DNA from: a bacterium
GTDB lineage: Bacteria; SAR324; NAC60-12
Direction of reading: 5' to 3'
Assembly (NCBI GenBank): GCA_965233585.1
Contig: CBDDTI010000747.1
Location: 416,001-480,000, forward strand
DNA length: 64,000 bases
The notes under the pieces are model-generated. The model was given only the letters and a program-made list of their open reading frames with translations, had not been told where the DNA came from and searched no databases. A program made the position numbers and the translations under genes. Each line of letters begins with the position of its first letter. Position 1 is the stretch's first letter. This document shows positions 1 through 64,000 of the stretch, piece by piece.

Positions 1-39
1 TTCAGCAAGTGTTGATTTTTCAGCAAATCTTAGGAGGGT

Positions 40-1437
40 TTAGTTGGAAAATGAGACAGGTTCTGTGTCTGCAAAATGCAGCAATGCTTTTTTACCCAAA
101 GGCACGACATTAAAACCGATTTGATAAAGTTCTTGTGCATTGAGCAAGTTACGACCATCAAAAATAAAGGCTGGTTGATTCATGGACTGAAACATCTTTT
201 TGTAGTCAAGGTGTTTAAATTCTCGCCAGTCTGTTGCAATGATAATGGCATGTGCTTCTTTTGCCGCTTGGTAGGGGTCAATGCTAAAAGTGACCGGAAT
301 CGGAGCATCAGCAAGGTCTTTTTTTGCATTTTCTAAGGCTTTAGGGTCTGTAATCCTTAACTCTGCTTTTTCCTCTATAAGCTGATGACAAAGAGTAATC
401 GCAGGAGAATCCCTTGTGTCTCCTGTGTTCGCTTTAAATGCAAATCCGAAAATGGCAATCTGTTTACCAACTAATGTGTTGAATTGATACCGCAGAATGC
501 GTTTGAAAAAACGCAAAGTCTGGTAATCGTTCATGTGAACAACATGTGACCAATACTCTGCCACTTCAGGCAATCCATAATACTCACAAAGATAGGCAAG
601 GTGCAGAATGTCTTTGCGGAAGCATGACCCTCCAAAACCTAAACTTGCATTGAGAAAACGTTCCCCTATCCGTTTGTCCATTCCAATCGCTTTGCTCACT
701 TCAGAAATGTCTGCCCCTGTTTGCTCGCAAAGTGCAGAGAGACTATTGATGGAAGAGATGCGTTGAGCCAACATGGCATTTGCAAACAATTTGGAAAGCT
801 CTGAACTCCAGACATTTGTTTGCAATATTTTTTCTCTAGGCACCCATTTGGAATAGATTGAGGTCAACACCTCACTTGCACGAATGCCTTTGTCAGTAGG
901 AGCAGACCCTATCAAAACCCTGTCTGGGTTTTGTAAATCTTGGATTGCTGTGCCTTCTGCCAAGAACTCTGGATTAGAGATGACCTCAAAATGTGTTGCA
1001 GTGCTTCCTGATTTTAAAATGCGTCCCATTGCAGCGGCGGCGCGTACTGGTAAAGTGCTTTTTTCAATCACGATGACATTGGGCTTTCTTGCATATTTCA
1101 AGATGGAACGTGCGGTTTGTTCCCAATACTGCAAATCGGCACTACTTCCTGCACCTTCTCCAAATTGTTTGGTTGGGGTGTTGATTGCGATAAAAATGAT
1201 GTCTGCTTGTGGGATTTCTTCTGCAATGTTGCAGCTAAAAAAAAGATTTCTTCCTCTGACAGTTTCTACAACATCTTGTAAGCCGGGTTCGTAAATTGGC
1301 AAATTGTCAGAGTTCCACTGATCAATACGTTCTTGATTGACATCAACCACCATGACGGTGTCTTGAGGACAATGCAATGCCAATACTGCCATTGTAGGAC
1401 CTCCAACATAACCTGCACCAATACATAAAATGTTCAT
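40..1437 (-). CDS. ugd: UDP-glucose 6-dehydrogenase
   Basis: GAGYVG Rossmann motif, NTPTK, EKST, SNPEFLAEG, catalytic GFGGSCF, FKANTGDTRDSP. Confidence 0.95.
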   Translation of the reverse strand: MNILCIGAGYVGGPTMAVLALHCPQDTVMVVDVNQERIDQWNSDNLPIYEPGLQDVVETVRGRNLFFSCNIAEEIPQADIIFIAINTPTKQFGEGAGSSADLQYWEQTARSILKYARKPNVIVIEKSTLPVRAAAAMGRILKSGSTATHFEVISNPEFLAEGTAIQDLQNPDRVLIGSAPTDKGIRASEVLTSIYSKWVPREKILQTNVWSSELSKLFANAMLAQRISSINSLSALCEQTGADISEVSKAIGMDKRIGERFLNASLGFGGSCFRKDILHLAYLCEYYGLPEVAEYWSHVVHMNDYQTLRFFKRILRYQFNTLVGKQIAIFGFAFKANTGDTRDSPAITLCHQLIEEKAELRITDPKALENAKKDLADAPIPVTFSIDPYQAAKEAHAIIIATDWREFKHLDYKKMFQSMNQPAFIFDGRNLLNAQELYQIGFNVVPLGKKALLHFADTEPVSFSN

Positions 1438-1464
1438 AAGAAATAAGAATAAAAATAGCTTGGG

Positions 1465-2175
1465 TCAGCTTGACGTCTGATGGTTTTGAATGAGTTTTTG
1501 AATTTGTTCAGAGGCTTGTTGAGCCAGTGTTTCAGATTCTGACTCAACAGAAAGTCTCACAAGCTGACCTCGTTCATCGCGGCTGGGATACGAACCAATT
1601 TTGACATCTGGAAAGGCTTGTGCGATTTGTTGAAGACCAAATGCAAGCTCACTTTCTTCAATATAAACGGAGTCTTCCCAGTACGCTATTGGTTGTGAGG
1701 CAAAAAAATGAGCAATCGCTTCAAAACGTTTCTTTAAAAACCCGGGAGACCCCGGCATGATAAAGACGTTGCAGACCTGAAGTTGTGGAAAGCTTGGGGC
1801 TTCTAACAAAGTGGCATGTTGCGGAACACGTGACATACGTCTGATGCCTTCATTCGCTTTGCCATACATTGTGCAAAGATCTTGATACACACGTTCTGAA
1901 TGTATGATTTGGTCATCAAAGGCTTCAGCAACTGCCTCTATGGTCACGTCATCATGGGTTGGACCTAAACCCCCAACTGTCATCACAAAATCAAATTTTT
2001 TTGCAAAGACTTTGACTGTGGCTACAATCTCTTTGATGTCATCGGGGAGGATAGTGACCAAAGAGGCAGGCGAGCCAAGTTGCCAAAGTCTTTCACACAA
2101 AAACCCTGTATTGATGTCTTTGATTCTTCCTGAAAGAAGCTCATCTCCAATTAAAATAATCCCAACAGAACTCAT
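1465..2175 (-). CDS. CinA-like molybdopterin-binding domain protein
   Basis: IGDELLSG..D.N, GGLGPTHDDVT, MPGSP, IGSYP. Confidence 0.88.
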   Translation of the reverse strand: MSSVGIILIGDELLSGRIKDINTGFLCERLWQLGSPASLVTILPDDIKEIVATVKVFAKKFDFVMTVGGLGPTHDDVTIEAVAEAFDDQIIHSERVYQDLCTMYGKANEGIRRMSRVPQHATLLEAPSFPQLQVCNVFIMPGSPGFLKKRFEAIAHFFASQPIAYWEDSVYIEESELAFGLQQIAQAFPDVKIGSYPSRDERGQLVRLSVESESETLAQQASEQIQKLIQNHQTSS

Positions 2176-2246
2176 GGAAGCATGATCCTTATTAAACTTT
2201 CAAATGAGACAAGAATATAAGGATTGCACAGTATTGTCAATGCAAT

Positions 2247-2825
2247 CTACTTGGAGCGGGTCAGTGGGTCAAAAACCTTGATGGTGGTGCAGCGGTTTTG
2301 TAGTTTTTTGATGAGCTTTTGGTCTGAACTCACAATCAAGGCGTGTTTGGCATCTTTCCAAACTTTCAAATCTACATGTGAGTTTCCGATATAATCAAAC
2401 CCTTGTTTACCAAACTTTGCAACGAGCTGGGAACACTTATCATCTCCAATATTGTTTTTTGTATAAGTTCCCCATACTTCATGGAACAATCCCAAATAAT
2501 CAGCAACTTTGACGGCATGATGTTGCACTGATCCTGTTGCTAAAATGAGATAATCGCCGTTGTCCTTGCATTCTTTCAAATATTGCACAACAGCATCATG
2601 GTATGGCAAAGTGCTGGCATCTAGCCCCACACTTTGAGCTATTGCAAATTTGGCAAAGGGTCTGCCTTTTAAGAACCAGATTGCGACTAAAAATGAATAA
2701 AATATATTTTTTTTGATAATTTGAAGTAAACTTTGTAAGAATAAATCACCTTGAATGAGTGTTCCGTCAAGGTCAACAGCAAGAACTCGCTGTTTTTTCA
2801 ATGTGTCTTGTTCTGTTTCTCCCAT
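2247..2825 (-). CDS. HAD-superfamily hydrolase resembling the N-terminal domain of HAD-UbiA fusion proteins
   Basis: AVDLDGTL, LATGS, FDYIGNSHVD. Confidence 0.8.
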   Translation of the reverse strand: MGETEQDTLKKQRVLAVDLDGTLIQGDLFLQSLLQIIKKNIFYSFLVAIWFLKGRPFAKFAIAQSVGLDASTLPYHDAVVQYLKECKDNGDYLILATGSVQHHAVKVADYLGLFHEVWGTYTKNNIGDDKCSQLVAKFGKQGFDYIGNSHVDLKVWKDAKHALIVSSDQKLIKKLQNRCTTIKVFDPLTRSK

Positions 2826-3388
2826 GCTAACAGCTTTTGTTTGTGATGAGAGCCGTAGCGATATTTACCAACATTCCCGTTGTTATACACTACACGATGA
2901 CAAGGCACGAAACCTCCTAATAGGTTTCGTCCTACTGCACCCCCCACGGCTCTTACAAAATTCTGAGGGTTTGATGGGTCAACCATTTGGGACAATTCAA
3001 GATAACTAACAGTTTCACCATAAGGAATTTGTAAAAGTGCTTGCCAAACTTTTTTATCAAATGACGAACCTTGAACCAAACCTTGCCATGAAAAGTCAGA
3101 TGTACCGAAAAATGACTCCACTGCTTGGTTGATCTTTTGAGTGTTTTTTTCATACTCGCTAATTTGCCATTGTTTGGTCAATTCCTCAAGATAGACTTGT
3201 TCTTGATACGAAGAATCTACAAATGCGACTTGACACAAAGCATCATGCCATAATGCAACAAAGCAAAGTCCAACAGGGCATGAGACAGTCGCGTACTCCA
3301 AAGGAAGCTGAAGATGATCTTCAAATTGTTGTTGAGAAACGTCCGATAGTTTCCCTTCCTTGATCCAGTACTGTGATTTGGTATTCAT
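2798..3388 (-). CDS. ogt: Methylated-DNA-[protein]-cysteine S-methyltransferase
   Basis: IPYGETVSY, RAVGGA, active site PCHRV; start placed at ATG 3388 (MNTKSQ). Confidence 0.9.
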   Translation of the reverse strand: MNTKSQYWIKEGKLSDVSQQQFEDHLQLPLEYATVSCPVGLCFVALWHDALCQVAFVDSSYQEQVYLEELTKQWQISEYEKNTQKINQAVESFFGTSDFSWQGLVQGSSFDKKVWQALLQIPYGETVSYLELSQMVDPSNPQNFVRAVGGAVGRNLLGGFVPCHRVVYNNGNVGKYRYGSHHKQKLLAWEKQNKTH

Positions 3389-3460
3389 TGTAAAAGGTAT
3401 AGATAAAAATGTAAGAAAATTGACAACGATAGAAACTATCGCTGTCAAGCCAGAGTCAAT

Positions 3461-4582
3461 TTAAGAGATTGGATGGGGAGCTTTGATTTGTTTCATCAAG
3501 TCATCATTCCATTCGCCCTCCACTTGGATATGAGAAGCAGCACCGAGCAAGAAAGCCTCAATCAGGTTATGAGACAAATAAGCGTAAAGTCCGGGCTGTT
3601 TAAACTGGTATGTAAAAGCAGCTGCAGAACCTGCAGCAATCACCCAAGATTCCAAATCGGTTGCAGGAACGTCATTAAAACTCCCACGTTCCCAAACATA
3701 ATCGCCATGCCCACCAATCAAATGTGGGTAAGACTGACGATTTGCTTGAGTGTGAACAAACAAGACAGTTTCACCAACCCTTGCTTTCATAGCGTTGTCT
3801 CCTGTCAACGCTCCCATTTTTCCACCAAATGGAATATGTGTAGGAATCAAGGTTTTCATCGCTTCTATATCATCAGCAGTGGAGCTGATAGAATCGGAAT
3901 AACGTTTGTAATTCCCGTTTTTGTCTTTGGGCAAGTAGTAGTCTTGTTCGCCAATATAGTAAGCACGGTCGTAGCGGATTGGTTTGCCTTGACCATCTTT
4001 CAAGCCATCTCTGGGCAAAATCATCACAGCGCCATTCATACCATGCGTCACATGCCAAGGCACCATCGCACCACCCGGAGCGCAGTGATAAACAAATGTC
4101 CCTGCTTTAATTGCCTTCCATCTTAAAATCACCTGCTCACCGGGGTTGACCAACGTGAGTTCACCGCCGCCTAAAGCACCTGTTGAGGCATGAAAGTCAA
4201 CATTGTGTGGCAACTTGTTTGTTGAAGGGTTGACCAAAGTCAGCTCAATGTAGTCACCTTCATGTGCAACAACTATTGGACCTGGAACTGACCCGTTGTA
4301 GGTGAAAGCCCAAATGAAGGCACCAGGAGCAACCTCTATCTCCTTTTCTTCTATCACAAACTCAATTTCTACGACCTTAGGTCTGCTGCTAGCTACCTGA
4401 CGATGTTCAGGCAAAAATGGAGGCTCTACCAGTTTTTGCTTCACACGTTGTAAGCCTTTCACACTTTCTGCTGATGCTTGTTGAAAGGCAGAAACGCCAA
4501 GTGCTGTTGCCGCTGCAGTAGCCGCGGTAGCTTTAATGAAACCACGACGATCCAAACCTTCTGGATTGACTTGTTCTGTCAT
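3461..4582 (-). CDS. nirK: Copper-containing nitrite reductase with Tat signal
   Basis: DRRGFIK Tat motif, HNVDFHA, YHCAP...[15 protein letters not shown]. Confidence 0.95.
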
Positions 4583-4989
4583 TTTATTTCTCCAATAAAA
4601 AATATATTACAAAATTACCAAAAAATTGCATTTTATTTCGTTTTTTACAAAATGCAGTTTTCCAGTTAGATAAGACACAAATCTATCATACCTCAAAAAA
4701 GTTCTTGACACAAGATATTTTTTAATAAATCATATTTATATTACATTTGACGGGACAGACTTCAAGAAATGTAGGAGTTCAAAAAGAGTCATGCTAGTTC
4801 AGTAGTGCTGATAAAAGGCATTTGAATTGATGGCTTTAGAATGGTTTTGAAAAAATATCTTTGAATTTTTAAAGCTTAGAGTAGAAGTCAGGAATCCAAA
4901 TGTTTGCAGAATTTGAAGATAAATTGAGGGAGTAGTCAATATGATGACCACTTACAAAACTGTCAAAAAAATAATAAATTTTGAAAAAC

Positions 4990-5011
4990 TATTGTTGTCT
5001 ATGCAGCAATA
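4990..5011. promoter_or_regulatory. Palindromic operator candidate upstream of YceI-like copy 1
   Basis: TATTGTTG-tctatg-CAGCAATA imperfect inverted repeat. Confidence 0.55.
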
Positions 5012-5080
5012 CTTGTTTTAACTGAGTTGTGGATTATGACTACAACTTAATTTTTTTAATCTATACTGTATGGAGTTACT

Positions 5081-5719
5081 ATGAAAAAACAAATCAAAGC
5101 CGTTGCCAGAGGGTTGTCAATCACAATCGCATTGGGATTATTAAGTCCGTCTGTCCGGGCAGAAGAAAAACTTGACAAATTACCTCTTTCTGAAGTCCTT
5201 TCAGAACAAGATCAACATTCTGTCGCCTACCGTGTCAAAAAAGTCTATTTTGGGGTGAGAGAGGTCATTGTGGTTGGCAAAAGTAACTCTTTCAAAACGA
5301 GTTTGGAGAAGAAAGGAGACAAAGCAAGAGTGGTAGTATCAGTGCCTTGGACTTCGCTTGATTCACAATCTCGAAACAGAGATGAAACCGTTGCAGAATA
5401 CATGGGGTCAGAATATCCCCAAATTGTCTTCACCAGTGGTTGGACTCCTATTGAAGACATCAAGCAGGGGAGAACTTCTGACCGCTTGAAAATCAAAGGA
5501 ACTCTTGCGATTTCAGGAAGCTCTGAACCAGTGGAAGCCTCTGCTGTTGTCAAACAAGGAACAAACGACTTTGTTGTTGAAACAACTTTGTACACAACAT
5601 TCTCTGACATTAAAGTCAAAACTCCTAATGCTGGTGCGGCTTCAATCAAAGATGACCTGCATATGTACGGTCGCTTTCAAGTCAGTCAAGTTGAAGGGCT
5701 TGAAGCGATACTACAATAA
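5081..5719 (+). CDS. Secreted YceI-like protein, tandem copy 1
   Basis: Signal peptide ending VRA; SLDSQSRNRD...YPQIVF...KGTLAISG pattern of YceI barrels. Confidence 0.7.
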   Translation: MKKQIKAVARGLSITIALGLLSPSVRAEEKLDKLPLSEVLSEQDQHSVAYRVKKVYFGVREVIVVGKSNSFKTSLEKKGDKARVVVSVPWTSLDSQSRNRDETVAEYMGSEYPQIVFTSGWTPIEDIKQGRTSDRLKIKGTLAISGSSEPVEASAVVKQGTNDFVVETTLYTTFSDIKVKTPNAGAASIKDDLHMYGRFQVSQVEGLEAILQ

Positions 5720-5780
5720 TTGAATACTACAATAATTGTAGTGTGTCTTTGCAGGAGCGATGTGATAGCTGAATGATGAT

Positions 5781-5849
5781 ATGTATCCATTAGAACGCAT
5801 CATAGGTTGGAATGTTGAACATACGTCTAACAAAAATAATAAATTTTGA
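5781..5849 (+). pseudogene. Duplicated 5' stub of the MarR-glutathione synthetase gene (duplication junction)
   Basis: MYPLERIIGWNVEHTS matches MYPLKHLIGWNVEHTS at 6627, then runs into the copy-2 promoter. Confidence 0.8.
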
Positions 5850-5879
5850 CAAAGTATTGTTGTCTGTGCAACAATACTT
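5846..5879 (+). promoter_or_regulatory. TTGACA -35 followed by a perfect 11-6-11 palindrome, probable MarR operator
   Basis: TTGACA 5846-5851; AAGTATTGTTG-tctgtg-CAACAATACTT 5852-5879. Confidence 0.65.
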
Positions 5880-5944
5880 GTTTTAACCGAGTTGTGGATT
5901 ATGACTACAACTTAATTTTTTAATCTATACTGTATGGAGTTACC

Positions 5945-6583
5945 ATGAAAAAACAAATCAAAGCCGTTGCCAAAGGATTGTCAATGACAATCGCATTGGG
6001 ATTATTAAGTCAGTCTGTCTGGGCAGAAGATGAACTTGACAAATTGCCTCTTTCTGAAGTCCTTTCAGAACAAGACCAACATTCTGTCGCCTACCGTGTC
6101 AAAAAAATCTTGTTTGGAGTGAAAAAGGTCATTGTGGTTGGCAAAAGTAATTCTTTTAAAACGAGCTTGGAGAAGAAAGGAGATCAAGCAAGGGTGGTGG
6201 TGTCAGTGCCTTGGACTTCATTTGACTCACAAGACCAAGACAGAGATGAAAGTGTTGCAGAACACATGGGGTCAGAATATCCCAAAATTGTTTTCACCAG
6301 TGATTGGACCCCTATTGAAGAAATTAAGCAGGCGAGAACTTCTGATTCCTTAAAAGTCAAGGGAAACCTTGCGGCTTCAGGAAGTTCTGAACCAGTGGAG
6401 GCTTCTGCCGTTGTGAAACAAGGAGCTAGCGATTTTGTTGTTGAAACAACTTTATACACAACATTCTCTCATATTAAAGTCAAAGCTCCTAGTGGTGGTG
6501 TGGCGTCAATTAAAGATGACCTCCACATCTACGGTCGTTTTCAGGTCAGCCAAGTTGAAGGGCTTGAGGCAATACTACAATAA
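5945..6583 (+). CDS. Secreted YceI-like protein, tandem copy 2
   Basis: Same length (212 aa) and highly similar to copy 1, offset 864 bp. Confidence 0.7.
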   Translation: MKKQIKAVAKGLSMTIALGLLSQSVWAEDELDKLPLSEVLSEQDQHSVAYRVKKILFGVKKVIVVGKSNSFKTSLEKKGDQARVVVSVPWTSFDSQDQDRDESVAEHMGSEYPKIVFTSDWTPIEEIKQARTSDSLKVKGNLAASGSSEPVEASAVVKQGASDFVVETTLYTTFSHIKVKAPSGGVASIKDDLHIYGRFQVSQVEGLEAILQ

Positions 6584-6626
6584 TTGTAGTGTTTCTTTGC
6601 AGGAGTGATGCGATAGCTGAATCAAC

Positions 6627-8396
6627 ATGTATCCATTAAAACATCTCATCGGTTGGAATGTTGAACACACGTCTAAAATTTTACGTAGAGAACTACTGAC
6701 AGTTCTCAAACAATATGGCATCTCTCCTGAACAGTGGCAGGTCATGTTTCACCTTTGGTTTAGTGGAAGCTCACTACATCAAAAAGACCTTGCGTTGTTG
6801 ACATCACAAGGTAAATCTAGCATCTCACGTATCATCTTAAAGCTGGAACGTAAAGGTTGGATTCACAAAGAAACAGACCCAGATGACGTTCGTGCCACAG
6901 TCATTTATCCAACTGACCTGAGTCTTCAGTTTAAACATGTCATTTCTCACCAAGTCTCACAGCATTTTGAAAAAATCTTAAAAAATTGGTCTTCTGTTGA
7001 AAATCAATCTCTGATTTTGTTACTCAAGAAGTTGAGACAACTTTGCCTTGACCTTCCAGAACATCAAATTCTTGCTCCTGATTCAAAATTAAGCAGTGAA
7101 GAATTAGCTGATCGCATCAAAGAATCAGCATCGGCTCATGGGCTGTTTGTGAGACAGCAAGATGATGTTCCTATCATCGCTCCTCTTTCGCTTGACCCTT
7201 ATCCCATTACCAAAGAACATTTTGACCAAATTCAAGAAGCGACTTTGATTTATAATGAATTGATGATGAAAGTCTCTCATCAGTTTTCTTGGTTAGAGAC
7301 AGTTGCTTCAAACGTTGCAGAGGCTGATGATTTTACAAAAAATTTATTAGAGATTGCACGTGAGCAACAAAATCACAAACGATTGCTGATTGGACGCAAC
7401 GATTTTTTGTTTCCCCATAATGAGTCACCTAAACAGGTAGAATATAACACCATTTCTTCCAGCTTTTTGTCGTTGGCTCAAAAAGTCTTTGTCACACACC
7501 AAAATAGTGATTTTCAAAACTCACTTCATTCAAAACTAATTCCTAATGATTCTTTGCACGAAGCCTCTCAACTCATAAAAAACGTCTTATGTTCCTGTCC
7601 AAATTCCATTGCATTAATGGTGGTTCAGCCAAATGAGTTAAACGTATTTGACCAATTTGGCTTACTCCATGAGCTAAGAGTTCATCGTATTTTGATGAAA
7701 CGTGTGACTTTTGAAGATTTATTTCAACATGCAAAAGTCGTTGGAAAAGAATTGTATTACCAAGATTCCCTAGTTTCATTGGTGTATTGGCGTACAGGGT
7801 ACCGCCCTGAAGATTATGCTTCTTATCAAGCATGGGAGATGAGGATGCTGATGGAAAGGGCTGATACTTTTCATTGCCCCGATGCTACTCTTCAGCTAGC
7901 AGGCATGAAATCTGTACAACAAGAACTGACCAATCCTGAAGCTCTTCAGCTTTTCTTAAATTCTCAACAAATTCAAAAACTTAAAAAATGCTACGTTGCT
8001 TTACGAAAATGGGGCAAGGACATCGCACAACAAGTCTTGCAAAATCCTGATGGCTATGTGCTGAAGCCCCAAAGAGAGGGAGGGGGGAACAATTTTTTTG
8101 GGCAAGAGATTGTCAAAGCAGTCTCCTCTTTTTCTCAAAAAGAATTAGAGGCTCATATTGTCATGGAATACATTCCTGCACAAAGGCATGATGCAAGACT
8201 TTTGGTCAATGAAAGTTTAACTTGTGAAAAGTGTGTGACAGAAGTTGGAATTTATGGGGGTGCAGTCTGGCAAGATGGTAAGATTCAGAAGAACACAAAT
8301 TTAGGATACCTTGCACGAACCAAACTTGCTTCAGAAAACGAAGGAGGAGTTTGTGCAGGGTATGCCTGTTTAAATTCTCTTTATTCTTCTTTTTGA
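6627..8396 (+). CDS. MarR-family HTH fused to eukaryotic-type glutathione synthetase
   Basis: N-term ISPEQWQVM...SISRIILKLERKGWI..DPDDVRA (MarR); C-term GRNDF, QVEYNTISSSF, YWRTGY.P, LKPQREGGGNN, EGGVCAG. Confidence 0.88.
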   Translation: MYPLKHLIGWNVEHTSKILRRELLTVLKQYGISPEQWQVMFHLWFSGSSLHQKDLALLTSQGKSSISRIILKLERKGWIHKETDPDDVRATVIYPTDLSLQFKHVISHQVSQHFEKILKNWSSVENQSLILLLKKLRQLCLDLPEHQILAPDSKLSSEELADRIKESASAHGLFVRQQDDVPIIAPLSLDPYPITKEHFDQIQEATLIYNELMMKVSHQFSWLETVASNVAEADDFTKNLLEIAREQQNHKRLLIGRNDFLFPHNESPKQVEYNTISSSFLSLAQKVFVTHQNSDFQNSLHSKLIPNDSLHEASQLIKNVLCSCPNSIALMVVQPNELNVFDQFGLLHELRVHRILMKRVTFEDLFQHAKVVGKELYYQDSLVSLVYWRTGYRPEDYASYQAWEMRMLMERADTFHCPDATLQLAGMKSVQQELTNPEALQLFLNSQQIQKLKKCYVALRKWGKDIAQQVLQNPDGYVLKPQREGGGNNFFGQEIVKAVSSFSQKELEAHIVMEYIPAQRHDARLLVNESLTCEKCVTEVGIYGGAVWQDGKIQKNTNLGYLARTKLASENEGGVCAGYACLNSLYSSF

Positions 8397-8740
8397 TCCA
8401 TTTTTTCAATGACAATTTTAGAACCAGTTGTTTTGATTTTAATAGGATCATTAATATCCCAACCTAATTGAGTAAAAAATTGTTGTGGAATGACAATTTT
8501 TTTAGAGACCCCTCCACGACCTGATGCCTGAATGTAAGTTTCACGCTCTTTAGCCTTGGAACCTGACAGACGAGAACTAAAAACAGGAATGGACAGACCA
8601 AGCATTGATGATGCTTTGATAAGTCTTGAGTTAAACGTTGCTAAATTCATTTTTAAATGACTAGCCGTTGCGTTAAGAGTTAAACTTTTAGAAAGAGTTT
8701 TAACTTGTGCAAAAAATTGCTTTGCTTCTTCTACATTCAT
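8381..8740 (-). CDS. Small protein with C-terminal AbrB/MazE-like swapped-hairpin domain
   Basis: KIVIPQQFFTQLGWDINDPIKIKTTGSKIVIEK; start overlaps the lnt stop. Confidence 0.55.
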   Translation of the reverse strand: MNVEEAKQFFAQVKTLSKSLTLNATASHLKMNLATFNSRLIKASSMLGLSIPVFSSRLSGSKAKERETYIQASGRGGVSKKIVIPQQFFTQLGWDINDPIKIKTTGSKIVIEKMDQKEE

Positions 8741-10419
8741 AGCATTGATCCTTTTCTATGTGGGTTAAAATTAAAATGCAAAATTCTATCTTTCCATAAA
8801 AACAATGTCAATACCATACATATAAAAAATAAAAAATATCCCAAGCTGTTTTTAAATTCTCTATAAAATGAGAATCGTTTGCTTAGTTTGACTGTATGTG
8901 TGAAAGCCCCTTCTTGAAATAAACCTAAGACTCTCCCCTCTACTTTTCCTAATAAATTCACAAACTTGGTCTCCCCATTATTTGAGGCATATAGAAATGG
9001 GACACGTGTTTCAATGGCATTCCAGCGAATCATATTTTCTAACATATCAGAGGCGTTGGTTCTTCCAAACCATGCAAGGTTACTCAGATTCACTATGAAT
9101 TGAGTCCCGTTTTGAACCATCTGTCTTGGGATTTCAGGGTCAAACATATCAAAACAAATTGTTCCTGTCAGTTGAAGATTTTCTGAAATTTTAAAAACAG
9201 AATACTCTTGACCTGCTTCAAATTGACTCACTTGAGGAATCACTCTTTTCACAAAACGACCAAACCAAGGAGCAACATCGGCAAATGGAATGTATTCACC
9301 AAATGGGATTAAAAGAATTTTGTCATACTTTCCTATGACCTCTCCATCAGGATTGAGCAACAAGGACGAACTATAATACTTTCTTTCTCCTTCAATTAAA
9401 TCCCAACCTATTGTTGTCAGTAGCAAATAAACATTTGCATTTTGAACAAAAGACTTGACAATCTCCCGTGCCTTTTGGTTGTGAAAATAAGCAGATGAGA
9501 AGGTTGATTCAGGCCAGACGACAAGAGAAGGTACACTAGAGGAAGGTGACTTTTCTAACTCTTTGATAGAATCATCAATGAGTCCAGAAATATTATAGGC
9601 TCTTTTGGAAAATGTAAGGTCTGGGTTGGAGGCTAAGTTAGCAAGTGAAAAGTTAGGTTGTATCGTCACAACTTGTAAAGGTTGCCCCTGATTGAGTGTG
9701 GGTTTTAAATCAAATTCTCTCCAAAATCCATAAGAAAACGTCATCAAAAACATCAAAACGTAGATGCAAGTGAATTTTTTGAGCAAAGCAAATGGTTGTG
9801 TCAAATTGACTTGGGTAGAATTGCTTTGACACTCAAAAGAACGCCATAAACCTAAAAGTAAAAAATTTGAACCTATGACAAAGAATCCCAACCCTGTTGC
9901 CCCAATGAGGTCTGCCGCTTGCGATAAAAATGGAGTCTGCCTAAAGGTCATAGAACCAAAAGACCAGTGAAAAAATCTGGGGTATTGAGCATCAAAAAAT
10001 AATGCTAAAAAAATCCTAAATGGTAAATCTGCAACCAATGGTTGACGAATCAAAAAACAGGGGAGGACAAAGCAAACAAAAAGAATCCCGCCTAATTCCA
10101 AGCCGTATCCAAAACCATTGATTGCCAATGCAATCCAATAAGGGAGATGACCGAAGACCTCCAAACTATGTGCAATCCAAGGCGCACCAAGCACAGAAGC
10201 AACCGAAGCCGTCAACCAACAACAAAGCAAACTGGTTGCAACTTTTTTAAGGAAGGAATGCTGAAGAGCCTGTAAACGGTCTATCAGCACCAATAAGGGG
10301 AATAACCCAACAAGCCAAAGATATTGGTAGTACAGGTATTGAGTTGCAACTCCAAGCATCACTCCTGAAGTTGCAATGCACAGAAGCCAAGAGGCTGGGT
10401 TATTGAAGTGTTTGCCCAT
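8737..10419 (-). CDS. lnt: Apolipoprotein N-acyltransferase
   Basis: Multiple TM helices, QPN, VWPES, YDKILLIPFGEYIP, ICFD, NLAWFG. Confidence 0.92.
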   Translation of the reverse strand: MGKHFNNPASWLLCIATSGVMLGVATQYLYYQYLWLVGLFPLLVLIDRLQALQHSFLKKVATSLLCCWLTASVASVLGAPWIAHSLEVFGHLPYWIALAINGFGYGLELGGILFVCFVLPCFLIRQPLVADLPFRIFLALFFDAQYPRFFHWSFGSMTFRQTPFLSQAADLIGATGLGFFVIGSNFLLLGLWRSFECQSNSTQVNLTQPFALLKKFTCIYVLMFLMTFSYGFWREFDLKPTLNQGQPLQVVTIQPNFSLANLASNPDLTFSKRAYNISGLIDDSIKELEKSPSSSVPSLVVWPESTFSSAYFHNQKAREIVKSFVQNANVYLLLTTIGWDLIEGERKYYSSSLLLNPDGEVIGKYDKILLIPFGEYIPFADVAPWFGRFVKRVIPQVSQFEAGQEYSVFKISENLQLTGTICFDMFDPEIPRQMVQNGTQFIVNLSNLAWFGRTNASDMLENMIRWNAIETRVPFLYASNNGETKFVNLLGKVEGRVLGLFQEGAFTHTVKLSKRFSFYREFKNSLGYFLFFICMVLTLFLWKDRILHFNFNPHRKGSML

Positions 10420-11413
10420 GACTTCTGAGGTCTCGGCAAGCTTGGACAACACGTTCTTTCATACTTGCCTCTGCTTTTTTGAGATAAGATCGCGGGTCAT
10501 AAGTCTTTTTATTGCCAACCTCATGATCCACTTTCAACACTCCGTCATAGTTTTTCATCACGTGATCTACAATCGGTCTTGTATAAGCATATTGCGTGTC
10601 TGTGTCTATGTTCATCTTGATGACACCGTAATCTAAGGTTGCATGAATATCAGAAAGATCCGACCCTGAACCCCCATGAAACACAAGGTACATGGTGTCA
10701 TTATACTTACTAAAAACCGCATCTTGACCATCTTTCAACACTTGGGGTCTTAACTTCACATTCCCGGGCTTATACACCCCATGCACATTGCCAAAAGTTG
10801 CTGCCAACATGAACTTTCCACGTTTGTTCAGCGACTCATAAACTGCCAACATCTCCTCTGTTGTTGTATAAAGTTGCTCATTGGCTACTCCAGAGTTATC
10901 GTGTCCGTCTTCTTCCCCGCCAACGACACCTGCTTCTACTTCAAGAATGATTTCACTTTTTGCACAACGTTCCAAAAGTTTTTCTGCAATTTCAAGGTTT
11001 TCTTTTAATGGCACAGTTGAGCCATCAAACATGTGTGAATTAAACAGATTTGGCAGTCCTTTCGCACGCCTTCTTTCTGTCTCTTCTACAAGTGGTTCAA
11101 GATATGTTGCAAGTTTCTCCTTCACACAATGGTCTGTATGCAACGCAATGTTAACATCAAAATCTTGTGCAATGAACCTTGTATATTCTGCAAGAGCGAT
11201 TGCACCTTTGACCATACTTTTGACTGAACCTGAAGCGAACTCTGCTCCACCCGTAGAAACCTGAATGATTCCATCGCTTTGACTTTCTGCTAACCCAGCC
11301 AAAACAGCATTGACTGTGGACATTGATGTGATATTAAATGCAGGGTATGCAAAATGGTTGTCTCTTGCATGTTCTAGCATCTGGCAATATTTGTCATAAT
11401 CAACAACTGGCAT
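10400..11413 (-). CDS. fbaA: Class II fructose-bisphosphate aldolase
   Basis: LHTDHC, SHMFDGS, GGEEDG, FGNVHGVY, FHGGSG, KMNIDTD. Confidence 0.95.
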   Translation of the reverse strand: MPVVDYDKYCQMLEHARDNHFAYPAFNITSMSTVNAVLAGLAESQSDGIIQVSTGGAEFASGSVKSMVKGAIALAEYTRFIAQDFDVNIALHTDHCVKEKLATYLEPLVEETERRRAKGLPNLFNSHMFDGSTVPLKENLEIAEKLLERCAKSEIILEVEAGVVGGEEDGHDNSGVANEQLYTTTEEMLAVYESLNKRGKFMLAATFGNVHGVYKPGNVKLRPQVLKDGQDAVFSKYNDTMYLVFHGGSGSDLSDIHATLDYGVIKMNIDTDTQYAYTRPIVDHVMKNYDGVLKVDHEVGNKKTYDPRSYLKKAEASMKERVVQACRDLRSHGQTLQ

Positions 11414-11609
11414 AATTTTCTCCTCTTATCTGACAATGATTAAAAGCCTAACAATCTAACATAAACCTTTGATAATCTCCAAATCCAAATTGCACATGGA
11501 CAGGTTTTGATTGACACCATCGTCAGTCAGTGTATGATTTTTTCTTCAAAAATAGGGACAAGTTGCCCAAAAATGAATCCTTGAAAAATCTCAAAACCCA
11601 AGTGAAAAG

Positions 11610-12347
11610 ATGCAAAAAATTGGTGTGATGACAGCCATGCCAGAGGAGATGAAGCATTTTTGCAGTCAACATCAGTTTGAGCAAAAGATTGGTCAAGTGG
11701 AATTTTGGAGGGGAAAAATCTCAAAAAAAGAGGTGGTATTTGCAAGCTGTGGACTTGGCAAAGTGAATGCGGCTCAAGTGGCATGCCTGTTGATTCATCA
11801 TTTTCAATGTCAAAGCCTTCTTTTTTCTGGAATAGCTGGCGGACTAGACCCGAGTCTTGAGAAAGGAGATGTTGTGATTGCAAAGTCTGTCATTTGCCAC
11901 GATTACGGACGCATTGAAAATTCAGAGTTAGTTGCTTACCAACCCGGTAGAATGCCCTTACACGGACAAAATCAAAATCATGGGTACTTCTTAAGTGAAT
12001 CTTTACAAGCAAAACTTGAATCCTCTTTTAAAGCCCCTGCCTTACAAAAAATTTCAGAAAAAATGCCACAAGTGGTTTTTGGGAAGATTTTGACAGGGGA
12101 TACTTTTTTAAACTGCAAAGCCACGCGAAAAAAACTTTTTGACAGGTACCATGCACAAGCGATTGAGATGGAAGGTGCTGCCATTGCTCAAGTCTGTCAA
12201 AATTTTAACGTCCCTTGGACTATTGTGAGGTCTCTTTCAGATTTGTCAGGAGAAGAAAGCGTGAGTCATTTTGCAAAGTTTTTGAAGACTGCAGCATACA
12301 ATGCCGCTTTGGTTTCACGTCAGCTGATAAAACAATCCTTGTCATAA
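11610..12347 (+). CDS. mtnN: 5'-methylthioadenosine/S-adenosylhomocysteine nucleosidase
   Basis: AMPEE, GLGKVNAA, SGIAGG, TGDTF, EMEGAA, RSLSD. Confidence 0.92.
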   Translation: MQKIGVMTAMPEEMKHFCSQHQFEQKIGQVEFWRGKISKKEVVFASCGLGKVNAAQVACLLIHHFQCQSLLFSGIAGGLDPSLEKGDVVIAKSVICHDYGRIENSELVAYQPGRMPLHGQNQNHGYFLSESLQAKLESSFKAPALQKISEKMPQVVFGKILTGDTFLNCKATRKKLFDRYHAQAIEMEGAAIAQVCQNFNVPWTIVRSLSDLSGEESVSHFAKFLKTAAYNAALVSRQLIKQSLS

Positions 12348-12414
12348 AGATAGGAAACCATTTAGAATATTTCTTTTTATAATTTTGCCCTAACCTGTTT
12401 AATTTGGATTTACC

Positions 12415-13740
12415 ATGAAAAAATTATCTCATCGTCTTTGGACGCTTGGCTTTGCGTCGCTCATCATTACCTCATGTAACCTGAACGAAGGTGGCTCTTC
12501 AGGAGATGAGGAACAAGAAACAGACCCCACCGCACCAGAAAACCCAGTCAATGACGTTGTCTTCACAGACACGGCAGAAGACAAAGCCCAACGAAAAGCA
12601 TTAAAAGACCTTTGGATTAAAATCATGGCAGACTATAATCCCACTTATCCATTCACTGAAAGAGCTGAACAAGATACGGGTGCTATTTTTGCCACCAAGC
12701 CTTCATTTAAATCACCTTATCAAGTTGCCGTGCATTCTGACCGCTTCAAAAATCATGCTTTGAATTGGTACAACTTCTATCGCACAGTTGGCAGATTGAC
12801 TAACGTAACCATTGATACCACTGCTCAAAAACAAGCAGAAGCCTGTGCCACTGGTTTAACAGCAATAAGAGCCTTTAAGCATGGCTTAAATGCAGCCGAA
12901 AAAGCGAAAATCACTGCCAGATTTTCTCAACAAGTGGCTGATGGTGCCAGTTCAGGGTCTGCCACCTCTAACCTTTGGCGACACGCCTCTGGGTCAAATT
13001 TTAAATTTCATGGCACCGTTGAGATGAATTTTACTGAAGGCAAGATGTTGGATGCAGGTGGGAAAGTCAGCATAAGTCCTAGCTCTATGGGGCATCGTTG
13101 GTGGGGTTTAAAGGCAGGCACTAAAACGTTTGGTGTTGGTTTTGTGGCGACTAATCAATCAGGTGATGCGGAGAATGGAAAATGGACACTTGCCTGCTAT
13201 AAGGTGACGGGTGGCGGTGTAAGTTCAGCAACCCTGCCAGCACGCGATTATTCTGCTTTTCCTAACGGCTACTTTCCTATTCAAGCGGATATGGAGAAAG
13301 TAGCCTCGGTAGGGAATAAAAACTTCTTAAAGCGGACTCGACAGCCCATCTCCCTCCATTCTTGGAAACGTAACTACTACACAGTCTGGACTTTGCAGAA
13401 CTTCAAAGGTTACACCATCACCAGAGGGAAAGAAGTGAAAGTGACCATTCGCAAAAATGCCAAAAATGGCAAGGTGCTAGATAGCATTACCACCACCTGG
13501 GCTGGTACCCCAACCTCTAGGGATGATGGGGCATTTTTGCGGGCACACAACAAAGGAGCCAGTGGTGCAGGTAATCATATGATTATTAAGCCAAAGCACG
13601 GTATCATTTCTGGTGCTTTTAAAGCGGTACAAGGCAACGGAGAAAAACGAGCCTTTCACATCACCATTGAAGGGGAAGCAATCAGTCCAAAAATTGAATA
13701 CCACATCGTTTATTACGATTTAGAACACTACCAAGAGTAG
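12415..13740 (+). CDS. Lipoprotein with probable CAP/SCP-like domain
   Basis: Lipobox-like IITSC, acidic linker, LNWYNFYR...SNL...GHRWW. Confidence 0.55.
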   Translation: MKKLSHRLWTLGFASLIITSCNLNEGGSSGDEEQETDPTAPENPVNDVVFTDTAEDKAQRKALKDLWIKIMADYNPTYPFTERAEQDTGAIFATKPSFKSPYQVAVHSDRFKNHALNWYNFYRTVGRLTNVTIDTTAQKQAEACATGLTAIRAFKHGLNAAEKAKITARFSQQVADGASSGSATSNLWRHASGSNFKFHGTVEMNFTEGKMLDAGGKVSISPSSMGHRWWGLKAGTKTFGVGFVATNQSGDAENGKWTLACYKVTGGGVSSATLPARDYSAFPNGYFPIQADMEKVASVGNKNFLKRTRQPISLHSWKRNYYTVWTLQNFKGYTITRGKEVKVTIRKNAKNGKVLDSITTTWAGTPTSRDDGAFLRAHNKGASGAGNHMIIKPKHGIISGAFKAVQGNGEKRAFHITIEGEAISPKIEYHIVYYDLEHYQE

Positions 13741-13836
13741 AGTCCATCGCTAGCCAGACCCAAAGCCAAATCAAATTCATTCCAGACTGGGTTTGAAACC
13801 TTCAGCAATATTTTTTAAAAAATAAATGAGGCAAAA

Positions 13837-15375
13837 ATGATTCATTCAAAGGACTCTTCTGATTTTTTAGAAGTTTTACAAATACAAGACCAAAACTACG
13901 GTGTGGCAATAGGTGGCAAAGAGTGGCTCAAAAATACAAACGTCAATAATTTGTCATCTTTCAATCCGACTGACAACACTGTGATTGCCAAAGTGTATGA
14001 GGGCAACCGAGCTGATTATCATACTGTCATTGAACATGCTCATCAGGCGTTTGGCACTTGGAGAATGCTTCCTGCCCCAAAAAGAGGCGAAGTCGTGCGT
14101 GCCATTGGTGAAAAGCTGAGGCAGTATAAAAAAGAGTTAGGTGCATTGGTCAGTTTGGAAATGGGTAAGATTCTGCAAGAAGGTGAGGGAGAAGTCCAAG
14201 AGATGATAGACATTGCAGATTTTGCAGTGGGATTGTCAAGGCAACTTTACGGCAAGACAATGCACTCTGAAAGAGAACAGCACCGAATGTATGAGCAATA
14301 TCACCCTTTGGGAATTGTGGGTGTGATTTCTGCCTTTAACTTTCCCGTGGCAGTCTGGTCTTGGAATGCTTTGATTGCCGCAGTTTGTGGAAATGTAGTG
14401 GTCTGGAAGCCCTCCCTTAAAACTCCTTTGTGTGCTGTGGCTGTTCAACATATTTGCGACGAAGTGTTGAAAGATTTTGGACTTACTGGCATTTTTAATC
14501 TGGTCATTGGTTCAGACCAAGACGTTGGAGAGGCACTGACAGAAGACCACCGTGTGCCATTAATTTCTGCAACAGGTTCTACTAGAATGGGACAGCATGT
14601 TGCAACCAAAGTGGCAGCAAGATTGGGCAAGACTATTTTGGAGCTAGGTGGCAACAATGGCATCATCTTAGACAAAGATGCTGACTTCAGCCTTGCCATT
14701 CCAGCCATTGTCTTTGGAGCGGTTGGCACTGCTGGGCAACGATGCACCACCACCAGAAGACTCTTTGTGCATCATAGTCAGTATGAAGAAGTTTTGATGC
14801 AGCTAAAGAATGCCTATGCACAAATCGCAATAGGCAATCCTCTGGAGGGGGCTTTGTTGGGACCTTTGATTGATCAGGCAGCAGTGAACGATTATGAAAA
14901 CGCTATCGCATTAGCCAAGTCACAAGGTGGAGAAGTCGTTTACGGAGGTTCAGCCTTGCACCATCAGGCAGGGAATTTTGTTGAGCCAACTCTCATCAAA
15001 GCAAAATCTTCTTTTGATATTGTCAAAACTGAAACGTTTGCACCCATTTTATACGTGATGAGCTACGAGCATTTGGACGAAGCAATCCAAATGCACAATG
15101 ACGTCCCGCAAGGACTTTCTTCAGCAATCTTTACTAACAATCTCATCAGTGCAGAAACCTTTTTGTCTCATCAAGGCAGTGATTGTGGCATTGCAAACGT
15201 CAACATTGGCACATCAGGGGCAGAAATCGGGGGGGCTTTTGGTGGAGAAAAAGAGACAGGAGGAGGCAGAGAGGCAGGTTCTGATGCGTGGAAGGCTTAC
15301 ATGAGACGCCAAACAAACACCATCAACTGGGGTGCAAAACTTCCTTTAGCTCAAGGAATTAAATTTGAAATCTAA
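13837..15375 (+). CDS. ALDH7-family aldehyde dehydrogenase (piperideine-6-carboxylate/aminoadipate-semialdehyde dehydrogenase-like)
   Basis: [41 protein letters not shown]. Confidence 0.92.
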
Positions 15376-15398
15376 TTTCTTTGAGTAGGCAACCCAAG

Positions 15399-16361
15399 AT
15401 GCTGACAACCAAGCTGACAACTGCTTTCGGTCTCAAATATCCTGTCATTTCAGCACCAATGGCAGTTGCCTCAACTGCCAATTTGGCTTGTGCTGTATCA
15501 GATGCAGGGGGATTAGGTTGCATTGGTGGTGGCTTTGGTGATTTGGATTGGATACGAAGCCAATTTTCTCAATGCAATGTCAGTCATTTGGGCTGTGGTT
15601 TGATCACTTGGGCATTAGATGAAAAACCAGAAGTTTTAGATGTGGTGTTAGATGCCAACCCCAAAGCTGTCTTCTTGTCGTTTGGCAATCCTGACAAATA
15701 TACGCAAAAAGTCAAAGACCGAGGCATCACTCTCATTTGTCAAATCCAAACTCTCAAAGATGCCAAACATGCCCTAGATTGTGGTGCTGATGTTCTTGTG
15801 GCACAAGGAGCTGAAGCTGGGGGGCATGGGCAAGAACGTTCTACTTTCACTCTAGTCCCAGAAGTTGCTGACCTCATCATTAGAAGTGGTTCTAACTCAT
15901 TACTTTGTGCCGCAGGTGGTATTGCTGACGGTAGAGGTTTAGCCGCCACTTTGATGTTGGGTGCTGATGGCGTCGTCGTGGGGTCAAGATTTTGGGCATG
16001 TCAAGAAGCCGCAGTACATCAAAACATGCTGCATGCCGCAACCCAAGCCACAGGTGATGACACCATCAGAAGTTGTGTCATGGACATTGCCAGACAACTT
16101 GGCTGGCCCAGACGTTACACCGCAAGAGTTCTAAAAAATCAGTTCATCAAACGTTGGCACGGCAAAGAGGAGAGTTTAGCCCAAGTTTGGCAAGAAGAGT
16201 CCCCCAAATGGAAAGAGGCTTGGCAAGCTGGTGATGTAGAAAAAAGCAATACTTTTGTTGGCGAATCTGTGGGATTAATCAACAGCATTGAAACCGCTGA
16301 ATCTGTCATGCAAAACATGGTTACACAGGCAAGATCGTTACTCCAAAAAACGTGGGCATAA
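15399..16361 (+). CDS. Nitronate monooxygenase family flavoprotein
   Basis: SAPMA, QGAEAGGHG, AAGGIADGRG, GSRF. Confidence 0.88.
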   Translation: MLTTKLTTAFGLKYPVISAPMAVASTANLACAVSDAGGLGCIGGGFGDLDWIRSQFSQCNVSHLGCGLITWALDEKPEVLDVVLDANPKAVFLSFGNPDKYTQKVKDRGITLICQIQTLKDAKHALDCGADVLVAQGAEAGGHGQERSTFTLVPEVADLIIRSGSNSLLCAAGGIADGRGLAATLMLGADGVVVGSRFWACQEAAVHQNMLHAATQATGDDTIRSCVMDIARQLGWPRRYTARVLKNQFIKRWHGKEESLAQVWQEESPKWKEAWQAGDVEKSNTFVGESVGLINSIETAESVMQNMVTQARSLLQKTWA

Positions 16362-16678
16362 TCCACCAACGACTAAAACATCTTCCTCCTTCCTCAAACT
16401 TCTAAACACTCATCACTCAAACTACCCCAAGCCATTTATTTTGAGCAAATTCAATCCGCTTACGACCAAATGCCTCAAAAAATGGCATGAATCACACAAT
16501 GACATGTTGGCAATGAACTTAAAAGTCTTGTCCATTCTGATTCATTGATGATGAAAAGCCAATCACGAAAAAAAACAATTTTAAAAGTTGCATTTGTTTT
16601 CCAAGGTCTGCTAGAATCCTTAACTCTCTTTTATTTCTTTTTTTTCATTCTGATTTAACCATGATTTAGGAGTTTCTT

Positions 16679-17916
16679 ATGCTAGAACAAATCAAATCCA
16701 TTCAAAACTTGCTGTCAGGGGGGGGGCTTTTTATGACAAGATAATCGTTTTCTTGACACTTCTGGTCTTAGCAGGTTGCACACCTCCTGCTGAAGAAAAT
16801 AAGGAGGGAGAGACGAAGAAGGGTGAAGCTACGTGCGAGGTCAACTCAAACAGTTCTGTCTCAACAGGTCAAGAATTGGTTGCCAATTTCACTTGCACTA
16901 CCACATCAATTTATCAAGGCAAAAAATTAAACATCACTTACGATGAAAGTTTGACTTCCTTGAAGCTGGTCGTCTCAGGTGAAGAAACAACGGGGCAAAG
17001 TGGAAAACTCACCTACACCTTACCTAAACAAGAAGAATTTCAAGCCAAACTGAAGTTAACAGGAGTCACAACAGGCAAGGGACAACTCAAGTTTAAGATT
17101 TTGAGCAAAAAATCAAACTGGGATTTTACAGTGGTACAAGGGGGACCAAAAGCATTGACGTTGGGTGCAGCGGTTGCGTCAACTGCTTTTACCAAGATGC
17201 AAGACACATCAGGCAAAGCCTATGGACGTTCAGTGATGAGGTTAGACACTTCTCAAACTTTAGTTTCCAATGACGAGGAACATTGCGAAGATGCTCCTTT
17301 GAATGCCTTGCTTGTCTCATCAGATAGCTTTGTCAATTGTGAGAAAGTGCATGTTCAGAAAGGCAACAACACCAATCATGTCATCATTCCCAAACAAACT
17401 TGGGACTTGAACAAAACCTACAAAGTAGCAGTCAAGACAGCTGGCGGTGCTTCTGCATTCAATCGCTCTGGCAATCCTGTCTCCTTCACCACTAATAATG
17501 CCAACCACAACACAGCGGCTCACATCACAGGCTTTGATGTTGGGTCAAGACCTAAGGTGCTAAACAATCAATTCCACTTAGAAAAAGATGGAGAACTCTG
17601 GTATTACATCAGTAAAGGTGAGACAGTACCAAGATATGATGCCAGTGAATGTCGGACAATCAACTACAAGGCAACAGATAACAAACAATTCAAAAACCTT
17701 ACTGGCATCAATCAAGCTGATAGAGTGTTTGCTAGGACTATTTTAGATGGTAACACTAGCCACTATCTTGTTACTGGAACTAGTACTCGCACCAATGTCT
17801 ATCCACTCCGTGCATCAAGAGACGGTAATGCTGGTCAACAGAATCTTAGAGTAGGGGCTAGATTTGCTGATATTTACTATTACTTGTGTTTTGTGAAGAC
17901 TCCAGAACGTTCTTAA
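16679..17916 (+). pseudogene. Variable lipoprotein paralog 1, out of frame at G9 tract 16718-16726 (putative phase OFF)
   Basis: AGGAG RBS and ATG 16679 match paralogs; G7 or G10 would join the leader to LVLAGC lipobox and body. Confidence 0.8.
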
Positions 17917-17939
17917 ACGTTTTCGTTGCTTCTTCCTTT

Positions 17940-18250
17940 TTGTCACTGCGGGCTTGACCCGCAATCTCTTCTTTTCTCAATCTTCCCTTTTTCTTTTCTT
18001 TGTTGTGGGCTTGTTTTTTTGTCATTCCTGCGGAAGCAGGAATCTATCCTTTAACTGCTGATGGATTCCGTGTCAGGCAACGAATGACTGATGAAGTTTG
18101 CAGTCTTGCATTTGGTCATTCCTGCCTCTTTTTTGTCATTCCTGCGAAGGCTCCGAATCCAGTCATGTAGGAATCCATGCTTGGTTTGGTGATAGATTCC
18201 GTGTCAGGCTGACTAATTTGACGTCATTGCTCACCTTGTTCCGCAATCTT
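17940..18250. repeat. Cluster of REP-like palindromes
   Basis: GTCAcTGCGGGCTTGACCCGCAATCTC, GTCATTCCTGCGGAAGCAGGAATC, GATTCCGTGTCAGGCAACGAATGAC. Confidence 0.85.
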
Positions 18251-18422
18251 AAACTTTCATTTTTTCAAAAGCTGACTTGCTTGTTTCTTTGACTTTTTGC
18301 TCAAACCACTAAAAATAATCAAAATTCATCATTTTAAAAGTTGCATTTGTTTTGAATAGTTTGCTAGAATCGTTATCTTGTTTTTGTTCTTTTTCTTTTC
18401 AACCATTATTTAGGAGATTTTT

Positions 18423-19652
18423 ATGTTAGAACAACTCAAGTCCGTTCAGACCCTTTTTGTCAGGGGGGGGGCTTTTTATGACAAATCAATCATTTTCTTG
18501 ACACTTCTGGTCTTGGCAAGTTGCACACCGCCCAATGAAGAAAATGAGGAGGACGCCACACAGAATCAAGCCACTTGCGAGGTCTCCTCTGGCAATTCTT
18601 TGGAAACAGGTCAAGAATTGGTCGCAAACCTCACATGTAACGTATCAGAGACCCATCAAGGCGAAAAATTAAACATCACTTACGATGCAAGTTTGACGTC
18701 TTTGAAGCTGATTGTTGGAGAAAAAGAAACAGTCGGGCAAAGCGGGAAACTCACCCACACCTTACCTAAACAAGAAAAATTTCAAGCCAAGCTAAAGCTC
18801 ACAGGAGTCACAGCAGGCAAAGGGCAAATCCAATTCAAAATCTTGAGTCAAGAATCAAACTGGGGTTTTACAGTAGTTAGTGGAGTGAAGCCATTTTTAA
18901 GCGGGGTTGTTACAGCGTCAGTTTTTACTAAGATGCAAGACACATCAGGCAAAGCTTATGGACGTTCAGTGATGCGATTAGATACTTCTGAAACCCTCCT
19001 TTCCAATGACGAGACAGTTTGCAAAGATGCCCCTTTGAATGCACTGCTTGTCTCATCAGATGACTTTGTCACTTGTGAGAAAGTGCATGTTCAGAAAGGC
19101 AACAACACCAATCATGTCATCATTCCCAAACAAACTTGGGGCTTAAACGAAACTTACAAAGTTGCAGTGAGAACAGCAAGTGGTGCTTCTGCCTTCAATC
19201 GTTCTGGCAATGCCGTTTCCTTCACTACCAACAATGCCAATCACAACACGGCAGCTCACATTACCAGATTTGATGTGGCTTCGTTCTCTAAAGTAGATGG
19301 AAATAGCTTCCACTTGGAAAAAGATGGAGAACTCTGGTATTTCATCAACAAAGGACTCACTGCGCCAAGGTATGATGCCAGTGAATGTCAGGCAATCAAC
19401 TACAAGGCGACAGATGACAAACAATTTAAACATCTTGCTGGCAGAAGCAGGACTGACAAAGTGTTTGTCAGAACTATTTTAGATCAAAGTATTAATTACA
19501 TTGTTTCTGGTTCTAGTACTGGAGTTAATGCCCATTCACTCCTTGCACGTTTAGACGGTTTCAATGTTGCCCCCAATCATTCTCCAGTGGGACAGTCAAA
19601 AACTGGGGGACTCTATTATCTTTGTTCTGTGAAGATTCCAGAACGTTCCTAA
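18423..19652 (+). CDS. Variable lipoprotein paralog 2, in frame through G9 tract 18463-18471
   Basis: LVLASC lipobox; colinear with paralogs 1, 3, 5. Confidence 0.88.
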   Translation: MLEQLKSVQTLFVRGGAFYDKSIIFLTLLVLASCTPPNEENEEDATQNQATCEVSSGNSLETGQELVANLTCNVSETHQGEKLNITYDASLTSLKLIVGEKETVGQSGKLTHTLPKQEKFQAKLKLTGVTAGKGQIQFKILSQESNWGFTVVSGVKPFLSGVVTASVFTKMQDTSGKAYGRSVMRLDTSETLLSNDETVCKDAPLNALLVSSDDFVTCEKVHVQKGNNTNHVIIPKQTWGLNETYKVAVRTASGASAFNRSGNAVSFTTNNANHNTAAHITRFDVASFSKVDGNSFHLEKDGELWYFINKGLTAPRYDASECQAINYKATDDKQFKHLAGRSRTDKVFVRTILDQSINYIVSGSSTGVNAHSLLARLDGFNVAPNHSPVGQSKTGGLYYLCSVKIPERS

Positions 19653-19698
19653 ACGTTTTCGTTTCTTTTTTTCCTTCCTACCTTCTCATTTGTTTAAG

Positions 19699-19722
19699 TA
19701 AAGGGGGCGTCCGCTCCCTTTT
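19699..19722 (+). terminator. Terminator-like hairpin, repeated after paralog 3 (about 22244-22271) and paralog 5 (about 26074-26101)
   Basis: AAAGGGGGC-gtcc-GCTCCCTTTT. Confidence 0.55.
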
Positions 19723-19739
19723 CGTGACCTGCTGGCTTG

Positions 19740-20075
19740 CCTTTCAGCCATTGCTGACCTTGCCACCCTCAATCTCTCTTTTGTTTTTGAGATTCCGTGT
19801 CAGGCACTCAAGTGACGGGAGGATTTTGCTCACTTTGAAAACTGTCATTGTGGGCTTGACCCGCAATCTCAAGAACGTTCTTAATCGCTTTCGTTGTTTT
19901 TCAGATTCCGTGTCAGGCACGGAATGACTAAGACAAGCACCAAATGACAACTATTGTCATTCCTGCGAAAGCTCCGAATCCAGTCATGTAGGAATCTGTG
20001 CTTGGTTTGGTGATAGATTCCGTGTCAGGTTGACTAATTTGACGTCATTGCTCACCTTGTTCCGCAATCTGACTC
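19740..20075. repeat. Cluster of REP-like palindromes
   Basis: Several GTCATTG..TGACCCGCAATCTC and GATTCCGTGTCAGGCACGGAATGAC units. Confidence 0.85.
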
Positions 20076-20152
20076 TTGTTTAGAGATTGCTTTTAGAAAG
20101 ATTATCGTGCCATAATCTTTTCTTTTCGTTCAGGGTTTTCAGATTTCGGGCA

Positions 20153-20566
20153 ATGCAAGCACCACACGGATTTTACAAAAAGCTAGTTTCCAACGGCTTT
20201 ACAAGAGAACAAGCAGAAGGACTCACAGAAGCACATACCGAATTTTTTGAAGAAGTCTTGGAACGAGAGACCAAACTCATCAAAGTAGATTTTAAAAGTG
20301 AGCTTGCCACCAAGGAAGATGTCCAGAATGTCAAAGATGAACTGAAAGATGTCAGAGATGAACTGAAAGAAGACATTCAAAATGTCAGAGATGAACTGAA
20401 AGAAGACATTCAAAATGTCAGAGATGAGCTGAAAGAAGACATCTATTTTTTAAAAGGAGACCAGAAACTCCTTAAATGGATGGTTGCTTTTGGCATTTCT
20501 TTAAATCTAATCACACTTGGGGTGCTATTAGCCTTTTTGTTCTCTTTTCTCCCTCCTGCCAAATAA
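20153..20566 (+). CDS. DUF1640/CCDC90-like coiled-coil membrane-anchored protein with 33-bp tandem repeats
   Basis: LVSNGFTREQAE, LATKED, repeated DELKEDIQNVR, C-terminal TM helix. Confidence 0.7.
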   Translation: MQAPHGFYKKLVSNGFTREQAEGLTEAHTEFFEEVLERETKLIKVDFKSELATKEDVQNVKDELKDVRDELKEDIQNVRDELKEDIQNVRDELKEDIYFLKGDQKLLKWMVAFGISLNLITLGVLLAFLFSFLPPAK

Positions 20567-20599
20567 AACCCTGTCTTTTTTAGTAACGCTTGTTTTTTT

Positions 20600-20775
20600 G
20601 AAATTCCGTATCAAACACTCAAGTGACTGATGACGTTTGCAGATTTGTTTTTTGTCATTGCGGGACTTGACCCGCAATCTCAATCCTATTTTTGCGATTC
20701 CATGTCAAGCACGGAATGACGTGAGGAATTTGCTCATCTTGAGGACTGTCATTGCGGGCTTGACCCGCAATCTCA
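20600..20775. repeat. Cluster of REP-like palindromes
   Basis: GTCATTGCGGG(A)CTTGACCCGCAATCTC x2, GATTCCATGTCAAGCACGGAATGAC. Confidence 0.85.
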
Positions 20776-20961
20776 AACTTCCATCTTCAAAAAAAACTTA
20801 TTTTCAAAAGCTGACCTGCTTGTTTCTTTGACTTTTCGCTCAAACCATTAAAAATAATTAAAAAAGATGATTTTAAAAGTTGCATTTGTTTTGAATGGTC
20901 TGCTAGAATCGTAACCTTGTTTTTGTTCGTTCTCATTTAACATTTATCAAAGGAGTTTTTT

Positions 20962-22188
20962 ATGTTAGAACAAATCAAATCCATTCAAACCCTTTTTGTC
21001 AGGGGGGGGGCTTTTTATGACAAATCAATCGTTTTCTTGACAATGCTTGTCTTGGCAGGTTGTGTTCCGCCAGGGGAAGAGGAGAAAGAAGATGGACTTG
21101 CCAGCAACATCAAGTGCGAGGTGGACTCTACCGAATCCGTTACAACAGGTGAGGAACTGGTTGCCAACGTCACATGCAACACACCAGAACTTGCTCAAGG
21201 CAGAAAATTACAGGTCATTTACGATGAAAGTTTGACTTCTTTGAAGCTAGTCGTGGCAGAAGAAGAAACAATCGGGGAAGATGGAAAGTTGACTTACACT
21301 TTACCTAATCAAGAACAATTCCAAGCCAAACTGAAGTTAACAGGAGTTGCAGAAGGAGAAGGACAAGTCAAGTTCAAAATCTTGAGTCAAAAATCAAACT
21401 GGGCATTCACAGTGGTCAGAGGAGGACCAAGGGCATTGACTTTAGGTGCAGATGTCGCGGCATCTGTCTTTACCAAGATGCAAGATTCATCAGGCAAAGC
21501 CTATGGACGTTCCGTGATGAGATTAGACACTTCTGAAACCCTTGTTTCCAATGACGAAGTACATTGTGAGAATGCTCCTTTGAATGCACTGCTTGTCTCG
21601 TCAGATGACTTTGCAAATTGTGAGAAGGTCTATGTTCAAAAAGGCGCTAACACCAATTATGTCATCATTCCCAAGCAAACTTGGGCGTTAAACAAAACTT
21701 ACAAAGTGGCAATCAAAACGGCAAACGGAGGCTCTGCTTTCAATCGTTCTGGCAACCCTGTTTCCTTCTCCACGAACGATGCTAATCACAAAACCACTGC
21801 ACACGTCACCAGATTTGATGCTGGGGCAAGACCTAAAGTGCTAGACAATCAATTCCATTTGGAAAAAGATGGAGACCTTTGGTATTACATCAGCAAAGGC
21901 GACACATTGCCCCAATATAATCCCACTGAATGCCAAGAGATCAACTATCAAAATGCAGATGACGTCAAATTTACAAATCTTGCTAGCATTGATGATTCTG
22001 CCAAAGAATTGGCTAGATCTCTTAATCGCAGAACCAGAAGGTATATCGCTGATGCTGCTGGAAATAACCGAGTTAAGGTATTTGTTACCACCCTATCATC
22101 TAAGAAAACTTTTTTCCATACGGTAGGCAAACATCCTTTTCATATATTTATTTATTTTTGTTCTGTTCAGATTCCAGAACGTACCTAA
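20962..22188 (+). CDS. Variable lipoprotein paralog 3, in frame through G9 tract 21002-21010
   Basis: LVLAGC lipobox; colinear with the other paralogs. Confidence 0.88.
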   Translation: MLEQIKSIQTLFVRGGAFYDKSIVFLTMLVLAGCVPPGEEEKEDGLASNIKCEVDSTESVTTGEELVANVTCNTPELAQGRKLQVIYDESLTSLKLVVAEEETIGEDGKLTYTLPNQEQFQAKLKLTGVAEGEGQVKFKILSQKSNWAFTVVRGGPRALTLGADVAASVFTKMQDSSGKAYGRSVMRLDTSETLVSNDEVHCENAPLNALLVSSDDFANCEKVYVQKGANTNYVIIPKQTWALNKTYKVAIKTANGGSAFNRSGNPVSFSTNDANHKTTAHVTRFDAGARPKVLDNQFHLEKDGDLWYYISKGDTLPQYNPTECQEINYQNADDVKFTNLASIDDSAKELARSLNRRTRRYIADAAGNNRVKVFVTTLSSKKTFFHTVGKHPFHIFIYFCSVQIPERT

Positions 22189-22199
22189 ACGTTTTCTTC

Positions 22200-22935
22200 T
22201 CGTCATTGCGGGCTTGACCTGCAATCTCAAACTTTCTCATTTTAAAAAAAGGGGGCGTCCTGCTCCCTTTTTCTTACCTTTGTTTTTCATTTTCGTCTTC
22301 TTAGCAAGCGGGGTAGTCAGAGAAATAGAACGGAGTCATTCGGAGCGAAAGCAGAAATCCATGCTTGGTTTGGTAATAGATTCCGTGTCAGGCACGGAAT
22401 GACTGGGAGAATTGAAACACCCCGACCTGCGGACTTTGCTTTCTCATTCCTCTCATTCCTTTGTTATTGCCCACCTTGTCTGCATCTCTACACAACCGTC
22501 ATTGCGGGCTTGACCCGCAATCTCCATACAACCGTCATTGCGGACTTGATCCGCAATCTCACTCTTGTTTTTTGAGATTCCGTGTCAGGCACGGAATGAC
22601 TGGGAGAATTGAAACACCCCGACCTGCGGACTTTGCTTTCTCATTCCTCTCATTCCTTTGTTATTGCCCACCTTGTCTGCATCTCTACACAACCGTCATT
22701 GCGGGCTTGACCCGCAATCTCTCCCCACTTTCTTTCTTCTTTTGTTTTCTCTCTGCTCTACTCTCACTCTTGTTTTTTTGAGATTCCTCACCAAGTGTAG
22801 CATGACTGCTACTGTCATTCGGAGCGAAAGCTCTGAATCCAGTCATGTAGGATTCTGTGCTTGGGTTTAAGATAGATTCCGTGTCAAGCACGGAATGACG
22901 GGAGGATTTTGCTCACCTTGACCCGCAATCTCAAA
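22200..22935. repeat. Large REP-like cluster with an about 145-bp direct duplication (offset 197 bp)
   Basis: About 22380-22524 recurs at 22577-22721; many REP units. Confidence 0.88.
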
Positions 22936-23065
22936 ATTCCTCGCTATTTTAAGCAAGCGAATCAAAATTCATCATTTTAAAAGTTGATTTTGTTTTTGAA
23001 AATTTGCTAAAATCATCATCTTGTTTTTTGTTCATTCTCACTTAACCATTATTTAGGAGGTTTTT

Positions 23066-24406
23066 ATGTTAGGACAAATCAAATCAATTCAAAACTCTCT
23101 TGCTAGGAGAGGTTTTTTTTATGACGGAATAATTGTTTTCTTGACACTTCTTGCTTTAGCGGGTTGCACACCTCCTGCTGAAGAAAATGAAGAAGGAAAT
23201 GAAGCCTCCAATGACGTCAAGTGCAAGGTCACCTCTGGCAATTCTTTGGAAACAGGTCAAGAATTGGTTGCCAACCTCACCTGCACCGCATCAACAATTT
23301 ATCAAGGTAAAAAGTTAAACATCACTTACGATGAAAGTTTAGCTTCTTTGAAGCTGGTCGTTGGAGAAAAAGAAACAGTTGGACAAAGTGGAAAGTTGTC
23401 TTACATTTTACCTAGAAAAAAAGAATTTCAAGCCAAGCTGAAGTTGACAGGAGTGACAGCAGGCAAAGGTCAACTGCAATTCAAAATCTTGAGAAAAAAA
23501 TCAAACTGGGCTTTTACAGTGGTCAATGGCAACGGACTTGACATTAACAACGGAGCTGACGTTTCCAAATACACTTGGAAGCGGGTCGCTTCTTCAGCAG
23601 GGTGGTCTGCTCGTAATGTTCACACAAGCGTCGTGTTCAATAACAAAATCTGGGTACTAGGAGGAATTGATTTTGGCAGAAAAAACGATGTCTGGAGTTC
23701 TTCTGATGGCAAGAATTGGACAGAAGAAACTTCTTCAGCAGGTTGGTCTGCTAGGAATTCCCACACAAGCGTCGTGTTCAATAACAAAATCTGGGTGCTA
23801 GGAGGAATTGATTCTGGCTGGAAAAACGATGTCTGGAGTTCTTCTGATGGCAAGAATTGGACTCAAAGCACAGCTTCAGCAGGTTGGTCTGCTCGTGCTT
23901 TGCACACAAGCGTTGTGTTCAATAACAAAATCTGGGTGCTGGGAGGTTTTACTGGTGGCAATAAAAACGATGTCTGGAGTTCTTCTGACGGCATTAATTG
24001 GACAGAAGACACTTCTTCGGCAGGTTGGGATGCCCGTTATGATCACGCAAGCGTCGTGTTCAATAACAAAATCTGGGTGCTAGGAGGCTCTGGTAAAAAC
24101 GATGTCTGGAGTTCTTCTGACGGCATTAATTGGACTCAAAGTACAGCTTCAGCAGATTGGTCTACTCGTGATTCTCACACAAGTGTCGTGTTCAATAACA
24201 AAATCTGGGTGCTAGGGGGATTTGATGGCGTCAGGAAAAACGATGTCTGGAGTTCTTCTGACGGCAGTAATTGGACAGAAGATACTTCTTCAGCAGGTTG
24301 GGATGTTCGTGCTGGACATAAAAGCGTTGTGTTCAACAACAAAATCTGGGTGCTAGGAGGTAGAAGCACTGCGAAAAGAAACGATGTTTGGGCAGCTGGT
24401 CCCTAA
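23066..24406 (+). CDS. Variable lipoprotein paralog 4: shared N-terminal domain plus six Kelch-like repeats
   Basis: LALAGC; first ~150 aa homologous to paralogs; 6x HTSVVFNNKIWVLGG..KNDVW, mostly 141-bp period. Confidence 0.88.
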   Translation: MLGQIKSIQNSLARRGFFYDGIIVFLTLLALAGCTPPAEENEEGNEASNDVKCKVTSGNSLETGQELVANLTCTASTIYQGKKLNITYDESLASLKLVVGEKETVGQSGKLSYILPRKKEFQAKLKLTGVTAGKGQLQFKILRKKSNWAFTVVNGNGLDINNGADVSKYTWKRVASSAGWSARNVHTSVVFNNKIWVLGGIDFGRKNDVWSSSDGKNWTEETSSAGWSARNSHTSVVFNNKIWVLGGIDSGWKNDVWSSSDGKNWTQSTASAGWSARALHTSVVFNNKIWVLGGFTGGNKNDVWSSSDGINWTEDTSSAGWDARYDHASVVFNNKIWVLGGSGKNDVWSSSDGINWTQSTASADWSTRDSHTSVVFNNKIWVLGGFDGVRKNDVWSSSDGSNWTEDTSSAGWDVRAGHKSVVFNNKIWVLGGRSTAKRNDVWAAGP

Positions 24407-24524
24407 ATTTCACTACCTGTCAATTCGTCTTCTCTTAAAACCACCTTGCTTGAATGATCAAGCGGGGGTGTTTCTTCTTACGCAAAACCAAACCTTCCTT
24501 TTCATCACTTGCTGTCTTGTTTTT

Positions 24525-24665
24525 TGGTCATTCGGAGCGAAAGCAGGAATCCAATCATGTAGGAATCTGTGCTTGGTTTAAGATAGATTCCGTGTCAAGC
24601 ACGGAATGACCAAACACAACCCAGCAAAATTCTCCCGTCATTGCGGGCTTGACCCGCAATCTCAA
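24525..24665. repeat. Cluster of REP-like palindromes
   Basis: GATTCCGTGTCAAGCACGGAATGAC and CGTCATTGCGGGCTTGACCCGCAATCTC. Confidence 0.85.
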
Positions 24666-24850
24666 ACTTCCATCTTCCAAAAAACCGTTATTTCAAAAGG
24701 AACACTTGCTTGCTTCTTTGATTTTTTGCTCAAGTCATTAAAAATAATTAAAAAATGATTTTAAAAGTTGCATTTGTCTTTCAAGGTGCTAAAATCGTAA
24801 CCTTCTTTTTTGTTCGTTCTCATTTAACCAAATCATTTAGGAGTTTTTTT

Positions 24851-26033
24851 ATGTTAGAACAAATCAAATCCATTCAAAACCTCTTGTCAGGGGGGGGCTT
24901 TTTATGACAAAGTAATCCTTTTCTTGACACTTCTGGTCTTGGCAGGTTGCACACCGCCTGCTGAAGAAAACGAGGGGGAAGCCACCCAAAATCAAGCCAC
25001 TTGCGAGGTCACCTCTGGCAGTTCTTTGGCAACGGGTCAAGAATTGGTTGCAGACTTAACATGCGCTGTATCAAACATTTATCAAGGCAAACGGTTAAGC
25101 ATCGCTTACGATGAAAGTTTGACGTCTTTGAAGCTGGTTGTGTCAGGGGACAAAGCAGTCGGACAGATTGGAACGTTAAACTACAAATTACCTAGAAAAA
25201 AAGAGTTTCAAGCCAAGCTGAAGTTGACAGGAGTCGCAGCAGGCAAGGGACAACTCAAGTTCAAAATCTTGAGAAAAAAATCAAATTGGGATTTTACAGT
25301 AGTCGCTGCTGACAATGCTTTGACCAAGATGCAAGACTCATCAGGCAAAGCTTACGGACGTTCGGTGTTGAGATTAGATACTTCTCAAACATTAGTTTCT
25401 AATGATGAGACAGTTTGCAGAAATGCACCTTTGAATGCACTGCTTGTGTCGTCAGATAATTTCACAACTTGTGAAAAAGTGTATGTTCAAAAAGGCGACA
25501 ACACCAATCATGTCATTATTCCCAAACAGACTTGGGGCTTAAACAAAACTTACAAACTGGCAGTCAAAACGGCAAGCGGAGCTTTTGCACTCAATCGTTC
25601 TGGCAATCCTGTCTCCTTTAACACAAACAATGCCAATCACAACACTGTGGCTCACGTCACCAAGTTTGATGCTGGTTCAATACCTCAAGTGCTAAACAAT
25701 CACTTCCATTTGGAAAAAGACGGAGAACTCTGGTATTACATCAACAAAGGAACAAACGCACCAAGGTATGACGCCAGTGAATGTCGGTCTATCAACTACA
25801 AGGCAACAGATGATAAACAATTTAAAAACCTTAGTGGACTCAATCAAGCTGACAGAGAGCTAGCCAAAACTATTTTAAACCGCAATAGTTACTATATTGC
25901 TTCTGTTACTGGAGGTGGAAATACTCGTTTGTATAGACTCTCAACAACCATAGGCACTAACTCCAATGTGGGAGGTCCATTGGCTTCTAATCTTTACTAT
26001 CTTTGTTTTGTGAAGATTCCAGAACGTGCTTAA
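24851..26033 (+). pseudogene. Variable lipoprotein paralog 5, out of frame at G8 tract 24890-24897 (putative phase OFF)
   Basis: AGGAG RBS and ATG 24851; reads ...SGGGFL-TGA; G7 or G10 restores the LVLAGC lipobox frame. Confidence 0.8.
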
Positions 26034-26099
26034 ACGTTTTCGTTTCTTTTTCCTTCCTACCTCTCATTTGTTTAAAAAAAGGGGGCGTTCTGCTCCCTT

Positions 26100-26680
26100 T
26101 TCGTCACCTGCGTCATTGCTCACCTTGACCCGCAATCTCTCTTTTTCTCATTCCTCACTTTCTTACCTGTGGGCTTGTTTTTTGGTCATTGCTCACCTTG
26201 ACCCGCAATCTCTCCTTTTCCCAAACAACTCTTGTTTTTGAGATTCCGTGTCAAGCACGGAATGACGGTTTGCTCTTTTTCCTATTCCCTCGTCATTGCT
26301 CACTTTAAAAAACCGCCATTGCGGGCTTGAGTGAGCAATCTCATTCTTCTTAAAACACAGGACAAACACTCGGGTTTGTCCCTACTTTGTCATTTCGTGC
26401 TTGACACGGAATCTCTCTTTTGTTTTTTGAGATTCCGCATCAAGTGTGGAATGACAGGAGGGGTTGTAGGCTTTGTTTTTCTCTCTACTTTGCCTTTTCC
26501 CAAACCCTCCTTATCCTGTGCTTTCTTGAGGAGTGGTAAAAAATGAGCGATGGCTTGACTTCGTCTAGATCATGGTTCACCTTGAAAGCCGTCATTGCTC
26601 ACCTTGACCCGCAATCTCCTCTTTTTCATTGTGTTTGCATTCTTCTTTTTGAGATTCTTTGTCAAGCACTCAAGTGAAGT
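26100..26680. repeat. Cluster of REP-like palindromes
   Basis: GTCATTGCTCACCTTGACCCGCAATCTC x3, GATTCCGTGTCAAGCACGGAATGAC, GATTCCGCATCAAGTGTGGAATGAC. Confidence 0.85.
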
Positions 26681-26787
26681 GAGGAGTTGGCTGGGTTGTT
26701 TTTTTTCTGCTTTGTTCTCCCTTTTTCTCAAAAATCTGCTAGGCTAGGTGTATTTAAACCTATAAATTTAGATTTTAGGAGAACAAG

Positions 26788-27513
26788 ATGAGTGAACAAT
26801 TTGATGAGATTTGGGCAATTTTAAAAGAAAACGCAAAAGGCATGCAGGAGTTGAAAGAACGACAAGAAGAAAATGCCAAGCGACAAGAAGAAAATAGCAG
26901 GCAGTTGGCAGAACTGACAAAGAAGCAAGAAAAAACAGACAAGCAGCAAGAAGAAAATAGCAAGCAGCAAGAAGAAAACAGCAAGCAGTTGGCAGAACTG
27001 ACTTTGCAACTTCAAGAACTCAAACCAGCAGTTGCCAGCATGGTGCGGGGCATTCAGAAGATGGAAAACTTCATCAGCAATACTTCGGAGATTTTAGAAA
27101 GTCGTCTGTGCCGTTCTGTGGAACAGGTTATAGAAAAAAATGGTTTCATTGAAATCGGTGGCATTCGCTACGACGAAGTGGAACAAAACCTCAAAGGGAA
27201 AAATGGTATCACGGCTCAATATGACCTTGTGCTGTTCAGCAAAACAAAGCATCTGCTTTTGATAGAAGTCAAACGTAAGCCACATGTTAAGGATTTCCAA
27301 CAAGTGCTTCGGCAAAAAGAGACCTTTCCTAAATTGTTTCCGGGGTATCAAGATTATGAGATCCATTGCGGGTTAGCAGGAGAAGTCTTTTATGACGAAC
27401 TCATCAGTGAGGCAGAAGAAGAAGGGATTTATCTTTTTCAAGAACAGGCAGGAGAATTACAGGTCATCTCGTCTGCGTCGTTGCAGTTAGAATTGGAGGC
27501 AATGGAACACTGA
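26788..27513 (+). CDS. Coiled-coil heptad-repeat protein with C-terminal PD-(D/E)XK nuclease-like domain, copy 1
   Basis: QEENSKQ repeats; QYDLV...LLIEVK motif; AGGAG RBS. Confidence 0.72.
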   Translation: MSEQFDEIWAILKENAKGMQELKERQEENAKRQEENSRQLAELTKKQEKTDKQQEENSKQQEENSKQLAELTLQLQELKPAVASMVRGIQKMENFISNTSEILESRLCRSVEQVIEKNGFIEIGGIRYDEVEQNLKGKNGITAQYDLVLFSKTKHLLLIEVKRKPHVKDFQQVLRQKETFPKLFPGYQDYEIHCGLAGEVFYDELISEAEEEGIYLFQEQAGELQVISSASLQLELEAMEH

Positions 27514-27530
27514 ACACTGGTTTTCTTTTT

Positions 27531-28290
27531 GGTATTGTTAAACTATAAGTGATATGCGATATTAAGTTCATTTAATTGAATTGATAGTCATGGTGTAGCA
27601 ATGAAGTTGTGTCCTAGATGTGAAAGTGAGAAGACGGTTAAGAATGGTTTTTTATATGGTAAACCGAGGAGGCGTTGCAATGCCTGCAGCTATCAATATA
27701 CCAAGTCCTATCGTGGTCAAATCTCACCACAGATCAAAAGAAGAGCATTAGAGTTGTATTTGGAGGGTCTTGGTTTCAGGTCAATCGGTCGTTTGCTGAA
27801 TTGTTCTCATGTTTCAGTTTATAATTGGGTCTGTAGTTTTGGCGAACAGCTCAAGGCATTAAGAAAGGACACAGACATTGAAATTATGGAAATTGATGAA
27901 ATGCACACCTACATCCAGTCAAAAAAAACTACTGCTGGCTCTGGATTGCTGTTGATAGACGTGGGAAGCAATTTATCAATTGTGTGCTTGGAAACAGAGA
28001 CTCAAAAGCCTGTAGGCATTTATGGGACAAGGTCAAGGAAACAAAACCTCTTCAGGTGATGACTGATCACTGCAAGGCTTACAAACAAGTCATTCCCAAA
28101 GAAATTCATACATGTTCCAAGACAGAAACATACACGGTAGAAGGGTATAATTCTCTCTTGAGACATTTCTTGGCAAGAATGAGAAGGAAAACCAAATGTT
28201 ACAGCAAGTCTCTTAAAGCATTACAATATTCTGTTCTTTTGTTCATGGCAAAACGGAATAATCAACTATCACTTATTATTTAACAATGCC
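27531..28290 (+). mobile_element. IS1-family element (760 bp), no target duplication
   Basis: TIRs GGTATTGTTAAACTATAAGTGATA / TATCACTTATTATTTAACAATGCC (21/24 match); zinc ribbon + HTH ORF and DDE ORF in -1 frame. Confidence 0.92.
27601..28283 (+). CDS. IS1-family transposase InsAB via -1 frameshift at A8C (27921-27929)
   Basis: CPRC..KNG..RRRCNAC, EIDEMHTY, TDHCKAY, TYTVEGYNSLLRHFLAR. Confidence 0.88.
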
Positions 28291-28294
28291 CAAA

Positions 28295-28456
28295 AATGAA
28301 CTCAAAGAAGACATCCACTATTTAAAAGGAGAACAGAAGCTCCTTAAATGGATGGTCAGCTTTGGCATTTCTTTAAATCTGGTCACACTCGGCGTCGTAC
28401 TAGCCTTTTTATTTACTTCTCTTCCTGCCCCAAAAAAACCAGCCCGCCTATCGTGA
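28295..28456 (+). pseudogene. 3' remnant of a DUF1640-like paralog abutting the IS1 right end
   Basis: NELKEDIHYLKGEQKLLKWMVSFGISLNLVTLGVVLAFLF matches the C-terminus of the 20153 gene. Confidence 0.85.
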
Positions 28457-28673
28457 GCAAGCACCTCTCCAACTGAGGAAACAAGAAAGCAGAGAAAGTG
28501 AGAAAAAAGAGAGATGAAGGTTAGCAACGACTAATACATGCCTGCAATGACAAAAAGCAAGCCTGCAAAACCCTCCCGTCATTGCGGGCTTGACCCGCAA
28601 TCTCTTCTTTTTTTCAAAAAATGCTATAATCAGCGGTTTTTGAAGTTTGAAAGTTTCATTTTGGAGAAAAAAG

Positions 28674-29021
28674 ATGAGTGCAAGATTTGATGAGACTTGA
28701 GCAATTTTAAAAGAAAATGCCAAAGGCGTACAAAAGCTAACAAAGAAGCAAGAAGAATTTGCGTAACAACAGCAAGAATCTAATGCCAAGTGGAAAAAAG
28801 AAAGACCAGAACGCCATGCAGAATGGGAAAAAGAGATGAAGGAAGAAAGGCGATTGAGGAAAGAGACGTTCCCTGTCGTGTTTCCGCAATATCAGGATTT
28901 TCAAATTCATCTAGGACTTGCTTGTCAAAGCATTCCAGAGCATCTTATCTCTCATGCTAAAGCCAAAGGGGTTTACCTCTTGCAACCTGAAGCAGACCAG
29001 ATTAGAATCATTGAACTTTGA
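28674..29021 (+). pseudogene. Degenerate paralog of the coiled-coil/PD-(D/E)XK gene
   Basis: MSARFDET*AILKENAKG..FA*..KETFPVVFPQYQDFQIHLGLA: two in-frame stops, nuclease core missing; upstream TGCTATAAT region shared with the 57266 copy. Confidence 0.8.
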
Positions 29022-29101
29022 GCCTTGATTAGCAATGATACAATATTTGATGCAATTTTAGAGGGATAACTTTTTTTAAGCGAGTGAGAGGGGAATTTTT
29101 G

Positions 29102-29311
29102 ATGAAATATCTTTTGATTTTGTTGGCAGGCATCGTCACGTTTGGGGCAGGTTTGACATCGCTGGTATTGTTTGAGTTTGTGGATTCCAAGAATCATGTT
29201 GGTTTTTTGAATGAAGCCTTTATTTTAGTGCCAGTAGGGTATTTGTTGATGGGCATTGGTTTGATACTGGGCTTGGTGTATCGCACACATGTCAAAAAAC
29301 GTTCCCTTTAG
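29102..29311 (+). CDS. Small two-TM membrane protein
   Basis: Two hydrophobic segments; GAGGGG upstream of ATG 29102. Confidence 0.55.
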   Translation: MKYLLILLAGIVTFGAGLTSLVLFEFVDSKNHVGFLNEAFILVPVGYLLMGIGLILGLVYRTHVKKRSL

Positions 29312-30020
29312 CAAGTGGCAGCCGATAGGGGTTTGCGATGCCGCAGGTTCTGGCAAGAGGAAGGCAAAAATTTTCACCCGTGCAGACTTTGACAAGATAG
29401 CAACCTTTGACCTGAATCGTCAAAATTGGCAGGGGCATTCTGGAATGCAAACCTTGATTTTGCGTTATGCCAGAGATGTTGCCAAAATGTCCACACTCAC
29501 ACGAGACATGAAAAACCCACGTGTCTGTCACGTCAAGTTGGTTGGAATGCAGATGCAACTCAAAGAAACGCCTTGGCTCAATCAAGCCTCGTACGATGGT
29601 CAAGTTCAGCTGTTTCAAGTAGAGTTCCTTGACCAGCCGAGCAAGCAGTCGGCTTGGTGGCTTTGGGTCTTGCTTTTACTTTTACTCATCGCCCTGTTGG
29701 CAGTCATCGCTTTGTTCGTGCAATCCTCTTTCAACACCTCTCCAAAAACAACGTTTTGCCACATGCAATCTGTCAACTATGAACAGCATCTTGACCAAGC
29801 ACACCAAGAACTTGACCAAGTTTTTTCAAAATCGCTTTTAGCCAATCGCTTTGGCAATTTTTTTGATGATTTTTCAACCTCCAACCAAACTAGTGAACAG
29901 AAACTTTTGGGACGTTACCGTCAGCTTTTAGAAAATCCTCAAATTTCAGCCCAACACGTTCCCAAATCCACAGCATGCCTCAAAGTCTTATGCCAACAGG
30001 ACAATAGGCTTTGCCTCTAA
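29289..30020 (+). CDS. Hypothetical single-pass membrane protein
   Basis: 243-aa ORF with central TM WWLWVLLLLLLIALLAVIALF. Confidence 0.6.
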   Translation: MSKNVPFSKWQPIGVCDAAGSGKRKAKIFTRADFDKIATFDLNRQNWQGHSGMQTLILRYARDVAKMSTLTRDMKNPRVCHVKLVGMQMQLKETPWLNQASYDGQVQLFQVEFLDQPSKQSAWWLWVLLLLLLIALLAVIALFVQSSFNTSPKTTFCHMQSVNYEQHLDQAHQELDQVFSKSLLANRFGNFFDDFSTSNQTSEQKLLGRYRQLLENPQISAQHVPKSTACLKVLCQQDNRLCL

Positions 30021-30060
30021 GCCATTCATTCTTAGCTGATTCATTTTTATTCTAAACGAT

Positions 30061-30540
30061 ATGACAACAATCTCTCAAAAAGTGGACAACCTCATTGACA
30101 GCATGCAGTCCTGTATCATCACCTTGTCCAAAGCAGATGGTTCGCTTTGTTTGGGGTATCTGCCGTTCATCAGGCAGGGGCAGGATTTTTACGTCTTTGC
30201 TTCAAGTCTTTCAGAACATGGGGCAAGTTTAGCTGCAGGTTGTCAGGCAAGTCTCATGTTTATTGAAGACGAACAACAAGCCAAAAGCATTACCATCAGG
30301 CAACGTGCGATGTTTGACATAGACTACAAACCCATTCCCACAGACCCCAAAATTCTTGACCTGTTTCAATCCCAACGTGATGAAATTTACGCCATGTTGC
30401 AAAAGATGTCAGACTTCAGCCTGTACCTTCTGCATCTCAAGAATGGAAGGCTCGTACAAGGCTTTGGTGCGGCATTTGTGCAAAATGCTGATGGAATTTG
30501 GGAGCATCTGTCTGCGGATAAACTTAAAAAATCAAGTTAA
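30061..30540 (+). CDS. HutZ/HugZ-like pyridoxamine-5'-phosphate-oxidase-fold protein
   Basis: FYVFASSLSEH, SLMFIEDE, DFSLY, GRLVQGFGAAF. Confidence 0.8.
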   Translation: MTTISQKVDNLIDSMQSCIITLSKADGSLCLGYLPFIRQGQDFYVFASSLSEHGASLAAGCQASLMFIEDEQQAKSITIRQRAMFDIDYKPIPTDPKILDLFQSQRDEIYAMLQKMSDFSLYLLHLKNGRLVQGFGAAFVQNADGIWEHLSADKLKKSS

Positions 30541-30685
30541 GTCTTTCTTTTAAAACAAAATTCAGATACACTGACTGGCTTTTTTAAAGTCAAAATGGCA
30601 TGCAAAGTTTTGCTTCAAAAAAAATTGATTTTGAAGCAAAACATGCCAAATTCCTTAAAACTTATTTTTCCTAATAGAGTTTTTT

Positions 30686-32419
30686 ATGTCCCAAAAAGAA
30701 GACACAAACAAAGATGACTCGCAAAAAGAACATTTCAAAAGACCTTACTCTAGTCTTGTCACCGATGGCATGGAGCGTGCTGCAAGCCGTGGAATGCTGT
30801 ATGCGGTGGGTTTTCAAAAAGACGATTTTCAAAAACCCCAAATTGGCGTCGCAGGGACCTGGGCAATGGTGACTCCTTGTAACATGCACATTGACCGCCT
30901 TGTGCAAGATGTGGTTTCTGGTGTCAACAATTCTGGAGGCAAACCGATTCCATTCAACACGATTAGTATTTCTGATGGAATTTCAATGGGAACAGAAGGC
31001 ATGAAGTATTCGCTGGTGTCTCGTGAAGTCATTGCTGATTCCATTGAGACAGTGGTGGCGTGTCAGGGCTATGACGGAGTCGTTGCGATTGGCGGTTGTG
31101 ATAAAAATATGCCGGGGTGTCTCATCGCACTGGCAAGGCTTAATCGTCCCTCTCTCTTTGTTTATGGAGGCACGATTTTACCCGGTGAACATCAAGGTAA
31201 GAAAATAGACATCGTGTCTATTTTTGAGGCAGTTGGCAAAAGGGCATCTAATGAAATAGGAGACCAAGAACTGGAAGCCATTGAATCCAAAGCCATTCCC
31301 GGTGCAGGTTCTTGTGGTGGCATGTACACAGCAAACACGATGGCTTCTGCTATTGAAGCCTTGGGAATGAGCCTACCCAATAGTTCTGCACAAGCGGCAG
31401 TGTCTCAAGACAAATCCCAAGACTGCAAGCAGGCAGGTCAAGCTGTGATGAACCTCATCAGACGTGGCATTCTCCCTTGTGACATTATGACCAAAGAAGC
31501 CTTTGAAAATGCCATCACCCTCGTCACAGCAGTTGGAGGTTCAACCAATGCTGTTTTACATCTGATTGCCATGGCTTCTGCTATCAAGATTGAACTCACC
31601 CTTGAGGATTTCAGCAGAATTGGTCAAAAAACGCCTGTCATTGCAGACCTGAAACCAAGTGGCAAGTATCTCATGTCTGAACTCATTGATATTGGAGGCA
31701 CAGCACCCTTGATGAAAATGCTTTTAGAAGAAGGATTTTTACATGGTGATTGCCTGACTGTGACAGGTCAAACGATGCGTCAAAATTTGGCAAACGTTGC
31801 TCCTTATCCAGAGGGGCAATGTATTGTCAGGGGCTTTAACAATCCAATTAAACCAGAGGGGCATCTGGTTATGTTGTATGGCAATTTGGCAAAAGAGGGT
31901 TCTGTTGCCAAAATTTCAGGTAAAGAAGGGCTTGTCTTTTCTGGCAGTGCAAGGGTGTTTGATTCAGAAGAAGAGGCACTCAAGCGGATTTTAGACGGGA
32001 CAGTGGTCAAAGGTGATGTCCTTGTCATTCGTTACGAAGGACCTCAAGGGGGACCGGGAATGCGTGAGATGCTTGCCCCAACTTCTGCTGTCATGGGTCG
32101 TGGACTTGGCAAGGAAGTGGCTCTCATCACCGATGGTCGTTTTTCAGGGGGAAGTCACGGCTTTGTCATTGGACACATCACTCCAGAAGCCTACGTTGGC
32201 GGATTGATTGCCTTAGTAGAAGATGGCGACCCTATTACCATTGATGCCAAAAATCAGTCCATCACTTTAAACATTGAAGACCAAGAGATTGCAAAGCGTC
32301 AGAAGGATTGGCAAAAGCCCAAACCGCGTTACCAAAGAGGCACCCTTGCCAAATATGCAAGGCTTGTCAGCAATGCCTCCAAAGGTGCAGTGACAGACGT
32401 AGAAAACCGCTCTTTGTAA
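30686..32419 (+). CDS. ilvD: Dihydroxy-acid dehydratase
   Basis: [49 protein letters not shown]. Confidence 0.97.
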
Positions 32420-32499
32420 AAAATTTTTTTAAAAAAAGTTCTTACCCCCCTTCAATCAGTTTTACTTTTTGCTTTTTAGATTCAGTCTTGTTTTTTTAG

Positions 32500-33249
32500 A
32501 TGCTGAACAACTTGTTTTCTCTGGCTTCTGAGGTGGTTCTGTTGTTGGCATTGGTCAGTTTTGTCGCAGCCATCATTAGCGGAGTCTTGGGCATGATTGG
32601 TGGGATTCTCTTGGTTGTGGTGGGGACGTTGTTCATGCCTATTGAGCAATTTCTACCCATTCACGCAGCAGTCATGCTGATTTGCACGTGTTCCAGAGTA
32701 TTGATGGCGTGGAGAAGTCTGGACAAACAAGTGTGGTTTCAATTTTCTTGGAGTAATGCTATTGGGACGTTTTTGGGTGCTTCTTTGATTGTGTTTGTGA
32801 ACCAACAACTGACTTTCCTCTTGTGCAATTTATTTCTTTTGATTGGCACATGGATTCGTATGTTGACTTTCAACTTCAAAGGAGGACTGGCAGTACTTGG
32901 TGCGTTGCACGGCTGGTTGAGTGGCATGATTGGCTCAACAGGACCAATCGCCATGCCAACTTTAATCCACCGCTACCAAAAAAGTGATTATGAAAAGATT
33001 GTCATCACTCACTCCTCTTTGATGATGAACAGCCATTTGTTCCGTATGCTTTCCTTTGGATTTTTGGGAACGTCGTATTTCAAGCTGATTCCAATCATTG
33101 TCGTTTTAGGAGGCTTTAGTCTGCTTGGGTCATTTGTTGGCACAAAGATTAGGCATCAAATTCCAAACCAAGACTTGCTATTGAAGTACCTTAAAATCCT
33201 TATCAGTGGGCTAGTTTTAGTGAATGTGACGAAAACATTAATGCCATGA
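32500..33249 (+). CDS. TauE/SafE (TSUP) family membrane protein
   Basis: Multi-TM; SGVLGMIGG and SGMIGSTGP repeats. Confidence 0.75.
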   Translation: MLNNLFSLASEVVLLLALVSFVAAIISGVLGMIGGILLVVVGTLFMPIEQFLPIHAAVMLICTCSRVLMAWRSLDKQVWFQFSWSNAIGTFLGASLIVFVNQQLTFLLCNLFLLIGTWIRMLTFNFKGGLAVLGALHGWLSGMIGSTGPIAMPTLIHRYQKSDYEKIVITHSSLMMNSHLFRMLSFGFLGTSYFKLIPIIVVLGGFSLLGSFVGTKIRHQIPNQDLLLKYLKILISGLVLVNVTKTLMP

Positions 33250-34544
33250 AAAAAGAAAAAGGGAAAGGAAAATGGATAGAATGCGACATTACTAAACTAG
33301 TTTTTGGAGGTTGCGGGCTGGCTTACCACGCAGGCAAAACTGTTTTTGTTCACAATGCACTACCGCAAGAAAAAGTCAGGGCAAGAGTCACCAAAGCCAA
33401 ACGTTCACATTGGGAAGCTATTGCAGAAGAAATCCTTTTTGCCTCTCGCATCAAACCGCTTGAAGAGCATTATCTCTCATGCAGTCCGTGGCAGATTTTA
33501 GAACCATCTGAAGAGGCATCATGGAAGCAAGCCATCGCACAAGAAACTTTGCAGTCTATTGGCGGGATAGAGTTTGGGCAGATTGATTTTTCTGATGCTG
33601 TCAGTCGCACAGGATACAGAAATAAGATGGAGTTCAGTTTTTGCTCATCAGATTCGGGGTTGTCTCTTGCGTTTTTTGCCAGAGCATCTCATCGTAAAGT
33701 AGCCATCAAAAGCTGTGTGTTGGCTGATGCAATCATCAATGAAAAGGCAAACAAGATTGTGAACGTCTTGCAAAGTGAAGGTGTCCGAGAAACTGCTTTG
33801 AAGTCTTTGATTGTCAGAAGCTCAAGTCAGGGAGAAGTGATGGCAGGGTTGTTTGTGACTGACAGCGACTTCATACAACGATTTTCCAATCTCAAAAAAA
33901 GTTTTGAGGACTTAGGACTCAAAGGATTTGCTGTGTTCTATTCTGACGCTAAAAGTCCTGCGTCTGTTGTCAATGAAATTTTGTGGACACATGGAGATTT
34001 GCACTTAGAAGAGCATTTAAACAACAAAAAATTAGGCTATGGGTTGCATAGTTTTTTCCAAATCAATGTCAAGATGTTTGAGCAAGTTTTAAAAGACATG
34101 TCTCCTTTTGTTCATTCGCAGCACATCATTGATTTATATTGTGGAGTAGGGGCGATTGGTATTGCATTGGGTGGATTGGCTCAAACAACCTCTTTCGTAG
34201 ATTCTTCTCAACACTCTGTCCAAGACCTGAAGCAAAATCTTCTCAATCATTCCATGCCAAATGCCAAAGTCATCTGTCAGCCTTCAGAAAAGGCACTCAT
34301 TCCAATTCCATCTGATGCCACTGTCATTGTTGACCCCCCTAGAACAGGACTGCATCACAAAGTCCTGCATCAAATCCGACAAGCCTTGCCTTCTCAAATC
34401 ATTTACCTCTCATGCAATCTTTCTACATGTGCCAGAGACCTTGCAGTGTTCAAACATGACTACCACATTTCTAAAATAAAATGTTATAATTTTTTCCCAA
34501 TGACTCCACATTTTGAAACATTAGTCGTTTTGGAACAAACATAA
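33246..34544 (+). CDS. TRAM-domain RNA (uracil-5) methyltransferase, RlmD/TrmA family
   Basis: YRNKMEF, FFQIN, DLYCGVGAIG, DPPRTG, YLSCN, FPMTPHFE. Confidence 0.9.
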   Translation: MKKEKGKGKWIECDITKLVFGGCGLAYHAGKTVFVHNALPQEKVRARVTKAKRSHWEAIAEEILFASRIKPLEEHYLSCSPWQILEPSEEASWKQAIAQETLQSIGGIEFGQIDFSDAVSRTGYRNKMEFSFCSSDSGLSLAFFARASHRKVAIKSCVLADAIINEKANKIVNVLQSEGVRETALKSLIVRSSSQGEVMAGLFVTDSDFIQRFSNLKKSFEDLGLKGFAVFYSDAKSPASVVNEILWTHGDLHLEEHLNNKKLGYGLHSFFQINVKMFEQVLKDMSPFVHSQHIIDLYCGVGAIGIALGGLAQTTSFVDSSQHSVQDLKQNLLNHSMPNAKVICQPSEKALIPIPSDATVIVDPPRTGLHHKVLHQIRQALPSQIIYLSCNLSTCARDLAVFKHDYHISKIKCYNFFPMTPHFETLVVLEQT

Positions 34545-34593
34545 AATCAATCTTGATTTAAAAATCACTGTCATTTTAGAACAAAAACTAAAT

Positions 34594-35046
34594 ATGTTTC
34601 CCAAAAAATTATTTTTTATTCTTTGGTTAATATTCTTTGCCTCCACCGCACTTGCACAAGAAGCCCCTGCCGAAAACGTAGAACCACAAGCCTATGACAC
34701 AAATGAAGCCAACGCACAGGAAGCTACACCAGAAAATGGACAAGCCAATGCCCAAGATGGACAACCTCCTCCTTTGACTGAAGCACAAAAAAAACAGCTG
34801 GAACGTCAAAAAAAGCTACAAGAGACCTATGATCAATTTTTGAAAAAACAAGAAGAAAACCGCAACACGCCTCCCAGCCCTCCAATCAGTAACAAGCTCA
34901 TCGGTAGAAAACCCTTGCCCAAAGTCACCGAATCTGATGCCTACCTTGAAAGACTCTTCCAAAATAAGCTCATCTTAGAAGGACTTGTCAAACCTCAAGC
35001 CAAAGACGACATCAGCTATGAATTATTTATGAAAGGGGTGAAGTAG
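34594..35046 (+). CDS. Hypothetical secreted protein
   Basis: Signal peptide ending ALA; low-complexity Q/E/P-rich body. Confidence 0.6.
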   Translation: MFPKKLFFILWLIFFASTALAQEAPAENVEPQAYDTNEANAQEATPENGQANAQDGQPPPLTEAQKKQLERQKKLQETYDQFLKKQEENRNTPPSPPISNKLIGRKPLPKVTESDAYLERLFQNKLILEGLVKPQAKDDISYELFMKGVK

Positions 35047-35145
35047 AACAGTTGCACTGGACTTTGCACCTTTCTCACTTGCCTGTTCCCCTTAACAAAA
35101 AAGTTAAAATTTTCTATTAGTCAATGTGTTTTTTGAAAATAATGC

Positions 35146-35173
35146 TTGACATATTGATTCAATCTGATAGACT
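35146..35173 (+). promoter_or_regulatory. Sigma70-like promoter with ATTGA-T-TCAAT palindrome in the spacer
   Basis: TTGACA-16 nt-TAGACT with extended TG. Confidence 0.5.
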
Positions 35174-35282
35174 GCAAGCTTTTTTCCGGTTTGGTTGGCT
35201 TTTTCATTGACGAATTAAAAATTTTTCAATGCGATTTCGGCATGCAGTAACGTCGGACATAAGTTTTGATAAGGAGCGACTC

Positions 35283-36539
35283 ATGGCAAATGTTGTTTTC
35301 AATAATGTTTATATTTGGGACGGAGAACGAGATGAAAGAACACTTGGGTCTGTTAAGATTACTGACAACAGAATAGATCAAATCAGCAGCCAAGATTTTA
35401 CTGATGAGACTGACGACGATACTGTCACGATTGACGGACGTGGTCATACGCTCATGCCGGGTTTGGTTGAGGGACATTGTCACCCAACTTTTACAGGCAT
35501 TGCCAATGGTTATGAGCTGGGATTGATCCCCCCTGAACGACATACCTTACTCACCGTAAAGAATCTAAAACTACTTTTAGATCATGGTTTTACCAGTATT
35601 TTTGAGGCCGCTTCAGCTAAGCCGATGATTGGTGTAGTGGTACGAGATGCCATAGAAGAAGGCTTGATTATTGGACCAAGAATGCAAGCTGGTAGTCCTG
35701 AAATCACTGTGACTGGTGGACTGGGAGATGAAAGGCGTAGGCATATTTATCAAGAAAGTTTCGGTTTAATTGCTGATGGTGTAGACGAAATCACTAAGTG
35801 TGTAAGAACCTGTATCAGGGATGGGGTAGATACCATCAAAATTAACATCTCTGGTGATGAATTTACATCCTTTGCTAGGGCTGAAATTACAACCATGCTA
35901 GACGAAGAGATTGCAGCTGCTGTTAGCATTGCTAAGCTCTTTCATAAGAAAGTTGCTGCACATGCTAGATCGCCTGAAAGTGTCAAAAAGGCTGTGCGAA
36001 ACGGTGTAGATTGTATCTATCATTGTGATTTTGCTGACGAAGAAGCAATAGATATGCTGGAGTCTGTCAAGGACAAGGTCTTTGTAGGACCTGCTTTGGG
36101 CTTGGTTCATAACTGTACTAAAGAAGGTGACGTAGTGGGGATTCCCCAAGAAGTTGCTGAAAGTATGGGCTTGTTTAGGAAGTTTGACATGTGCTGTGAA
36201 GTGTATCACGAGCTACGAAAACGAGGAATGCGCGTGGTCACAGGTGGTGATTATGGTTTTGCTGTGACGCCTATGGGACAGAATGCTAGGGATATTGAAC
36301 ATTTTGTCAAATACTTTGGTTATAGTCCCACTGAAGCACTGAAGTGTGCAACCACAGTTGGCACAGAACTGATGGGTACAAACCATGAACTGGGCAAGGT
36401 GAAAGTTGGCTATTTAGCTGACCTACTCTTGGTCAAAGGTGATCCTACGACCGATGTCTCCCTCTTACAGCATCAGGACAACCTACTAGCCATTATGAAA
36501 GATGGCAAGTTTCATAAAGTACCGCACTGGTACGTTTAA
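35283..36539 (+). CDS. Metal-dependent amidohydrolase (Xaa-Pro dipeptidase-like subgroup)
   Basis: PGLVEGHCH, DTIK, AAHA, IYH, GGDYG, ADLLLVKGDP; AAGGAG RBS before ATG 35283. Confidence 0.88.
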   Translation: MANVVFNNVYIWDGERDERTLGSVKITDNRIDQISSQDFTDETDDDTVTIDGRGHTLMPGLVEGHCHPTFTGIANGYELGLIPPERHTLLTVKNLKLLLDHGFTSIFEAASAKPMIGVVVRDAIEEGLIIGPRMQAGSPEITVTGGLGDERRRHIYQESFGLIADGVDEITKCVRTCIRDGVDTIKINISGDEFTSFARAEITTMLDEEIAAAVSIAKLFHKKVAAHARSPESVKKAVRNGVDCIYHCDFADEEAIDMLESVKDKVFVGPALGLVHNCTKEGDVVGIPQEVAESMGLFRKFDMCCEVYHELRKRGMRVVTGGDYGFAVTPMGQNARDIEHFVKYFGYSPTEALKCATTVGTELMGTNHELGKVKVGYLADLLLVKGDPTTDVSLLQHQDNLLAIMKDGKFHKVPHWYV

Positions 36540-36562
36540 TCTAATTTCAATGGAGTAAAATC

Positions 36563-37684
36563 ATGAAAAAAATTTCAATGGCGGTGGCGTTGTCACTATT
36601 GGTGGCAAATGTGGCAATGGCTCAATATGAGGGTGTGTCTAGGACATTCTTATACAATCCGGGTTTTATGGAAATCTTTGACGCAGCTAAATTCAAGAAA
36701 AAAGGGCCCTATACCGTAGGATTCTCTAATGCTGGGCTGTCTAACCCTTGGCGTGTCGCCTTCCTACATGGGATAGAAAAAGCGGCAGAGCGGCATAGTA
36801 TCCACCTCAAAAAGTTGATCATTACTGATGCCAATGACAACCCCAGCAAACAGATTTCAGACATTCAAAATCTTATCTCACAGAAGGTGGATATTTTGTT
36901 GGTGAGTCCCTCTACAGCTGAAGCATTAACCCCCGTTTTGAAACGTGCCATGCGAAGAGGTACTCCAGTAGTCTTGGTAGATAGAGCGATCAATGGCAAC
37001 GAGGGCTACATCAGCTTTATCGCTGCTTCTAACCAAGCAATGGGTAGAGTGCAAGCACAATGGTTGGCTGAACATTTGAACTTTCAGGGGGAAGTGGTCA
37101 TGCTAGGTGGCTTAGCTGGGGCGTCTCCTGCTGAAGATAGAATCAAAGCAGCCAAAGAAGTCTTAGATCAATATCCAGGAATTAAGGTTTTGGAACTACA
37201 ATATACTTCTTGGAGCCCTGCTAATGGCAAGAAGATTATGAACAGCATGATCCAAAAATATGGCAAGCGAATCAAAGGTGTTTGGGCTGATTCTGGCTTG
37301 CAAGGTTCGGGTTCTATAGAAGCCTTCATCTCTAATGGTTATAAAAAGGGTCAAATCCCTGCCCACACTGGTGGTGATTTCAATGCGATGTACAAACTAA
37401 GCGTTCAATATGACGTCCCTATGATTGGCATGGATTACCCACCTGCTATGGGTGCTAAAGGCTTTGATGTGCTGTTTGATGTGCTTGCTGGCAAGGGTAT
37501 TCCCAGAGTGATTGATGTCAATCAACAAATTGTCGTTTCAAAAGGCTATGAAACTGCTTCGGTCAGGGCTGACATCTTTGTTCAAGACTATGCTTTGATG
37601 GACAAACCGGGAGCAACTTTGATGTCCACTGGGGCTGGTGATGACTATGACCCTAAGACCTTCAAAGCCAATTATCCCAAGTAA
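36563..37684 (+). CDS. Sugar-type ABC transporter substrate-binding protein
   Basis: Signal peptide; NPWR, KQISDIQNL, PVVLVDR. Confidence 0.88.
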   Translation: MKKISMAVALSLLVANVAMAQYEGVSRTFLYNPGFMEIFDAAKFKKKGPYTVGFSNAGLSNPWRVAFLHGIEKAAERHSIHLKKLIITDANDNPSKQISDIQNLISQKVDILLVSPSTAEALTPVLKRAMRRGTPVVLVDRAINGNEGYISFIAASNQAMGRVQAQWLAEHLNFQGEVVMLGGLAGASPAEDRIKAAKEVLDQYPGIKVLELQYTSWSPANGKKIMNSMIQKYGKRIKGVWADSGLQGSGSIEAFISNGYKKGQIPAHTGGDFNAMYKLSVQYDVPMIGMDYPPAMGAKGFDVLFDVLAGKGIPRVIDVNQQIVVSKGYETASVRADIFVQDYALMDKPGATLMSTGAGDDYDPKTFKANYPK

Positions 37685-37759
37685 GTAGTTGAATAATCTC
37701 AAAGTGATGCCTTCCTAAAATGTTTAAAGCTAATGATTCCAAGTGAGCTTTAGATTGTC

Positions 37760-39256
37760 ATGAGTTTGTTAGCAGCAAAACAGCTTTGTAAATCTTTTGG
37801 TCAAGTTGAGGTACTCAAAGACATTGACATTGAACTTAAAGCAGGTCGCGTGCATGCACTTTGTGGTGAAAATGGTGCGGGCAAATCTACTATCATTAAG
37901 CTGTTGACCGGTGTTTATTCTGATTATACAGGGGAGATGCTTGTCAATGGTAAGCCTGTTGTCTATCGCTCTATCAAAGATGCCATCAGTCTTGGCATCA
38001 CTGTAGTACATCAAGAGTTTTCAGTCTTTGATAACCTCACTGTAGAAGAAAATATCTTGTTGGAAGCTGAACCTAGTCTCTTTGGCTTTGTCAATAGAAA
38101 GCAAATGCGTGCCAAGTGCCAAGAGATTTTACAGCGACTGGGCATTGACCTAGATGTTCGCCTACCTTTAAGTGCCTTGTCCACAGCGCAACATCAGCTT
38201 GTGGAAATAGCCAAGGCATTAAGATACAAAGCTCAAGTGTTGATACTAGATGAGCCGACAGCCTCCCTATCACACACGGAGATTGAACACTTGTTCAAGC
38301 TAATCGTTAATTTGAAACAGCAAAATCTGGCCATTTTGTATGTTTCGCATAGACTAGATGAAATCTTTGCTATTGCTGATGATTTGACCATTATCAAAGA
38401 TGGTCAAATCAGTTCAAGGGGACTTATTGGAGAATATGATCATGATAAAATCATTGCAAAAATGGTAGGTAGAAGCCTCAAAGACATCTTCCCTGATAAA
38501 TCCAAAAGAAAGCATGAATCAAAACAAGCAATACTAGAGGTTAAAAATTTAAAATATAAGCCCAATCAAAAAGGTATTAATTTCAAGGTCTTTAGTAACC
38601 AAATAGTCGGATTAGCAGGGTTGATAGGATCTGGTAGGACTGAATTTGCACAAACTATTTATGGAATAAGACAAAGTGTCGCAGGGCAAGTTTATATCAA
38701 TGGCAAAGTTTACGACAATAGAACAGCAAAAAAGAGTCTGGACCAAGCACTTGTCATGCTCACAGAATCGCGCAAGGTAGATGGACTTTTCTTGCAACAT
38801 AGTGTAGCGAGAAATTTTACTGCCAGTTCGCTGACTAAGAAACACCACTACTTGGCACTTTACAGTGGTATTTCAGAGCTGAGGGCTTCAAGTGGTTTGG
38901 AGTGTCTTAATGTTAAACTTGCTAATCTTGATCAGGCAATAGTGCATTTGTCAGGTGGTAACCAGCAAAAAGTGCTTTTAGGTAGGATACTAGAAAACAA
39001 TCCGCAACTGCTAATACTAGATGAACCTACAAGGGGCGTAGATATCGGTGCTAAGGTGCAGATTTATCATATCTTGAGAGATTTGGCTGACCAAGGCTGT
39101 GCAATTTTGATCATTTCTTCTGAGCTCATAGAGATTGTTGGACTTTGCGATGAAGTGCATGTGATGAAAGAGGGAGCAATCACAGCAACACTTAATGGTG
39201 ATGACATCAATGAAGACGAAATTATCAAATATGCAGTGTCTGACCAATATGATTAG
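37760..39256 (+). CDS. Sugar ABC transporter ATP-binding protein (double NBD)
   Basis: GENGAGKST, LDEPT x2, LSGGNQQK. Confidence 0.93.
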   Translation: MSLLAAKQLCKSFGQVEVLKDIDIELKAGRVHALCGENGAGKSTIIKLLTGVYSDYTGEMLVNGKPVVYRSIKDAISLGITVVHQEFSVFDNLTVEENILLEAEPSLFGFVNRKQMRAKCQEILQRLGIDLDVRLPLSALSTAQHQLVEIAKALRYKAQVLILDEPTASLSHTEIEHLFKLIVNLKQQNLAILYVSHRLDEIFAIADDLTIIKDGQISSRGLIGEYDHDKIIAKMVGRSLKDIFPDKSKRKHESKQAILEVKNLKYKPNQKGINFKVFSNQIVGLAGLIGSGRTEFAQTIYGIRQSVAGQVYINGKVYDNRTAKKSLDQALVMLTESRKVDGLFLQHSVARNFTASSLTKKHHYLALYSGISELRASSGLECLNVKLANLDQAIVHLSGGNQQKVLLGRILENNPQLLILDEPTRGVDIGAKVQIYHILRDLADQGCAILIISSELIEIVGLCDEVHVMKEGAITATLNGDDINEDEIIKYAVSDQYD

Positions 39257-39264
39257 GGTTTGCC

Positions 39265-40212
39265 ATGAATGAAATTTTAAGAGTTTTGAGGTTAGAGAAA
39301 TTGCATCTCGCTTTATTGCTAGTGATTGCCTTGCTTGCATTGGCTGGTCATTTGACTAATGAAAATTTTATATCTTTGGCTAATTTTTCCAATATCCAAG
39401 AGCAAATGGTCGCCCTGTCTTTGGTGGCTTTGGCACAATCCATTGTCATTTTAAGCGGGGGAATTGATCTGTCTTACGCTGGTTTTATAAGTTTATTGTC
39501 TGTGATGTTTGCTAGTCTTGCAGGAGAGACGGCTGGCAGTCTCATATTGGCTTTGCTACTAGTTTTTGCTTGTGGCATCGTCATCGGGGCTTGTCAGGGG
39601 GCTTTTGTTGCCTATGTCAAGATTCATCCTTTGATTGTAACCATTGCTGGTTCTACGATGCTATCGGGGCTTGCTTTACTTATCACCAAACAACCTACCG
39701 GGTCAGTGCCAATCTTTTTTGAAGATTTGGCTTATGAGACATTCCTTGCCATACCCATCAGCAGCTATTTAATCATCTTTTTATACCTAACCATTGCCTA
39801 CGTTCTCTATAATTCCAAATTTGGCATCAGAATTTATGCCTTGGGTAAGGACCCCAACGCCTGCCTCATCTCAGGAGTTCCTGTGAAAAAGACTATTGTC
39901 TGTATTTATGCTTTTTCTGGATTTTTGATTGCTTGTGCCAGTGTTTATTTGGTGGCTAGGACAGCAATAGGAGACCCAAGGTCTGGCATTGGCTTTGATT
40001 TGAGGTCTATCACTCCAGTTATTATCGGTGGCATCGTCTTGTCAGGAGGTTTTGGTGGAGTTGTTGGCACTTTACTGGCAGTCATTTTGCTGTCCCTGCT
40101 AGCTAATATGCTGAACTTTATGAACATCTCTGCTTATTATCAATGGATCATAGAAGGCTTGATCATCATTATTGCTTTGTCATTTTGTTCTAAGAAGGCA
40201 GGTCGTGCTTAG
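39265..40212 (+). CDS. Sugar ABC transporter permease
   Basis: ILSGGIDLS, IIGGIVLSGGFG. Confidence 0.9.
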   Translation: MNEILRVLRLEKLHLALLLVIALLALAGHLTNENFISLANFSNIQEQMVALSLVALAQSIVILSGGIDLSYAGFISLLSVMFASLAGETAGSLILALLLVFACGIVIGACQGAFVAYVKIHPLIVTIAGSTMLSGLALLITKQPTGSVPIFFEDLAYETFLAIPISSYLIIFLYLTIAYVLYNSKFGIRIYALGKDPNACLISGVPVKKTIVCIYAFSGFLIACASVYLVARTAIGDPRSGIGFDLRSITPVIIGGIVLSGGFGGVVGTLLAVILLSLLANMLNFMNISAYYQWIIEGLIIIIALSFCSKKAGRA

Positions 40213-41176
40213 TGCAGTTAAACTATTTTCCTCACAAACCATCAAAGGCAAAGCAAGAAGGGATTCATTGCTGATATTCTCGTTCATTGTCATCGCTTGG
40301 GTATCCACCAGCATTGGCTCTCCTCATTTTTTTAGTGCTAATAGCATTCAAAGTATTTTCATACAGATGTCCCCTTTGGGATTTGTCGTCATTGGACAAA
40401 TGTTTGTCATCATTTCAAGGGGTTTAGACCTTTCGGTTGCTTCTATCATGGCAACTACGGCTGTGATTGCCGTGTCTATAGATGGCATTTCTACGACAAT
40501 GATTTTTTTGATAGGCATCACACTTGGTGTCATCATCGGCTTGTTTAACGGCTATTTGATAGTAAAAAGAGGCATTAGTCCATTCTTGGCTACTTTAGCC
40601 ACTATGATCATCTTACAAGGTATCAGATTTACCTACACTGGTGGTTCACCAACAGGAGATTTGAGTGAAGATTTACGTTTCATTGCCACAGGAAGTGTGC
40701 TAGGCATTCCTATCAGTGTGATTGTTCTCATTGTAGTTGCTGTGCTAGCACATTGGATCTTAGAATACACCCTATATGGCAGGCAACTGAGTTTATATGG
40801 CGAAAACCCTCTGGCAGCTAGGGTCTCTGGTTACAATGAAACAAGACTTATCTTTGCGACCTATGCACTTTCTGGAATTTTAGCTGCTGTGGCAGGGTTA
40901 TTTTTAGTTGGTTATGTGGGAATTGTTGATAACTGGACAGGGCAAGGCTTTGATATAGACTCTATAGTCGCAGCCGTGATAGGTGGGGTCGCACTTAAAG
41001 GAGGCAAAGGCAATGTGATAGGTGCAATACTTGGTGCATTATTGCTCGTTTCTTTATTTAACATCATTCTTGTCTTAGGGTTTTCTGTTGAATTTCAAAT
41101 CATTGTCAAAGGTTTTTTGATCCTTTTAGCCGCTTCCATATATACGATGAAAAAATCTGACCGTCTTCATGGATAA
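40205..41176 (+). CDS. Sugar ABC transporter permease
   Basis: ISRGLDLSV, AVIGGVALKGGKG; GTG 40205 is a tentative start. Confidence 0.88.
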   Translation: MLSAVKLFSSQTIKGKARRDSLLIFSFIVIAWVSTSIGSPHFFSANSIQSIFIQMSPLGFVVIGQMFVIISRGLDLSVASIMATTAVIAVSIDGISTTMIFLIGITLGVIIGLFNGYLIVKRGISPFLATLATMIILQGIRFTYTGGSPTGDLSEDLRFIATGSVLGIPISVIVLIVVAVLAHWILEYTLYGRQLSLYGENPLAARVSGYNETRLIFATYALSGILAAVAGLFLVGYVGIVDNWTGQGFDIDSIVAAVIGGVALKGGKGNVIGAILGALLLVSLFNIILVLGFSVEFQIIVKGFLILLAASIYTMKKSDRLHG

Positions 41177-41981
41177 CTACTGGAATAAACAATTTATCTT
41201 TAAAAAAATACTTCAAGATTTTGACTATTGGCAGACTTGGTACCCCAAGACCAGCAAGGAGTTTGTACTCTTAATTGATGTTGAAATCGTTGCTTACGGT
41301 GCTGAACCAAGGCAGGTCATGAGAGTGATTCGTCCTAAACAAGCACTAGCTGAGTGTGAAGAGTTAGGACTTATCCCCGTGTTTTTACATGGTGGTTATT
41401 GGCGTTCGCAAGATGCTTGTGATTATGACTTCGTTGCTCGAAGTCTGAGCCTGTTTGCTAAAGTAATCTATAATGTAGAATACAGATTGATACCGAAGAT
41501 TAACATTCAACAACAGGTACAAGACGTTATTGATGCTTTAAAGGTGGTTTATGAATTAGAACAAAAGCCTTTGATCTTGTTTGGTCATTCCGCTGGGGCG
41601 CATCTACTCTTCGCTGCTTGTCAAGATGATTTTTTTAACCAAGACAACATTTATCAAATCAATGCTTTAAGCGGAATCTTTGACCTAGAAGTCATCAGCT
41701 ATTCTGACTTACAACAAGAACTGCACTTCAGCAAGCAAGAAATAGAGCAGTATTCACCTCTTAAATGGCAGGAATTGAAAGCCATCAAGACACACCTCAT
41801 CAACGGAAAACTGGAAACTAGCGAGTACATTAGGCAATCTTCACTACTGTACGAGCGAATGAAACAGCTTGGTCAGAATCAAGATCAAGTCAGCTTGTCG
41901 TTACTAGAAGATCATCATCATATGAGCCTAGTGAGTCTTTTGTCCGACCAAAAATTGCTCAAAAATGTCATGAATCTCTAA
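41169..41981 (+). CDS. Alpha/beta hydrolase, arylformamidase-like
   Basis: HGGYW, GHSAGAHL, SGIFDL. Confidence 0.8.
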   Translation: MDNYWNKQFIFKKILQDFDYWQTWYPKTSKEFVLLIDVEIVAYGAEPRQVMRVIRPKQALAECEELGLIPVFLHGGYWRSQDACDYDFVARSLSLFAKVIYNVEYRLIPKINIQQQVQDVIDALKVVYELEQKPLILFGHSAGAHLLFAACQDDFFNQDNIYQINALSGIFDLEVISYSDLQQELHFSKQEIEQYSPLKWQELKAIKTHLINGKLETSEYIRQSSLLYERMKQLGQNQDQVSLSLLEDHHHMSLVSLLSDQKLLKNVMNL

Positions 41982-42038
41982 TCAATCCACTCTTTCTGAT
42001 GAGTAATACTGTAAACAACTCATGCTGATTTAACGTTC

Positions 42039-43079
42039 TTAACGTTCCAAACTATAATGTCTTGAAGGTAGGGATTTTAAAGTAGAGATAGCAAGTTCTG
42101 GAGTGATGTCTCGTTGAGGGCAAGCGAACATTTCATAACCCACCATGAACTTTTTCACAGTGGCAGAACGTAATAAAGGAGGGTAAAAAGACAGGTGAAA
42201 ATGCCATGCCTCTTGGGGTGTGTTGTCGGTGGGGGCTTGATGAATGCCTGCAGAATAAGGAAAGGACGTTTGAAAAAGATTGTCATACATCGTGGTCAGC
42301 TTTTTTATCACTTCAGCAAAAGACATTCTTTCTTGCTCTCCAAGCTGATTGATGTGTTGATGATGTTTTTTGGGAAGAATCATAGCTTCGTAAGGCCAGA
42401 CTGCCCAGTAAGGCACTAAGGCAACAAAATCTGCATTCTCAATCAAAATTCTCTCTTGGCATTCCAGTTCTTGTTGTAAGTAATCGCCTAACAAACTTCG
42501 TTGGTGTTGCTTCCAATACTCTTGCTGTTTTTGTGTTTTCTTCAGAACTTCAGAAGGAATGGAAGATTGAGCCCAAATTTGACCATGTGGATGCGGATTG
42601 CTACACCCCATCAATGCCCCTTTGTTTTCAAAAATCTGCACGTAGTTAATCTCTGGGTTTGCTCCCAACTCTTGGTATTCTTTTTGCCAGACTTTGATGA
42701 CTTGGGCGATGGACTCAACAGACATCAAAGGCAATGTCAGTGAGTGATGAGGAGAAAAACAAACCACTCGGCAAATTCCTGTCTCTACTTCTGCTCGCAG
42801 CAACCCCTTTTCAAAGTGCATCACTTCACCTTGCAAAATGGCAGAAAAATCATTTTGGAAGACAAAAGTCTCTTGATAATCAGGATTGACTAAACCGCCA
42901 GCTCTTTGATTCTTTGGGCATAAGTAACAAGAAGGGTCATAAGCCTGTTGAGGCAGAGAGAGTGCTTTTTCTGTCTGACCTTGCCAAGGACGTTTGGTTC
43001 TGTGAGGAGACACCAAAACCCAATCTCCTGTCAAAATGTTGTATCTTCTATGAGACGTTTGATTGAGTTCAGCTAGCAT
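42039..43079 (-). CDS. galT: Galactose-1-phosphate uridylyltransferase
   Basis: SPHRTKRPWQG, CYLCP, GCSNPHPHGQ, LRSATVKKF. Confidence 0.96.
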   Translation of the reverse strand: MLAELNQTSHRRYNILTGDWVLVSPHRTKRPWQGQTEKALSLPQQAYDPSCYLCPKNQRAGGLVNPDYQETFVFQNDFSAILQGEVMHFEKGLLRAEVETGICRVVCFSPHHSLTLPLMSVESIAQVIKVWQKEYQELGANPEINYVQIFENKGALMGCSNPHPHGQIWAQSSIPSEVLKKTQKQQEYWKQHQRSLLGDYLQQELECQERILIENADFVALVPYWAVWPYEAMILPKKHHQHINQLGEQERMSFAEVIKKLTTMYDNLFQTSFPYSAGIHQAPTDNTPQEAWHFHLSFYPPLLRSATVKKFMVGYEMFACPQRDITPELAISTLKSLPSRHYSLER

Positions 43080-43083
43080 TTGA

Positions 43084-43236
43084 TCATTGCAGAAAGTTTT
43101 GACTGACTGATTCCACCAGTTGAATCAGAGTGCCATAGGCAGGAACATCTTCACGGTACATTTGAGACACAGCTCTAGCAAAATGCTTTCTGATTTCACT
43201 GAGTTTTGCAAATTCTGTATGAGTGTTTTTATTCAT
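43084..43236 (-). pseudogene. N-terminal fragment of a YdcJ/HglS (DUF1338) 2-oxoadipate dioxygenase-like gene
   Basis: EIRKHFARAVSQMYREDVPAYGTLIQLV resembles the YdcJ N-terminus as recalled; stops after 50 aa. Confidence 0.65.
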
Positions 43237-43280
43237 AGTCTGGGTTAAAATCAAAAATTGACTAGCAACTTGGGTTTGGA

Positions 43281-44354
43281 TTAGTTTGATGTTTTCTTCC
43301 AAAAACCCACAGCACAGACTTGGGACTTCTTTAATCCAATGTCAGAAAAGTACTGCTTCATCAATGCAGCTTCTTGTTGATAAGAAACAAACCAGCAATA
43401 AGTTTCTGTGCTTTTAGGAATCTCAATGGCTTTGACTGCTTCTGCTAGGTTTGCTTGTTTATTGCGAAAAATCCATTCTACTTGAATATCTGATTTTGTA
43501 TTGACTTCTTGCATGCTTTCTGGAGTAGGTACTAGCATCACAGCATGTCCCTTCATACCTTCTGGAGCAGACTCCAAGACACGCATGACTGTTGGTAAGG
43601 CAGTTTCATCAGCAGCCATCAAAATCCATTCTTGATGGCTTGGTGGAGGTGTCCCGCCTGGTCCTGAAATTCCGACTGTTTCGCCAATAGGAAGGCTTGC
43701 TGCCCATTCTGAGGTAGGACCTCCTTCATGGATAAAAATATCAAATATCAATTCTTTTTGGGCTAAGTCAAGAAAGCGAGTGGTGTATGTTTTCCGAATC
43801 AATGCGTGTTCTCCTTGTGGCCAAATCGTGTTGCCTTTCTCATTGATCAGAGGCCAAATCGTGCGTTCTGAAGGCTGGCAAGAGCGAATCAACTTAAAAT
43901 GCAAGGCTTGTGTAAATCGTTCTAAATCTTCTCCTTGAACAGTCATACGATAAAAATGAGGGGTCAACAATTCTACTTTTTTGACTTGAACCAATCGGAA
44001 GTTAGGAGGAAAGGCATTGACTGCAATCTCCCCAGACCATGTTAATTCAGGCAAATGTCCATCTTGGGTCAGTTGATCTTCTTCAAAATGCTGGTTGATA
44101 TGGGCAATGCGGTCTCGTGATTCTTGTAATTTTGTGGCATCATTGCAGACGATTTGAAAAGTAATATTTTCCGTAGTGTTTTGAACGATTGTCATTGTTC
44201 CAAAAGGGCTGTGAGCAATCAAGGTTTGTTCATCAGGAGTTTCTAGTTGACGTTCTGGGTCGCTGTGTTCTTGTAGCAAGTTTTTCCAATAATCCAAAAG
44301 CAGTTTTGCTTTTAACGTTTGGAGGCTTGCTGTGGTTTTAAATTCTTGCATCAT
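43281..44354 (-). CDS. Siderophore-interacting protein (ViuB-like) with N-terminal extension
   Basis: RKTYTTR, DIFIHEGGPTSEWA, GPGG, ADETALP, GFWK. Confidence 0.88.
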   Translation of the reverse strand: MMQEFKTTASLQTLKAKLLLDYWKNLLQEHSDPERQLETPDEQTLIAHSPFGTMTIVQNTTENITFQIVCNDATKLQESRDRIAHINQHFEEDQLTQDGHLPELTWSGEIAVNAFPPNFRLVQVKKVELLTPHFYRMTVQGEDLERFTQALHFKLIRSCQPSERTIWPLINEKGNTIWPQGEHALIRKTYTTRFLDLAQKELIFDIFIHEGGPTSEWAASLPIGETVGISGPGGTPPPSHQEWILMAADETALPTVMRVLESAPEGMKGHAVMLVPTPESMQEVNTKSDIQVEWIFRNKQANLAEAVKAIEIPKSTETYCWFVSYQQEAALMKQYFSDIGLKKSQVCAVGFWKKTSN

Positions 44355-44510
44355 GTTTTTAGGTTTAAAATGGTTATGGCTAAATCATCGTTTTTTCAAT
44401 TCACAGTGATTAAATTTTGCTCAAAGTGGAAAAAAGATTTGGAGAATTTGAGAAAAAGTTTAAAAAATCAAAACTATACGCGAATCCGACTCAAATTGTA
44501 ATAAAAAAAC

Positions 44511-44540
44511 TTGACAACGTTTGGGCATTCCGATTAGAAT
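44511..44540 (+). promoter_or_regulatory. Sigma70-like promoter
   Basis: TTGACA-18 nt-TAGAAT with upstream A-tract. Confidence 0.55.
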
Positions 44541-44593
44541 CGTGATTTTGGATTGGACGCAATAATTAAAACATCTAACCTAGAGTTCATCAA

Positions 44594-44680
44594 ATGAGTG
44601 ACTTGATTTTACTTTCGTCTGGTATGTCATTATCTCACCTCCTTCCTTCTTCCTTCTGTTGTTGCTGTTGTTGCAGCTAA
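44594..44680 (+). other. Candidate 28-aa sORF MSDLILLSSGMSLSHLLPSSFCCCCCCS, or seed region of a small RNA
   Basis: Six consecutive Cys codons; embedded TCACCTCCTT anti-SD. Confidence 0.4.
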
Positions 44681-44882
44681 CATTTCTTCTTTCAAAAAGG
44701 GTTTCTTATTAGGAACTCAAAAAAATCAATCTCATATTTTTTTGACTTGCTTTAAAACAGTTGATTGAACAGACTGTTTGAAAGTGTCTTTGGACAGGTT
44801 CTTTAGAGTCAATTTTTAGCTTTCTTAGCTTTCTTAAATCTTGTTTTAGCTTTTTTTAATTTTTTATATTGAGGAGTTTTAG

Positions 44883-45158
44883 ATGACCCAGTCATTCGTT
44901 ATTTCTTTTGGAATGGAAGCGATCCGTATGTCAGTGATCCTTTCTGCTCCGATGTTAGTTGGAGCTTTGGTGATAGGTTTGATTATTTCTATTTTTCAGG
45001 CAGTGACACAAATTCAAGAGCAAACTTTAGCAATCATTCCCAAAATGGCAGCAATCTTGGGCATCATGGCGTTTTTGTTCCCATGGCTTTTGGCACAATC
45101 TGTTAGCTATATGGAAGCTGTTTTTGTCAACCTTCCCCGTTATGTGGTAGGAGGTTAA
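44883..45158 (+). CDS. fliQ: Flagellar/T3SS export apparatus protein FliQ
   Basis: GLIISIFQAVTQIQEQTLAIIPK signature; GAGGAG RBS. Confidence 0.92.
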   Translation: MTQSFVISFGMEAIRMSVILSAPMLVGALVIGLIISIFQAVTQIQEQTLAIIPKMAAILGIMAFLFPWLLAQSVSYMEAVFVNLPRYVVGG

Positions 45159-45159
45159 T

Positions 45160-46632
45160 ATGTTGGACTATATGAGAGATAGCAAATCCATTTTGCAAGG
45201 TCAGCATCATCAGGTGGCAGATGTGTTTGACGTGTCTATCAGGGAGCAAGGCACAACCACTGTTTATGGTCAAACGACCAAAAGCATGTTGGAAGATTTT
45301 GAAGCGATGGAGGAATTTGGTGCAGTCAGAAAACAAATTGCCTCCTTTAACTTTAGGGATTTATACACTGTGCAAGATCAATTTGTGGAAGTTTTGAAAG
45401 ACAGGCAAAGCGATCTTGAAGGCTGTTTTGCCGCCTTTCCTTTGGAAGACTATGATGTCAGTTTGAAAAAATTTGACAACTATCAAATTCCCAATCTCTT
45501 CATTGATGTTTTTTTTGCTCATGCAGACTCTACTTTTATTTATGAAGAAGCTCATCAAAAAGCAGAGTTATTGATTAAAGTGCTTAAACAGGCAAGGAAG
45601 ATTCTGGCTCCTGCTCAGATCAATCCTAAAACGGGCAAGCCGATTGGGGAAATTTACATCAATTTTGGTGATTATTTTGAGCAAAGGGAGCATGTCAGTT
45701 TTTTTGATGATGTGTTTACAGAAGTCAAAAAAGTCAGCTTTCAGGGAGTCTGCTTTGAAGAATTTCGGGGGATTAGTTTGTTGGAAGACATCTATTCTGC
45801 CACACAGTACTTGCGTGAACATTTTCCTCATGGGCAATATCAAATTTTGTCTCATATTCATGGGGGCAATGGGTTGGAAGATGCAGCAAATTTAGTGGCA
45901 GCAGTGGCTGGGGCAAATGGTGTTTGGTCTGCTTTGACGCCTCTTTCTTCGCTTTCTTCACACGGGTCGTCATTGGTTTATCTGACCAATTTAATCCGTT
46001 ATGGCAACCCCCAAGTTGAACAAAAATACAACATGAAGAAATCCTATCAGATTAGCAAAGAGATGTATCTGCGTTCTTTTGCTAATCAAGAGCAGATTCC
46101 AAGAGAACTGCCCGTCATTGGAAGGAACGCTTACAACCTGAATCGTGCAGACCTTTCACAAGAAGATAATGATATTCCAAACACAATTCCGAGTCAAAAA
46201 ATAGGGAGAACGTTGTCTCATCGCTTCGTCCCCCTTCTGTATGACCATGCTTCCATTCAAGCACGATTTGCAGAGTTGGGGTTTCACATCAATCATTTTC
46301 AGATAGAGCAATTCACAAACTACGTGCATCAACGTCTTGTTGATGATTTTCATTATACTGAAGACACCAGAATAGACTTTGATTCTCCTGAATTTTTAAA
46401 AAGTTACATCTGCCAATCTTTGCAAAAGAAACAAGCAGTCAACTTTTGGGATACAACGACCATCACATCTCATGTCAATCTTTGCAAAAGAAACAAGCAA
46501 TCAATTTTTGGGATACAACGACCATCACATCTCATGTCAATCTTTGCAAAAGAAACAAGCAGTCAGTTTTTAGCTTATAACTCATTTAAGCGGGTCAAAA
46601 TCTGCAAGACCCCAAAACACAGGGAGAGTTGA
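45160..46632 (+). CDS. Divergent DRE-TIM-like barrel protein of unknown function; C-terminus extended by a tandem repeat
   Basis: DVSIRE, HIHGGNGLEDAANLVAAVAGA. Confidence 0.55.
   Translation: MLDYMRDSKSILQGQHHQVADVFDVSIREQGTTTVYGQTTKSMLEDFEAMEEFGAVRKQIASFNFRDLYTVQDQFVEVLKDRQSDLEGCFAAFPLEDYDVSLKKFDNYQIPNLFIDVFFAHADSTFIYEEAHQKAELLIKVLKQARKILAPAQINPKTGKPIGEIYINFGDYFEQREHVSFFDDVFTEVKKVSFQGVCFEEFRGISLLEDIYSATQYLREHFPHGQYQILSHIHGGNGLEDAANLVAAVAGANGVWSALTPLSSLSSHGSSLVYLTNLIRYGNPQVEQKYNMKKSYQISKEMYLRSFANQEQIPRELPVIGRNAYNLNRADLSQEDNDIPNTIPSQKIGRTLSHRFVPLLYDHASIQARFAELGFHINHFQIEQFTNYVHQRLVDDFHYTEDTRIDFDSPEFLKSYICQSLQKKQAVNFWDTTTITSHVNLCKRNKQSIFGIQRPSHLMSIFAKETSSQFLAYNSFKRVKICKTPKHRES
46414..46565. 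repeat. 62-bp tandem repeat, about 2.5 copies
   Basis: CAATCTTTGCAAAAGAAACAAGCA.TCA at 46414, 46476, 46538. Confidence 0.93.
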
Positions 46633-47006
46633 TATATGGCGATTTGCGTGTTCGTCATCTGACACTGCTTTTAAATTCTGTTTTCCAACAGCTGATGTGA
46701 CAAGTGAAGTAGGAATGGGTTCAATGACGAAAATAAGTTTTTCATCAAATTTTGAGAATAAGTTTGAAAAATCTTGATAATTTTTAAAAAAGTGTTATAT
46801 TCTTCTGAACTTAGTTTGAAGAAGCCTTTTAAAAATGCAAGATTGTAATCTGTTTTCACTCCCTCATCCTTATTTTCTTTCGCTTCTACATGCGTTGTTT
46901 CATTAAGACTAAGTAGGTCCCGTTCGCTTTCAAAGGAAGCGTTGTTTTTACACTGATTTATCTCGCTTGAATCAGTTTTTAATGAACCTATTTAGAACTT
47001 TTTAAA

Positions 47007-47861
47007 ATGAAATCAACAGTACCAATTTTATCAGAATTTTTGCACCCAGAGATTCAAGAACATTTAGAGACTTTAATTGTCAAACGCATTGGGCATTCTC
47101 CTGATGCTTACATGATCACCGATTGTATTCTTTCTGACCTTCTACCAAAAAGACGTTACAGATTTGCCAAACATGGTTTTGAGCAGGTAGATGTTCAAAC
47201 TCCATTGACTGCTTACGATGACCAAACAGAAGCAGACATTCCCTATCTGACTTTAACAGGAGAATGGTGTTACCAAACGTCAAAGGACTTTGCTCTTGGA
47301 GAAAAGAACTCAAATATACTAGGAGACAACGGAGCATTGTTGCTGGATCTTGCTGAACAGAAATTGAGCTTGCCTGTCATCTCTGCCACACAAAAAGCCT
47401 TGAATGTTTACGGAGCTCAGTTAGTGAAGTGGGGAGACGTCATTTCTTTTCCCTGCTCACAACCCTTACCTGCAACAGTGGTCAGGGTTGGTAAAGACTA
47501 TGTGGAAGATTATTTGTTGGTGACAGATAAAGGCGGGGGGTGTTATTTGGAATACCATGACCGCCCTCATTTTCATTCGCCGATGGACGAACAGGCTGGA
47601 GGGTGTTTGATTTTGGGTAAAGCCAATATTCCAAGAAAGACCTATCAGATTACAGGCTTTCGTATCCCTTATGGTTATGGGGTTCTGATGCACCCCAGCG
47701 TTTTGCATGCAGATTCATACCTCATTGGAAAATTTATTGTTGTTTACCATGTGGCTTATCACTATTCCACTGTCATTATGTATAACCAAAATCTTCAAAG
47801 TTGTAGTTTCAATCTGATTCCCATGAGTGCCAAGTGCAATCCTCCAAACGAAAAGCCATAG
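47007..47861 (+). CDS. Hypothetical protein with cupin-like (ureidoglycolate lyase-like) C-terminus
   Basis: LEYHDRPHFH...FRIPYGYG...LHAD. Confidence 0.45.
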   Translation: MKSTVPILSEFLHPEIQEHLETLIVKRIGHSPDAYMITDCILSDLLPKRRYRFAKHGFEQVDVQTPLTAYDDQTEADIPYLTLTGEWCYQTSKDFALGEKNSNILGDNGALLLDLAEQKLSLPVISATQKALNVYGAQLVKWGDVISFPCSQPLPATVVRVGKDYVEDYLLVTDKGGGCYLEYHDRPHFHSPMDEQAGGCLILGKANIPRKTYQITGFRIPYGYGVLMHPSVLHADSYLIGKFIVVYHVAYHYSTVIMYNQNLQSCSFNLIPMSAKCNPPNEKP

Positions 47862-48619
47862 ACGCATTCATTTTTGTAGCCCTCTTTTTAGGATTGGGCT
47901 ACTCCATCTGGGAAAGTGGCAGTCAGTTCAACTACAACTGGCAATGGAATCAGGTTTTGTCATTTTTCTATGAAATTGATGAAGGAGAGTTTTATTTTGG
48001 CGTTTTTTATGATGGTTTGGTGGTGACTTTTCAGGTGGCAGGAACGTCTTTTGTGTTGGCATCATTGCTTGGCTTGGTGGTGATGCTGATGTCTCAAAGT
48101 TCAAGTTATGTTGCCAAAGGCTGGAGTCTGGTCTACGTTGAATTGATACGGAATACACCTGTTTTAATACAGATTTATTTGATTTATTTTTTACTGGGTC
48201 CAACTTTAGGCTGGAGTCGTATGACATGCGGAATTGTAGCTTTGTCCATTTTTGAATCGGCTTATGTTGCAGAAATTTTTAGGTCTGGAGTGCAAAGTGT
48301 TCCCAAAGGGCAATGGGAGGCATCTCGTTCTCTGGGGTTGTCACAATTCAGAACCTATTTGTTTGTGATTCTACCCCAAGCCTTGCGTTTAGTTTTACCA
48401 CCAATGACTAATGTACTCATCAATTTGGTCAAAAATTCTTCTATTGTGAGCGTCATTGCGATTGCAGATTTAACAACAGAAGCTAGAAATGCTGTTGCAG
48501 ACACGTTCCTTTCCTTTGAAATTTGGTTTTCAGTGGCATTGGTTTATTTAATCATCACAATTTTGATTTCTGTCAGCATGGGCTTTGTGGAGTCTCTGGT
48601 GAGGATTAAAGGGACTTAA
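47834..48619 (+). CDS. Polar amino acid ABC transporter permease
   Basis: RNTPVLIQ, SAYVAEIFRSG..VPKGQWEA, LVKNSS. Confidence 0.92.
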   Translation: MQSSKRKAIDAFIFVALFLGLGYSIWESGSQFNYNWQWNQVLSFFYEIDEGEFYFGVFYDGLVVTFQVAGTSFVLASLLGLVVMLMSQSSSYVAKGWSLVYVELIRNTPVLIQIYLIYFLLGPTLGWSRMTCGIVALSIFESAYVAEIFRSGVQSVPKGQWEASRSLGLSQFRTYLFVILPQALRLVLPPMTNVLINLVKNSSIVSVIAIADLTTEARNAVADTFLSFEIWFSVALVYLIITILISVSMGFVESLVRIKGT

Positions 48620-48629
48620 TTTTTTTAAA

Positions 48630-49493
48630 ATGTTTAAAAAATTACATTATTTAGACGTACTCTTAATCATCGCTTTGGGTGTATTGACCTTTTTGGTTTA
48701 TACCAATGTCAGTCAATTTAACTATAACTGGCAGTGGGACAGTGCTTGGTCGTTTCTTGTCAAGTATGATGAATCTGAAGGCTACAGTCTGGGTGTGATG
48801 ACTTCAGGACTGTTGGTTACACTTAAAATTGTCTTTTGGTCAACAATCATTGCTTTGGTTGTTGGGGGCATTTTAGGTGTCTCAAGGATTAGTCGCATTT
48901 TATTTTTAAAGTTGTTCAGTCGGACTTATGTGGAATTGATTAGAAACATTCCACCTTTGGTCTTTTTGTTTATTTTCTATTTTTTCATTTCTTCGCAGAT
49001 TATGCCTTTAGCCAACATTGCTACTTGGACGCAAGGACTCTCTGCAACACAGAAGCAATGGATTACCATCTTTTTTGTTAAGCCTGAATTGATTGAAAAC
49101 TTTGTCTCAGGAGCCATTTGTCTAGCATTGTTTGAGGCAGCCTATATCGCAGAAATTGTGCGAGCAGGGCTTGAATCCATTCCTAAGGGACAATGGGAGG
49201 CTTCCAGCTCGCTTGGCATGAGTTGGTATAGGCAAGTTCGTCATGTCATCTTACCCCAAGCCACAATGCGTGTCTTGCCTCCTCTGGCAGGTCAAGTCAT
49301 TTCACTTGTCAAAGATTCCTCCATTTTGTCCATCATTTCTATTCAAGAACTGACATTTTCCACCCTAGAACTCCAAGTTTCTACAAGACGAATGTTTGAG
49401 TTGTGGCTGATGACAGCAGGGCTTTATTTTATGGTCTGCTTTTGCTTCTCAATCCTTTTCCGCACTTTAGAAAAAAGAAAAAATTCTATTTAA
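48630..49493 (+). CDS. Polar amino acid ABC transporter permease
   Basis: RNIPPL, AAYIAEIVRAG..IPKGQWEA, LVKDSS. Confidence 0.92.
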   Translation: MFKKLHYLDVLLIIALGVLTFLVYTNVSQFNYNWQWDSAWSFLVKYDESEGYSLGVMTSGLLVTLKIVFWSTIIALVVGGILGVSRISRILFLKLFSRTYVELIRNIPPLVFLFIFYFFISSQIMPLANIATWTQGLSATQKQWITIFFVKPELIENFVSGAICLALFEAAYIAEIVRAGLESIPKGQWEASSSLGMSWYRQVRHVILPQATMRVLPPLAGQVISLVKDSSILSIISIQELTFSTLELQVSTRRMFELWLMTAGLYFMVCFCFSILFRTLEKRKNSI

Positions 49494-49510
49494 ACCAATC
49501 TCTTGAATGA

Positions 49511-49780
49511 ATGATAACAGAAAAAATGAAAATTGATTTACTAACCATCAAAGAGGCTAGCCAATGGGCAAGTGACTATTTGAAAAAGAACATTACAACA
49601 TCAAATATCTCTTATCTCATTCAATATGGGAAGGTTAAAAAATATCAAAAAAACGGTCGCACAACTATCAACAAAAATGACCTAATCAACTATTATCAAA
49701 GCTACCATTATCAAAGAAAAAATGACTGGCATGAGCAATTAGGAGAAGATTTAAATTGGGCTTTATCTTTTGATTTTTTT
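49511..49780 (+). pseudogene. N-terminal fragment of a probable site-specific DNA methyltransferase
   Basis: LTIKEASQWAS...SNISYLIQYG...LGEDLNWALSFD recalled as the N-terminus of an N4/N6 MTase family; then runs into REP remnants. Confidence 0.55.
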
Positions 49781-49804
49781 ATGAAAGAAAATTCTTTTTT
49801 AGAC

Positions 49805-49905
49805 AATAATTGCGGCTCAAGACCGCAATGGCTGATAGCAAGTCAAGCCATGACCCATCCAACCTTATTACTTTTTTGTCATTCTGAACTGGATTCAGAA
49901 TCTCA
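49805..49905. repeat. Divergent REP-like palindromes
   Basis: ATTGCGGCTCAAGACCGCAATG; GTCATTCTGAACTGGATTCAGAATCTC. Confidence 0.7.
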
Positions 49906-50009
49906 AAAATAGAGGATGAAAACTCACTCCAGAGGAAAATAAGAAATTAGGAGAAGTGGGGTTGTAGGTCAAGCCTGCAATAACTGGAAGGTGAAGAGTA
50001 CTAAATTGG

Positions 50010-50294
50010 CTAAAGCAGAATTTCCCATTCAGAAGGTAAAAGGTAATGCTTGCTGCTGTTGCATTCTTTACAAGCAGGGACAACATTGGATTTGACGCTT
50101 TTGCCTCCCCTTGAAATAGGGACAACATGATCCATCGTCAACTTTTTTGCTGCAAATTGTTGCTTGCAATAATAGCAGATGTTGTATGCCCTGCGGTTCT
50201 TCCACCATTGGGAGTTTCGCAAATCTCTTGCTCTACGTTTTTCTCTGGCAATATGTTCTGGGTCTGCCACCTCAAAAAAAACAGAGTTTGTCAT
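50010..50294 (-). CDS. Small HNH endonuclease-family protein
   Basis: CYYC..TMDHVVPISRGG...NVVPACKECN; ATG overlaps the leuD stop (TGATG). Confidence 0.88.
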   Translation of the reverse strand: MTNSVFFEVADPEHIAREKRRARDLRNSQWWKNRRAYNICYYCKQQFAAKKLTMDHVVPISRGGKSVKSNVVPACKECNSSKHYLLPSEWEILL

Positions 50295-50917
50295 CAGTGA
50301 TTCAAGTCGTTCCAAGGTGTTTGGCAGAGGCTGTTTTTTTCAAATTGTTCAATGTGTTCTAAAAATTGCAGTGTCCAACCAATTTCATCTAATCCTTTCA
50401 ACAACTTTTCTTTGGCAAAAGAATCCACATCAAAGCTAAAAAGGTTGCCTTCAGGCGTCAATACGGTTTGTTCTCTCAAATCTACTTCTACTTGAGCATG
50501 CTCCTTTGATTCAATTTCTGTGAATAATTGTTGAATGTCAGCATTGCTTAATTTGATTGGTAAAATACCATTTTTAAAACAATTATTGTAAAAAATGTCA
50601 GCAAAACTTGGTGCTAAGATGCAACGGAATCCGTAATCATGCAAAGCCCAAGGGGCATGCTCACGGCTTGAACCACAGCCAAAGTTATCTCGTGTGACAA
50701 GGATTTTTGCCCCTTGGTAACGTGGCTCATTTAGCTCAAACTCGGGGTTTGGAACTTCCCCTTCATCATCAAGAAACCGCCAATCGTGGAAAAGATGCTT
50801 GCCAAAACCTGTGCGTTCAATCTTTTTTAAAAACTGTTTGGGAATGATGGCATCAGTGTCCACATCAACACGGTTGAGTAATGCAGCAGTGGCTTTGAGG
50901 TGAATCAATGGAGTCAT
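50294..50917 (-). CDS. leuD: 3-isopropylmalate dehydratase small subunit
   Basis: [32 protein letters not shown]. Confidence 0.97.
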
Positions 50918-50954
50918 TTTTTAAGAAATGTTTTTTGTGAGGTATGTTTTGGAT

Positions 50955-52349
50955 TTAAAGATGGCGGAAGTCTGCAAAATGACCTTGAATGGCAGTGGCT
51001 GCTGCAGTGGCAGGACTGACAAGATGCGTGCGTCCCCCTTTGCCTTGACGCCCTTCAAAGTTACGATTGCTTGTTGAGGCACAACGTTCGCCTTGTGCAA
51101 GTCTGTCATTATTCATAGCAAGGCACATAGAACAACCGGGTTCACGCCATTCAAAGCCTGCTTCTTTAAAAATCTGGTCAAGTCCTTCGTGTTCTGCTTG
51201 TTTTTTCACCAGCCCACTGCCTGGAACAATCATGGCTCGCACATGAGAGGCAACAGATTGTCCTTTGACAATAAAAGCTGCTTCTCGTAAATCTTCAATC
51301 CTTGCATTGGTGCAAGAACCAATAAAAACACAATCTACTTTCACATCTTGAATTTTTGTGCCTGCAGTGAGTCCCATGTAATTTAGTGCAGATTTGACAG
51401 CATTTTGATCTTTGGTCTGTGTGAAGTCTTTGGGTGAGGGAATGCGTCCTTCAATGTCAATGACCATACCCGGATTGACACCCCATGTGACTTGGGGAAT
51501 CATTTGAGAGACATCAATTTGTACAGTTTTGTCAAAAACCGCATCAGTATCAGAAGGTAGTTGTTTCCAAGCTTGAACAGCTTCTTCAAAATGTTTTCCA
51601 GAGGGTGCATAGGGGCGACCTTTTAGATATTCAAAAGTGGTTTCATCAGGTGCAACCAAACCTGCTCTTGCTCCTGCTTCTATACTCATATTGCAAAGGG
51701 TCATGCGTCCTTCCATAGAGAGTTTTTTAATCGCCTCCCCTGCATATTCAAACACATAACCTGCACCACCACTGACCCCAATCTTGCCAATGATGGCAAG
51801 GATTAGGTCTTTGGCAACCAGTTTGTCCGGAAGCACTCCTTGAATTTCAACCTGCATCGTCTTTGGCTTTTTTTGTTGCAAAGTTTGTGTTGCAAAAACA
51901 TGTTCTACTTCTGACGTTCCAATTCCAAAGGCTAATGCTCCAAATGCTCCGTGCGTGGAGGTGTGCGAGTCTCCACAGACAATCGTTGTGCCGGGCAAAG
52001 TCAAGCCTTGTTCTGGCGCCATCACGTGAACGATACCTTGCCTTTCATCGCATAGGTCAAAGAGTTTGACACCAAAGTCTTTGCAATTTTGACGCAAGGT
52101 TTCTACTTGGATTCTTGAGATTTCATCGTCAATGGGTTTGTCTTGATTTTGGGTAGGGACGTTATGGTCTGGCACAGCATAAGTAGCATGGGGACATCGC
52201 AAAGTGCGATTGTGCAGACGCAGTCCCTCAAACGCTTGTGGCGAGGTCACTTCATGCACTAAATGGCGGTCTATGTAAAGAATGGTTGTCCCCTTCTCTT
52301 CGTTTACCACGTGGGCATTCCAAATCTTTTCAAACATTGTAAGTGGCAT
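50955..52349 (-). CDS. leuC: 3-isopropylmalate dehydratase large subunit
   Basis: [45 protein letters not shown]; start MPLTMF. Confidence 0.97.
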
Positions 52350-52554
52350 CAATCTCCCTTGTATTCTTCGGTCTCTCCTTTTTTGTGTTAGGACAATCCT
52401 CACAAAAAATGACTTCTTCTTAACTTTAGTCAAAGCAAGCTGGTCATCAAACGGATTATCTTACCATCATTGGCAATGTTTTGTGAACCAAGTGAGTGAA
52501 TTTGAGAACAGAACCCATGACCAAACTTTGTCATTTGCTAAATTTTTGTCAGGC

Positions 52555-52860
52555 ATTGTTGATTCAACATCGCTTTTTCCAATTTTTCCCCTAACTTCCT
52601 CATTCCCTTGTCATTCCGCATCAAGCACTCAAGTGACAGAAAAAAAGAGAGGGGAATTGAAACGCTTTTTTTGTCATTGCTCACCTTGACCCGCAATCTC
52701 TTTTTTTTGTTTTCCCAAACTCTCCCGTCATTGCTTTCGTCATTGCGGGACCTGACCCGCAATCTCATTCTTCTCATCGTGTTGGCATTCTTTTTTTGAG
52801 ATTCCGCATCAAGCACTCAAATGACAGAGTCGTCATGCGTGCTTGCCCCGCAACCGCATC
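52555..52860. repeat. Cluster of REP-like palindromes
   Basis: GTCATTGCTCACCTTGACCCGCAATCTC, CGTCATTGCGGGACCTGACCCGCAATCTC, GATTCCGCATCAAGCAC. Confidence 0.85.
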
Positions 52861-53237
52861 TTTTGTTGTCTCTTTTCTCCCAACCTATTCAATTTTCCAA
52901 TTTTTTTGAAAAATCTTCAAAATTCCTTAAATTTTTTTCGGAATGTCTTTAACCCGCATCTTTCCTGACTTCCCAAAGACATTCCTTTGACAAAAAATCT
53001 TCAAAATTCCTTAAAAAACTAAAAAATGACCCCAAAAATTAAAAACGTTGGCTTGTTTTTTTTGTACGTGCATAATGCAAGTTTGGCTTTTCGCAAAACT
53101 CCCATCTTGAAAATAAATGAAGGTTTCATTTCAAGAGGAGAGTTTTTCGTGTGACAGCACCCTAAAGGGTGCTGTTGTGTTGTTGGTTTTTTAATTTTTC
53201 TTCATCTTGTTCAATTTTGTTTAATAGGTAGGTTTTT

Positions 53238-55098
53238 ATGCAAAAGCTCATCAATCGTTGTTTTGTTCATTTGGCATCTGTTGTCAAACCTTCTGTTGTC
53301 CAGACAGGTGTTTGCCTGCTGTGCATCACGACTCTCTTTGCCTGCAGTAGTGACGATGGTGGTGTGTCCACGGTGACCGTCACAGAAAAAGTAGTGCCAC
53401 CAACCAAAAACCAGCAAGCACAGGGGGGGTCAATGTTTGCAGATTCCCCAAGCACAGATGCAAGGCACAGGCAACCTTGCCATCTTCAACTCACTAGATG
53501 AAGATGTCCTGCTTTCCTATTCCAGCAATCTAAATACTGACGATGTGATTGCTGTCATTGGCGCCAAGCAGAAAGGGGTCAAAGTGGACATTTCCAAAAG
53601 AACGAGTTCCATCGTCACCGTGTTCGCCTTCAAGATGCCAGCCGTGCAAGACTATTTTAAAGCAGACTGCGAGGATTCCCAAATGCCAACGGCTTTTATG
53701 CAAAGTGGGTTCATTCCATCAGCCAAATCCAGTTTTGTGATAGGCACTGAGGAGTCCAAGTCAGACTATGGCATCTTGCTGATACTCAACAAACGTTCTG
53801 GACTGGTATCTATTTGTCAAGGCAGTTCAAGGAACAAGCAAATCGGAGTGGTTCAGGCTGGTCAGTCTAACTATCGGATTCAAATCCCCATCGGCTACAA
53901 ACAACTCGTGTTTTACCTACACAACCCATCAGGAGGCATTGACTTTACAAAACCTGTCTTTTCCAAAAATCTGGTCTTTAACAAAGGAGACACTAAACTG
54001 GTATTCATTCCCAACAAGACCATTTTCAATGGTGCAAAAATCAAGTTTCTCAATGCCTCTGCCCAAGATGTGATGCTGATGGTGAGAAAGAGTGATAGCC
54101 CGTTGTCTAATGTAGAGTGCAGTTGTGAGGTCGTTGGCAAGCAATCGGATAAACCTGTGATGATTCTGGTGCAAGACAAGTATTATGCTGATGACTTCTT
54201 CTTTTCTGTGATTAGTTTAGACACAGGTCAGACCTTGACAGAGAGTCAACCCTTTCAGTTAGATAAAAAAACGAACGCCAGTTTTAAGCTACAAACAGAT
54301 TTGACTCTGAAGAAGACAGATTTGGGCAAGGGTCAAGTTGTTGTGCCAAATGAAAAACCCAGCACGCCAAGTGAAGTGAAAACAAGCGAGGTCAAAGCCA
54401 GCAGTGTCAAAGTCAGTTGGTCGCCTTCAGCAGATTCTGATGGTGAAGTGGCAGGTTATGAAGTCTCTTACAAGACAAGTAGCGGGTCATGGACTGGAAC
54501 ACAAACCACCACTCAAACCAATTTGATTGTATCAGGACTTCAACCTGAAACCAGCTACACTTTCCGCATTCGTGCCAAAGATGATGAAAATGCTTGGAGT
54601 GCTTATGAACAAAGTCAATCTGTCAAAACACCAGCCCCTGATAATCTAGCACCCAGCAAACCAAGCACCATCAGCACCAGCCAAGTGACAGGCTCCAGTA
54701 TCAAGGTTTCATGGTCTGCTGCCACAGATTCTGACGGAGTCATTGCAAACTATGAAATATCTTACAAAGCAGGTGATGGATTCTGGACAGGAACAAGCAT
54801 GACAGCTAGCACAACCTACACTTTTCAATCACTCCAGCCTAACACCAGCTACACCTTCCGTGTTCGTGCCAAAGATGACGAGGGAGACTGGAGTGCTTAC
54901 CAACAAAGCACGGCTGTCAGCACTGCACCCAATGCACCAACTGCGCTTGCTGTCTCTGCTAGAAGCCTGACTTTTATGATGACTTCAGGCAGCAGCTATG
55001 AATGCTCCAAAGATGCTGGCACAACCAAAACCAACTGCAACAGCCCCTTTAGTTTTGGCGATGATGCCATTGCTGAACTTGACCCACAATCTCACTTT
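53238..55098 (+). pseudogene. Lipoprotein with two FN3 domains, out of frame at G7 tract 53423-53429 and truncated at a REP remnant
   Basis: LFAC lipobox in the 53238 frame; G6 or G9 joins it to the 53437 frame; two VSW..SD....Y.VSY...YTFR.RAKD FN3 units. Confidence 0.75.
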
Positions 55099-55215
55099 TA
55101 TCCTAAGATTAGTCTTGTGTTTTTTTGTACCTGTGCTAGACTGCAAGAGAATGTAGAGAGGGGAATGTGCACAAACATCTTTTGCTTCTTTAAATTTTTA
55201 ATTCAAAACAACACA

Positions 55216-56949
55216 ATGAACATGAAATTTTTCATCTATTCGTTTTTAATCGTGCTAGTCTTCGGTGGTTGTAACTGGGATAATCTCAACACTTCAGAAA
55301 CTTCAGGTTTTTCAAAATTTTCAGAAGAAGAAAACGAAGTCAGCCAAGCAGGCACTTGGAACTTTGACAACGGCAATAAGCCAAATGGCTTAACAGGCAA
55401 CTGGTCTGTTGTCTCTGGTGGGGCAAACAGCACTTCCAAAAGCCTCAAATCTGCAAACATTGGCAACAATCAACAAACCTGCGTCCAAACCACACGCAAT
55501 GTCTCGGCTGGAAACGTAGAATTTCAATACAAAGTCAGTTCAGAACAAAATTATGACGAACTCTTCTTCTACATTGACTCTGCTGAAAAGCTAGGAGGCA
55601 AAAGTGGAAACATCGGCTGGACACAAGCCAGCTATGCTGTCTCGGCTGGAAGTCACACCTTCAAATGGTGCTACCAGAAAGACGACCACGTAAGCGGAGG
55701 AAGCGATGCCGCTTGGATTGACGAAGTCAACTTTCCAGACTCTTCTGCTGCCAACAAAAAACAATGGTCAAAACTGCTTGGCAGTAGCAGTGAGGATAGA
55801 GGATTGGGAGTGAGTGTGGACTCATCAGGAAATGTTTACGTCACAGGATACTCTTTGGGAAATTTTGATGGACACAGCAATTCAGGAAGTGATGACATGT
55901 TTTTAGTGAAGTATGACAGTTCAGGCAACAAGAAGTGGTCTAAACTGCTTGGCAGTAGTAGTCGTGATTTTGGAGAAGGAGTGAGTGTGGATTCTGCAGG
56001 CAATGTTTACGTCACAGGATACTCTTATGGAAATTTTGGTGGACACAGCAATTCAGGTTATAAAGACATGTTTTTAGTGAAGTATGATTCATCAGGTAAT
56101 AAGAAGTGGTCTAAACTGCTTGGCAGTAGCAGTGATGATTATGGATATGGAGTGAGTGTGGATTCATCAGGAAATGTTTACGTGACAGGAAGTTCTTGGG
56201 CAGCTTTTGATGGACACACCAATTCAGGAAAAAATGACATGTTTTTAGTGAAGTATGACAGTTCAGGTAATAAGAAGTGGTCTAAACTGCTTGGCAGTAG
56301 TAGTCGTGATTATGGAGGAGGAGTGAGTGTGGATTCAGCAGGCAATGTTTACGTGACAGGAAGCTCTAGTGGAAATTTTGATGGACATCGCAATTCAGGA
56401 TACTCTGACATGTTTTTAATCAAGTATGACAGAACAGGCAGTAAGAAATGGTCTAAACTGCTTGGCAGTAGCAGTTATGATTATGGAGGAGGAGTGAGTG
56501 TGGATTCTGCAGGCAATGTCTATGTGACAGGATACTCTAGTGGAAATTTTGATGGACATGTCAATTCAGGAGACTCTGATATGTTTTTAGTGAAGTATGA
56601 CAGTTCAGGTAATAAGAAGTGGTCTAAACTGCTTGGCGGTAGCAATTCTGATTATGGAGAAGGAGTGAGTGTGGATTCAGCAGGCAATGTTTACGTCACA
56701 GGATACTCTTATGGAAATTTTGATGGACACACCAATTCAGGAAGTTATGACATGTTTTTAGTGAAGTATGATTCATCAGGTAATAAGAAGTGGTCTAAAC
56801 TGCTTGGCAGTAGCAATTCTGATTATGGATACGGAGTGAGTGTGGATTCATCAGGGAATGTTTACGTGACAGGATACTCTTGGGGAAATTTTGATGGACA
56901 CACCAATTCAGGAAGTTCTGACATGTTTTTAGTGAAGTTTGGGAAGTAG
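55216..56949 (+). CDS. Lipoprotein with a beta-sandwich-like domain and seven 57-aa SBBP-like beta-propeller repeats
   Basis: Internal MNMKFFIYSFLIVLVFGGC signal/lipobox; 171-bp period VSVDS.GNVYVTG repeats. Confidence 0.82.
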   Translation: MNMKFFIYSFLIVLVFGGCNWDNLNTSETSGFSKFSEEENEVSQAGTWNFDNGNKPNGLTGNWSVVSGGANSTSKSLKSANIGNNQQTCVQTTRNVSAGNVEFQYKVSSEQNYDELFFYIDSAEKLGGKSGNIGWTQASYAVSAGSHTFKWCYQKDDHVSGGSDAAWIDEVNFPDSSAANKKQWSKLLGSSSEDRGLGVSVDSSGNVYVTGYSLGNFDGHSNSGSDDMFLVKYDSSGNKKWSKLLGSSSRDFGEGVSVDSAGNVYVTGYSYGNFGGHSNSGYKDMFLVKYDSSGNKKWSKLLGSSSDDYGYGVSVDSSGNVYVTGSSWAAFDGHTNSGKNDMFLVKYDSSGNKKWSKLLGSSSRDYGGGVSVDSAGNVYVTGSSSGNFDGHRNSGYSDMFLIKYDRTGSKKWSKLLGSSSYDYGGGVSVDSAGNVYVTGYSSGNFDGHVNSGDSDMFLVKYDSSGNKKWSKLLGGSNSDYGEGVSVDSAGNVYVTGYSYGNFDGHTNSGSYDMFLVKYDSSGNKKWSKLLGSSNSDYGYGVSVDSSGNVYVTGYSWGNFDGHTNSGSSDMFLVKFGK

Positions 56950-57064
56950 GTTGCCAAGAAGAGTGGTTGTAGTGGAGTTGGAAGGAGTGTTTGGAGTAGT
57001 ATTTTGTCCCCAGCAAGTGTTTTCATACTTGCTGTGAAAAGTCAAGTTTTTTTCTTAAAACGCT

Positions 57065-57160
57065 CCGTCACCTGCGGGCGTGTCTTGGTCATGGCTCACC
57101 TTGACCCGCAATCTCACTCTTGCTTTTTGAGATTCCGCATCAAGTGCGGAATGACAAAGA
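57065..57160. repeat. REP-like palindrome pair
   Basis: GTCATGGCTCACCTTGACCCGCAATCTC facing GAGATTCCGCATCAAGTGCGGAATGAC. Confidence 0.85.
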
Positions 57161-57265
57161 GAGTTTGTAGGCTTGTTTTTTCTCTGCTTTGTTCTCCCTT
57201 TTTCTCAAAAAAATGCTATAATCAGGGATTTTTGAAGTTTGGAAATTTAATTTGAGAGGAAAAAG

Positions 57266-57973
57266 ATGAGTGAACAATTTGATGAGATTTGGGCAATTTT
57301 AAAAGAAAACGCAAAAGGCATGCAGGAGTTGAAAGAACGTCAAGAAGAAAACAGCAAGCGTCAAGAAGAAAATAGCAAGCAGTTAGCAGAACTGACAAAG
57401 AAACAAGAAGAAAATAGCAAGCAGCAAGAAGAAAACAGCAAGCAGTTAGCAGAACTGACCTTGCAACTTCAGGAACTGAAACCAGCAGTTGCCAGCATGG
57501 TGCGGGGTATTCAGAAGATGGAAAACTTCATCAGCAATACTTCGGAGATTTTAGAAAGTCGTCTGTGCCGTTCTGTGGAACAGGTTATAGAAAAATATGG
57601 CTTCATTGAAATTGGAGGCATTCGCTACGACGAAGTGGAACAAAATCTCAAAGGGAAAGATAATGGCATCACGGCTCAATATGACCTTGTACTGTTCAGC
57701 AAAACAAAGCATCTGCTTTTGATAGAAGTCAAACGTAAGCCGCATGTTAAGGATTTCCAACAAGTGCTTCGGCAGAAAGAGACCTTCCCTAGATTGTTTC
57801 CAAGTTATCAAGATTATACAATTCATTGCGGGTTAGCAGGAGAAGTCTTTTATGATGAACTCATCAGTGAGGCAGAAGAAGAAGGTATTTATCTTTTTCA
57901 AGAACAAGCGGGAGAATTACAAGTCATCACTCCTTCTTCGTTGCAGCTACAGCTGGAGGCAATGGAATCCTGA
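57266..57973 (+). CDS. Coiled-coil heptad-repeat + PD-(D/E)XK protein, copy 2
   Basis: Nearly identical to 26788-27513; one heptad fewer, one Asp inserted. Confidence 0.72.
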   Translation: MSEQFDEIWAILKENAKGMQELKERQEENSKRQEENSKQLAELTKKQEENSKQQEENSKQLAELTLQLQELKPAVASMVRGIQKMENFISNTSEILESRLCRSVEQVIEKYGFIEIGGIRYDEVEQNLKGKDNGITAQYDLVLFSKTKHLLLIEVKRKPHVKDFQQVLRQKETFPRLFPSYQDYTIHCGLAGEVFYDELISEAEEEGIYLFQEQAGELQVITPSSLQLQLEAMES

Positions 57974-58015
57974 ACACTGGTTTTCTTTTTTTCTTAAACT
58001 ATCCCCGTCATTGCG

Positions 58016-58788
58016 GGCAGTGTTTAGTTGGTATTGTCATTGCATGTGAGAGTGAATTTGAGGAATGGAAATGAGAAGTTGTCATCATTGTGGGAGTCAG
58101 ACTTATATCAAGAATGGAAGTTACAAAGGGGTTCAGAGGTATCGTTGCAAGTCATGTCAGAGAGCATTCACCTCAAATGGTTTGAGAATCCCACTAGAGA
58201 CCAAGCGTCAAGCCTTAGAGATGTATGTCAATAGTGTAGGCATCAGAAAGATCGCTCGTTTTTTGCAGGTGTCTCCCGCTTCAATTGTCAACTGGATCAA
58301 AAAAGCTAGAGTGTCTCAACTTCCAAAAGACGCACCAAGTTTCCATGCACAAGTAGATAGTATAGAGATGGATGAGATCTACACTTTTGTTCAAAAAAAA
58401 GCCAAAGAGTAGCTGTTTGGACAGCCTATTCTCGTCAAGAACAATGTGTGATTGCCTTTGTGATAGGCAAAGGATTAGCAGCAGCAAAGCAGCTGTATGC
58501 ACTAGTCAAAGCACAACGAGCTAGAATTGAAACGATTTATACAGATGCCAACTCATGCTATCAAGTGGCATTTGCACAACTCCAAATTCCACAAAAGCAT
58601 CAGATAGGCAAGGACAACACTCATCTCATTGAATCTTCTAATTCTTCCATCAGAGATAACCTAGCTCGCTTGATGAGAAAATCTAAACGACATTCCAAAA
58701 CTTTTGACATGCTGGAACACTCTCTACAACTCTTCTTTGACTATAAAAGGTTTGAAAAATATCATGACAATATCAAGTGAACACTGCC
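58016..58788 (+). mobile_element. IS1-family element (773 bp) with 9-bp TSD GTCATTGCG, inserted in a REP
   Basis: TIRs GGCAGTGTTTAGTTGGTATTGTCAT / ATGACAATATCAAGTGAACACTGCC; TSD at 58007-58015 and 58789-58797. Confidence 0.95.
58065..58780 (+). CDS. IS1-family transposase InsAB via -1 frameshift at A8G (58393-58401)
   Basis: CHHC..KNG..QRYRCKSC, EMDEIYTF, TDANSCY, THLIESSNSSIR. Confidence 0.88.
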
Positions 58789-58950
58789 GTCATTGCGGGC
58801 TTGACCCGCAATCTTCTTTGTTTTTTCTTCTTCGTTCACCTTTTTTGAGATTCCGCATCAAGTGCGGAATGACTAAAAGGATTGTTGATAGATTCCGCAT
58901 CAAGCAAGGAATGACTGGAGTATCGTTGCTCATCTTGCCCCGCCATCTCT
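58789..58950. repeat. Cluster of REP-like palindromes
   Basis: GTCATTGCGGGCTTGACCCGCAATC; GATTCCGCATCAAGTGCGGAATGAC plus a variant. Confidence 0.85.
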
Positions 58951-59334
58951 CTTGTTTCCTGAATTACTTAGTCAGGCTAAGTCTGCTAGCAATAAGCCGC
59001 TGGTTTGTTGCCCTTCAAAGAAGGGAAATAAGAATATGAGAAACTTGTTCAAGTCACGGTACTATCACAAAATCTACATTAGATTAACAATGTCAAACTA
59101 AAAATACCGGTGGCGCCAAGTTCGTTTAGCATATTCAAAAACTGTTGTCGTTTGTAAATCTTCATTTTTTAAGTTACAATCCTAAAGTTGTCAAAAAAAC
59201 ATCTCAAGAAGTTATCAAGAAGAACGTGTTTAGAAAGGAAGACTCATCAAAAGTTTGGCAGTCTAAACGTCTTCAATTTGGTTTAATCTCTCACCTTAAG
59301 TTTATGGCATGAACAACCTTTTATTTTAATCGTT

Positions 59335-60399
59335 ATGTTTGTATCTTTTTTCAAAAGTAAAAAGTGGGCAATATGGGCTTACGGTGGTAGTGGAGTGATT
59401 CTGGTATCGCTTTACTTTCAAGTCAAAATGACAACATTCATCAATGAATGGTATGGTGAGTTTTACAATATTTTACAGGAAGCCACCAAGCATGACATTG
59501 CAGATTTCTACAATTCCATGTCTGACTTTTTGTGGATTGCCTTCCCCTATATCATTTTGGGAATGGGAACCAACTATTTTACACGCCTATACGTCTTGCG
59601 TTGGAGGGAAGCCATCACCTTTCACTACATGCCAAAGTGGCGTGCTGTTGAGGAAGAGATTGAAGGGTCGTCTCAAAGGATTCAAGAAGACATGTTCCGC
59701 TTTGCAAGAATTGTAGAAAGTTTAGGTTTGCAAGTCGTGCGTGCCATTATGACCTTGATTGCCTTCATTCCTATCCTTTGGGGTCTTTCCCAACACCTAG
59801 ATTTGCCTGTTTTACAATTTCTCAATACAACCGATGGGGCATTGGTCTATATCTCATTGTTGGTCAGTTTAGGAGGGTTGGTGATTAGCTGGTTTGTTGG
59901 TGTCAAGTTGCCACACTTGGAATATAACAACCAAAAAGTAGAGGCAGCCTTCCGTAAAGAGCTTGTCTATGCAGAAGATGACAAAAAGAATTACGGGGCA
60001 TTGGAGACCATTGGGGAACTCTTTTTGGGAATCCGTTACAACTATCACAGGCTTTATTTGCACTATGGTTATTTTGATTTGTGGGTCATTAGCTATGGTC
60101 AGGTGATGATCATTGTCCCCTACTTGCTCATGGCTCATGGTTTGTTTAAGGGTGCGTTTGCACTGGGCGTGTTAGTGCAGACTTCCAATGCCTTTGCCAA
60201 GGTGCATCACAGCTTTTCTTTATTCATTGACAACTGGACAACCATCACAGAACTGCGTTCAGTGGTGTTAAGACTCACAGAATTTGAGGACAATATTGAA
60301 AAATATACCAAAGCCGAAAATAGATCAGCACAAGGCGAGACTCTTCAACAAGAAGATTTGACAAATCTAGCAGAAAACAAAACTCTTCCCAATGAATAA
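59335..60399 (+). CDS. SbmA/BacA-family peptide transporter
   Basis: INEWYGEFY, LRWREA, IEGSSQRIQED, NQKVEAAFRKELVYAED. Confidence 0.88.
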   Translation: MFVSFFKSKKWAIWAYGGSGVILVSLYFQVKMTTFINEWYGEFYNILQEATKHDIADFYNSMSDFLWIAFPYIILGMGTNYFTRLYVLRWREAITFHYMPKWRAVEEEIEGSSQRIQEDMFRFARIVESLGLQVVRAIMTLIAFIPILWGLSQHLDLPVLQFLNTTDGALVYISLLVSLGGLVISWFVGVKLPHLEYNNQKVEAAFRKELVYAEDDKKNYGALETIGELFLGIRYNYHRLYLHYGYFDLWVISYGQVMIIVPYLLMAHGLFKGAFALGVLVQTSNAFAKVHHSFSLFIDNWTTITELRSVVLRLTEFEDNIEKYTKAENRSAQGETLQQEDLTNLAENKTLPNE

Positions 60400-60418
60400 G
60401 GAAAGATGATTTAAAATC

Positions 60419-61558
60419 ATGCCTCTCAAAGTTTTGATGTTTGCAGGTGAAGTTTCAGGAGCGAAACATGGCGTCAATCTCATTCATCTGTTGCGTCAAC
60501 ACATTCCAGACCTGACTTTTTTTGGGGCAGGAGATGAAGCAATGATTCAAGCAGGACTCAAAGCTCGCTATACTCTTGCAGACTTACAGGTTTACGGCTT
60601 GATAGAGGTCATTGCTCACTTGCCAAGAATGAAAAAGATGCTTGATGCAATGGAACAATGGGCAATCCAAGAAAAGCCAGATTTAGCCATTTTGATTGAT
60701 TACCCAGGCTTCAACTTGCGTTTGGGGGAAAGACTTCGCAAACTGCACATTCCTGTCATTTTAATTAATGGGCCTCAAATTTGGGCATGGCGTGAGGGGC
60801 GGATTCATCAAATCAAACGGGGGGTCAGTCGTGTCATTGTCTTCTTCCCCTTTGAAGCCCCCATTTATCAACAAGCAGGGGTAGATGTCTTTTTCTCGGG
60901 ACACCCTGCCGTCAAGGAACCCGTTGACAAGCATATCATTCAAAACCTGAAGCAAGAATTTTTGCTTGCTGATTCGTATCCTGTCATTGCAGTCTTACCC
61001 GGGAGCCGCCCGGGAGAAATTCAAAGGCACTGGTCTGTCCTCCAAGACAGCATCAAACAGCTTAAACTCAAATATCCACATGCTAAGTTTTTAGTACCTC
61101 TCGTCAAAAAACTACCCAATCACGAAAAAAAGTCTTTGGCACAAGATGGGGTCTTCATCGTTGAAAAAACAGCTTCAGAGCTTTTCGCTGTTTCAGACCT
61201 TGCCATCGTTGCATCAGGCACAGCCACTTTGGAAGCCACCCTTAGCCAGATTCCATTTATGATCATTTACAAAGCATCGTATGTGAGCTACTGGATTGCC
61301 AAACGGCTGGCAAAAGTTCAATATCTTGGCATGGTCAACATTCTGGCAAAACGTCTCATTGTGCCAGAATTGATTCAACATGATTTCCATTCTGCAAACA
61401 TCGTTTCGGAAGCCGTCAATTTGATAGAAAACCAAGAAAGAAGAAAAGAAATGCAAACAGCGTTGAAAGACGTTTGCACACAACTTGGTCAAACGGGGGC
61501 ATACTCCCGAATGAGTGAAAACATTGCAGAGTTTATCAGAAACAAGGTAGCGTTGTGA
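60419..61558 (+). CDS. lpxB: Lipid-A-disaccharide synthase
   Basis: AGEVSG, IDYPGFN, PQIWAWR, GHP, LPGSR, ASGTATLE. Confidence 0.95.
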   Translation: MPLKVLMFAGEVSGAKHGVNLIHLLRQHIPDLTFFGAGDEAMIQAGLKARYTLADLQVYGLIEVIAHLPRMKKMLDAMEQWAIQEKPDLAILIDYPGFNLRLGERLRKLHIPVILINGPQIWAWREGRIHQIKRGVSRVIVFFPFEAPIYQQAGVDVFFSGHPAVKEPVDKHIIQNLKQEFLLADSYPVIAVLPGSRPGEIQRHWSVLQDSIKQLKLKYPHAKFLVPLVKKLPNHEKKSLAQDGVFIVEKTASELFAVSDLAIVASGTATLEATLSQIPFMIIYKASYVSYWIAKRLAKVQYLGMVNILAKRLIVPELIQHDFHSANIVSEAVNLIENQERRKEMQTALKDVCTQLGQTGAYSRMSENIAEFIRNKVAL

Positions 61559-61568
61559 GGAGACCCTG

Positions 61569-62915
61569 ATGAAAAAGGTCAATCTTGACAGAACGAAAAA
61601 AAGCACTCTCAAAAAAAACATAGTCAAAATCATGTCTTTTTTGGGTGCAATGCTTTTCACCACTGCCGTTGCATATTCAAAGGATTTTTCAACATGGTTC
61701 ATGGTTTTTGGAGACATGCGGGGTGAAATCAAACCTTGTGGTTGTAGTGCCGAAGGAGACATGGGCGGGTTAGAACGAAGAGCCTCTTACTTAGAGCAAA
61801 AAAGGGCAGAACATCAACAAAGTCTTTACTTTGATCTTGGCAACAACTTCCCCAAACCTTCAGCTCAAGGGACTTTAAAAATTGAACTGATTCAAAAATC
61901 TTTGAAAACTTTGAAGCCTGAAGTCATTTTATTAGGTGGCACAGAGTGGCAGTATGGTCTGGATATTCTTGACAAAACACTCCCTTATCTAGCAAGTAAC
62001 TTTCTTGCAGAAAACACCCAAATCCTAAGACAAAAAGTCATTGAAAGAGGTCAAAAAACCTTTGACGTCTGGGGCTTTCTTTCTCCTAGCCAAGTGTATC
62101 AAAATCAAAATGCCAAGCCTTTGTTTGCTGACGCCAACCCTCAATTATTAGAAAAGTGGCAAGAATCTTTTAAAGACGGTGCAACCCGTGTTCTACTTTT
62201 CCGCGGGAATGAGAAAGAACTTGAGCTTTTTGCAAAGTCCAAGCAATTTGATGTGATTTTACTGGGAAACCCAAGCGATGATGAACTAGACCAAGAACTC
62301 AGCTTGCAAACCAGCGAAGGGACATTTTTGAGAGTCGCCACCAAAGGACAAGGGGCTTTGGAGGGAACGTTCCCCAACTTAAAAATGGTCTGGTTGTACA
62401 GTTCTTTTCCCAATCACCCTTCACAAGCAGCTTTCTTTGAAAAATATGATGCTGATGTCAAAACTCTTTTTTTTCAACAATTAGAAATTCAATCTAAGTT
62501 ACAAAAAGACACTCCTTACGCGGGGGCAACTACTTGCCAGACTTGCCATGTTGCAGAAACTAAAATCTGGCAAAAATCGGTGCATGCTCACGCCTTTGCA
62601 ACCCTTGAAAAAGTTGACAAACAATATGACCCTGAATGTATCCAATGTCATACAGTTGGCTTCCAAAAACAAGGATTTTTAAGCGATCGCCTGACCCCAG
62701 AATTTAAAAATGTGCAATGTGAAAACTGCCATGGTGCCTCAAAAGCCCATGCGACCAATCCCGCTGTTGTCAAACCTGCTCTTGATGCCAAACAAATGTG
62801 TGTCTCATGCCATCAAGGAAGCCATTCGCCAACATTCCAGTTTGAGCCTTACTGGACAAAAATCCGACACTCCCTTTTTGGTCAAAACGACTTCAACAGC
62901 GTTCAGCCTCATTGA
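61569..62915 (+). CDS. Secreted multiheme cytochrome (4 CxxCH) with N-terminal metallophosphoesterase-like domain
   Basis: GDMRGEIKPCGC..GGLERR, DLGN; CQTCH, CIQCH, CENCH, CVSCH. Confidence 0.82.
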   Translation: MKKVNLDRTKKSTLKKNIVKIMSFLGAMLFTTAVAYSKDFSTWFMVFGDMRGEIKPCGCSAEGDMGGLERRASYLEQKRAEHQQSLYFDLGNNFPKPSAQGTLKIELIQKSLKTLKPEVILLGGTEWQYGLDILDKTLPYLASNFLAENTQILRQKVIERGQKTFDVWGFLSPSQVYQNQNAKPLFADANPQLLEKWQESFKDGATRVLLFRGNEKELELFAKSKQFDVILLGNPSDDELDQELSLQTSEGTFLRVATKGQGALEGTFPNLKMVWLYSSFPNHPSQAAFFEKYDADVKTLFFQQLEIQSKLQKDTPYAGATTCQTCHVAETKIWQKSVHAHAFATLEKVDKQYDPECIQCHTVGFQKQGFLSDRLTPEFKNVQCENCHGASKAHATNPAVVKPALDAKQMCVSCHQGSHSPTFQFEPYWTKIRHSLFGQNDFNSVQPH

Positions 62916-63351
62916 GCTTTTAAGTGTCATTGCTATTGGGACACTCTTGCTGACGCTTCTTGTTTCCCCTGTGGTTTATCTTTATCAAGAAAGCATTCAG
63001 TACTTCCAGAAAACTCAGGCAGAGGTTGGTATGCAACGATTTCTGACATTGCTGAAACAAGAGCTTTCTCAAGCAGGTTACGGGACAACCCAACAAGCTA
63101 TCACTCTTCAAAATGGCAAACTGACCATTCTTGCAGATTTCAACCAAGACAAAGATTTTGACGACCAAAACAACGGAAAAAGAGAACGTGTTGTTTACCA
63201 TGTTCAAGACCAAATACTCTATCGCAAGGTTGGCATTGGTTCTGCTCAAAAGTTTCTTCGCCATGTAGAACTTGAGTTTCAACAACTTACTCCTCAAAAT
63301 TGCCTCAAATTGCTTGTGTTTCAAAACACTGCATGGGTCTGCCCTTTGTGA
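62878..63351 (+). CDS. Type IV pilin-like (PilW/PulJ-like) protein
   Basis: AFSLIELL prepilin motif, ELSQAGY; start TTG 62878 is tentative. Confidence 0.7.
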   Translation: MVKTTSTAFSLIELLSVIAIGTLLLTLLVSPVVYLYQESIQYFQKTQAEVGMQRFLTLLKQELSQAGYGTTQQAITLQNGKLTILADFNQDKDFDDQNNGKRERVVYHVQDQILYRKVGIGSAQKFLRHVELEFQQLTPQNCLKLLVFQNTAWVCPL

Positions 63352-63431
63352 CTACAAAAATTGCTTGTTACTCTTAAAGCAAGTATGCTATTAGTTTATT
63401 TTGACAAACTAAACCTCCTATTTTTTAAGAC

Positions 63432-64000
63432 GTGTGCCAGACACAAATTAACTTTCCTCACAAATCTCCTCGCCAATTCATGACGGGTTTTTTAGTCCAT
63501 TGGCTTCACAAAAGAGGACTTTCTTTTGAAGACTCCCAGAACATTGCGGCACATGTCAAATCTTGCCTTCACAATCAACAAGAGATTGAGGTCAAAACAT
63601 TGAAAGGTTTGATTGAACAACAAATCACAACCTTCAAAGGCAAAGACACGTTTCTCAAATTGAAGTATTCTTCACTGCCGCATGAAGACGTTCAAGTGCA
63701 ATATGCCAGCACCACAGGTCCCTTTTCGCGTGCTTTCTTAGCAAGGTCTTTGATTGCCTCTTCTATTGAGCCAAATCGGGCGTATGAGATGGCTCAAGAC
63801 ATCTATCATGCACTTTCTGAAAAACGTTCTGTCATCAACCACCGAGAGTTGTATGATTTGGTGTTTCAGAAAATAGTCAGTGAATACGGGGACGATTCTG
63901 CAATGCTTTACCAAACAGCCAACGAAATCAAACATCTTAACAAACCCTTACTGATTTATATTGGAGGCACTGTTGGCATTGGCAAGTCCACACTGGCAGC
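63432..64000 (+). CDS. 2-phosphoglycerate kinase-like protein (ATP-cone-like segments + P-loop), cut by the window edge
   Basis: Open frame not in the ORF track: PFSRAFLARSL...AYEMAQDI...PLLIYIGGTVGIGKSTLA. Confidence 0.7.
   Translation, partial: MCQTQINFPHKSPRQFMTGFLVHWLHKRGLSFEDSQNIAAHVKSCLHNQQEIEVKTLKGLIEQQITTFKGKDTFLKLKYSSLPHEDVQVQYASTTGPFSRAFLARSLIASSIEPNRAYEMAQDIYHALSEKRSVINHRELYDLVFQKIVSEYGDDSAMLYQTANEIKHLNKPLLIYIGGTVGIGKSTLA

Follow-up and report, generated by a model that had tools for sequence, protein, structure and literature searches.

Can a DNA-binding regulator and a housekeeping biosynthetic enzyme be joined in one polypeptide and, if they are, do the two halves act upon each other? 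This question is raised by a locus of a SAR324-group bacterium, in which a single open reading frame within the 64-kb stretch of DNA that was analysed (hereafter the window; Table 1) runs from a MarR winged-helix domain into a eukaryotic-type glutathione synthetase (GS). The reading that we favour, with guarded confidence, is that glutathione synthesis and repression of the promoter of its operon are likely functions of one and the same protein, the halves of which probably work side by side without mutual signalling.

Table 1. Features of the marR-gs locus, in positions of the window
Feature	Position	Strand	Basis or remark
Tandem repeat unit 1: promoter region, yceI copy 1, intergenic stretch, 5' marR stub	4967..5830	+	blastn of flanks
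Weaker predicted operator copy	4991..5010	.	core 4994-5007, CAGC replaces CAAC; matrix 16.2, rank 14 in assembly
YceI-like gene, copy 1 (212 aa)	5081..5719	+	Pfam PF04264, E 1.2e-8
Truncated 5' marR stub at the duplication junction	5781..5849	+	16 codons match marR; 6 further codons and a stop follow
Predicted sigma-70-type promoter	5846..5875	+	TTGACA, 18 nt, AACAAT preceded by TG; consensus scan
11-6-11 palindrome, predicted MarR operator	5852..5879	.	perfect; arms 5852-5862 and 5869-5879
Hairpin and T-run in leader	5889..5913	+	also at 5023-5049
YceI-like gene, copy 2 (212 aa)	5945..6583	+	PF04264, E 2.6e-8; 84% identical to copy 1
MarR-GS fusion gene	6627-8396	+	589 aa, without internal stop
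MarR winged-helix domain of fusion, aa 1-140	6627..7046	+	Pfam; predicted model and fold match
Linker of fusion, aa 141-156	7047..7094	+	variable; model of low confidence (pLDDT below 50) at 145-152
Eukaryotic-type GS domain, aa 157-589	7095..8396	+	Pfam; alignment to 2HGS and 5OES; Foldseek

The fusion and its synthetase half

The fusion of MarR and GS is genuine. As the preliminary description had proposed, a full MarR domain and a full eukaryotic-type GS occupy one reading frame: the Pfam models MarR (34.4 against 24.6 bits) and MarR_2 (36.3 against 27 bits), both matching at residues 30-90, and GSH_synthase (PF03917; 259.8 against 25 bits, model positions 4-362 of 363) and GSH_synth_ATP (PF03199; 85.5 against 20.9 bits), which together span residues 157-586 (E 4.5e-77), all score above the curated thresholds. 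The motifs QVEYNTISSSF (residue 270), LKPQREGGGNN (residue 479) and EGGVCAG (residue 572) are present, and the predicted model of the whole protein has a mean pLDDT of 91. A separate start for the synthetase is unlikely, since codons 136-175 contain no in-frame ATG, GTG or TTG and the GS fold begins at about residue 154-157. The nearest Shine-Dalgarno-like AGGAG lies about 21 nt 5' of the start codon of the fusion, a point that we count against our preferred reading.

A faulty assembly, or a mixed bin that includes eukaryotic DNA, might be suspected from the state of the 12-Mb assembly, in which 535 of the 747 contigs (5.35 Mb) have less than 20% ORF cover, and from the best sequencing runs being perhaps the source sample itself. 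This explanation is already largely refuted and hardly credible. The contig that carries the gene is 1.07 Mb long, and the genes around it are bacterial, with matching codon GC; each of three runs yielded one assembled contig that covers 5892-9000, and with it the domain junction, with no differences; and a second, independent protein of the same MarR-GS build, P0002, is 73% identical to the fusion. The in-frame fusion claimed at the outset is thus real. In a tree with a 100%-supported split, moreover, the GS sequence lies with the bacterial ones, and a placement beside animal GS can be rejected (p-AU 7e-5; both GS phylogenies are quick trees), which also disposes of a recent transfer from a eukaryotic host.

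That the enzyme is of the eukaryotic type and not an E. coli-type GshB is borne out by its PF03917 and PF03199 matches, together with the failure of PF02955, the GshB model, to match either the fusion protein or its 92%-complete genome (the control matched in 8 of 14 genomes). As the name of a family 'eukaryotic-type' is apt, but it does not denote a recent eukaryotic import: the enzyme is ordinary for the SAR324 phylum, being present in 64 of the 88 genomes searched and unfused in the others. GS-type chains match the fusion model at Z 40-44, in the ATP-grasp fold of the eukaryotic GS type, and the match of the GS domain model to human GS (2HGS) has a Foldseek E of 4.5e-39, an rmsd of 2.4 Å and a TM of 0.88 by target. 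Human 2HGS, potato 5OES and yeast 1M0W have the same fold and the same named active-site residues as the fusion, whose GS is a bacterial branch 30-40% identical to them. The nine human substrate- and ATP-binding residues named in PMC2845819 (R125, S149, S151, E214, N216, R267, K305, K364 and R450), mapped by hand from the alignment to 2HGS and 5OES, are all kept, as R257, S277, S279, E337, N339, R389, K428, K480 and R564. The domain also retains 64 of the 70 columns conserved in 36 unfused GS, and carries Cys where human GS has Ala462.

A synthetase that has changed its function in the manner of the nematode GS-like proteins (PMC5919673), and now uses another acceptor amino acid or serves as a non-catalytic sensor, would account for several oddities of the sequence. 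A long branch leads to the two fusions in the GS trees; both fall slightly below the cut-off of 329.8 of the NCBIfam equivalog TIGR01986 (glut_syn_euk), the fusion at 315.6 and P0002 at 325.8, as compared with 391-392 for the unfused P0003 and P0005 and 272.8 for P0009; and K429, found in 35 of 36 unfused GS, is Ser or Cys in the fusions. The low equivalog scores and the K429 change also count against our preferred reading. Nevertheless, we consider a changed function quite improbable, given that no second GS was found in this genome, that the named active-site residues are kept and that the GGVCAG loop is common to unfused relatives. The long branch, too, is likely lineage-wide, because MreB, the single control protein, shows an even greater relative divergence here (distance ratio 2.0 versus 1.6 for GS). 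On this one control, an acceleration specific to GS after the fusion is unsupported.

The predicted operator and the duplicated yceI gene

The palindrome over the promoter, earlier put forward as a candidate operator, is the likely operator of this MarR, as judged by footprinting across relatives. The perfect repeat alone is modest evidence: when the bases of the 225-nt upstream region were shuffled 2000 times an equal one arose once, but the window holds three such repeats. Only the inner 14 bp, the core GTTGTC-N4-CAAC at 5859-5872, are conserved in relatives, several of which have TTGACA or TTGAC just upstream of the operator. The operator is found at all five of the closest MarR loci and at 10 of 13 held-out MarR loci (7 of 7 from genomes, 3 of 6 from metagenomes), and is absent from 7 of 7 distant MarR loci, 24 of 24 native GS loci and 4 of 4 yceI loci from genomes without this MarR. 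Scored with a matrix made from the relatives only, the palindrome, overlying the promoter, ranks first in this assembly at 20.1. Of 10 shuffled versions of the large contigs (2.9 Mb), 5 contained a site scoring this high, and the score is not significant genome-wide by itself; hence, the case for the operator rests on its position and conservation. Promoter-like sites numbered 13, against 10.9 expected by chance, and terminator-like sites 5, against 3.2. The leader hairpin may be what is left of a second operator, or else a terminator of low strength. No Rfam match for a structured RNA was obtained in 4500-9000, and no FNR-like box, with one mismatch allowed, in 4561-5090.

The stand-alone MarR subfamily that shares this operator core (consensus ATAGTTGTCTAGACAACTAT), with the site near its own gene, is recorded from SAR324, Chloroflexota, Acaryochloris, Fodinibius/Aliifodinibius, Rhodothermales and Spirochaetia. 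Its members, 26-41% identical to the MarR domain of the fusion, end after about 145-175 residues, whereas the fusion continues into GS. Unfused relatives of this MarR adjoin yceI-like, cytochrome b561, DUF169 or unclassified genes, and none of the loci read has a GS beside it; the unfused yceI-marR pair does occur: G016 and G040 show the yceI neighbour, G083 only weakly. The literature searched yielded no characterised member of this subfamily and no inducer.

Two YceI-like genes, with a tandem duplication of promoter and yceI, are present at the locus and were missing from the preliminary description. A tandem duplication of about 864 bp copied yceI, its promoter and the first 16 marR codons; the repeat units align at 91% mean column identity, blastn of 5723-5830 against 6571-6676 gives 88%, and in three runs of one sample unit 1 assembles separately, as an 892-nt contig. 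The two yceI copies differ with a dN/dS of 0.23, and the N-terminus of copy 1 resembles, by eye, a signal peptide. At the weaker operator copy the -35-like hexamer reads TTGAAA (4981-4986).

The position of the predicted MarR site, over the promoter of the operon that encodes the fusion, makes it likely that the enzyme is a repressor of its own gene. We envisage that a housekeeping GS gene moved behind marR, the stop codon of which was lost. MarR dimers would bind 5859-5872, between the -35 and -10 elements, and block transcription of yceI copy 2 and marR-gs, a negative feedback that would hold the amount of synthetase steady. Were a small-molecule inducer, perhaps no longer the one of the time before the fusion, to occupy the MarR pocket, the YceI-like protein and GS would rise together in a stress or detoxification response. 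The tandem duplication would have come later, and the yceI copy that it added would be governed by a promoter and an operator of lesser strength.

Candidates for a wider regulon were rejected, as the sites that score next best are intragenic, or occur on small contigs that code poorly or look repeat-like, or fall within the range of shuffled scores; in the one genome scanned, the other sites in large contigs score 17.9 or less, which is within chance. A GCS2-family gshA-like gene shares the contig with the fusion, and its orthologue adjoins GS in G024. No operator is predicted upstream of this gene (matrix score 0.3), and PF04262, for another gshA type, gave no match.

The MarR half and its relation to the enzyme

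The modelled MarR half has the whole fold, with helices at 2-30, 34-46, 52-59 and 63-75, a wing at 79-95 and helices at 97-139, inclusive of the N- and C-terminal dimerisation helices; its best fold match to MarR proteins has a Z of 16.5 (rmsd 2.0 Å, 136 residues). Among 40 columns conserved in its unfused relatives, 29 are kept in this fusion and 33 in P0002, and those kept include Q52, S67, R68 and the wing D87-x-R89. This copy has changed D62 and R72, which do not vary among the 12 unfused rows and which P0002 retains; the substitutions exclusive to it are D62G, R72K, L60S and I55L, and they count against our preferred reading. We take S67, R68, D87, R89, D62 and R72 to be DNA-contact positions of the recognition helix and of the D-x-R of the wing. 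On the alignment, the DNA-reading helix of this copy has drifted.

Such substitutions would be in keeping with a MarR that is a decaying passenger, GS having borrowed the yceI-marR promoter while the repressor now acts poorly in this organism. The same reading would fit the greater distance of this MarR domain than that of P0002 from 7 of the 12 unfused rows (it is closer to one) and the loss of a core base from the copy-1 operator. We nevertheless find it doubtful. Between the two fusions the MarR part is at least as conserved as GS (108/140 against 321/433 identities), while the linker is variable (5/18), which argues that the MarR part is under constraint. Further, S67-R68 and the wing D87-x-R89 are kept, and the predicted operator adjacent to the fusion is perfect and the best in the assembly, when yceI loci without this MarR have none.

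Seven conserved MarR positions are changed in both fusions, five of them (F10, Y13, R14, L18 and F19) in the first helix, which lines the inducer pocket and the dimer interface. The original inducer site may thus have been remodelled; in addition, C140, at the border of MarR and linker, is kept in both fusions, and 9 of the 12 unfused rows are free of any cysteine. These features could befit a coupled trigger enzyme, in which the GS domain or the fusion-specific cysteine would sense glutathione, gamma-Glu-Cys or ATP and switch MarR on or off, much as FMN and CTP act on RbkR. The control by thiol status that the preliminary description proposed would be a coupling of this kind, and the unfused relatives of this MarR, with no GS beside them in the loci read, give it no support. 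Eukaryotic GS, according to PMC2845819, dimerises through N-terminal elements, and a GS dimer would bring two MarR domains near one axis. In the version that turns on the pocket, the protein would be a newly arisen glutathione-sensing transcription factor, remodelled after the fusion, with the state of the ligand or modification of C140 setting GS expression; we offer this version tentatively, and regard coupling through the enzyme as possible but unlikely. MarR retains its whole fold, unlike fusions that depend on the enzyme as the sensor, the linker is variable, and the search for operators in the one genome produced no glutathione-pathway regulon. A loose coupling of the halves, as in our preferred reading of a self-repressing synthetase, is suggested by that variable, low-confidence linker and by the lack of a site before the gshA-like gene.

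Distribution and relation to known enzyme-regulator fusions

The fusion is known from two sequences in one lineage of SAR324-group bacteria, and its reach is narrow. The preliminary description had named, as one finding that would refute it, that relatives always carry two separate genes: this holds in all 87 other genomes of the phylum that were searched and fails only through P0002. Among the relatives listed, an N-terminal MarR on GS is found in the fusion and P0002 only. No further fusion was seen in the 88 phylum genomes or in genome contigs (9 loci), and metagenome contigs gave 0 fusion loci and 6 MarR-domain matches. Word-indexed searches likewise returned no fusion beyond P0002, either with the whole protein (among the best 120 of 163 matches) or with residues 1-200 (2 matches among 1089 candidates). 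In a HMMER scan of 50% representatives, all among the best 150 of 2840 matches, except the query, start at residue 143 at the earliest. A word-indexed search for shorter relatives found none among 149 candidates, although stand-alone MarR relatives exist; such searches are therefore of low sensitivity near 40% identity and might overlook rarer fusions. The ESM Atlas returned generic MarR clusters only, at 0.84 or less. The literature searched, which covers few subscription journals, contained no paper describing a MarR-GS fusion.

MarR-GS would add a variant to the known enzyme-regulator fusions such as RbkR, BirA and NadR. As presented in PMC5397151, RbkR of Archaea unites a PF12802 winged helix with a riboflavin kinase, and is an activator that responds to CTP and FMN. 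The two are alike in placing a MarR-like domain before a housekeeping biosynthetic enzyme, the stand-alone form of which is replaced in the genome, and in having palindromic operators deduced from comparative genomics, with rbkR belonging to its own regulon. However, RbkR is ancient and widespread and, in that account, controls the genes of its pathway, whereas the fusion is represented by two sequences with no pathway regulon seen; its enzyme is GS, and its predicted operator appears to be inherited from an unrelated yceI-marR unit. The trigger enzymes BirA, NadR and PutA, as covered in PMC5397151, also combine DNA-binding and catalytic domains in one chain, but they have other folds and pathways and are proven metabolite-controlled regulators.

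The origins of enzyme-regulator fusions have mostly been read from cases that are old and fully coupled. For MarR-GS, both unfused parents, the ancestral operon and the predicted operator are known in relatives, making the steps from promoter capture to coupling directly testable; were the glutathione-sensing reading true, a trigger enzyme would have been caught soon after its origin. Independently of any coupling, eukaryotic-type GS emerges as the standard enzyme in most of the SAR324-phylum genomes searched, and a predicted operator motif is now defined for a MarR subfamily that extends across phyla.

A MarR–glutathione synthetase fusion

Pfam and structural evidence agree that the MarR and eukaryotic-type glutathione synthetase (GS) domains assigned in the preliminary description are both present. 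The MarR and MarR_2 models match residues 30-90 of the fusion and two eukaryotic GS models match residues 157-586, all above curated cut-offs. An AlphaFold2 model (mean pLDDT 91, pTM 0.78) contains a complete MarR fold up to about residue 140 (Z up to 16.5 against MarR proteins), a low-confidence stretch at residues 145-152, and a complete C-terminal GS fold (rmsd 2.4 A to human GS); there is no in-frame start codon between codons 136 and 175.

A search for the same architecture recovered P0002, a 591-aa protein from a different public assembly with an identical build and 73% overall identity (MarR part 108/140, GS part 321/433, linker 5/18). Further, 5892-9000 is covered by one contig in each of three runs of one sample, free of differing letters or gaps, while coverage in a fourth run is confined to 7150-9000; this sample may be the source of the assembly, and these contigs are therefore not independent support. 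An artefactual joining of two genes is thus extremely improbable in light of P0002 and the spanning contigs, and the in-frame fusion is no artefact: it is real and rare. The assembly itself is mixed, with ORF cover below 20% in 535 of 747 contigs, so that much of the DNA in the bin is likely non-bacterial; its densely coding share is only about 3-3.7 of 12 Mb. The fusion gene sits on a 1.07-Mb contig among bacterial neighbours of similar third-position GC.

Features of the fusion gene and its surroundings (window coordinates)
Feature	Position	Strand	Basis or remark
Copper-containing nitrite reductase	3461-4582	-	TIGR02376 above cut-off; Tat signal
yceI copy 1	5081-5719
11-6-11 palindrome	5852-5879		inverted-repeat position
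yceI copy 2	5945-6583
MarR-GS fusion ORF	6627-8396	+	589 aa, no internal stop
119-aa ORF	8381-8740	-	MazE/AbrB-like C-terminus, weak match below cut-off (E 5e-4)
ORFs of 370-490 aa	12415-13740, 16753-17916, 18423-19652, 20962-22188, 24924-26033, 45160-46632		no Pfam match
Kelch-repeat ORF	23066-24406		near the Pfam-less ORFs
FN3/SBBP beta-propeller ORF	53437-56949		near the Pfam-less ORFs

Origin of the two halves

The two halves have distinct distributions in the phylum. PF03917 is matched in 64 of 88 phylum genomes (that of the window counted) vs none of 14 controls; by group, eukaryotic-type GS occurs in 56/63 other genomes of the same order, 7/19 of another family of the class and 0/14 controls. 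The closest named GS relative carries a SAR324 label, and SAR324 records are also among the named MarR loci. GS is matched in 39 of 40 related genomes, with the MarR part covered in none of these, and the MarR domain is matched in 12 of 88 (E <= 1e-8). That relatives always keep two separate genes, which the preliminary description had set against a fusion, holds for all 87 other phylum genomes searched (in the 11 of them that match MarR, its reading frames span 152-195 codons) but not for P0002.

Two quick trees separate bacterial from eukaryotic GS with 100% support and place the fused GS, on a long branch, with the bacterial sequences; grouping with animal GS is rejected in a quick tree (p-AU 7e-5). 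Since MreB in this assembly is relatively more divergent than GS (ratios 2.0 vs 1.6), the long branch is likely lineage-wide. In two relatives (G016 and G040) a yceI-like gene lies immediately upstream of a stand-alone marR, in the gene order of the window, and GS is on a separate contig; in G083 the order is marR and then a weak yceI-like match. GS is convergent with mreB in many relatives and follows a gshA-like gene in G024; in the window's assembly no GS lies near mreB, which is directly followed by the next co-oriented gene. We infer that a housekeeping GS was relocated behind a pre-existing yceI-marR unit, with loss of the marR stop.

Predicted functions and known enzyme-regulators

On sequence grounds, we lean towards a fusion that would make glutathione and repress its own operon, its domains largely independent. 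The GS half looks active: in alignment it retains all nine human GSH- and ATP-binding residues named in PMC2845819, keeps 64 of 70 columns conserved across 36 unfused GS, and is the sole GS found in a 92%-complete genome, where E. coli-type GshB was not found. A GCS2-family ligase lies on the same contig (best model plant-type glutamate-cysteine ligase, below cut-off, 231 vs 463). Against activity count a narrow miss of the TIGR01986 equivalog cut-off and the substitution of K429, and loss of canonical activity is known among GS-like proteins (PMC5919673); a changed GS function is nonetheless very improbable.

The MarR half is constrained yet changed. Of the 12 unfused rows, 10 or more agree in 40 columns; the window's fusion retains 29 of these and P0002 33. 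Seven changes are common to both fusions, and the first helix carries five of these; C140 is found in both. Four changes are private to the window's fusion, two of them (D62G and R72K) close to the recognition helix, and favour a decaying MarR domain; S67, R68 and the wing D87-x-R89 are retained, and we consider decay doubtful.

In build the fusion resembles trigger enzymes. The closest known design is RbkR of Archaea, in which riboflavin kinase is joined to a PF12802 winged helix (winged helix and biosynthetic enzyme in one chain), and BirA, NadR and PutA are further cases alike in build (PMC5397151). Metabolite control would be only a candidate feature, and a coupled trigger enzyme, in which the ligand state of GS would control the MarR domain, is unlikely. 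The available sections of a review of archaeal thiols (PMC7278568) cite GshF as a glutathione-pathway fusion and make no mention of a MarR fusion; no published MarR-GS fusion was found in the literature searched, which took in a minority of subscription journals. MarR-GS is a rare addition to the known enzyme-regulator fusions, its sensing role hypothetical.

The predicted operator and its neighbourhood

The palindrome of the preliminary description is present, and a core GTTGTC-N4-CAAC (at most one mismatch) recurs near the operon start in all five closest MarR loci, often right behind TTGACA. In the predicted promoter the core is flanked by the -35 and -10 hexamers, the usual arrangement for a repressor site. 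With a matrix of ten relatives' sites, none from this assembly, 5856-5875 ranks first in 12 Mb (score 20.1) and the site of yceI copy 1 at 4991 fourteenth (16.2). A site of at least 19.4 occurs in 7/7 held-out genome MarR loci (two of nine excluded as repeats of training proteins; in L049 it lies downstream of marR) and likewise in 3/6 held-out metagenome loci, two of these near-duplicates. Sites are absent from distant MarR loci (0/7, maximum 8.5), native GS loci (0/24, maximum 11.1; five are extended versions of other loci in the count) and yceI loci of genomes lacking this MarR (0/4, maximum 10.9; one cut short upstream). Shuffling the five largest contigs ten times gave a score as high as 20.1 in 5 trials, so rank alone proves little; promoter position and conservation carry the case for what is a well-supported predicted operator. 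Repression of its own operon would hold the GS level by negative feedback, and a MarR inducer would co-induce GS and the YceI-like protein.

The assembly scan gave no evidence of a wider regulon, further sites in the large contigs being within chance, and no site at the gshA-like gene. The second-best site in the large contigs (G000:C746:299824, 17.9, within chance range) lies between two co-oriented genes, just 5' of a short-chain-dehydrogenase-like gene (labelled by eye).

A unit of about 864 bp occurs twice in tandem; it takes in the promoter, yceI and the opening 16 codons of marR. Both yceI copies are intact (dS 0.35, dN 0.079, ratio 0.23); at copy 1 the -35 hexamer is weaker and the operator core carries one change. 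The perfect palindrome lies on the promoter adjoining the fusion. An AGGAG about 21 nt from the marR-gs start is followed by a two-codon ORF (6601-6629); in G016, yceI and marR instead have a 4-nt overlap. The nitrite reductase gene and the yceI copies point away from each other, with about 500 bp of AT-rich DNA between them; no FNR-like box was found in this stretch. The 119-aa ORF is convergent with the fusion, overlapping its last 16 nt, and no toxin gene was seen adjoining it.

In four loci from Chloroflexota, Acaryochloris and Fodinibius/Aliifodinibius records (L043, L045, L047, L048; about 2900-4020), this MarR is followed by a hydrophobic protein of 153-167 aa; neither of the two tested matches Pfam. 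Operators lie before marR and also before the hydrophobic-protein gene, and these loci are predicted to form an undescribed small regulon.

Follow-up and report, generated by a model that had tools for sequence, protein, structure and literature searches.

What does a row of lipoprotein genes do with a run of G residues in each leader, when in some of them that run places the body of the gene out of frame? In the 64,000-nt stretch of DNA analysed here (the window), five such paralogs lie on the forward strand; four carry a poly-G tract between the start codon and the lipobox, and one carries T8 at that place. A preliminary description had proposed slipped-strand phase variation. The anatomy and the comparative pattern fit this proposal, and from them we infer the slippage itself. 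Our best reading, to which we assign a probability of about 0.6, is that these genes belong to a modular family of surface lipoproteins that would be switched at the level of translation by slipped-strand changes in tract length. The features of the array are as follows.

16588-16617, forward strand: promoter-like block of copy 1, TTGCAT, 18-nt spacer and TGC-TAGAAT (extended -10 type), read in the sequence
16679-17916, forward strand: copy 1 gene, OFF; AGGAG at 16668-16672, ATG at 16679
16718-16726, forward strand: G9 tract of copy 1; read-through would need G10 or G7
18341-18370, forward strand: promoter-like block of copy 2, from sequence and conservation among paralogs
18423-19652, forward strand: copy 2 gene, ON, 409 aa; ATG at 18423; begins MLEQLKSVQTLFVRGGAFYDKSIIFLTLLVLASC
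18463-18471, forward strand: G9 tract of copy 2, in frame, encoding the end of Arg and Gly-Gly
20087-20566, forward strand: small coiled-coil protein with a C-terminal membrane helix (CCDC90-like; PF07798, E = 6.6e-9)
20880-20909, forward strand: promoter-like block of copy 3, from sequence and conservation among paralogs
20962-22188, forward strand: copy 3 gene, ON, 408 aa; ATG at 20962
21002-21010, forward strand: G9 tract of copy 3, in frame by the reading of its leader
22246-22272, forward strand: terminator-like hairpin 3′ of copy 3, from a terminator scan
22984-23013, forward strand: promoter-like block of copy 4, TTGATT, 18 nt and TAAAAT, with TG preceding the second hexamer
23066-24406, forward strand: copy 4 gene, in frame, 446 aa; ATG at 23066; common leader and N-domain
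23113-23120, forward strand: T8 of copy 4 replacing the G tract (..AGG AGA GGT TTT TTT TAT..)
24444-24467, forward strand: terminator-like hairpin 3′ of copy 4, from a terminator scan
24768-24795, forward strand: promoter-like block of copy 5, 16-nt spacer
24851-26033, forward strand: copy 5 gene, OFF; ATG at 24851
24890-24897, forward strand: G8 tract of copy 5; read-through would need G7 or G10

The preliminary description was right at every position that it gave, including the in-frame G9 of copies 2 and 3 and the T8 of copy 4. It had called copies 1 and 5 out of frame with stop-free bodies, and this is what we found. The leader frame of copy 1 ends at TAA 16742-16744, and its body of 387 codons (16753-17916, with the lipobox Cys codon at 16777-16779) is open to 17916 in a different frame (+2). 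Similarly, the leader frame of copy 5 ends at TGA 24905-24907 and a body of 369 codons (24924-26033, frame +1) is open to 26033. The stretch from the ATG to the tract is indeed one base shorter in copy 1, and also in copy 5 (39 nt, versus 40 nt in copies 2 and 3). An unrelated gene, encoding the coiled-coil membrane protein at 20087-20566, splits the array and was absent from the preliminary description.

Each window copy has its own AGTTG..TGCTA(G/A)AAT block ∼60-70 nt upstream, AGGAG 6-8 nt 5′ of the ATG, and the leader (5/5 for each element), as had been claimed. The extended -10 promoter-like block, AGGAG and ATG are also kept in all 18 leader-bearing copies that we found genome-wide. The blocks were called by conservation alone; a consensus promoter scan returned 14 sites compared with 14.0 expected by chance, and of the five window blocks it flagged only that of copy 4. 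Our survey covered the bacterial part of the assembly (∼2.9 Mb). The preliminary count of five paralogs, which came with the suggestion to look for more, was correct for the window but too low for the genome, since 18 leader-bearing paralogs and a sister pair of loci with a different leader were recovered. The common leader reads MLEQIKSIQ..VRGGAFYDK..LAGC. Read by eye, the ON copies and the body frame of the OFF copies both carry a lipoprotein signal (..R..DK-SIVFLTMLV-LAGC), with the charged n-region, hydrophobic core and lipobox L-(A/S)-(G/A)-C of bacterial lipoproteins. The window also includes an lnt gene (8737-10452).

Whether these tracts could control expression depends on where translation begins. 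The ORF listing gives TTG starts to copies 1 and 5, with proteins beginning MTLLVLAGC. Because AGGAG and ATG are invariant (18/18) and a TTG start leaves only MTLLVLAGC, the predicted start must lie 5′ of the tract; the interval from the tract to the conserved n-region Lys contains no start codon. The TTG starts are best viewed as ORF-calling artefacts, since nine residues (MTLLVLAGC) are too few for a signal peptide and, in relatives, an n-region with Lys precedes the TTG. One external relative, P0019, begins MLQESNQRKLTFMRKFSALGLMILVGC; this leader is long and homologous but lacks the G codons. In copies 1 and 5 the TTG starts therefore mask the proposed switch, as the preliminary description suspected. 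Public protein sets likewise carry OFF copies as MTLLVLAGC.., MAGC.. and similar. Gene callers cut OFF copies back to TTG or internal starts, which makes the family and its state invisible in annotation.

We then compared the tract and frame of every locus. Uninterrupted G7-G9 runs occur at the same codons in 12 loci (11 of the 18 family members and one sister locus), four of them in frame and eight shifted by -1 or -2. Where the tract is interrupted or absent, seven of eight loci are in frame (one with ATA for ATG) and one is out of frame. Frame loss is thus associated with uninterrupted tracts (Fisher's exact test; p = 0.028), although the paralogs are related and share segments by exchange, so that the ON and OFF counts are not independent. 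As in known contingency loci, an uninterrupted repeat of a length that could slip lies inside the ORF, 3′ of the predicted start (39-40 nt after the ATG) and before the lipobox, and its length (7, 8 or 9) sets the frame of an otherwise intact gene, a comparison made among paralogs and not alleles. Two interrupted variants, G6TGG at C746:50591 (the twin of copy 3) and at C746:702316, are locked at the ON length, and tract-free copies read AGG AGA AGG and similar. All six copies of the 39-nt upstream class are OFF, and none has the G7 or G10 that would be needed for ON.

Runs of G8-G9 are error-prone on several sequencing platforms, and the out-of-frame states could in principle be assembly errors in genes that are all truly in frame. 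Control tracts speak against this explanation. On the same contigs, other genes have 14 G/C8-9 tracts within long ORFs, lpxA-like, rplD-like and sucA-like genes among them, and all 14 are in frame, making general homopolymer error unlikely (8/12 family tracts versus 0/14 control tracts out of frame; p = 3.2e-4). The same is true for 202 A/T8 tracts inside ORFs. Among ORF-splitting A/T7-8 tracts, most A/T8 cases have IS1 frameshift geometry, and the 16 apparent A/T and G/C splits examined outside that geometry comprise 13 gene junctions, two ambiguous cases and one C14 tract. In addition, the correction that would restore the frame differs by locus (+1, +2 or -1), and three OFF copies need +2 or -1. 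We therefore regard assembly error as very unlikely. Four sequencing runs from one study and two samples contain this DNA, as short Logan contigs at a depth of ∼2-10 per contig and with heavy cross-mapping between paralogs; none of the runs listed was of RNA. At 16718, 18463 and 24890 these low-depth contigs yielded no rows that could be used. Near-tract indel rows appeared only at 20988, 20997 and 21002 (runs X2 and X4), and they fit a cross-mapped paralog, C745:43705.

The tracts are also concentrated in this family. The five large bacterial contigs contain 30 G/C runs of at least 8, compared with ∼12 predicted from base composition, and 11 of the 30 sit at the single leader position of the lipoprotein family.

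OFF copies retain open bodies of 332-428 codons, and seven of the eight OFF loci have no other lesion. Among the 10 full-length bodies of the Cys-rich type (type A, which includes copies 1, 2, 3 and 5), dN/dS was 0.27 for OFF-OFF pairs (n = 15), 0.32 for ON-OFF pairs (n = 24) and 0.35 for ON-ON pairs (n = 6), with 0.20-0.32 overall for out-of-frame copies. These values point to intact out-of-frame bodies under purifying selection, as judged from the sequences, though gene conversion from live copies could mimic such selection in dead ones. Indeed, the paralogs are mosaic, which indicates gene conversion: 100%-identical segments are common to paralogs on different contigs, and from the promoter block to approximately codon 180 of the body, copy 1 and C746:321993 differ only at three single bases, in the 12 nt immediately 5′ of the tract and in tract length (G9 versus G8).

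This strong mosaicism would fit another reading, in which the out-of-frame copies are fixed, decaying or silent pseudogenes, incapable of reversible switching, that are refreshed by gene conversion and serve at most as a sequence reservoir. Some loci do look that way. At C746:325691, which is OFF, TGA replaces the lipobox Cys codon, and the tract of C746:328176 (G7T) is interrupted and has a length that gives OFF. Some of the copies may thus be genuinely dead; C745:43705 is also out of frame with an interrupted tract (G5TGT6). The uniformly OFF 39-nt class would also fit, as would the presence of intact genes for both MutS and MutL. With mismatch repair encoded and G7-G9 short for fast switching, switching rates may be low. 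Nevertheless, no OFF copy has lost its promoter block, AGGAG or ATG, unlike promoterless silent cassettes; dN/dS is not raised in OFF-OFF pairs; bodies free of further lesions are the rule; and frame loss clusters at uninterrupted tracts. A pseudogene origin for the out-of-frame copies is therefore rather unlikely as a general account.

The conservation of OFF copies would also be explained if the DNA were fixed and a constant low level of product were rescued by RNA-polymerase slippage or ribosomal frameshifting, with the tract setting dose and not acting as a heritable switch. Homopolymer runs of about 9 do support transcriptional slippage in bacteria, but G/C runs generally slip less than A/T runs. 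The occurrence of -1 as well as -2 states does not fit a single programmed shift; programmed ribosomal frameshifting as the main mechanism was rejected on the grounds that OFF copies need shifts in both directions. No conserved stimulatory structure was found 3′ of the tract, and the locked in-frame variants also argue against a dose-setting role. We consider such rescue quite unlikely.

Alternatively, the pyrimidine run, G run and T5-8 of the leader might form an RNA hairpin with a U-tract, so that an attenuator or terminator would be regulated instead of the reading frame. A terminator scan flagged the leaders of copies 2, 3, 4 and 5, 16 of 18 leaders can fold a hairpin beside a U-run (-0.9 to -9.8 kcal/mol), and two tract-free copies form Watson-Crick stems (z ∼-2.4 to -2.5). 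However, pyrimidine and purine runs readily pair by chance, and the median z-score was ∼-1. RNAalifold of the 17 distinct leaders returned three pairs only, at -0.51 kcal/mol and with one compensatory change. Neither these alignments nor the z-scores support a conserved leader hairpin, and an Rfam search of 15000-28000 found nothing relevant. Attenuation is highly improbable as the function of the leader.

Phase variation by slippage in the tract remains the reading that we favour, because out-of-frame states are almost confined to uninterrupted tracts and include both -1 and -2, the control tracts are in frame, and the out-of-frame bodies are intact with signatures of purifying selection. In the proposed mechanism, each gene would form its own transcription unit, with the extended -10 type block, a ∼60-nt 5′ UTR, AGGAG and ATG. 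The encoded precursor carries an unusually long n-region (MLEQIKSIQ..VRGGAFYDK) ahead of the hydrophobic core and a lipobox L-A-G/S-C, and the n-region codons AGG GGG GGG make the G9 run. Slipped-strand mispairing during replication could gain or lose one G, presumably reversibly. In the OFF state the ribosome would reach a stop 3-7 codons past the tract, and in the ON state it would read on into the lipoprotein. If paralogs switch independently, a population would show different subsets of surface lipoproteins, and segmental gene conversion among the paralogs would add sequence diversity. The 'combinatorial switchboard' of the preliminary description would be such an arrangement, provided that the proteins are exposed at the surface; any binding function is likewise conjectural.

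Such a family would add to the known class of contingency loci and may be analogous to Neisseria Opa and pilC and to Mycoplasma Vlp. In Opa the repeat lies within the signal-peptide coding region, as does the pilC tract, and HpuA is a lipoprotein. PMC5953494 describes up to 11-12 Opa loci, each with an in-ORF repeat, independent ON/OFF switching and inter-locus recombination. Our family is likewise a multi-copy family of putative surface proteins with an in-ORF repeat at each locus and recombination between loci, but Opa switching was shown experimentally, whereas here we infer it from gene sequences. The two families have no sequence relationship, and Opa genes have a pentamer repeat (CTTCT/CTCTT) and encode beta-barrel outer-membrane proteins, in contrast to the homopolymer and lipoproteins described here. 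The same paper gives in-ORF poly-G switches in pilC G(9-20), pglA G(9-21) and lgtA G(9-20), and hpuAB and hmbR appear as established poly-G switches in PMC3786947. The Neisseria pilC, hpuA, hmbR, lgt and pgl genes resemble ours in having an in-frame poly-G with ON/OFF control by frameshift. They differ in being single genes or pairs and not an 18-member family with a common switch cassette, and in tract length (usually at least 9, compared with 7-9 here).

The Vlp family of Mycoplasma hyorhinis also comprises surface lipoproteins with one homopolymer per gene; the genes switch independently and produce combinatorial mosaics. The Vlp homopolymer is a poly-A in the promoter and control is thus transcriptional, unlike the translated tract of our family. 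The Vlp host, a Mollicute, has no cell wall; the organism studied here encodes Lnt, as would be expected in a diderm. Combinatorial lipoprotein phase variation in mycoplasmas is listed in PMC11868660. Campylobacter and Helicobacter carry many G/C homopolymers of at least 7 in the 5′ parts of surface-related genes, according to PMC6321876 and PMC8437040. These phasomes are similar in tract type and position, but their tracts are spread over unrelated genes and here most fall in one paralog family. To our knowledge, Campylobacter and Helicobacter lack MutS/MutL mismatch repair, unlike this genome. Most known contingency loci come from a small number of cultured pathogens, and this example comes from an uncultured lineage, with ∼20 candidate switches of which nearly all lie in lipoprotein export signals. 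Tract lengths could offer a cheap read-out of population heterogeneity in deep sequencing of the organism.

The bodies behind the leader are of two kinds. The C-terminal half of copy 4 is a six-blade Kelch region, with PF01344 above the Pfam gathering score (111.4 bits, six stretches) together with PF24681. Seven other leader-bearing loci are Kelch-type by length, and four of these carry Pfam labels (P0012-P0015). For the type-A body, no Pfam family was found at E ≤0.1, apart from sub-threshold fn3_PAP. An AlphaFold2 model of type A from an 11-row alignment was poor (mean pLDDT 50.9), with a beta-sandwich only at residues ∼50-152, and Foldseek against the PDB matched generic Ig-like beta-sandwiches only (∼130 columns, TM ∼0.2). 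The top ESM Atlas score for the type-A C-domain was 0.79, under the level of a usable lead. The modules predicted for the family comprise an acidic linker and an Ig-like N-domain, combined with a Kelch propeller or with a C-domain that is Cys-rich and includes a hypervariable segment.

Other lipoprotein 5′ regions of this genome also contain repeats, including (CCGCAAT)n after the ATG of another lipoprotein family. One tentative extension is that a portable ∼200-nt 'switch cassette' (promoter block, 5′ UTR and G-run extension) might have spread by gene conversion to Cys-rich and Kelch bodies, that the 12-nt patch beside the tract may be a second frame-setter, and that, together with a (CCGCAAT)n cassette, this could give a bacterium whose mismatch repair is intact a phase-variable repertoire made up almost wholly of lipoproteins.

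Relatives of the family outside this genome are rare. It is in 0/40 related genomes, a scan of genome-collection contigs with copy 2 as query gave no relative, and eight metagenome matches to a 21-nt leader motif were all unrelated by eye. A word-indexed search of 5.8 billion proteins returned 15 matches, 14 from this genome and one external (P0011). In all 14 more distant paralogs and in the nine external relatives, the lipoprotein signal peptide is of the ordinary short kind and lacks a tract. The host is an uncultured bacterium, probably eukaryote-associated, and its DNA shared a bin with eukaryotic DNA. IlvD from the window shares at most 73% identity with proteins of Methylococcales, proteobacterial and Verrucomicrobia metagenome-assembled genomes.

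The five lipoprotein paralogs of the array were followed through the ORF list and a sequence reading of 16300–26400, with which every item of the preliminary description (five-paralog array, tract positions, frames) agreed. Each paralog has the promoter-like block and AGGAG reported for it, i.e. AGTTG(C/A)(A/T)T..TGCTA(G/A)AAT ~60–70 nt upstream of the ATG and AGGAG 6–8 nt 5′ of it (5/5 copies). Here ON and OFF denote a leader ATG in or out of frame with the lipoprotein body, as assembled.

Leader anatomy of the five window copies
Copy 1: ATG 16679, + strand; G9 at 16718–16726; leader frame stops at 16742–16744; body in another frame, open to 17916
Copy 2: ATG 18423, + strand; G9 at 18463–18471, in frame; product 409 aa
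Copy 3: ATG 20962, + strand; G9 at 21002–21010, in frame; product 408 aa
Copy 4: ATG 23066, + strand; T8 at 23113–23120, in frame; C-terminal half a Kelch propeller
Copy 5: ATG 24851, + strand; G8 at 24890–24897, 39 nt after the ATG; leader frame stops at 24905–24907; body open to 26033

Copies 2 and 3 have 40 nt between ATG and tract, copy 1 only 39. As first described, copies 1 and 5 are out of frame yet their bodies lack stops, and the ORF list conceals this layout by starting both at a TTG (MTLLVLAGC). The ~12 nt immediately before the tract (16706–16717 and equivalents) vary more than any other part of the 5′ cassette, with identity of ~0.71–0.73 compared with 0.93 to the 5′ and 0.87–0.92 across the tract to the 3′, and a length that differs by 1 nt between copies; this could reflect micro-conversion or local mutability. 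The intergenic spaces of the array (17920–18330, 19660–20080, 20570–20800, 22190–22960, 24410–24700 and 26040–26750) are crowded with short palindromes of REP/MITE-like type, GTCATTGCGGGCTTGACCCGCAATCTC and GATTCCGTGTCAGGCACGGAATGAC among them. Also within the array, 20087–20566 encodes a small coiled-coil protein of CCDC90-like type that carries DELKEDIQNVR repeats in tandem and has a membrane helix at its C-terminus; contig depth there exceeds that of the flanks, which suggests a multi-copy element.

The window sits on a 1.07-Mb contig (C747) of a 12.0-Mb, 747-contig bin. The REP-like motif GACCCGCAATCT, found between genes of the window, has 225 copies in the five largest contigs, four in C723 and none in the other 741. 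Long-ORF coverage is 0.83–0.89 in large contigs versus 0.31 in 80 sampled small contigs, and three of the small contigs (C7, C488 and C731) carry tandem clusters of core histones. The bin is therefore chimeric, with ~2.9–3.0 Mb bacterial (five large contigs plus C723) and ~9 Mb eukaryotic (~740 small contigs) sequence, which CheckM-type figures (92.5% completeness, 2.1% contamination) do not expose. The whole bin holds 562 G/C runs of at least 8, up to 31 bases, the long ones belonging to small contigs; all later counts were restricted to large contigs.

A six-frame genome search with copy 2 gave 42 matches. The leader motif (first 27 nt, up to 6 mismatches) gave 20, two of them spurious, on small contigs, so that the proposed search for further paralogs yielded 18 leader-bearing loci, grouped in several clusters across four contigs. 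The body has a Cys-rich C-domain (type-A) in ten and is Kelch-type in eight, one of them truncated; AGTTG, TGCTA.AAT, AGGAG and an invariant CTTTTTATGAC 3′ of the tract are common to 18/18. Uninterrupted G7–G9 occurs in 11 of the 18 (4 ON, 7 OFF). In the other seven the tract is interrupted or absent, with five in frame, one in frame with ATA and one out of frame.

Tract and frame at the 18 leader loci (contig:position)
ON, uninterrupted G9 after 40 nt: copies 2 and 3, C747:990624, C747:987182
OFF, uninterrupted G9: copy 1; C746:325691 (also TGA at the lipobox Cys)
OFF, uninterrupted G8: copy 5, C746:321993, C747:406675, C747:517914
OFF, listed as uninterrupted: C746:328176 (G7 then T)
In frame, tract interrupted or absent: C729:79654, C746:50591 (G6TGG), copy 4, C747:993898, C747:984995
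In frame, ATA replacing ATG, truncated, tract interrupted or absent: C746:288736
Out of frame, interrupted: C745:43705 (G5TGT6)

A sister pair of loci with a different leader repeats the pattern (C746:702316, G6TGG, in frame; C745:319790, G9, out of frame). No G tract was found in 14 more distant paralogs (~30% N-domain identity), which are lipoproteins with ordinary short signal peptides.

Homopolymer error in the assembly had been named as a threat to the phase-variation reading. Leader tracts make up 11 of the 30 G/C runs of at least 8 in the large contigs; 14 others fall inside other genes, in long ORFs that stay open for at least 69 codons to either side, and all 14 are in frame, as are 12/12 under a stricter rule. 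Some control genes, named by reading translations, we take to be lpxA-like, ribosomal protein L4-like and sucA-like. In contrast, 8 of 12 uninterrupted family tracts are out of frame, against 0/14 controls (Fisher P = 3.2e-4) and 1/8 interrupted family tracts (P = 0.028); both tests overstate independence because the paralogs are related. The controls thus speak against general homopolymer error. Among A/T8 runs, 202 are in frame inside ORFs and 60 seemingly split one, most with IS1 transposase frameshift-site geometry; 16 other apparent splits that were examined, at A/T or G/C runs, comprised 13 adjacent-gene junctions, two ambiguous cases and one C14 run. The window itself has an IS1-family element at 27601–28283, whose frameshift site is the usual A run (A8 at ~27921), and the large contigs hold ~45 copies with this geometry.

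The OFF bodies are open for 332–428 codons, and pairwise dN/dS among the 10 type-A bodies is 0.20–0.41 at dS 0.3–1.1, with means of 0.27 (15 OFF-OFF pairs), 0.32 (24 ON-OFF) and 0.35 (6 ON-ON). These values argue against long-standing pseudogenes. Conversion from live copies could, alternatively, keep dead OFF copies looking constrained, and the paralogs are strongly mosaic: between the promoter block and ~codon 180 of the body, copy 1 and C746:321993 differ only at three single bases, in the 12 nt that adjoin the tract on its 5′ side (the sole divergent patch among ~640 bases that are otherwise near-identical) and in tract length (G9 versus G8). Further on, C746:321993 is identical to copy 2 over one window.

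AGGAG and the ATG are invariant among leader copies, no start codon lies between the tract and the conserved n-region Lys, and by eye no Shine-Dalgarno precedes the TTG. Relatives from outside this genome support a start upstream of the tract: P0011 (46–49% identity) has MEIAMKKITSKLLLKSITLGSIMALFAC, and P0019, which is 42% identical to the sister-pair type, has MLQESNQRKLTFMRKFSALGLMILVGC, with a long leader that aligns with MLEQIKSIQTLFVRGGAFYDK.. and reads R-K where the window family has R-G-G. We therefore conclude that the functional precursor's coding sequence includes the tract, whose probable origin is purine-rich Arg/Gly codons, since tract-less copies read AGG AGA AGG, AGA AGA AAC or GGG CGT GGT at this position. 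A third external relative, P0027 (297 aa; N-domain, fn3 and Kelch parts), begins ..NVNWGGGGTLTL.. where the lipobox is expected; its frame could have been mis-called across a long G run.

The best-supported reading of these sequences is slipped-strand mispairing at the G run, which would give each paralog its own heritable, reversible ON/OFF state. The proposal of phase variation is partly supported: layout and comparative signatures agree with it, while switching itself we infer. Since OFF copies occupy both alternative frames, programmed frameshifting was ruled out as the designed route; leaky rescue of OFF copies by transcriptional slippage is possible. A terminator scan flagged the leaders, and single leader sequences fold into hairpins adjoining the U-run; however, the leader alignment (−0.51 kcal/mol, 3 pairs) does not support a conserved structure. 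For slipped-strand mispairing, switching rates at G7–G9 may be modest, since MutS and MutL are both intact, a likeness to Neisseria.

After the lipobox come an acidic linker (PPAEENEE) and a ~100-residue domain modelled as a beta-sandwich (residues 50–152, pLDDT ~60–80), whose matches, pilins and intimin among them, are of a generic Ig-like kind. The second body type is a Kelch propeller. The type-A C-domain, for which neither a Pfam family nor a modelled fold was found, combines three conserved Cys pairs with a hypervariable stretch (~20% aa identity) and an invariant tail YYLCxVKIPER, and also terminates four giant lipoproteins (1241–1751 residues). Lipobox, disulfide pattern, Ig-like and Kelch modules and hypervariability together suggest a surface-binder role. 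Among 1.84 billion representative proteins searched with a profile, only 20 reached E ≤ 0.001, 11 from this genome and 9 from elsewhere, and the family was not found among 40 related genomes. Another large surface lipoprotein of the window, the 1170-aa product of 53437–56949, matches NF047494, the Leptospira LipL53-family SBBP beta-propeller lipoprotein model (429 bits).

The closest parallels are Neisseria Opa, with many loci, a repeat in each ORF and recombination between loci (PMC5953494), pilC and other Neisseria poly-G genes (PMC5953494), the poly-G switches hpuAB and hmbR (PMC3786947), combinatorial lipoprotein variation in Mycoplasma Vlp (PMC11868660) and the poly-G phasomes of Campylobacter. 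In contrast to pilC and its like, which are single-gene cases, the tract here lies in an N-terminal extension common to 18 paralogs of two architectures, and this is new. Also new are the protein family and lineage (the family is nameless, so newness means no named homologs) and the joint occurrence with a second lipoprotein family that carries heptamer repeats.

In this second class, (CCGCAAT)8–24 or (CCGCAAAT)10 directly follows the ATG and precedes a conserved YRLNQLFQKSRQK.. segment, then a lipoprotein signal peptide (..FVISAC). Read from the nearest ATG, five of its six loci (C747:156519, C747:846356, C746:71141, C746:488283, C745:167236 and C295:101577) are out of frame, and the repeat unit corresponds to the core of this genome's REP-like element. 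A candidate further OFF switch is the C9 run at C746:776286–776294, which an unrelated lipoprotein (MYQKRFKTLKVLAVSTAFSLGVAAC..) carries 13 codons past its lipobox Cys: the ATG ORF stops after 47 aa and a 295-codon body goes on in another frame. At C729:57424–57437, a C14 run divides an open frame of 185 codons from one of 159. A C13 run (C295:21866–21878), a short way upstream of a frame of 2240 codons, is flanked by inverted copies TTTGTCATAAAAA / TTTTTATGACAAA, which resemble the leader-invariant CTTTTTATGAC.
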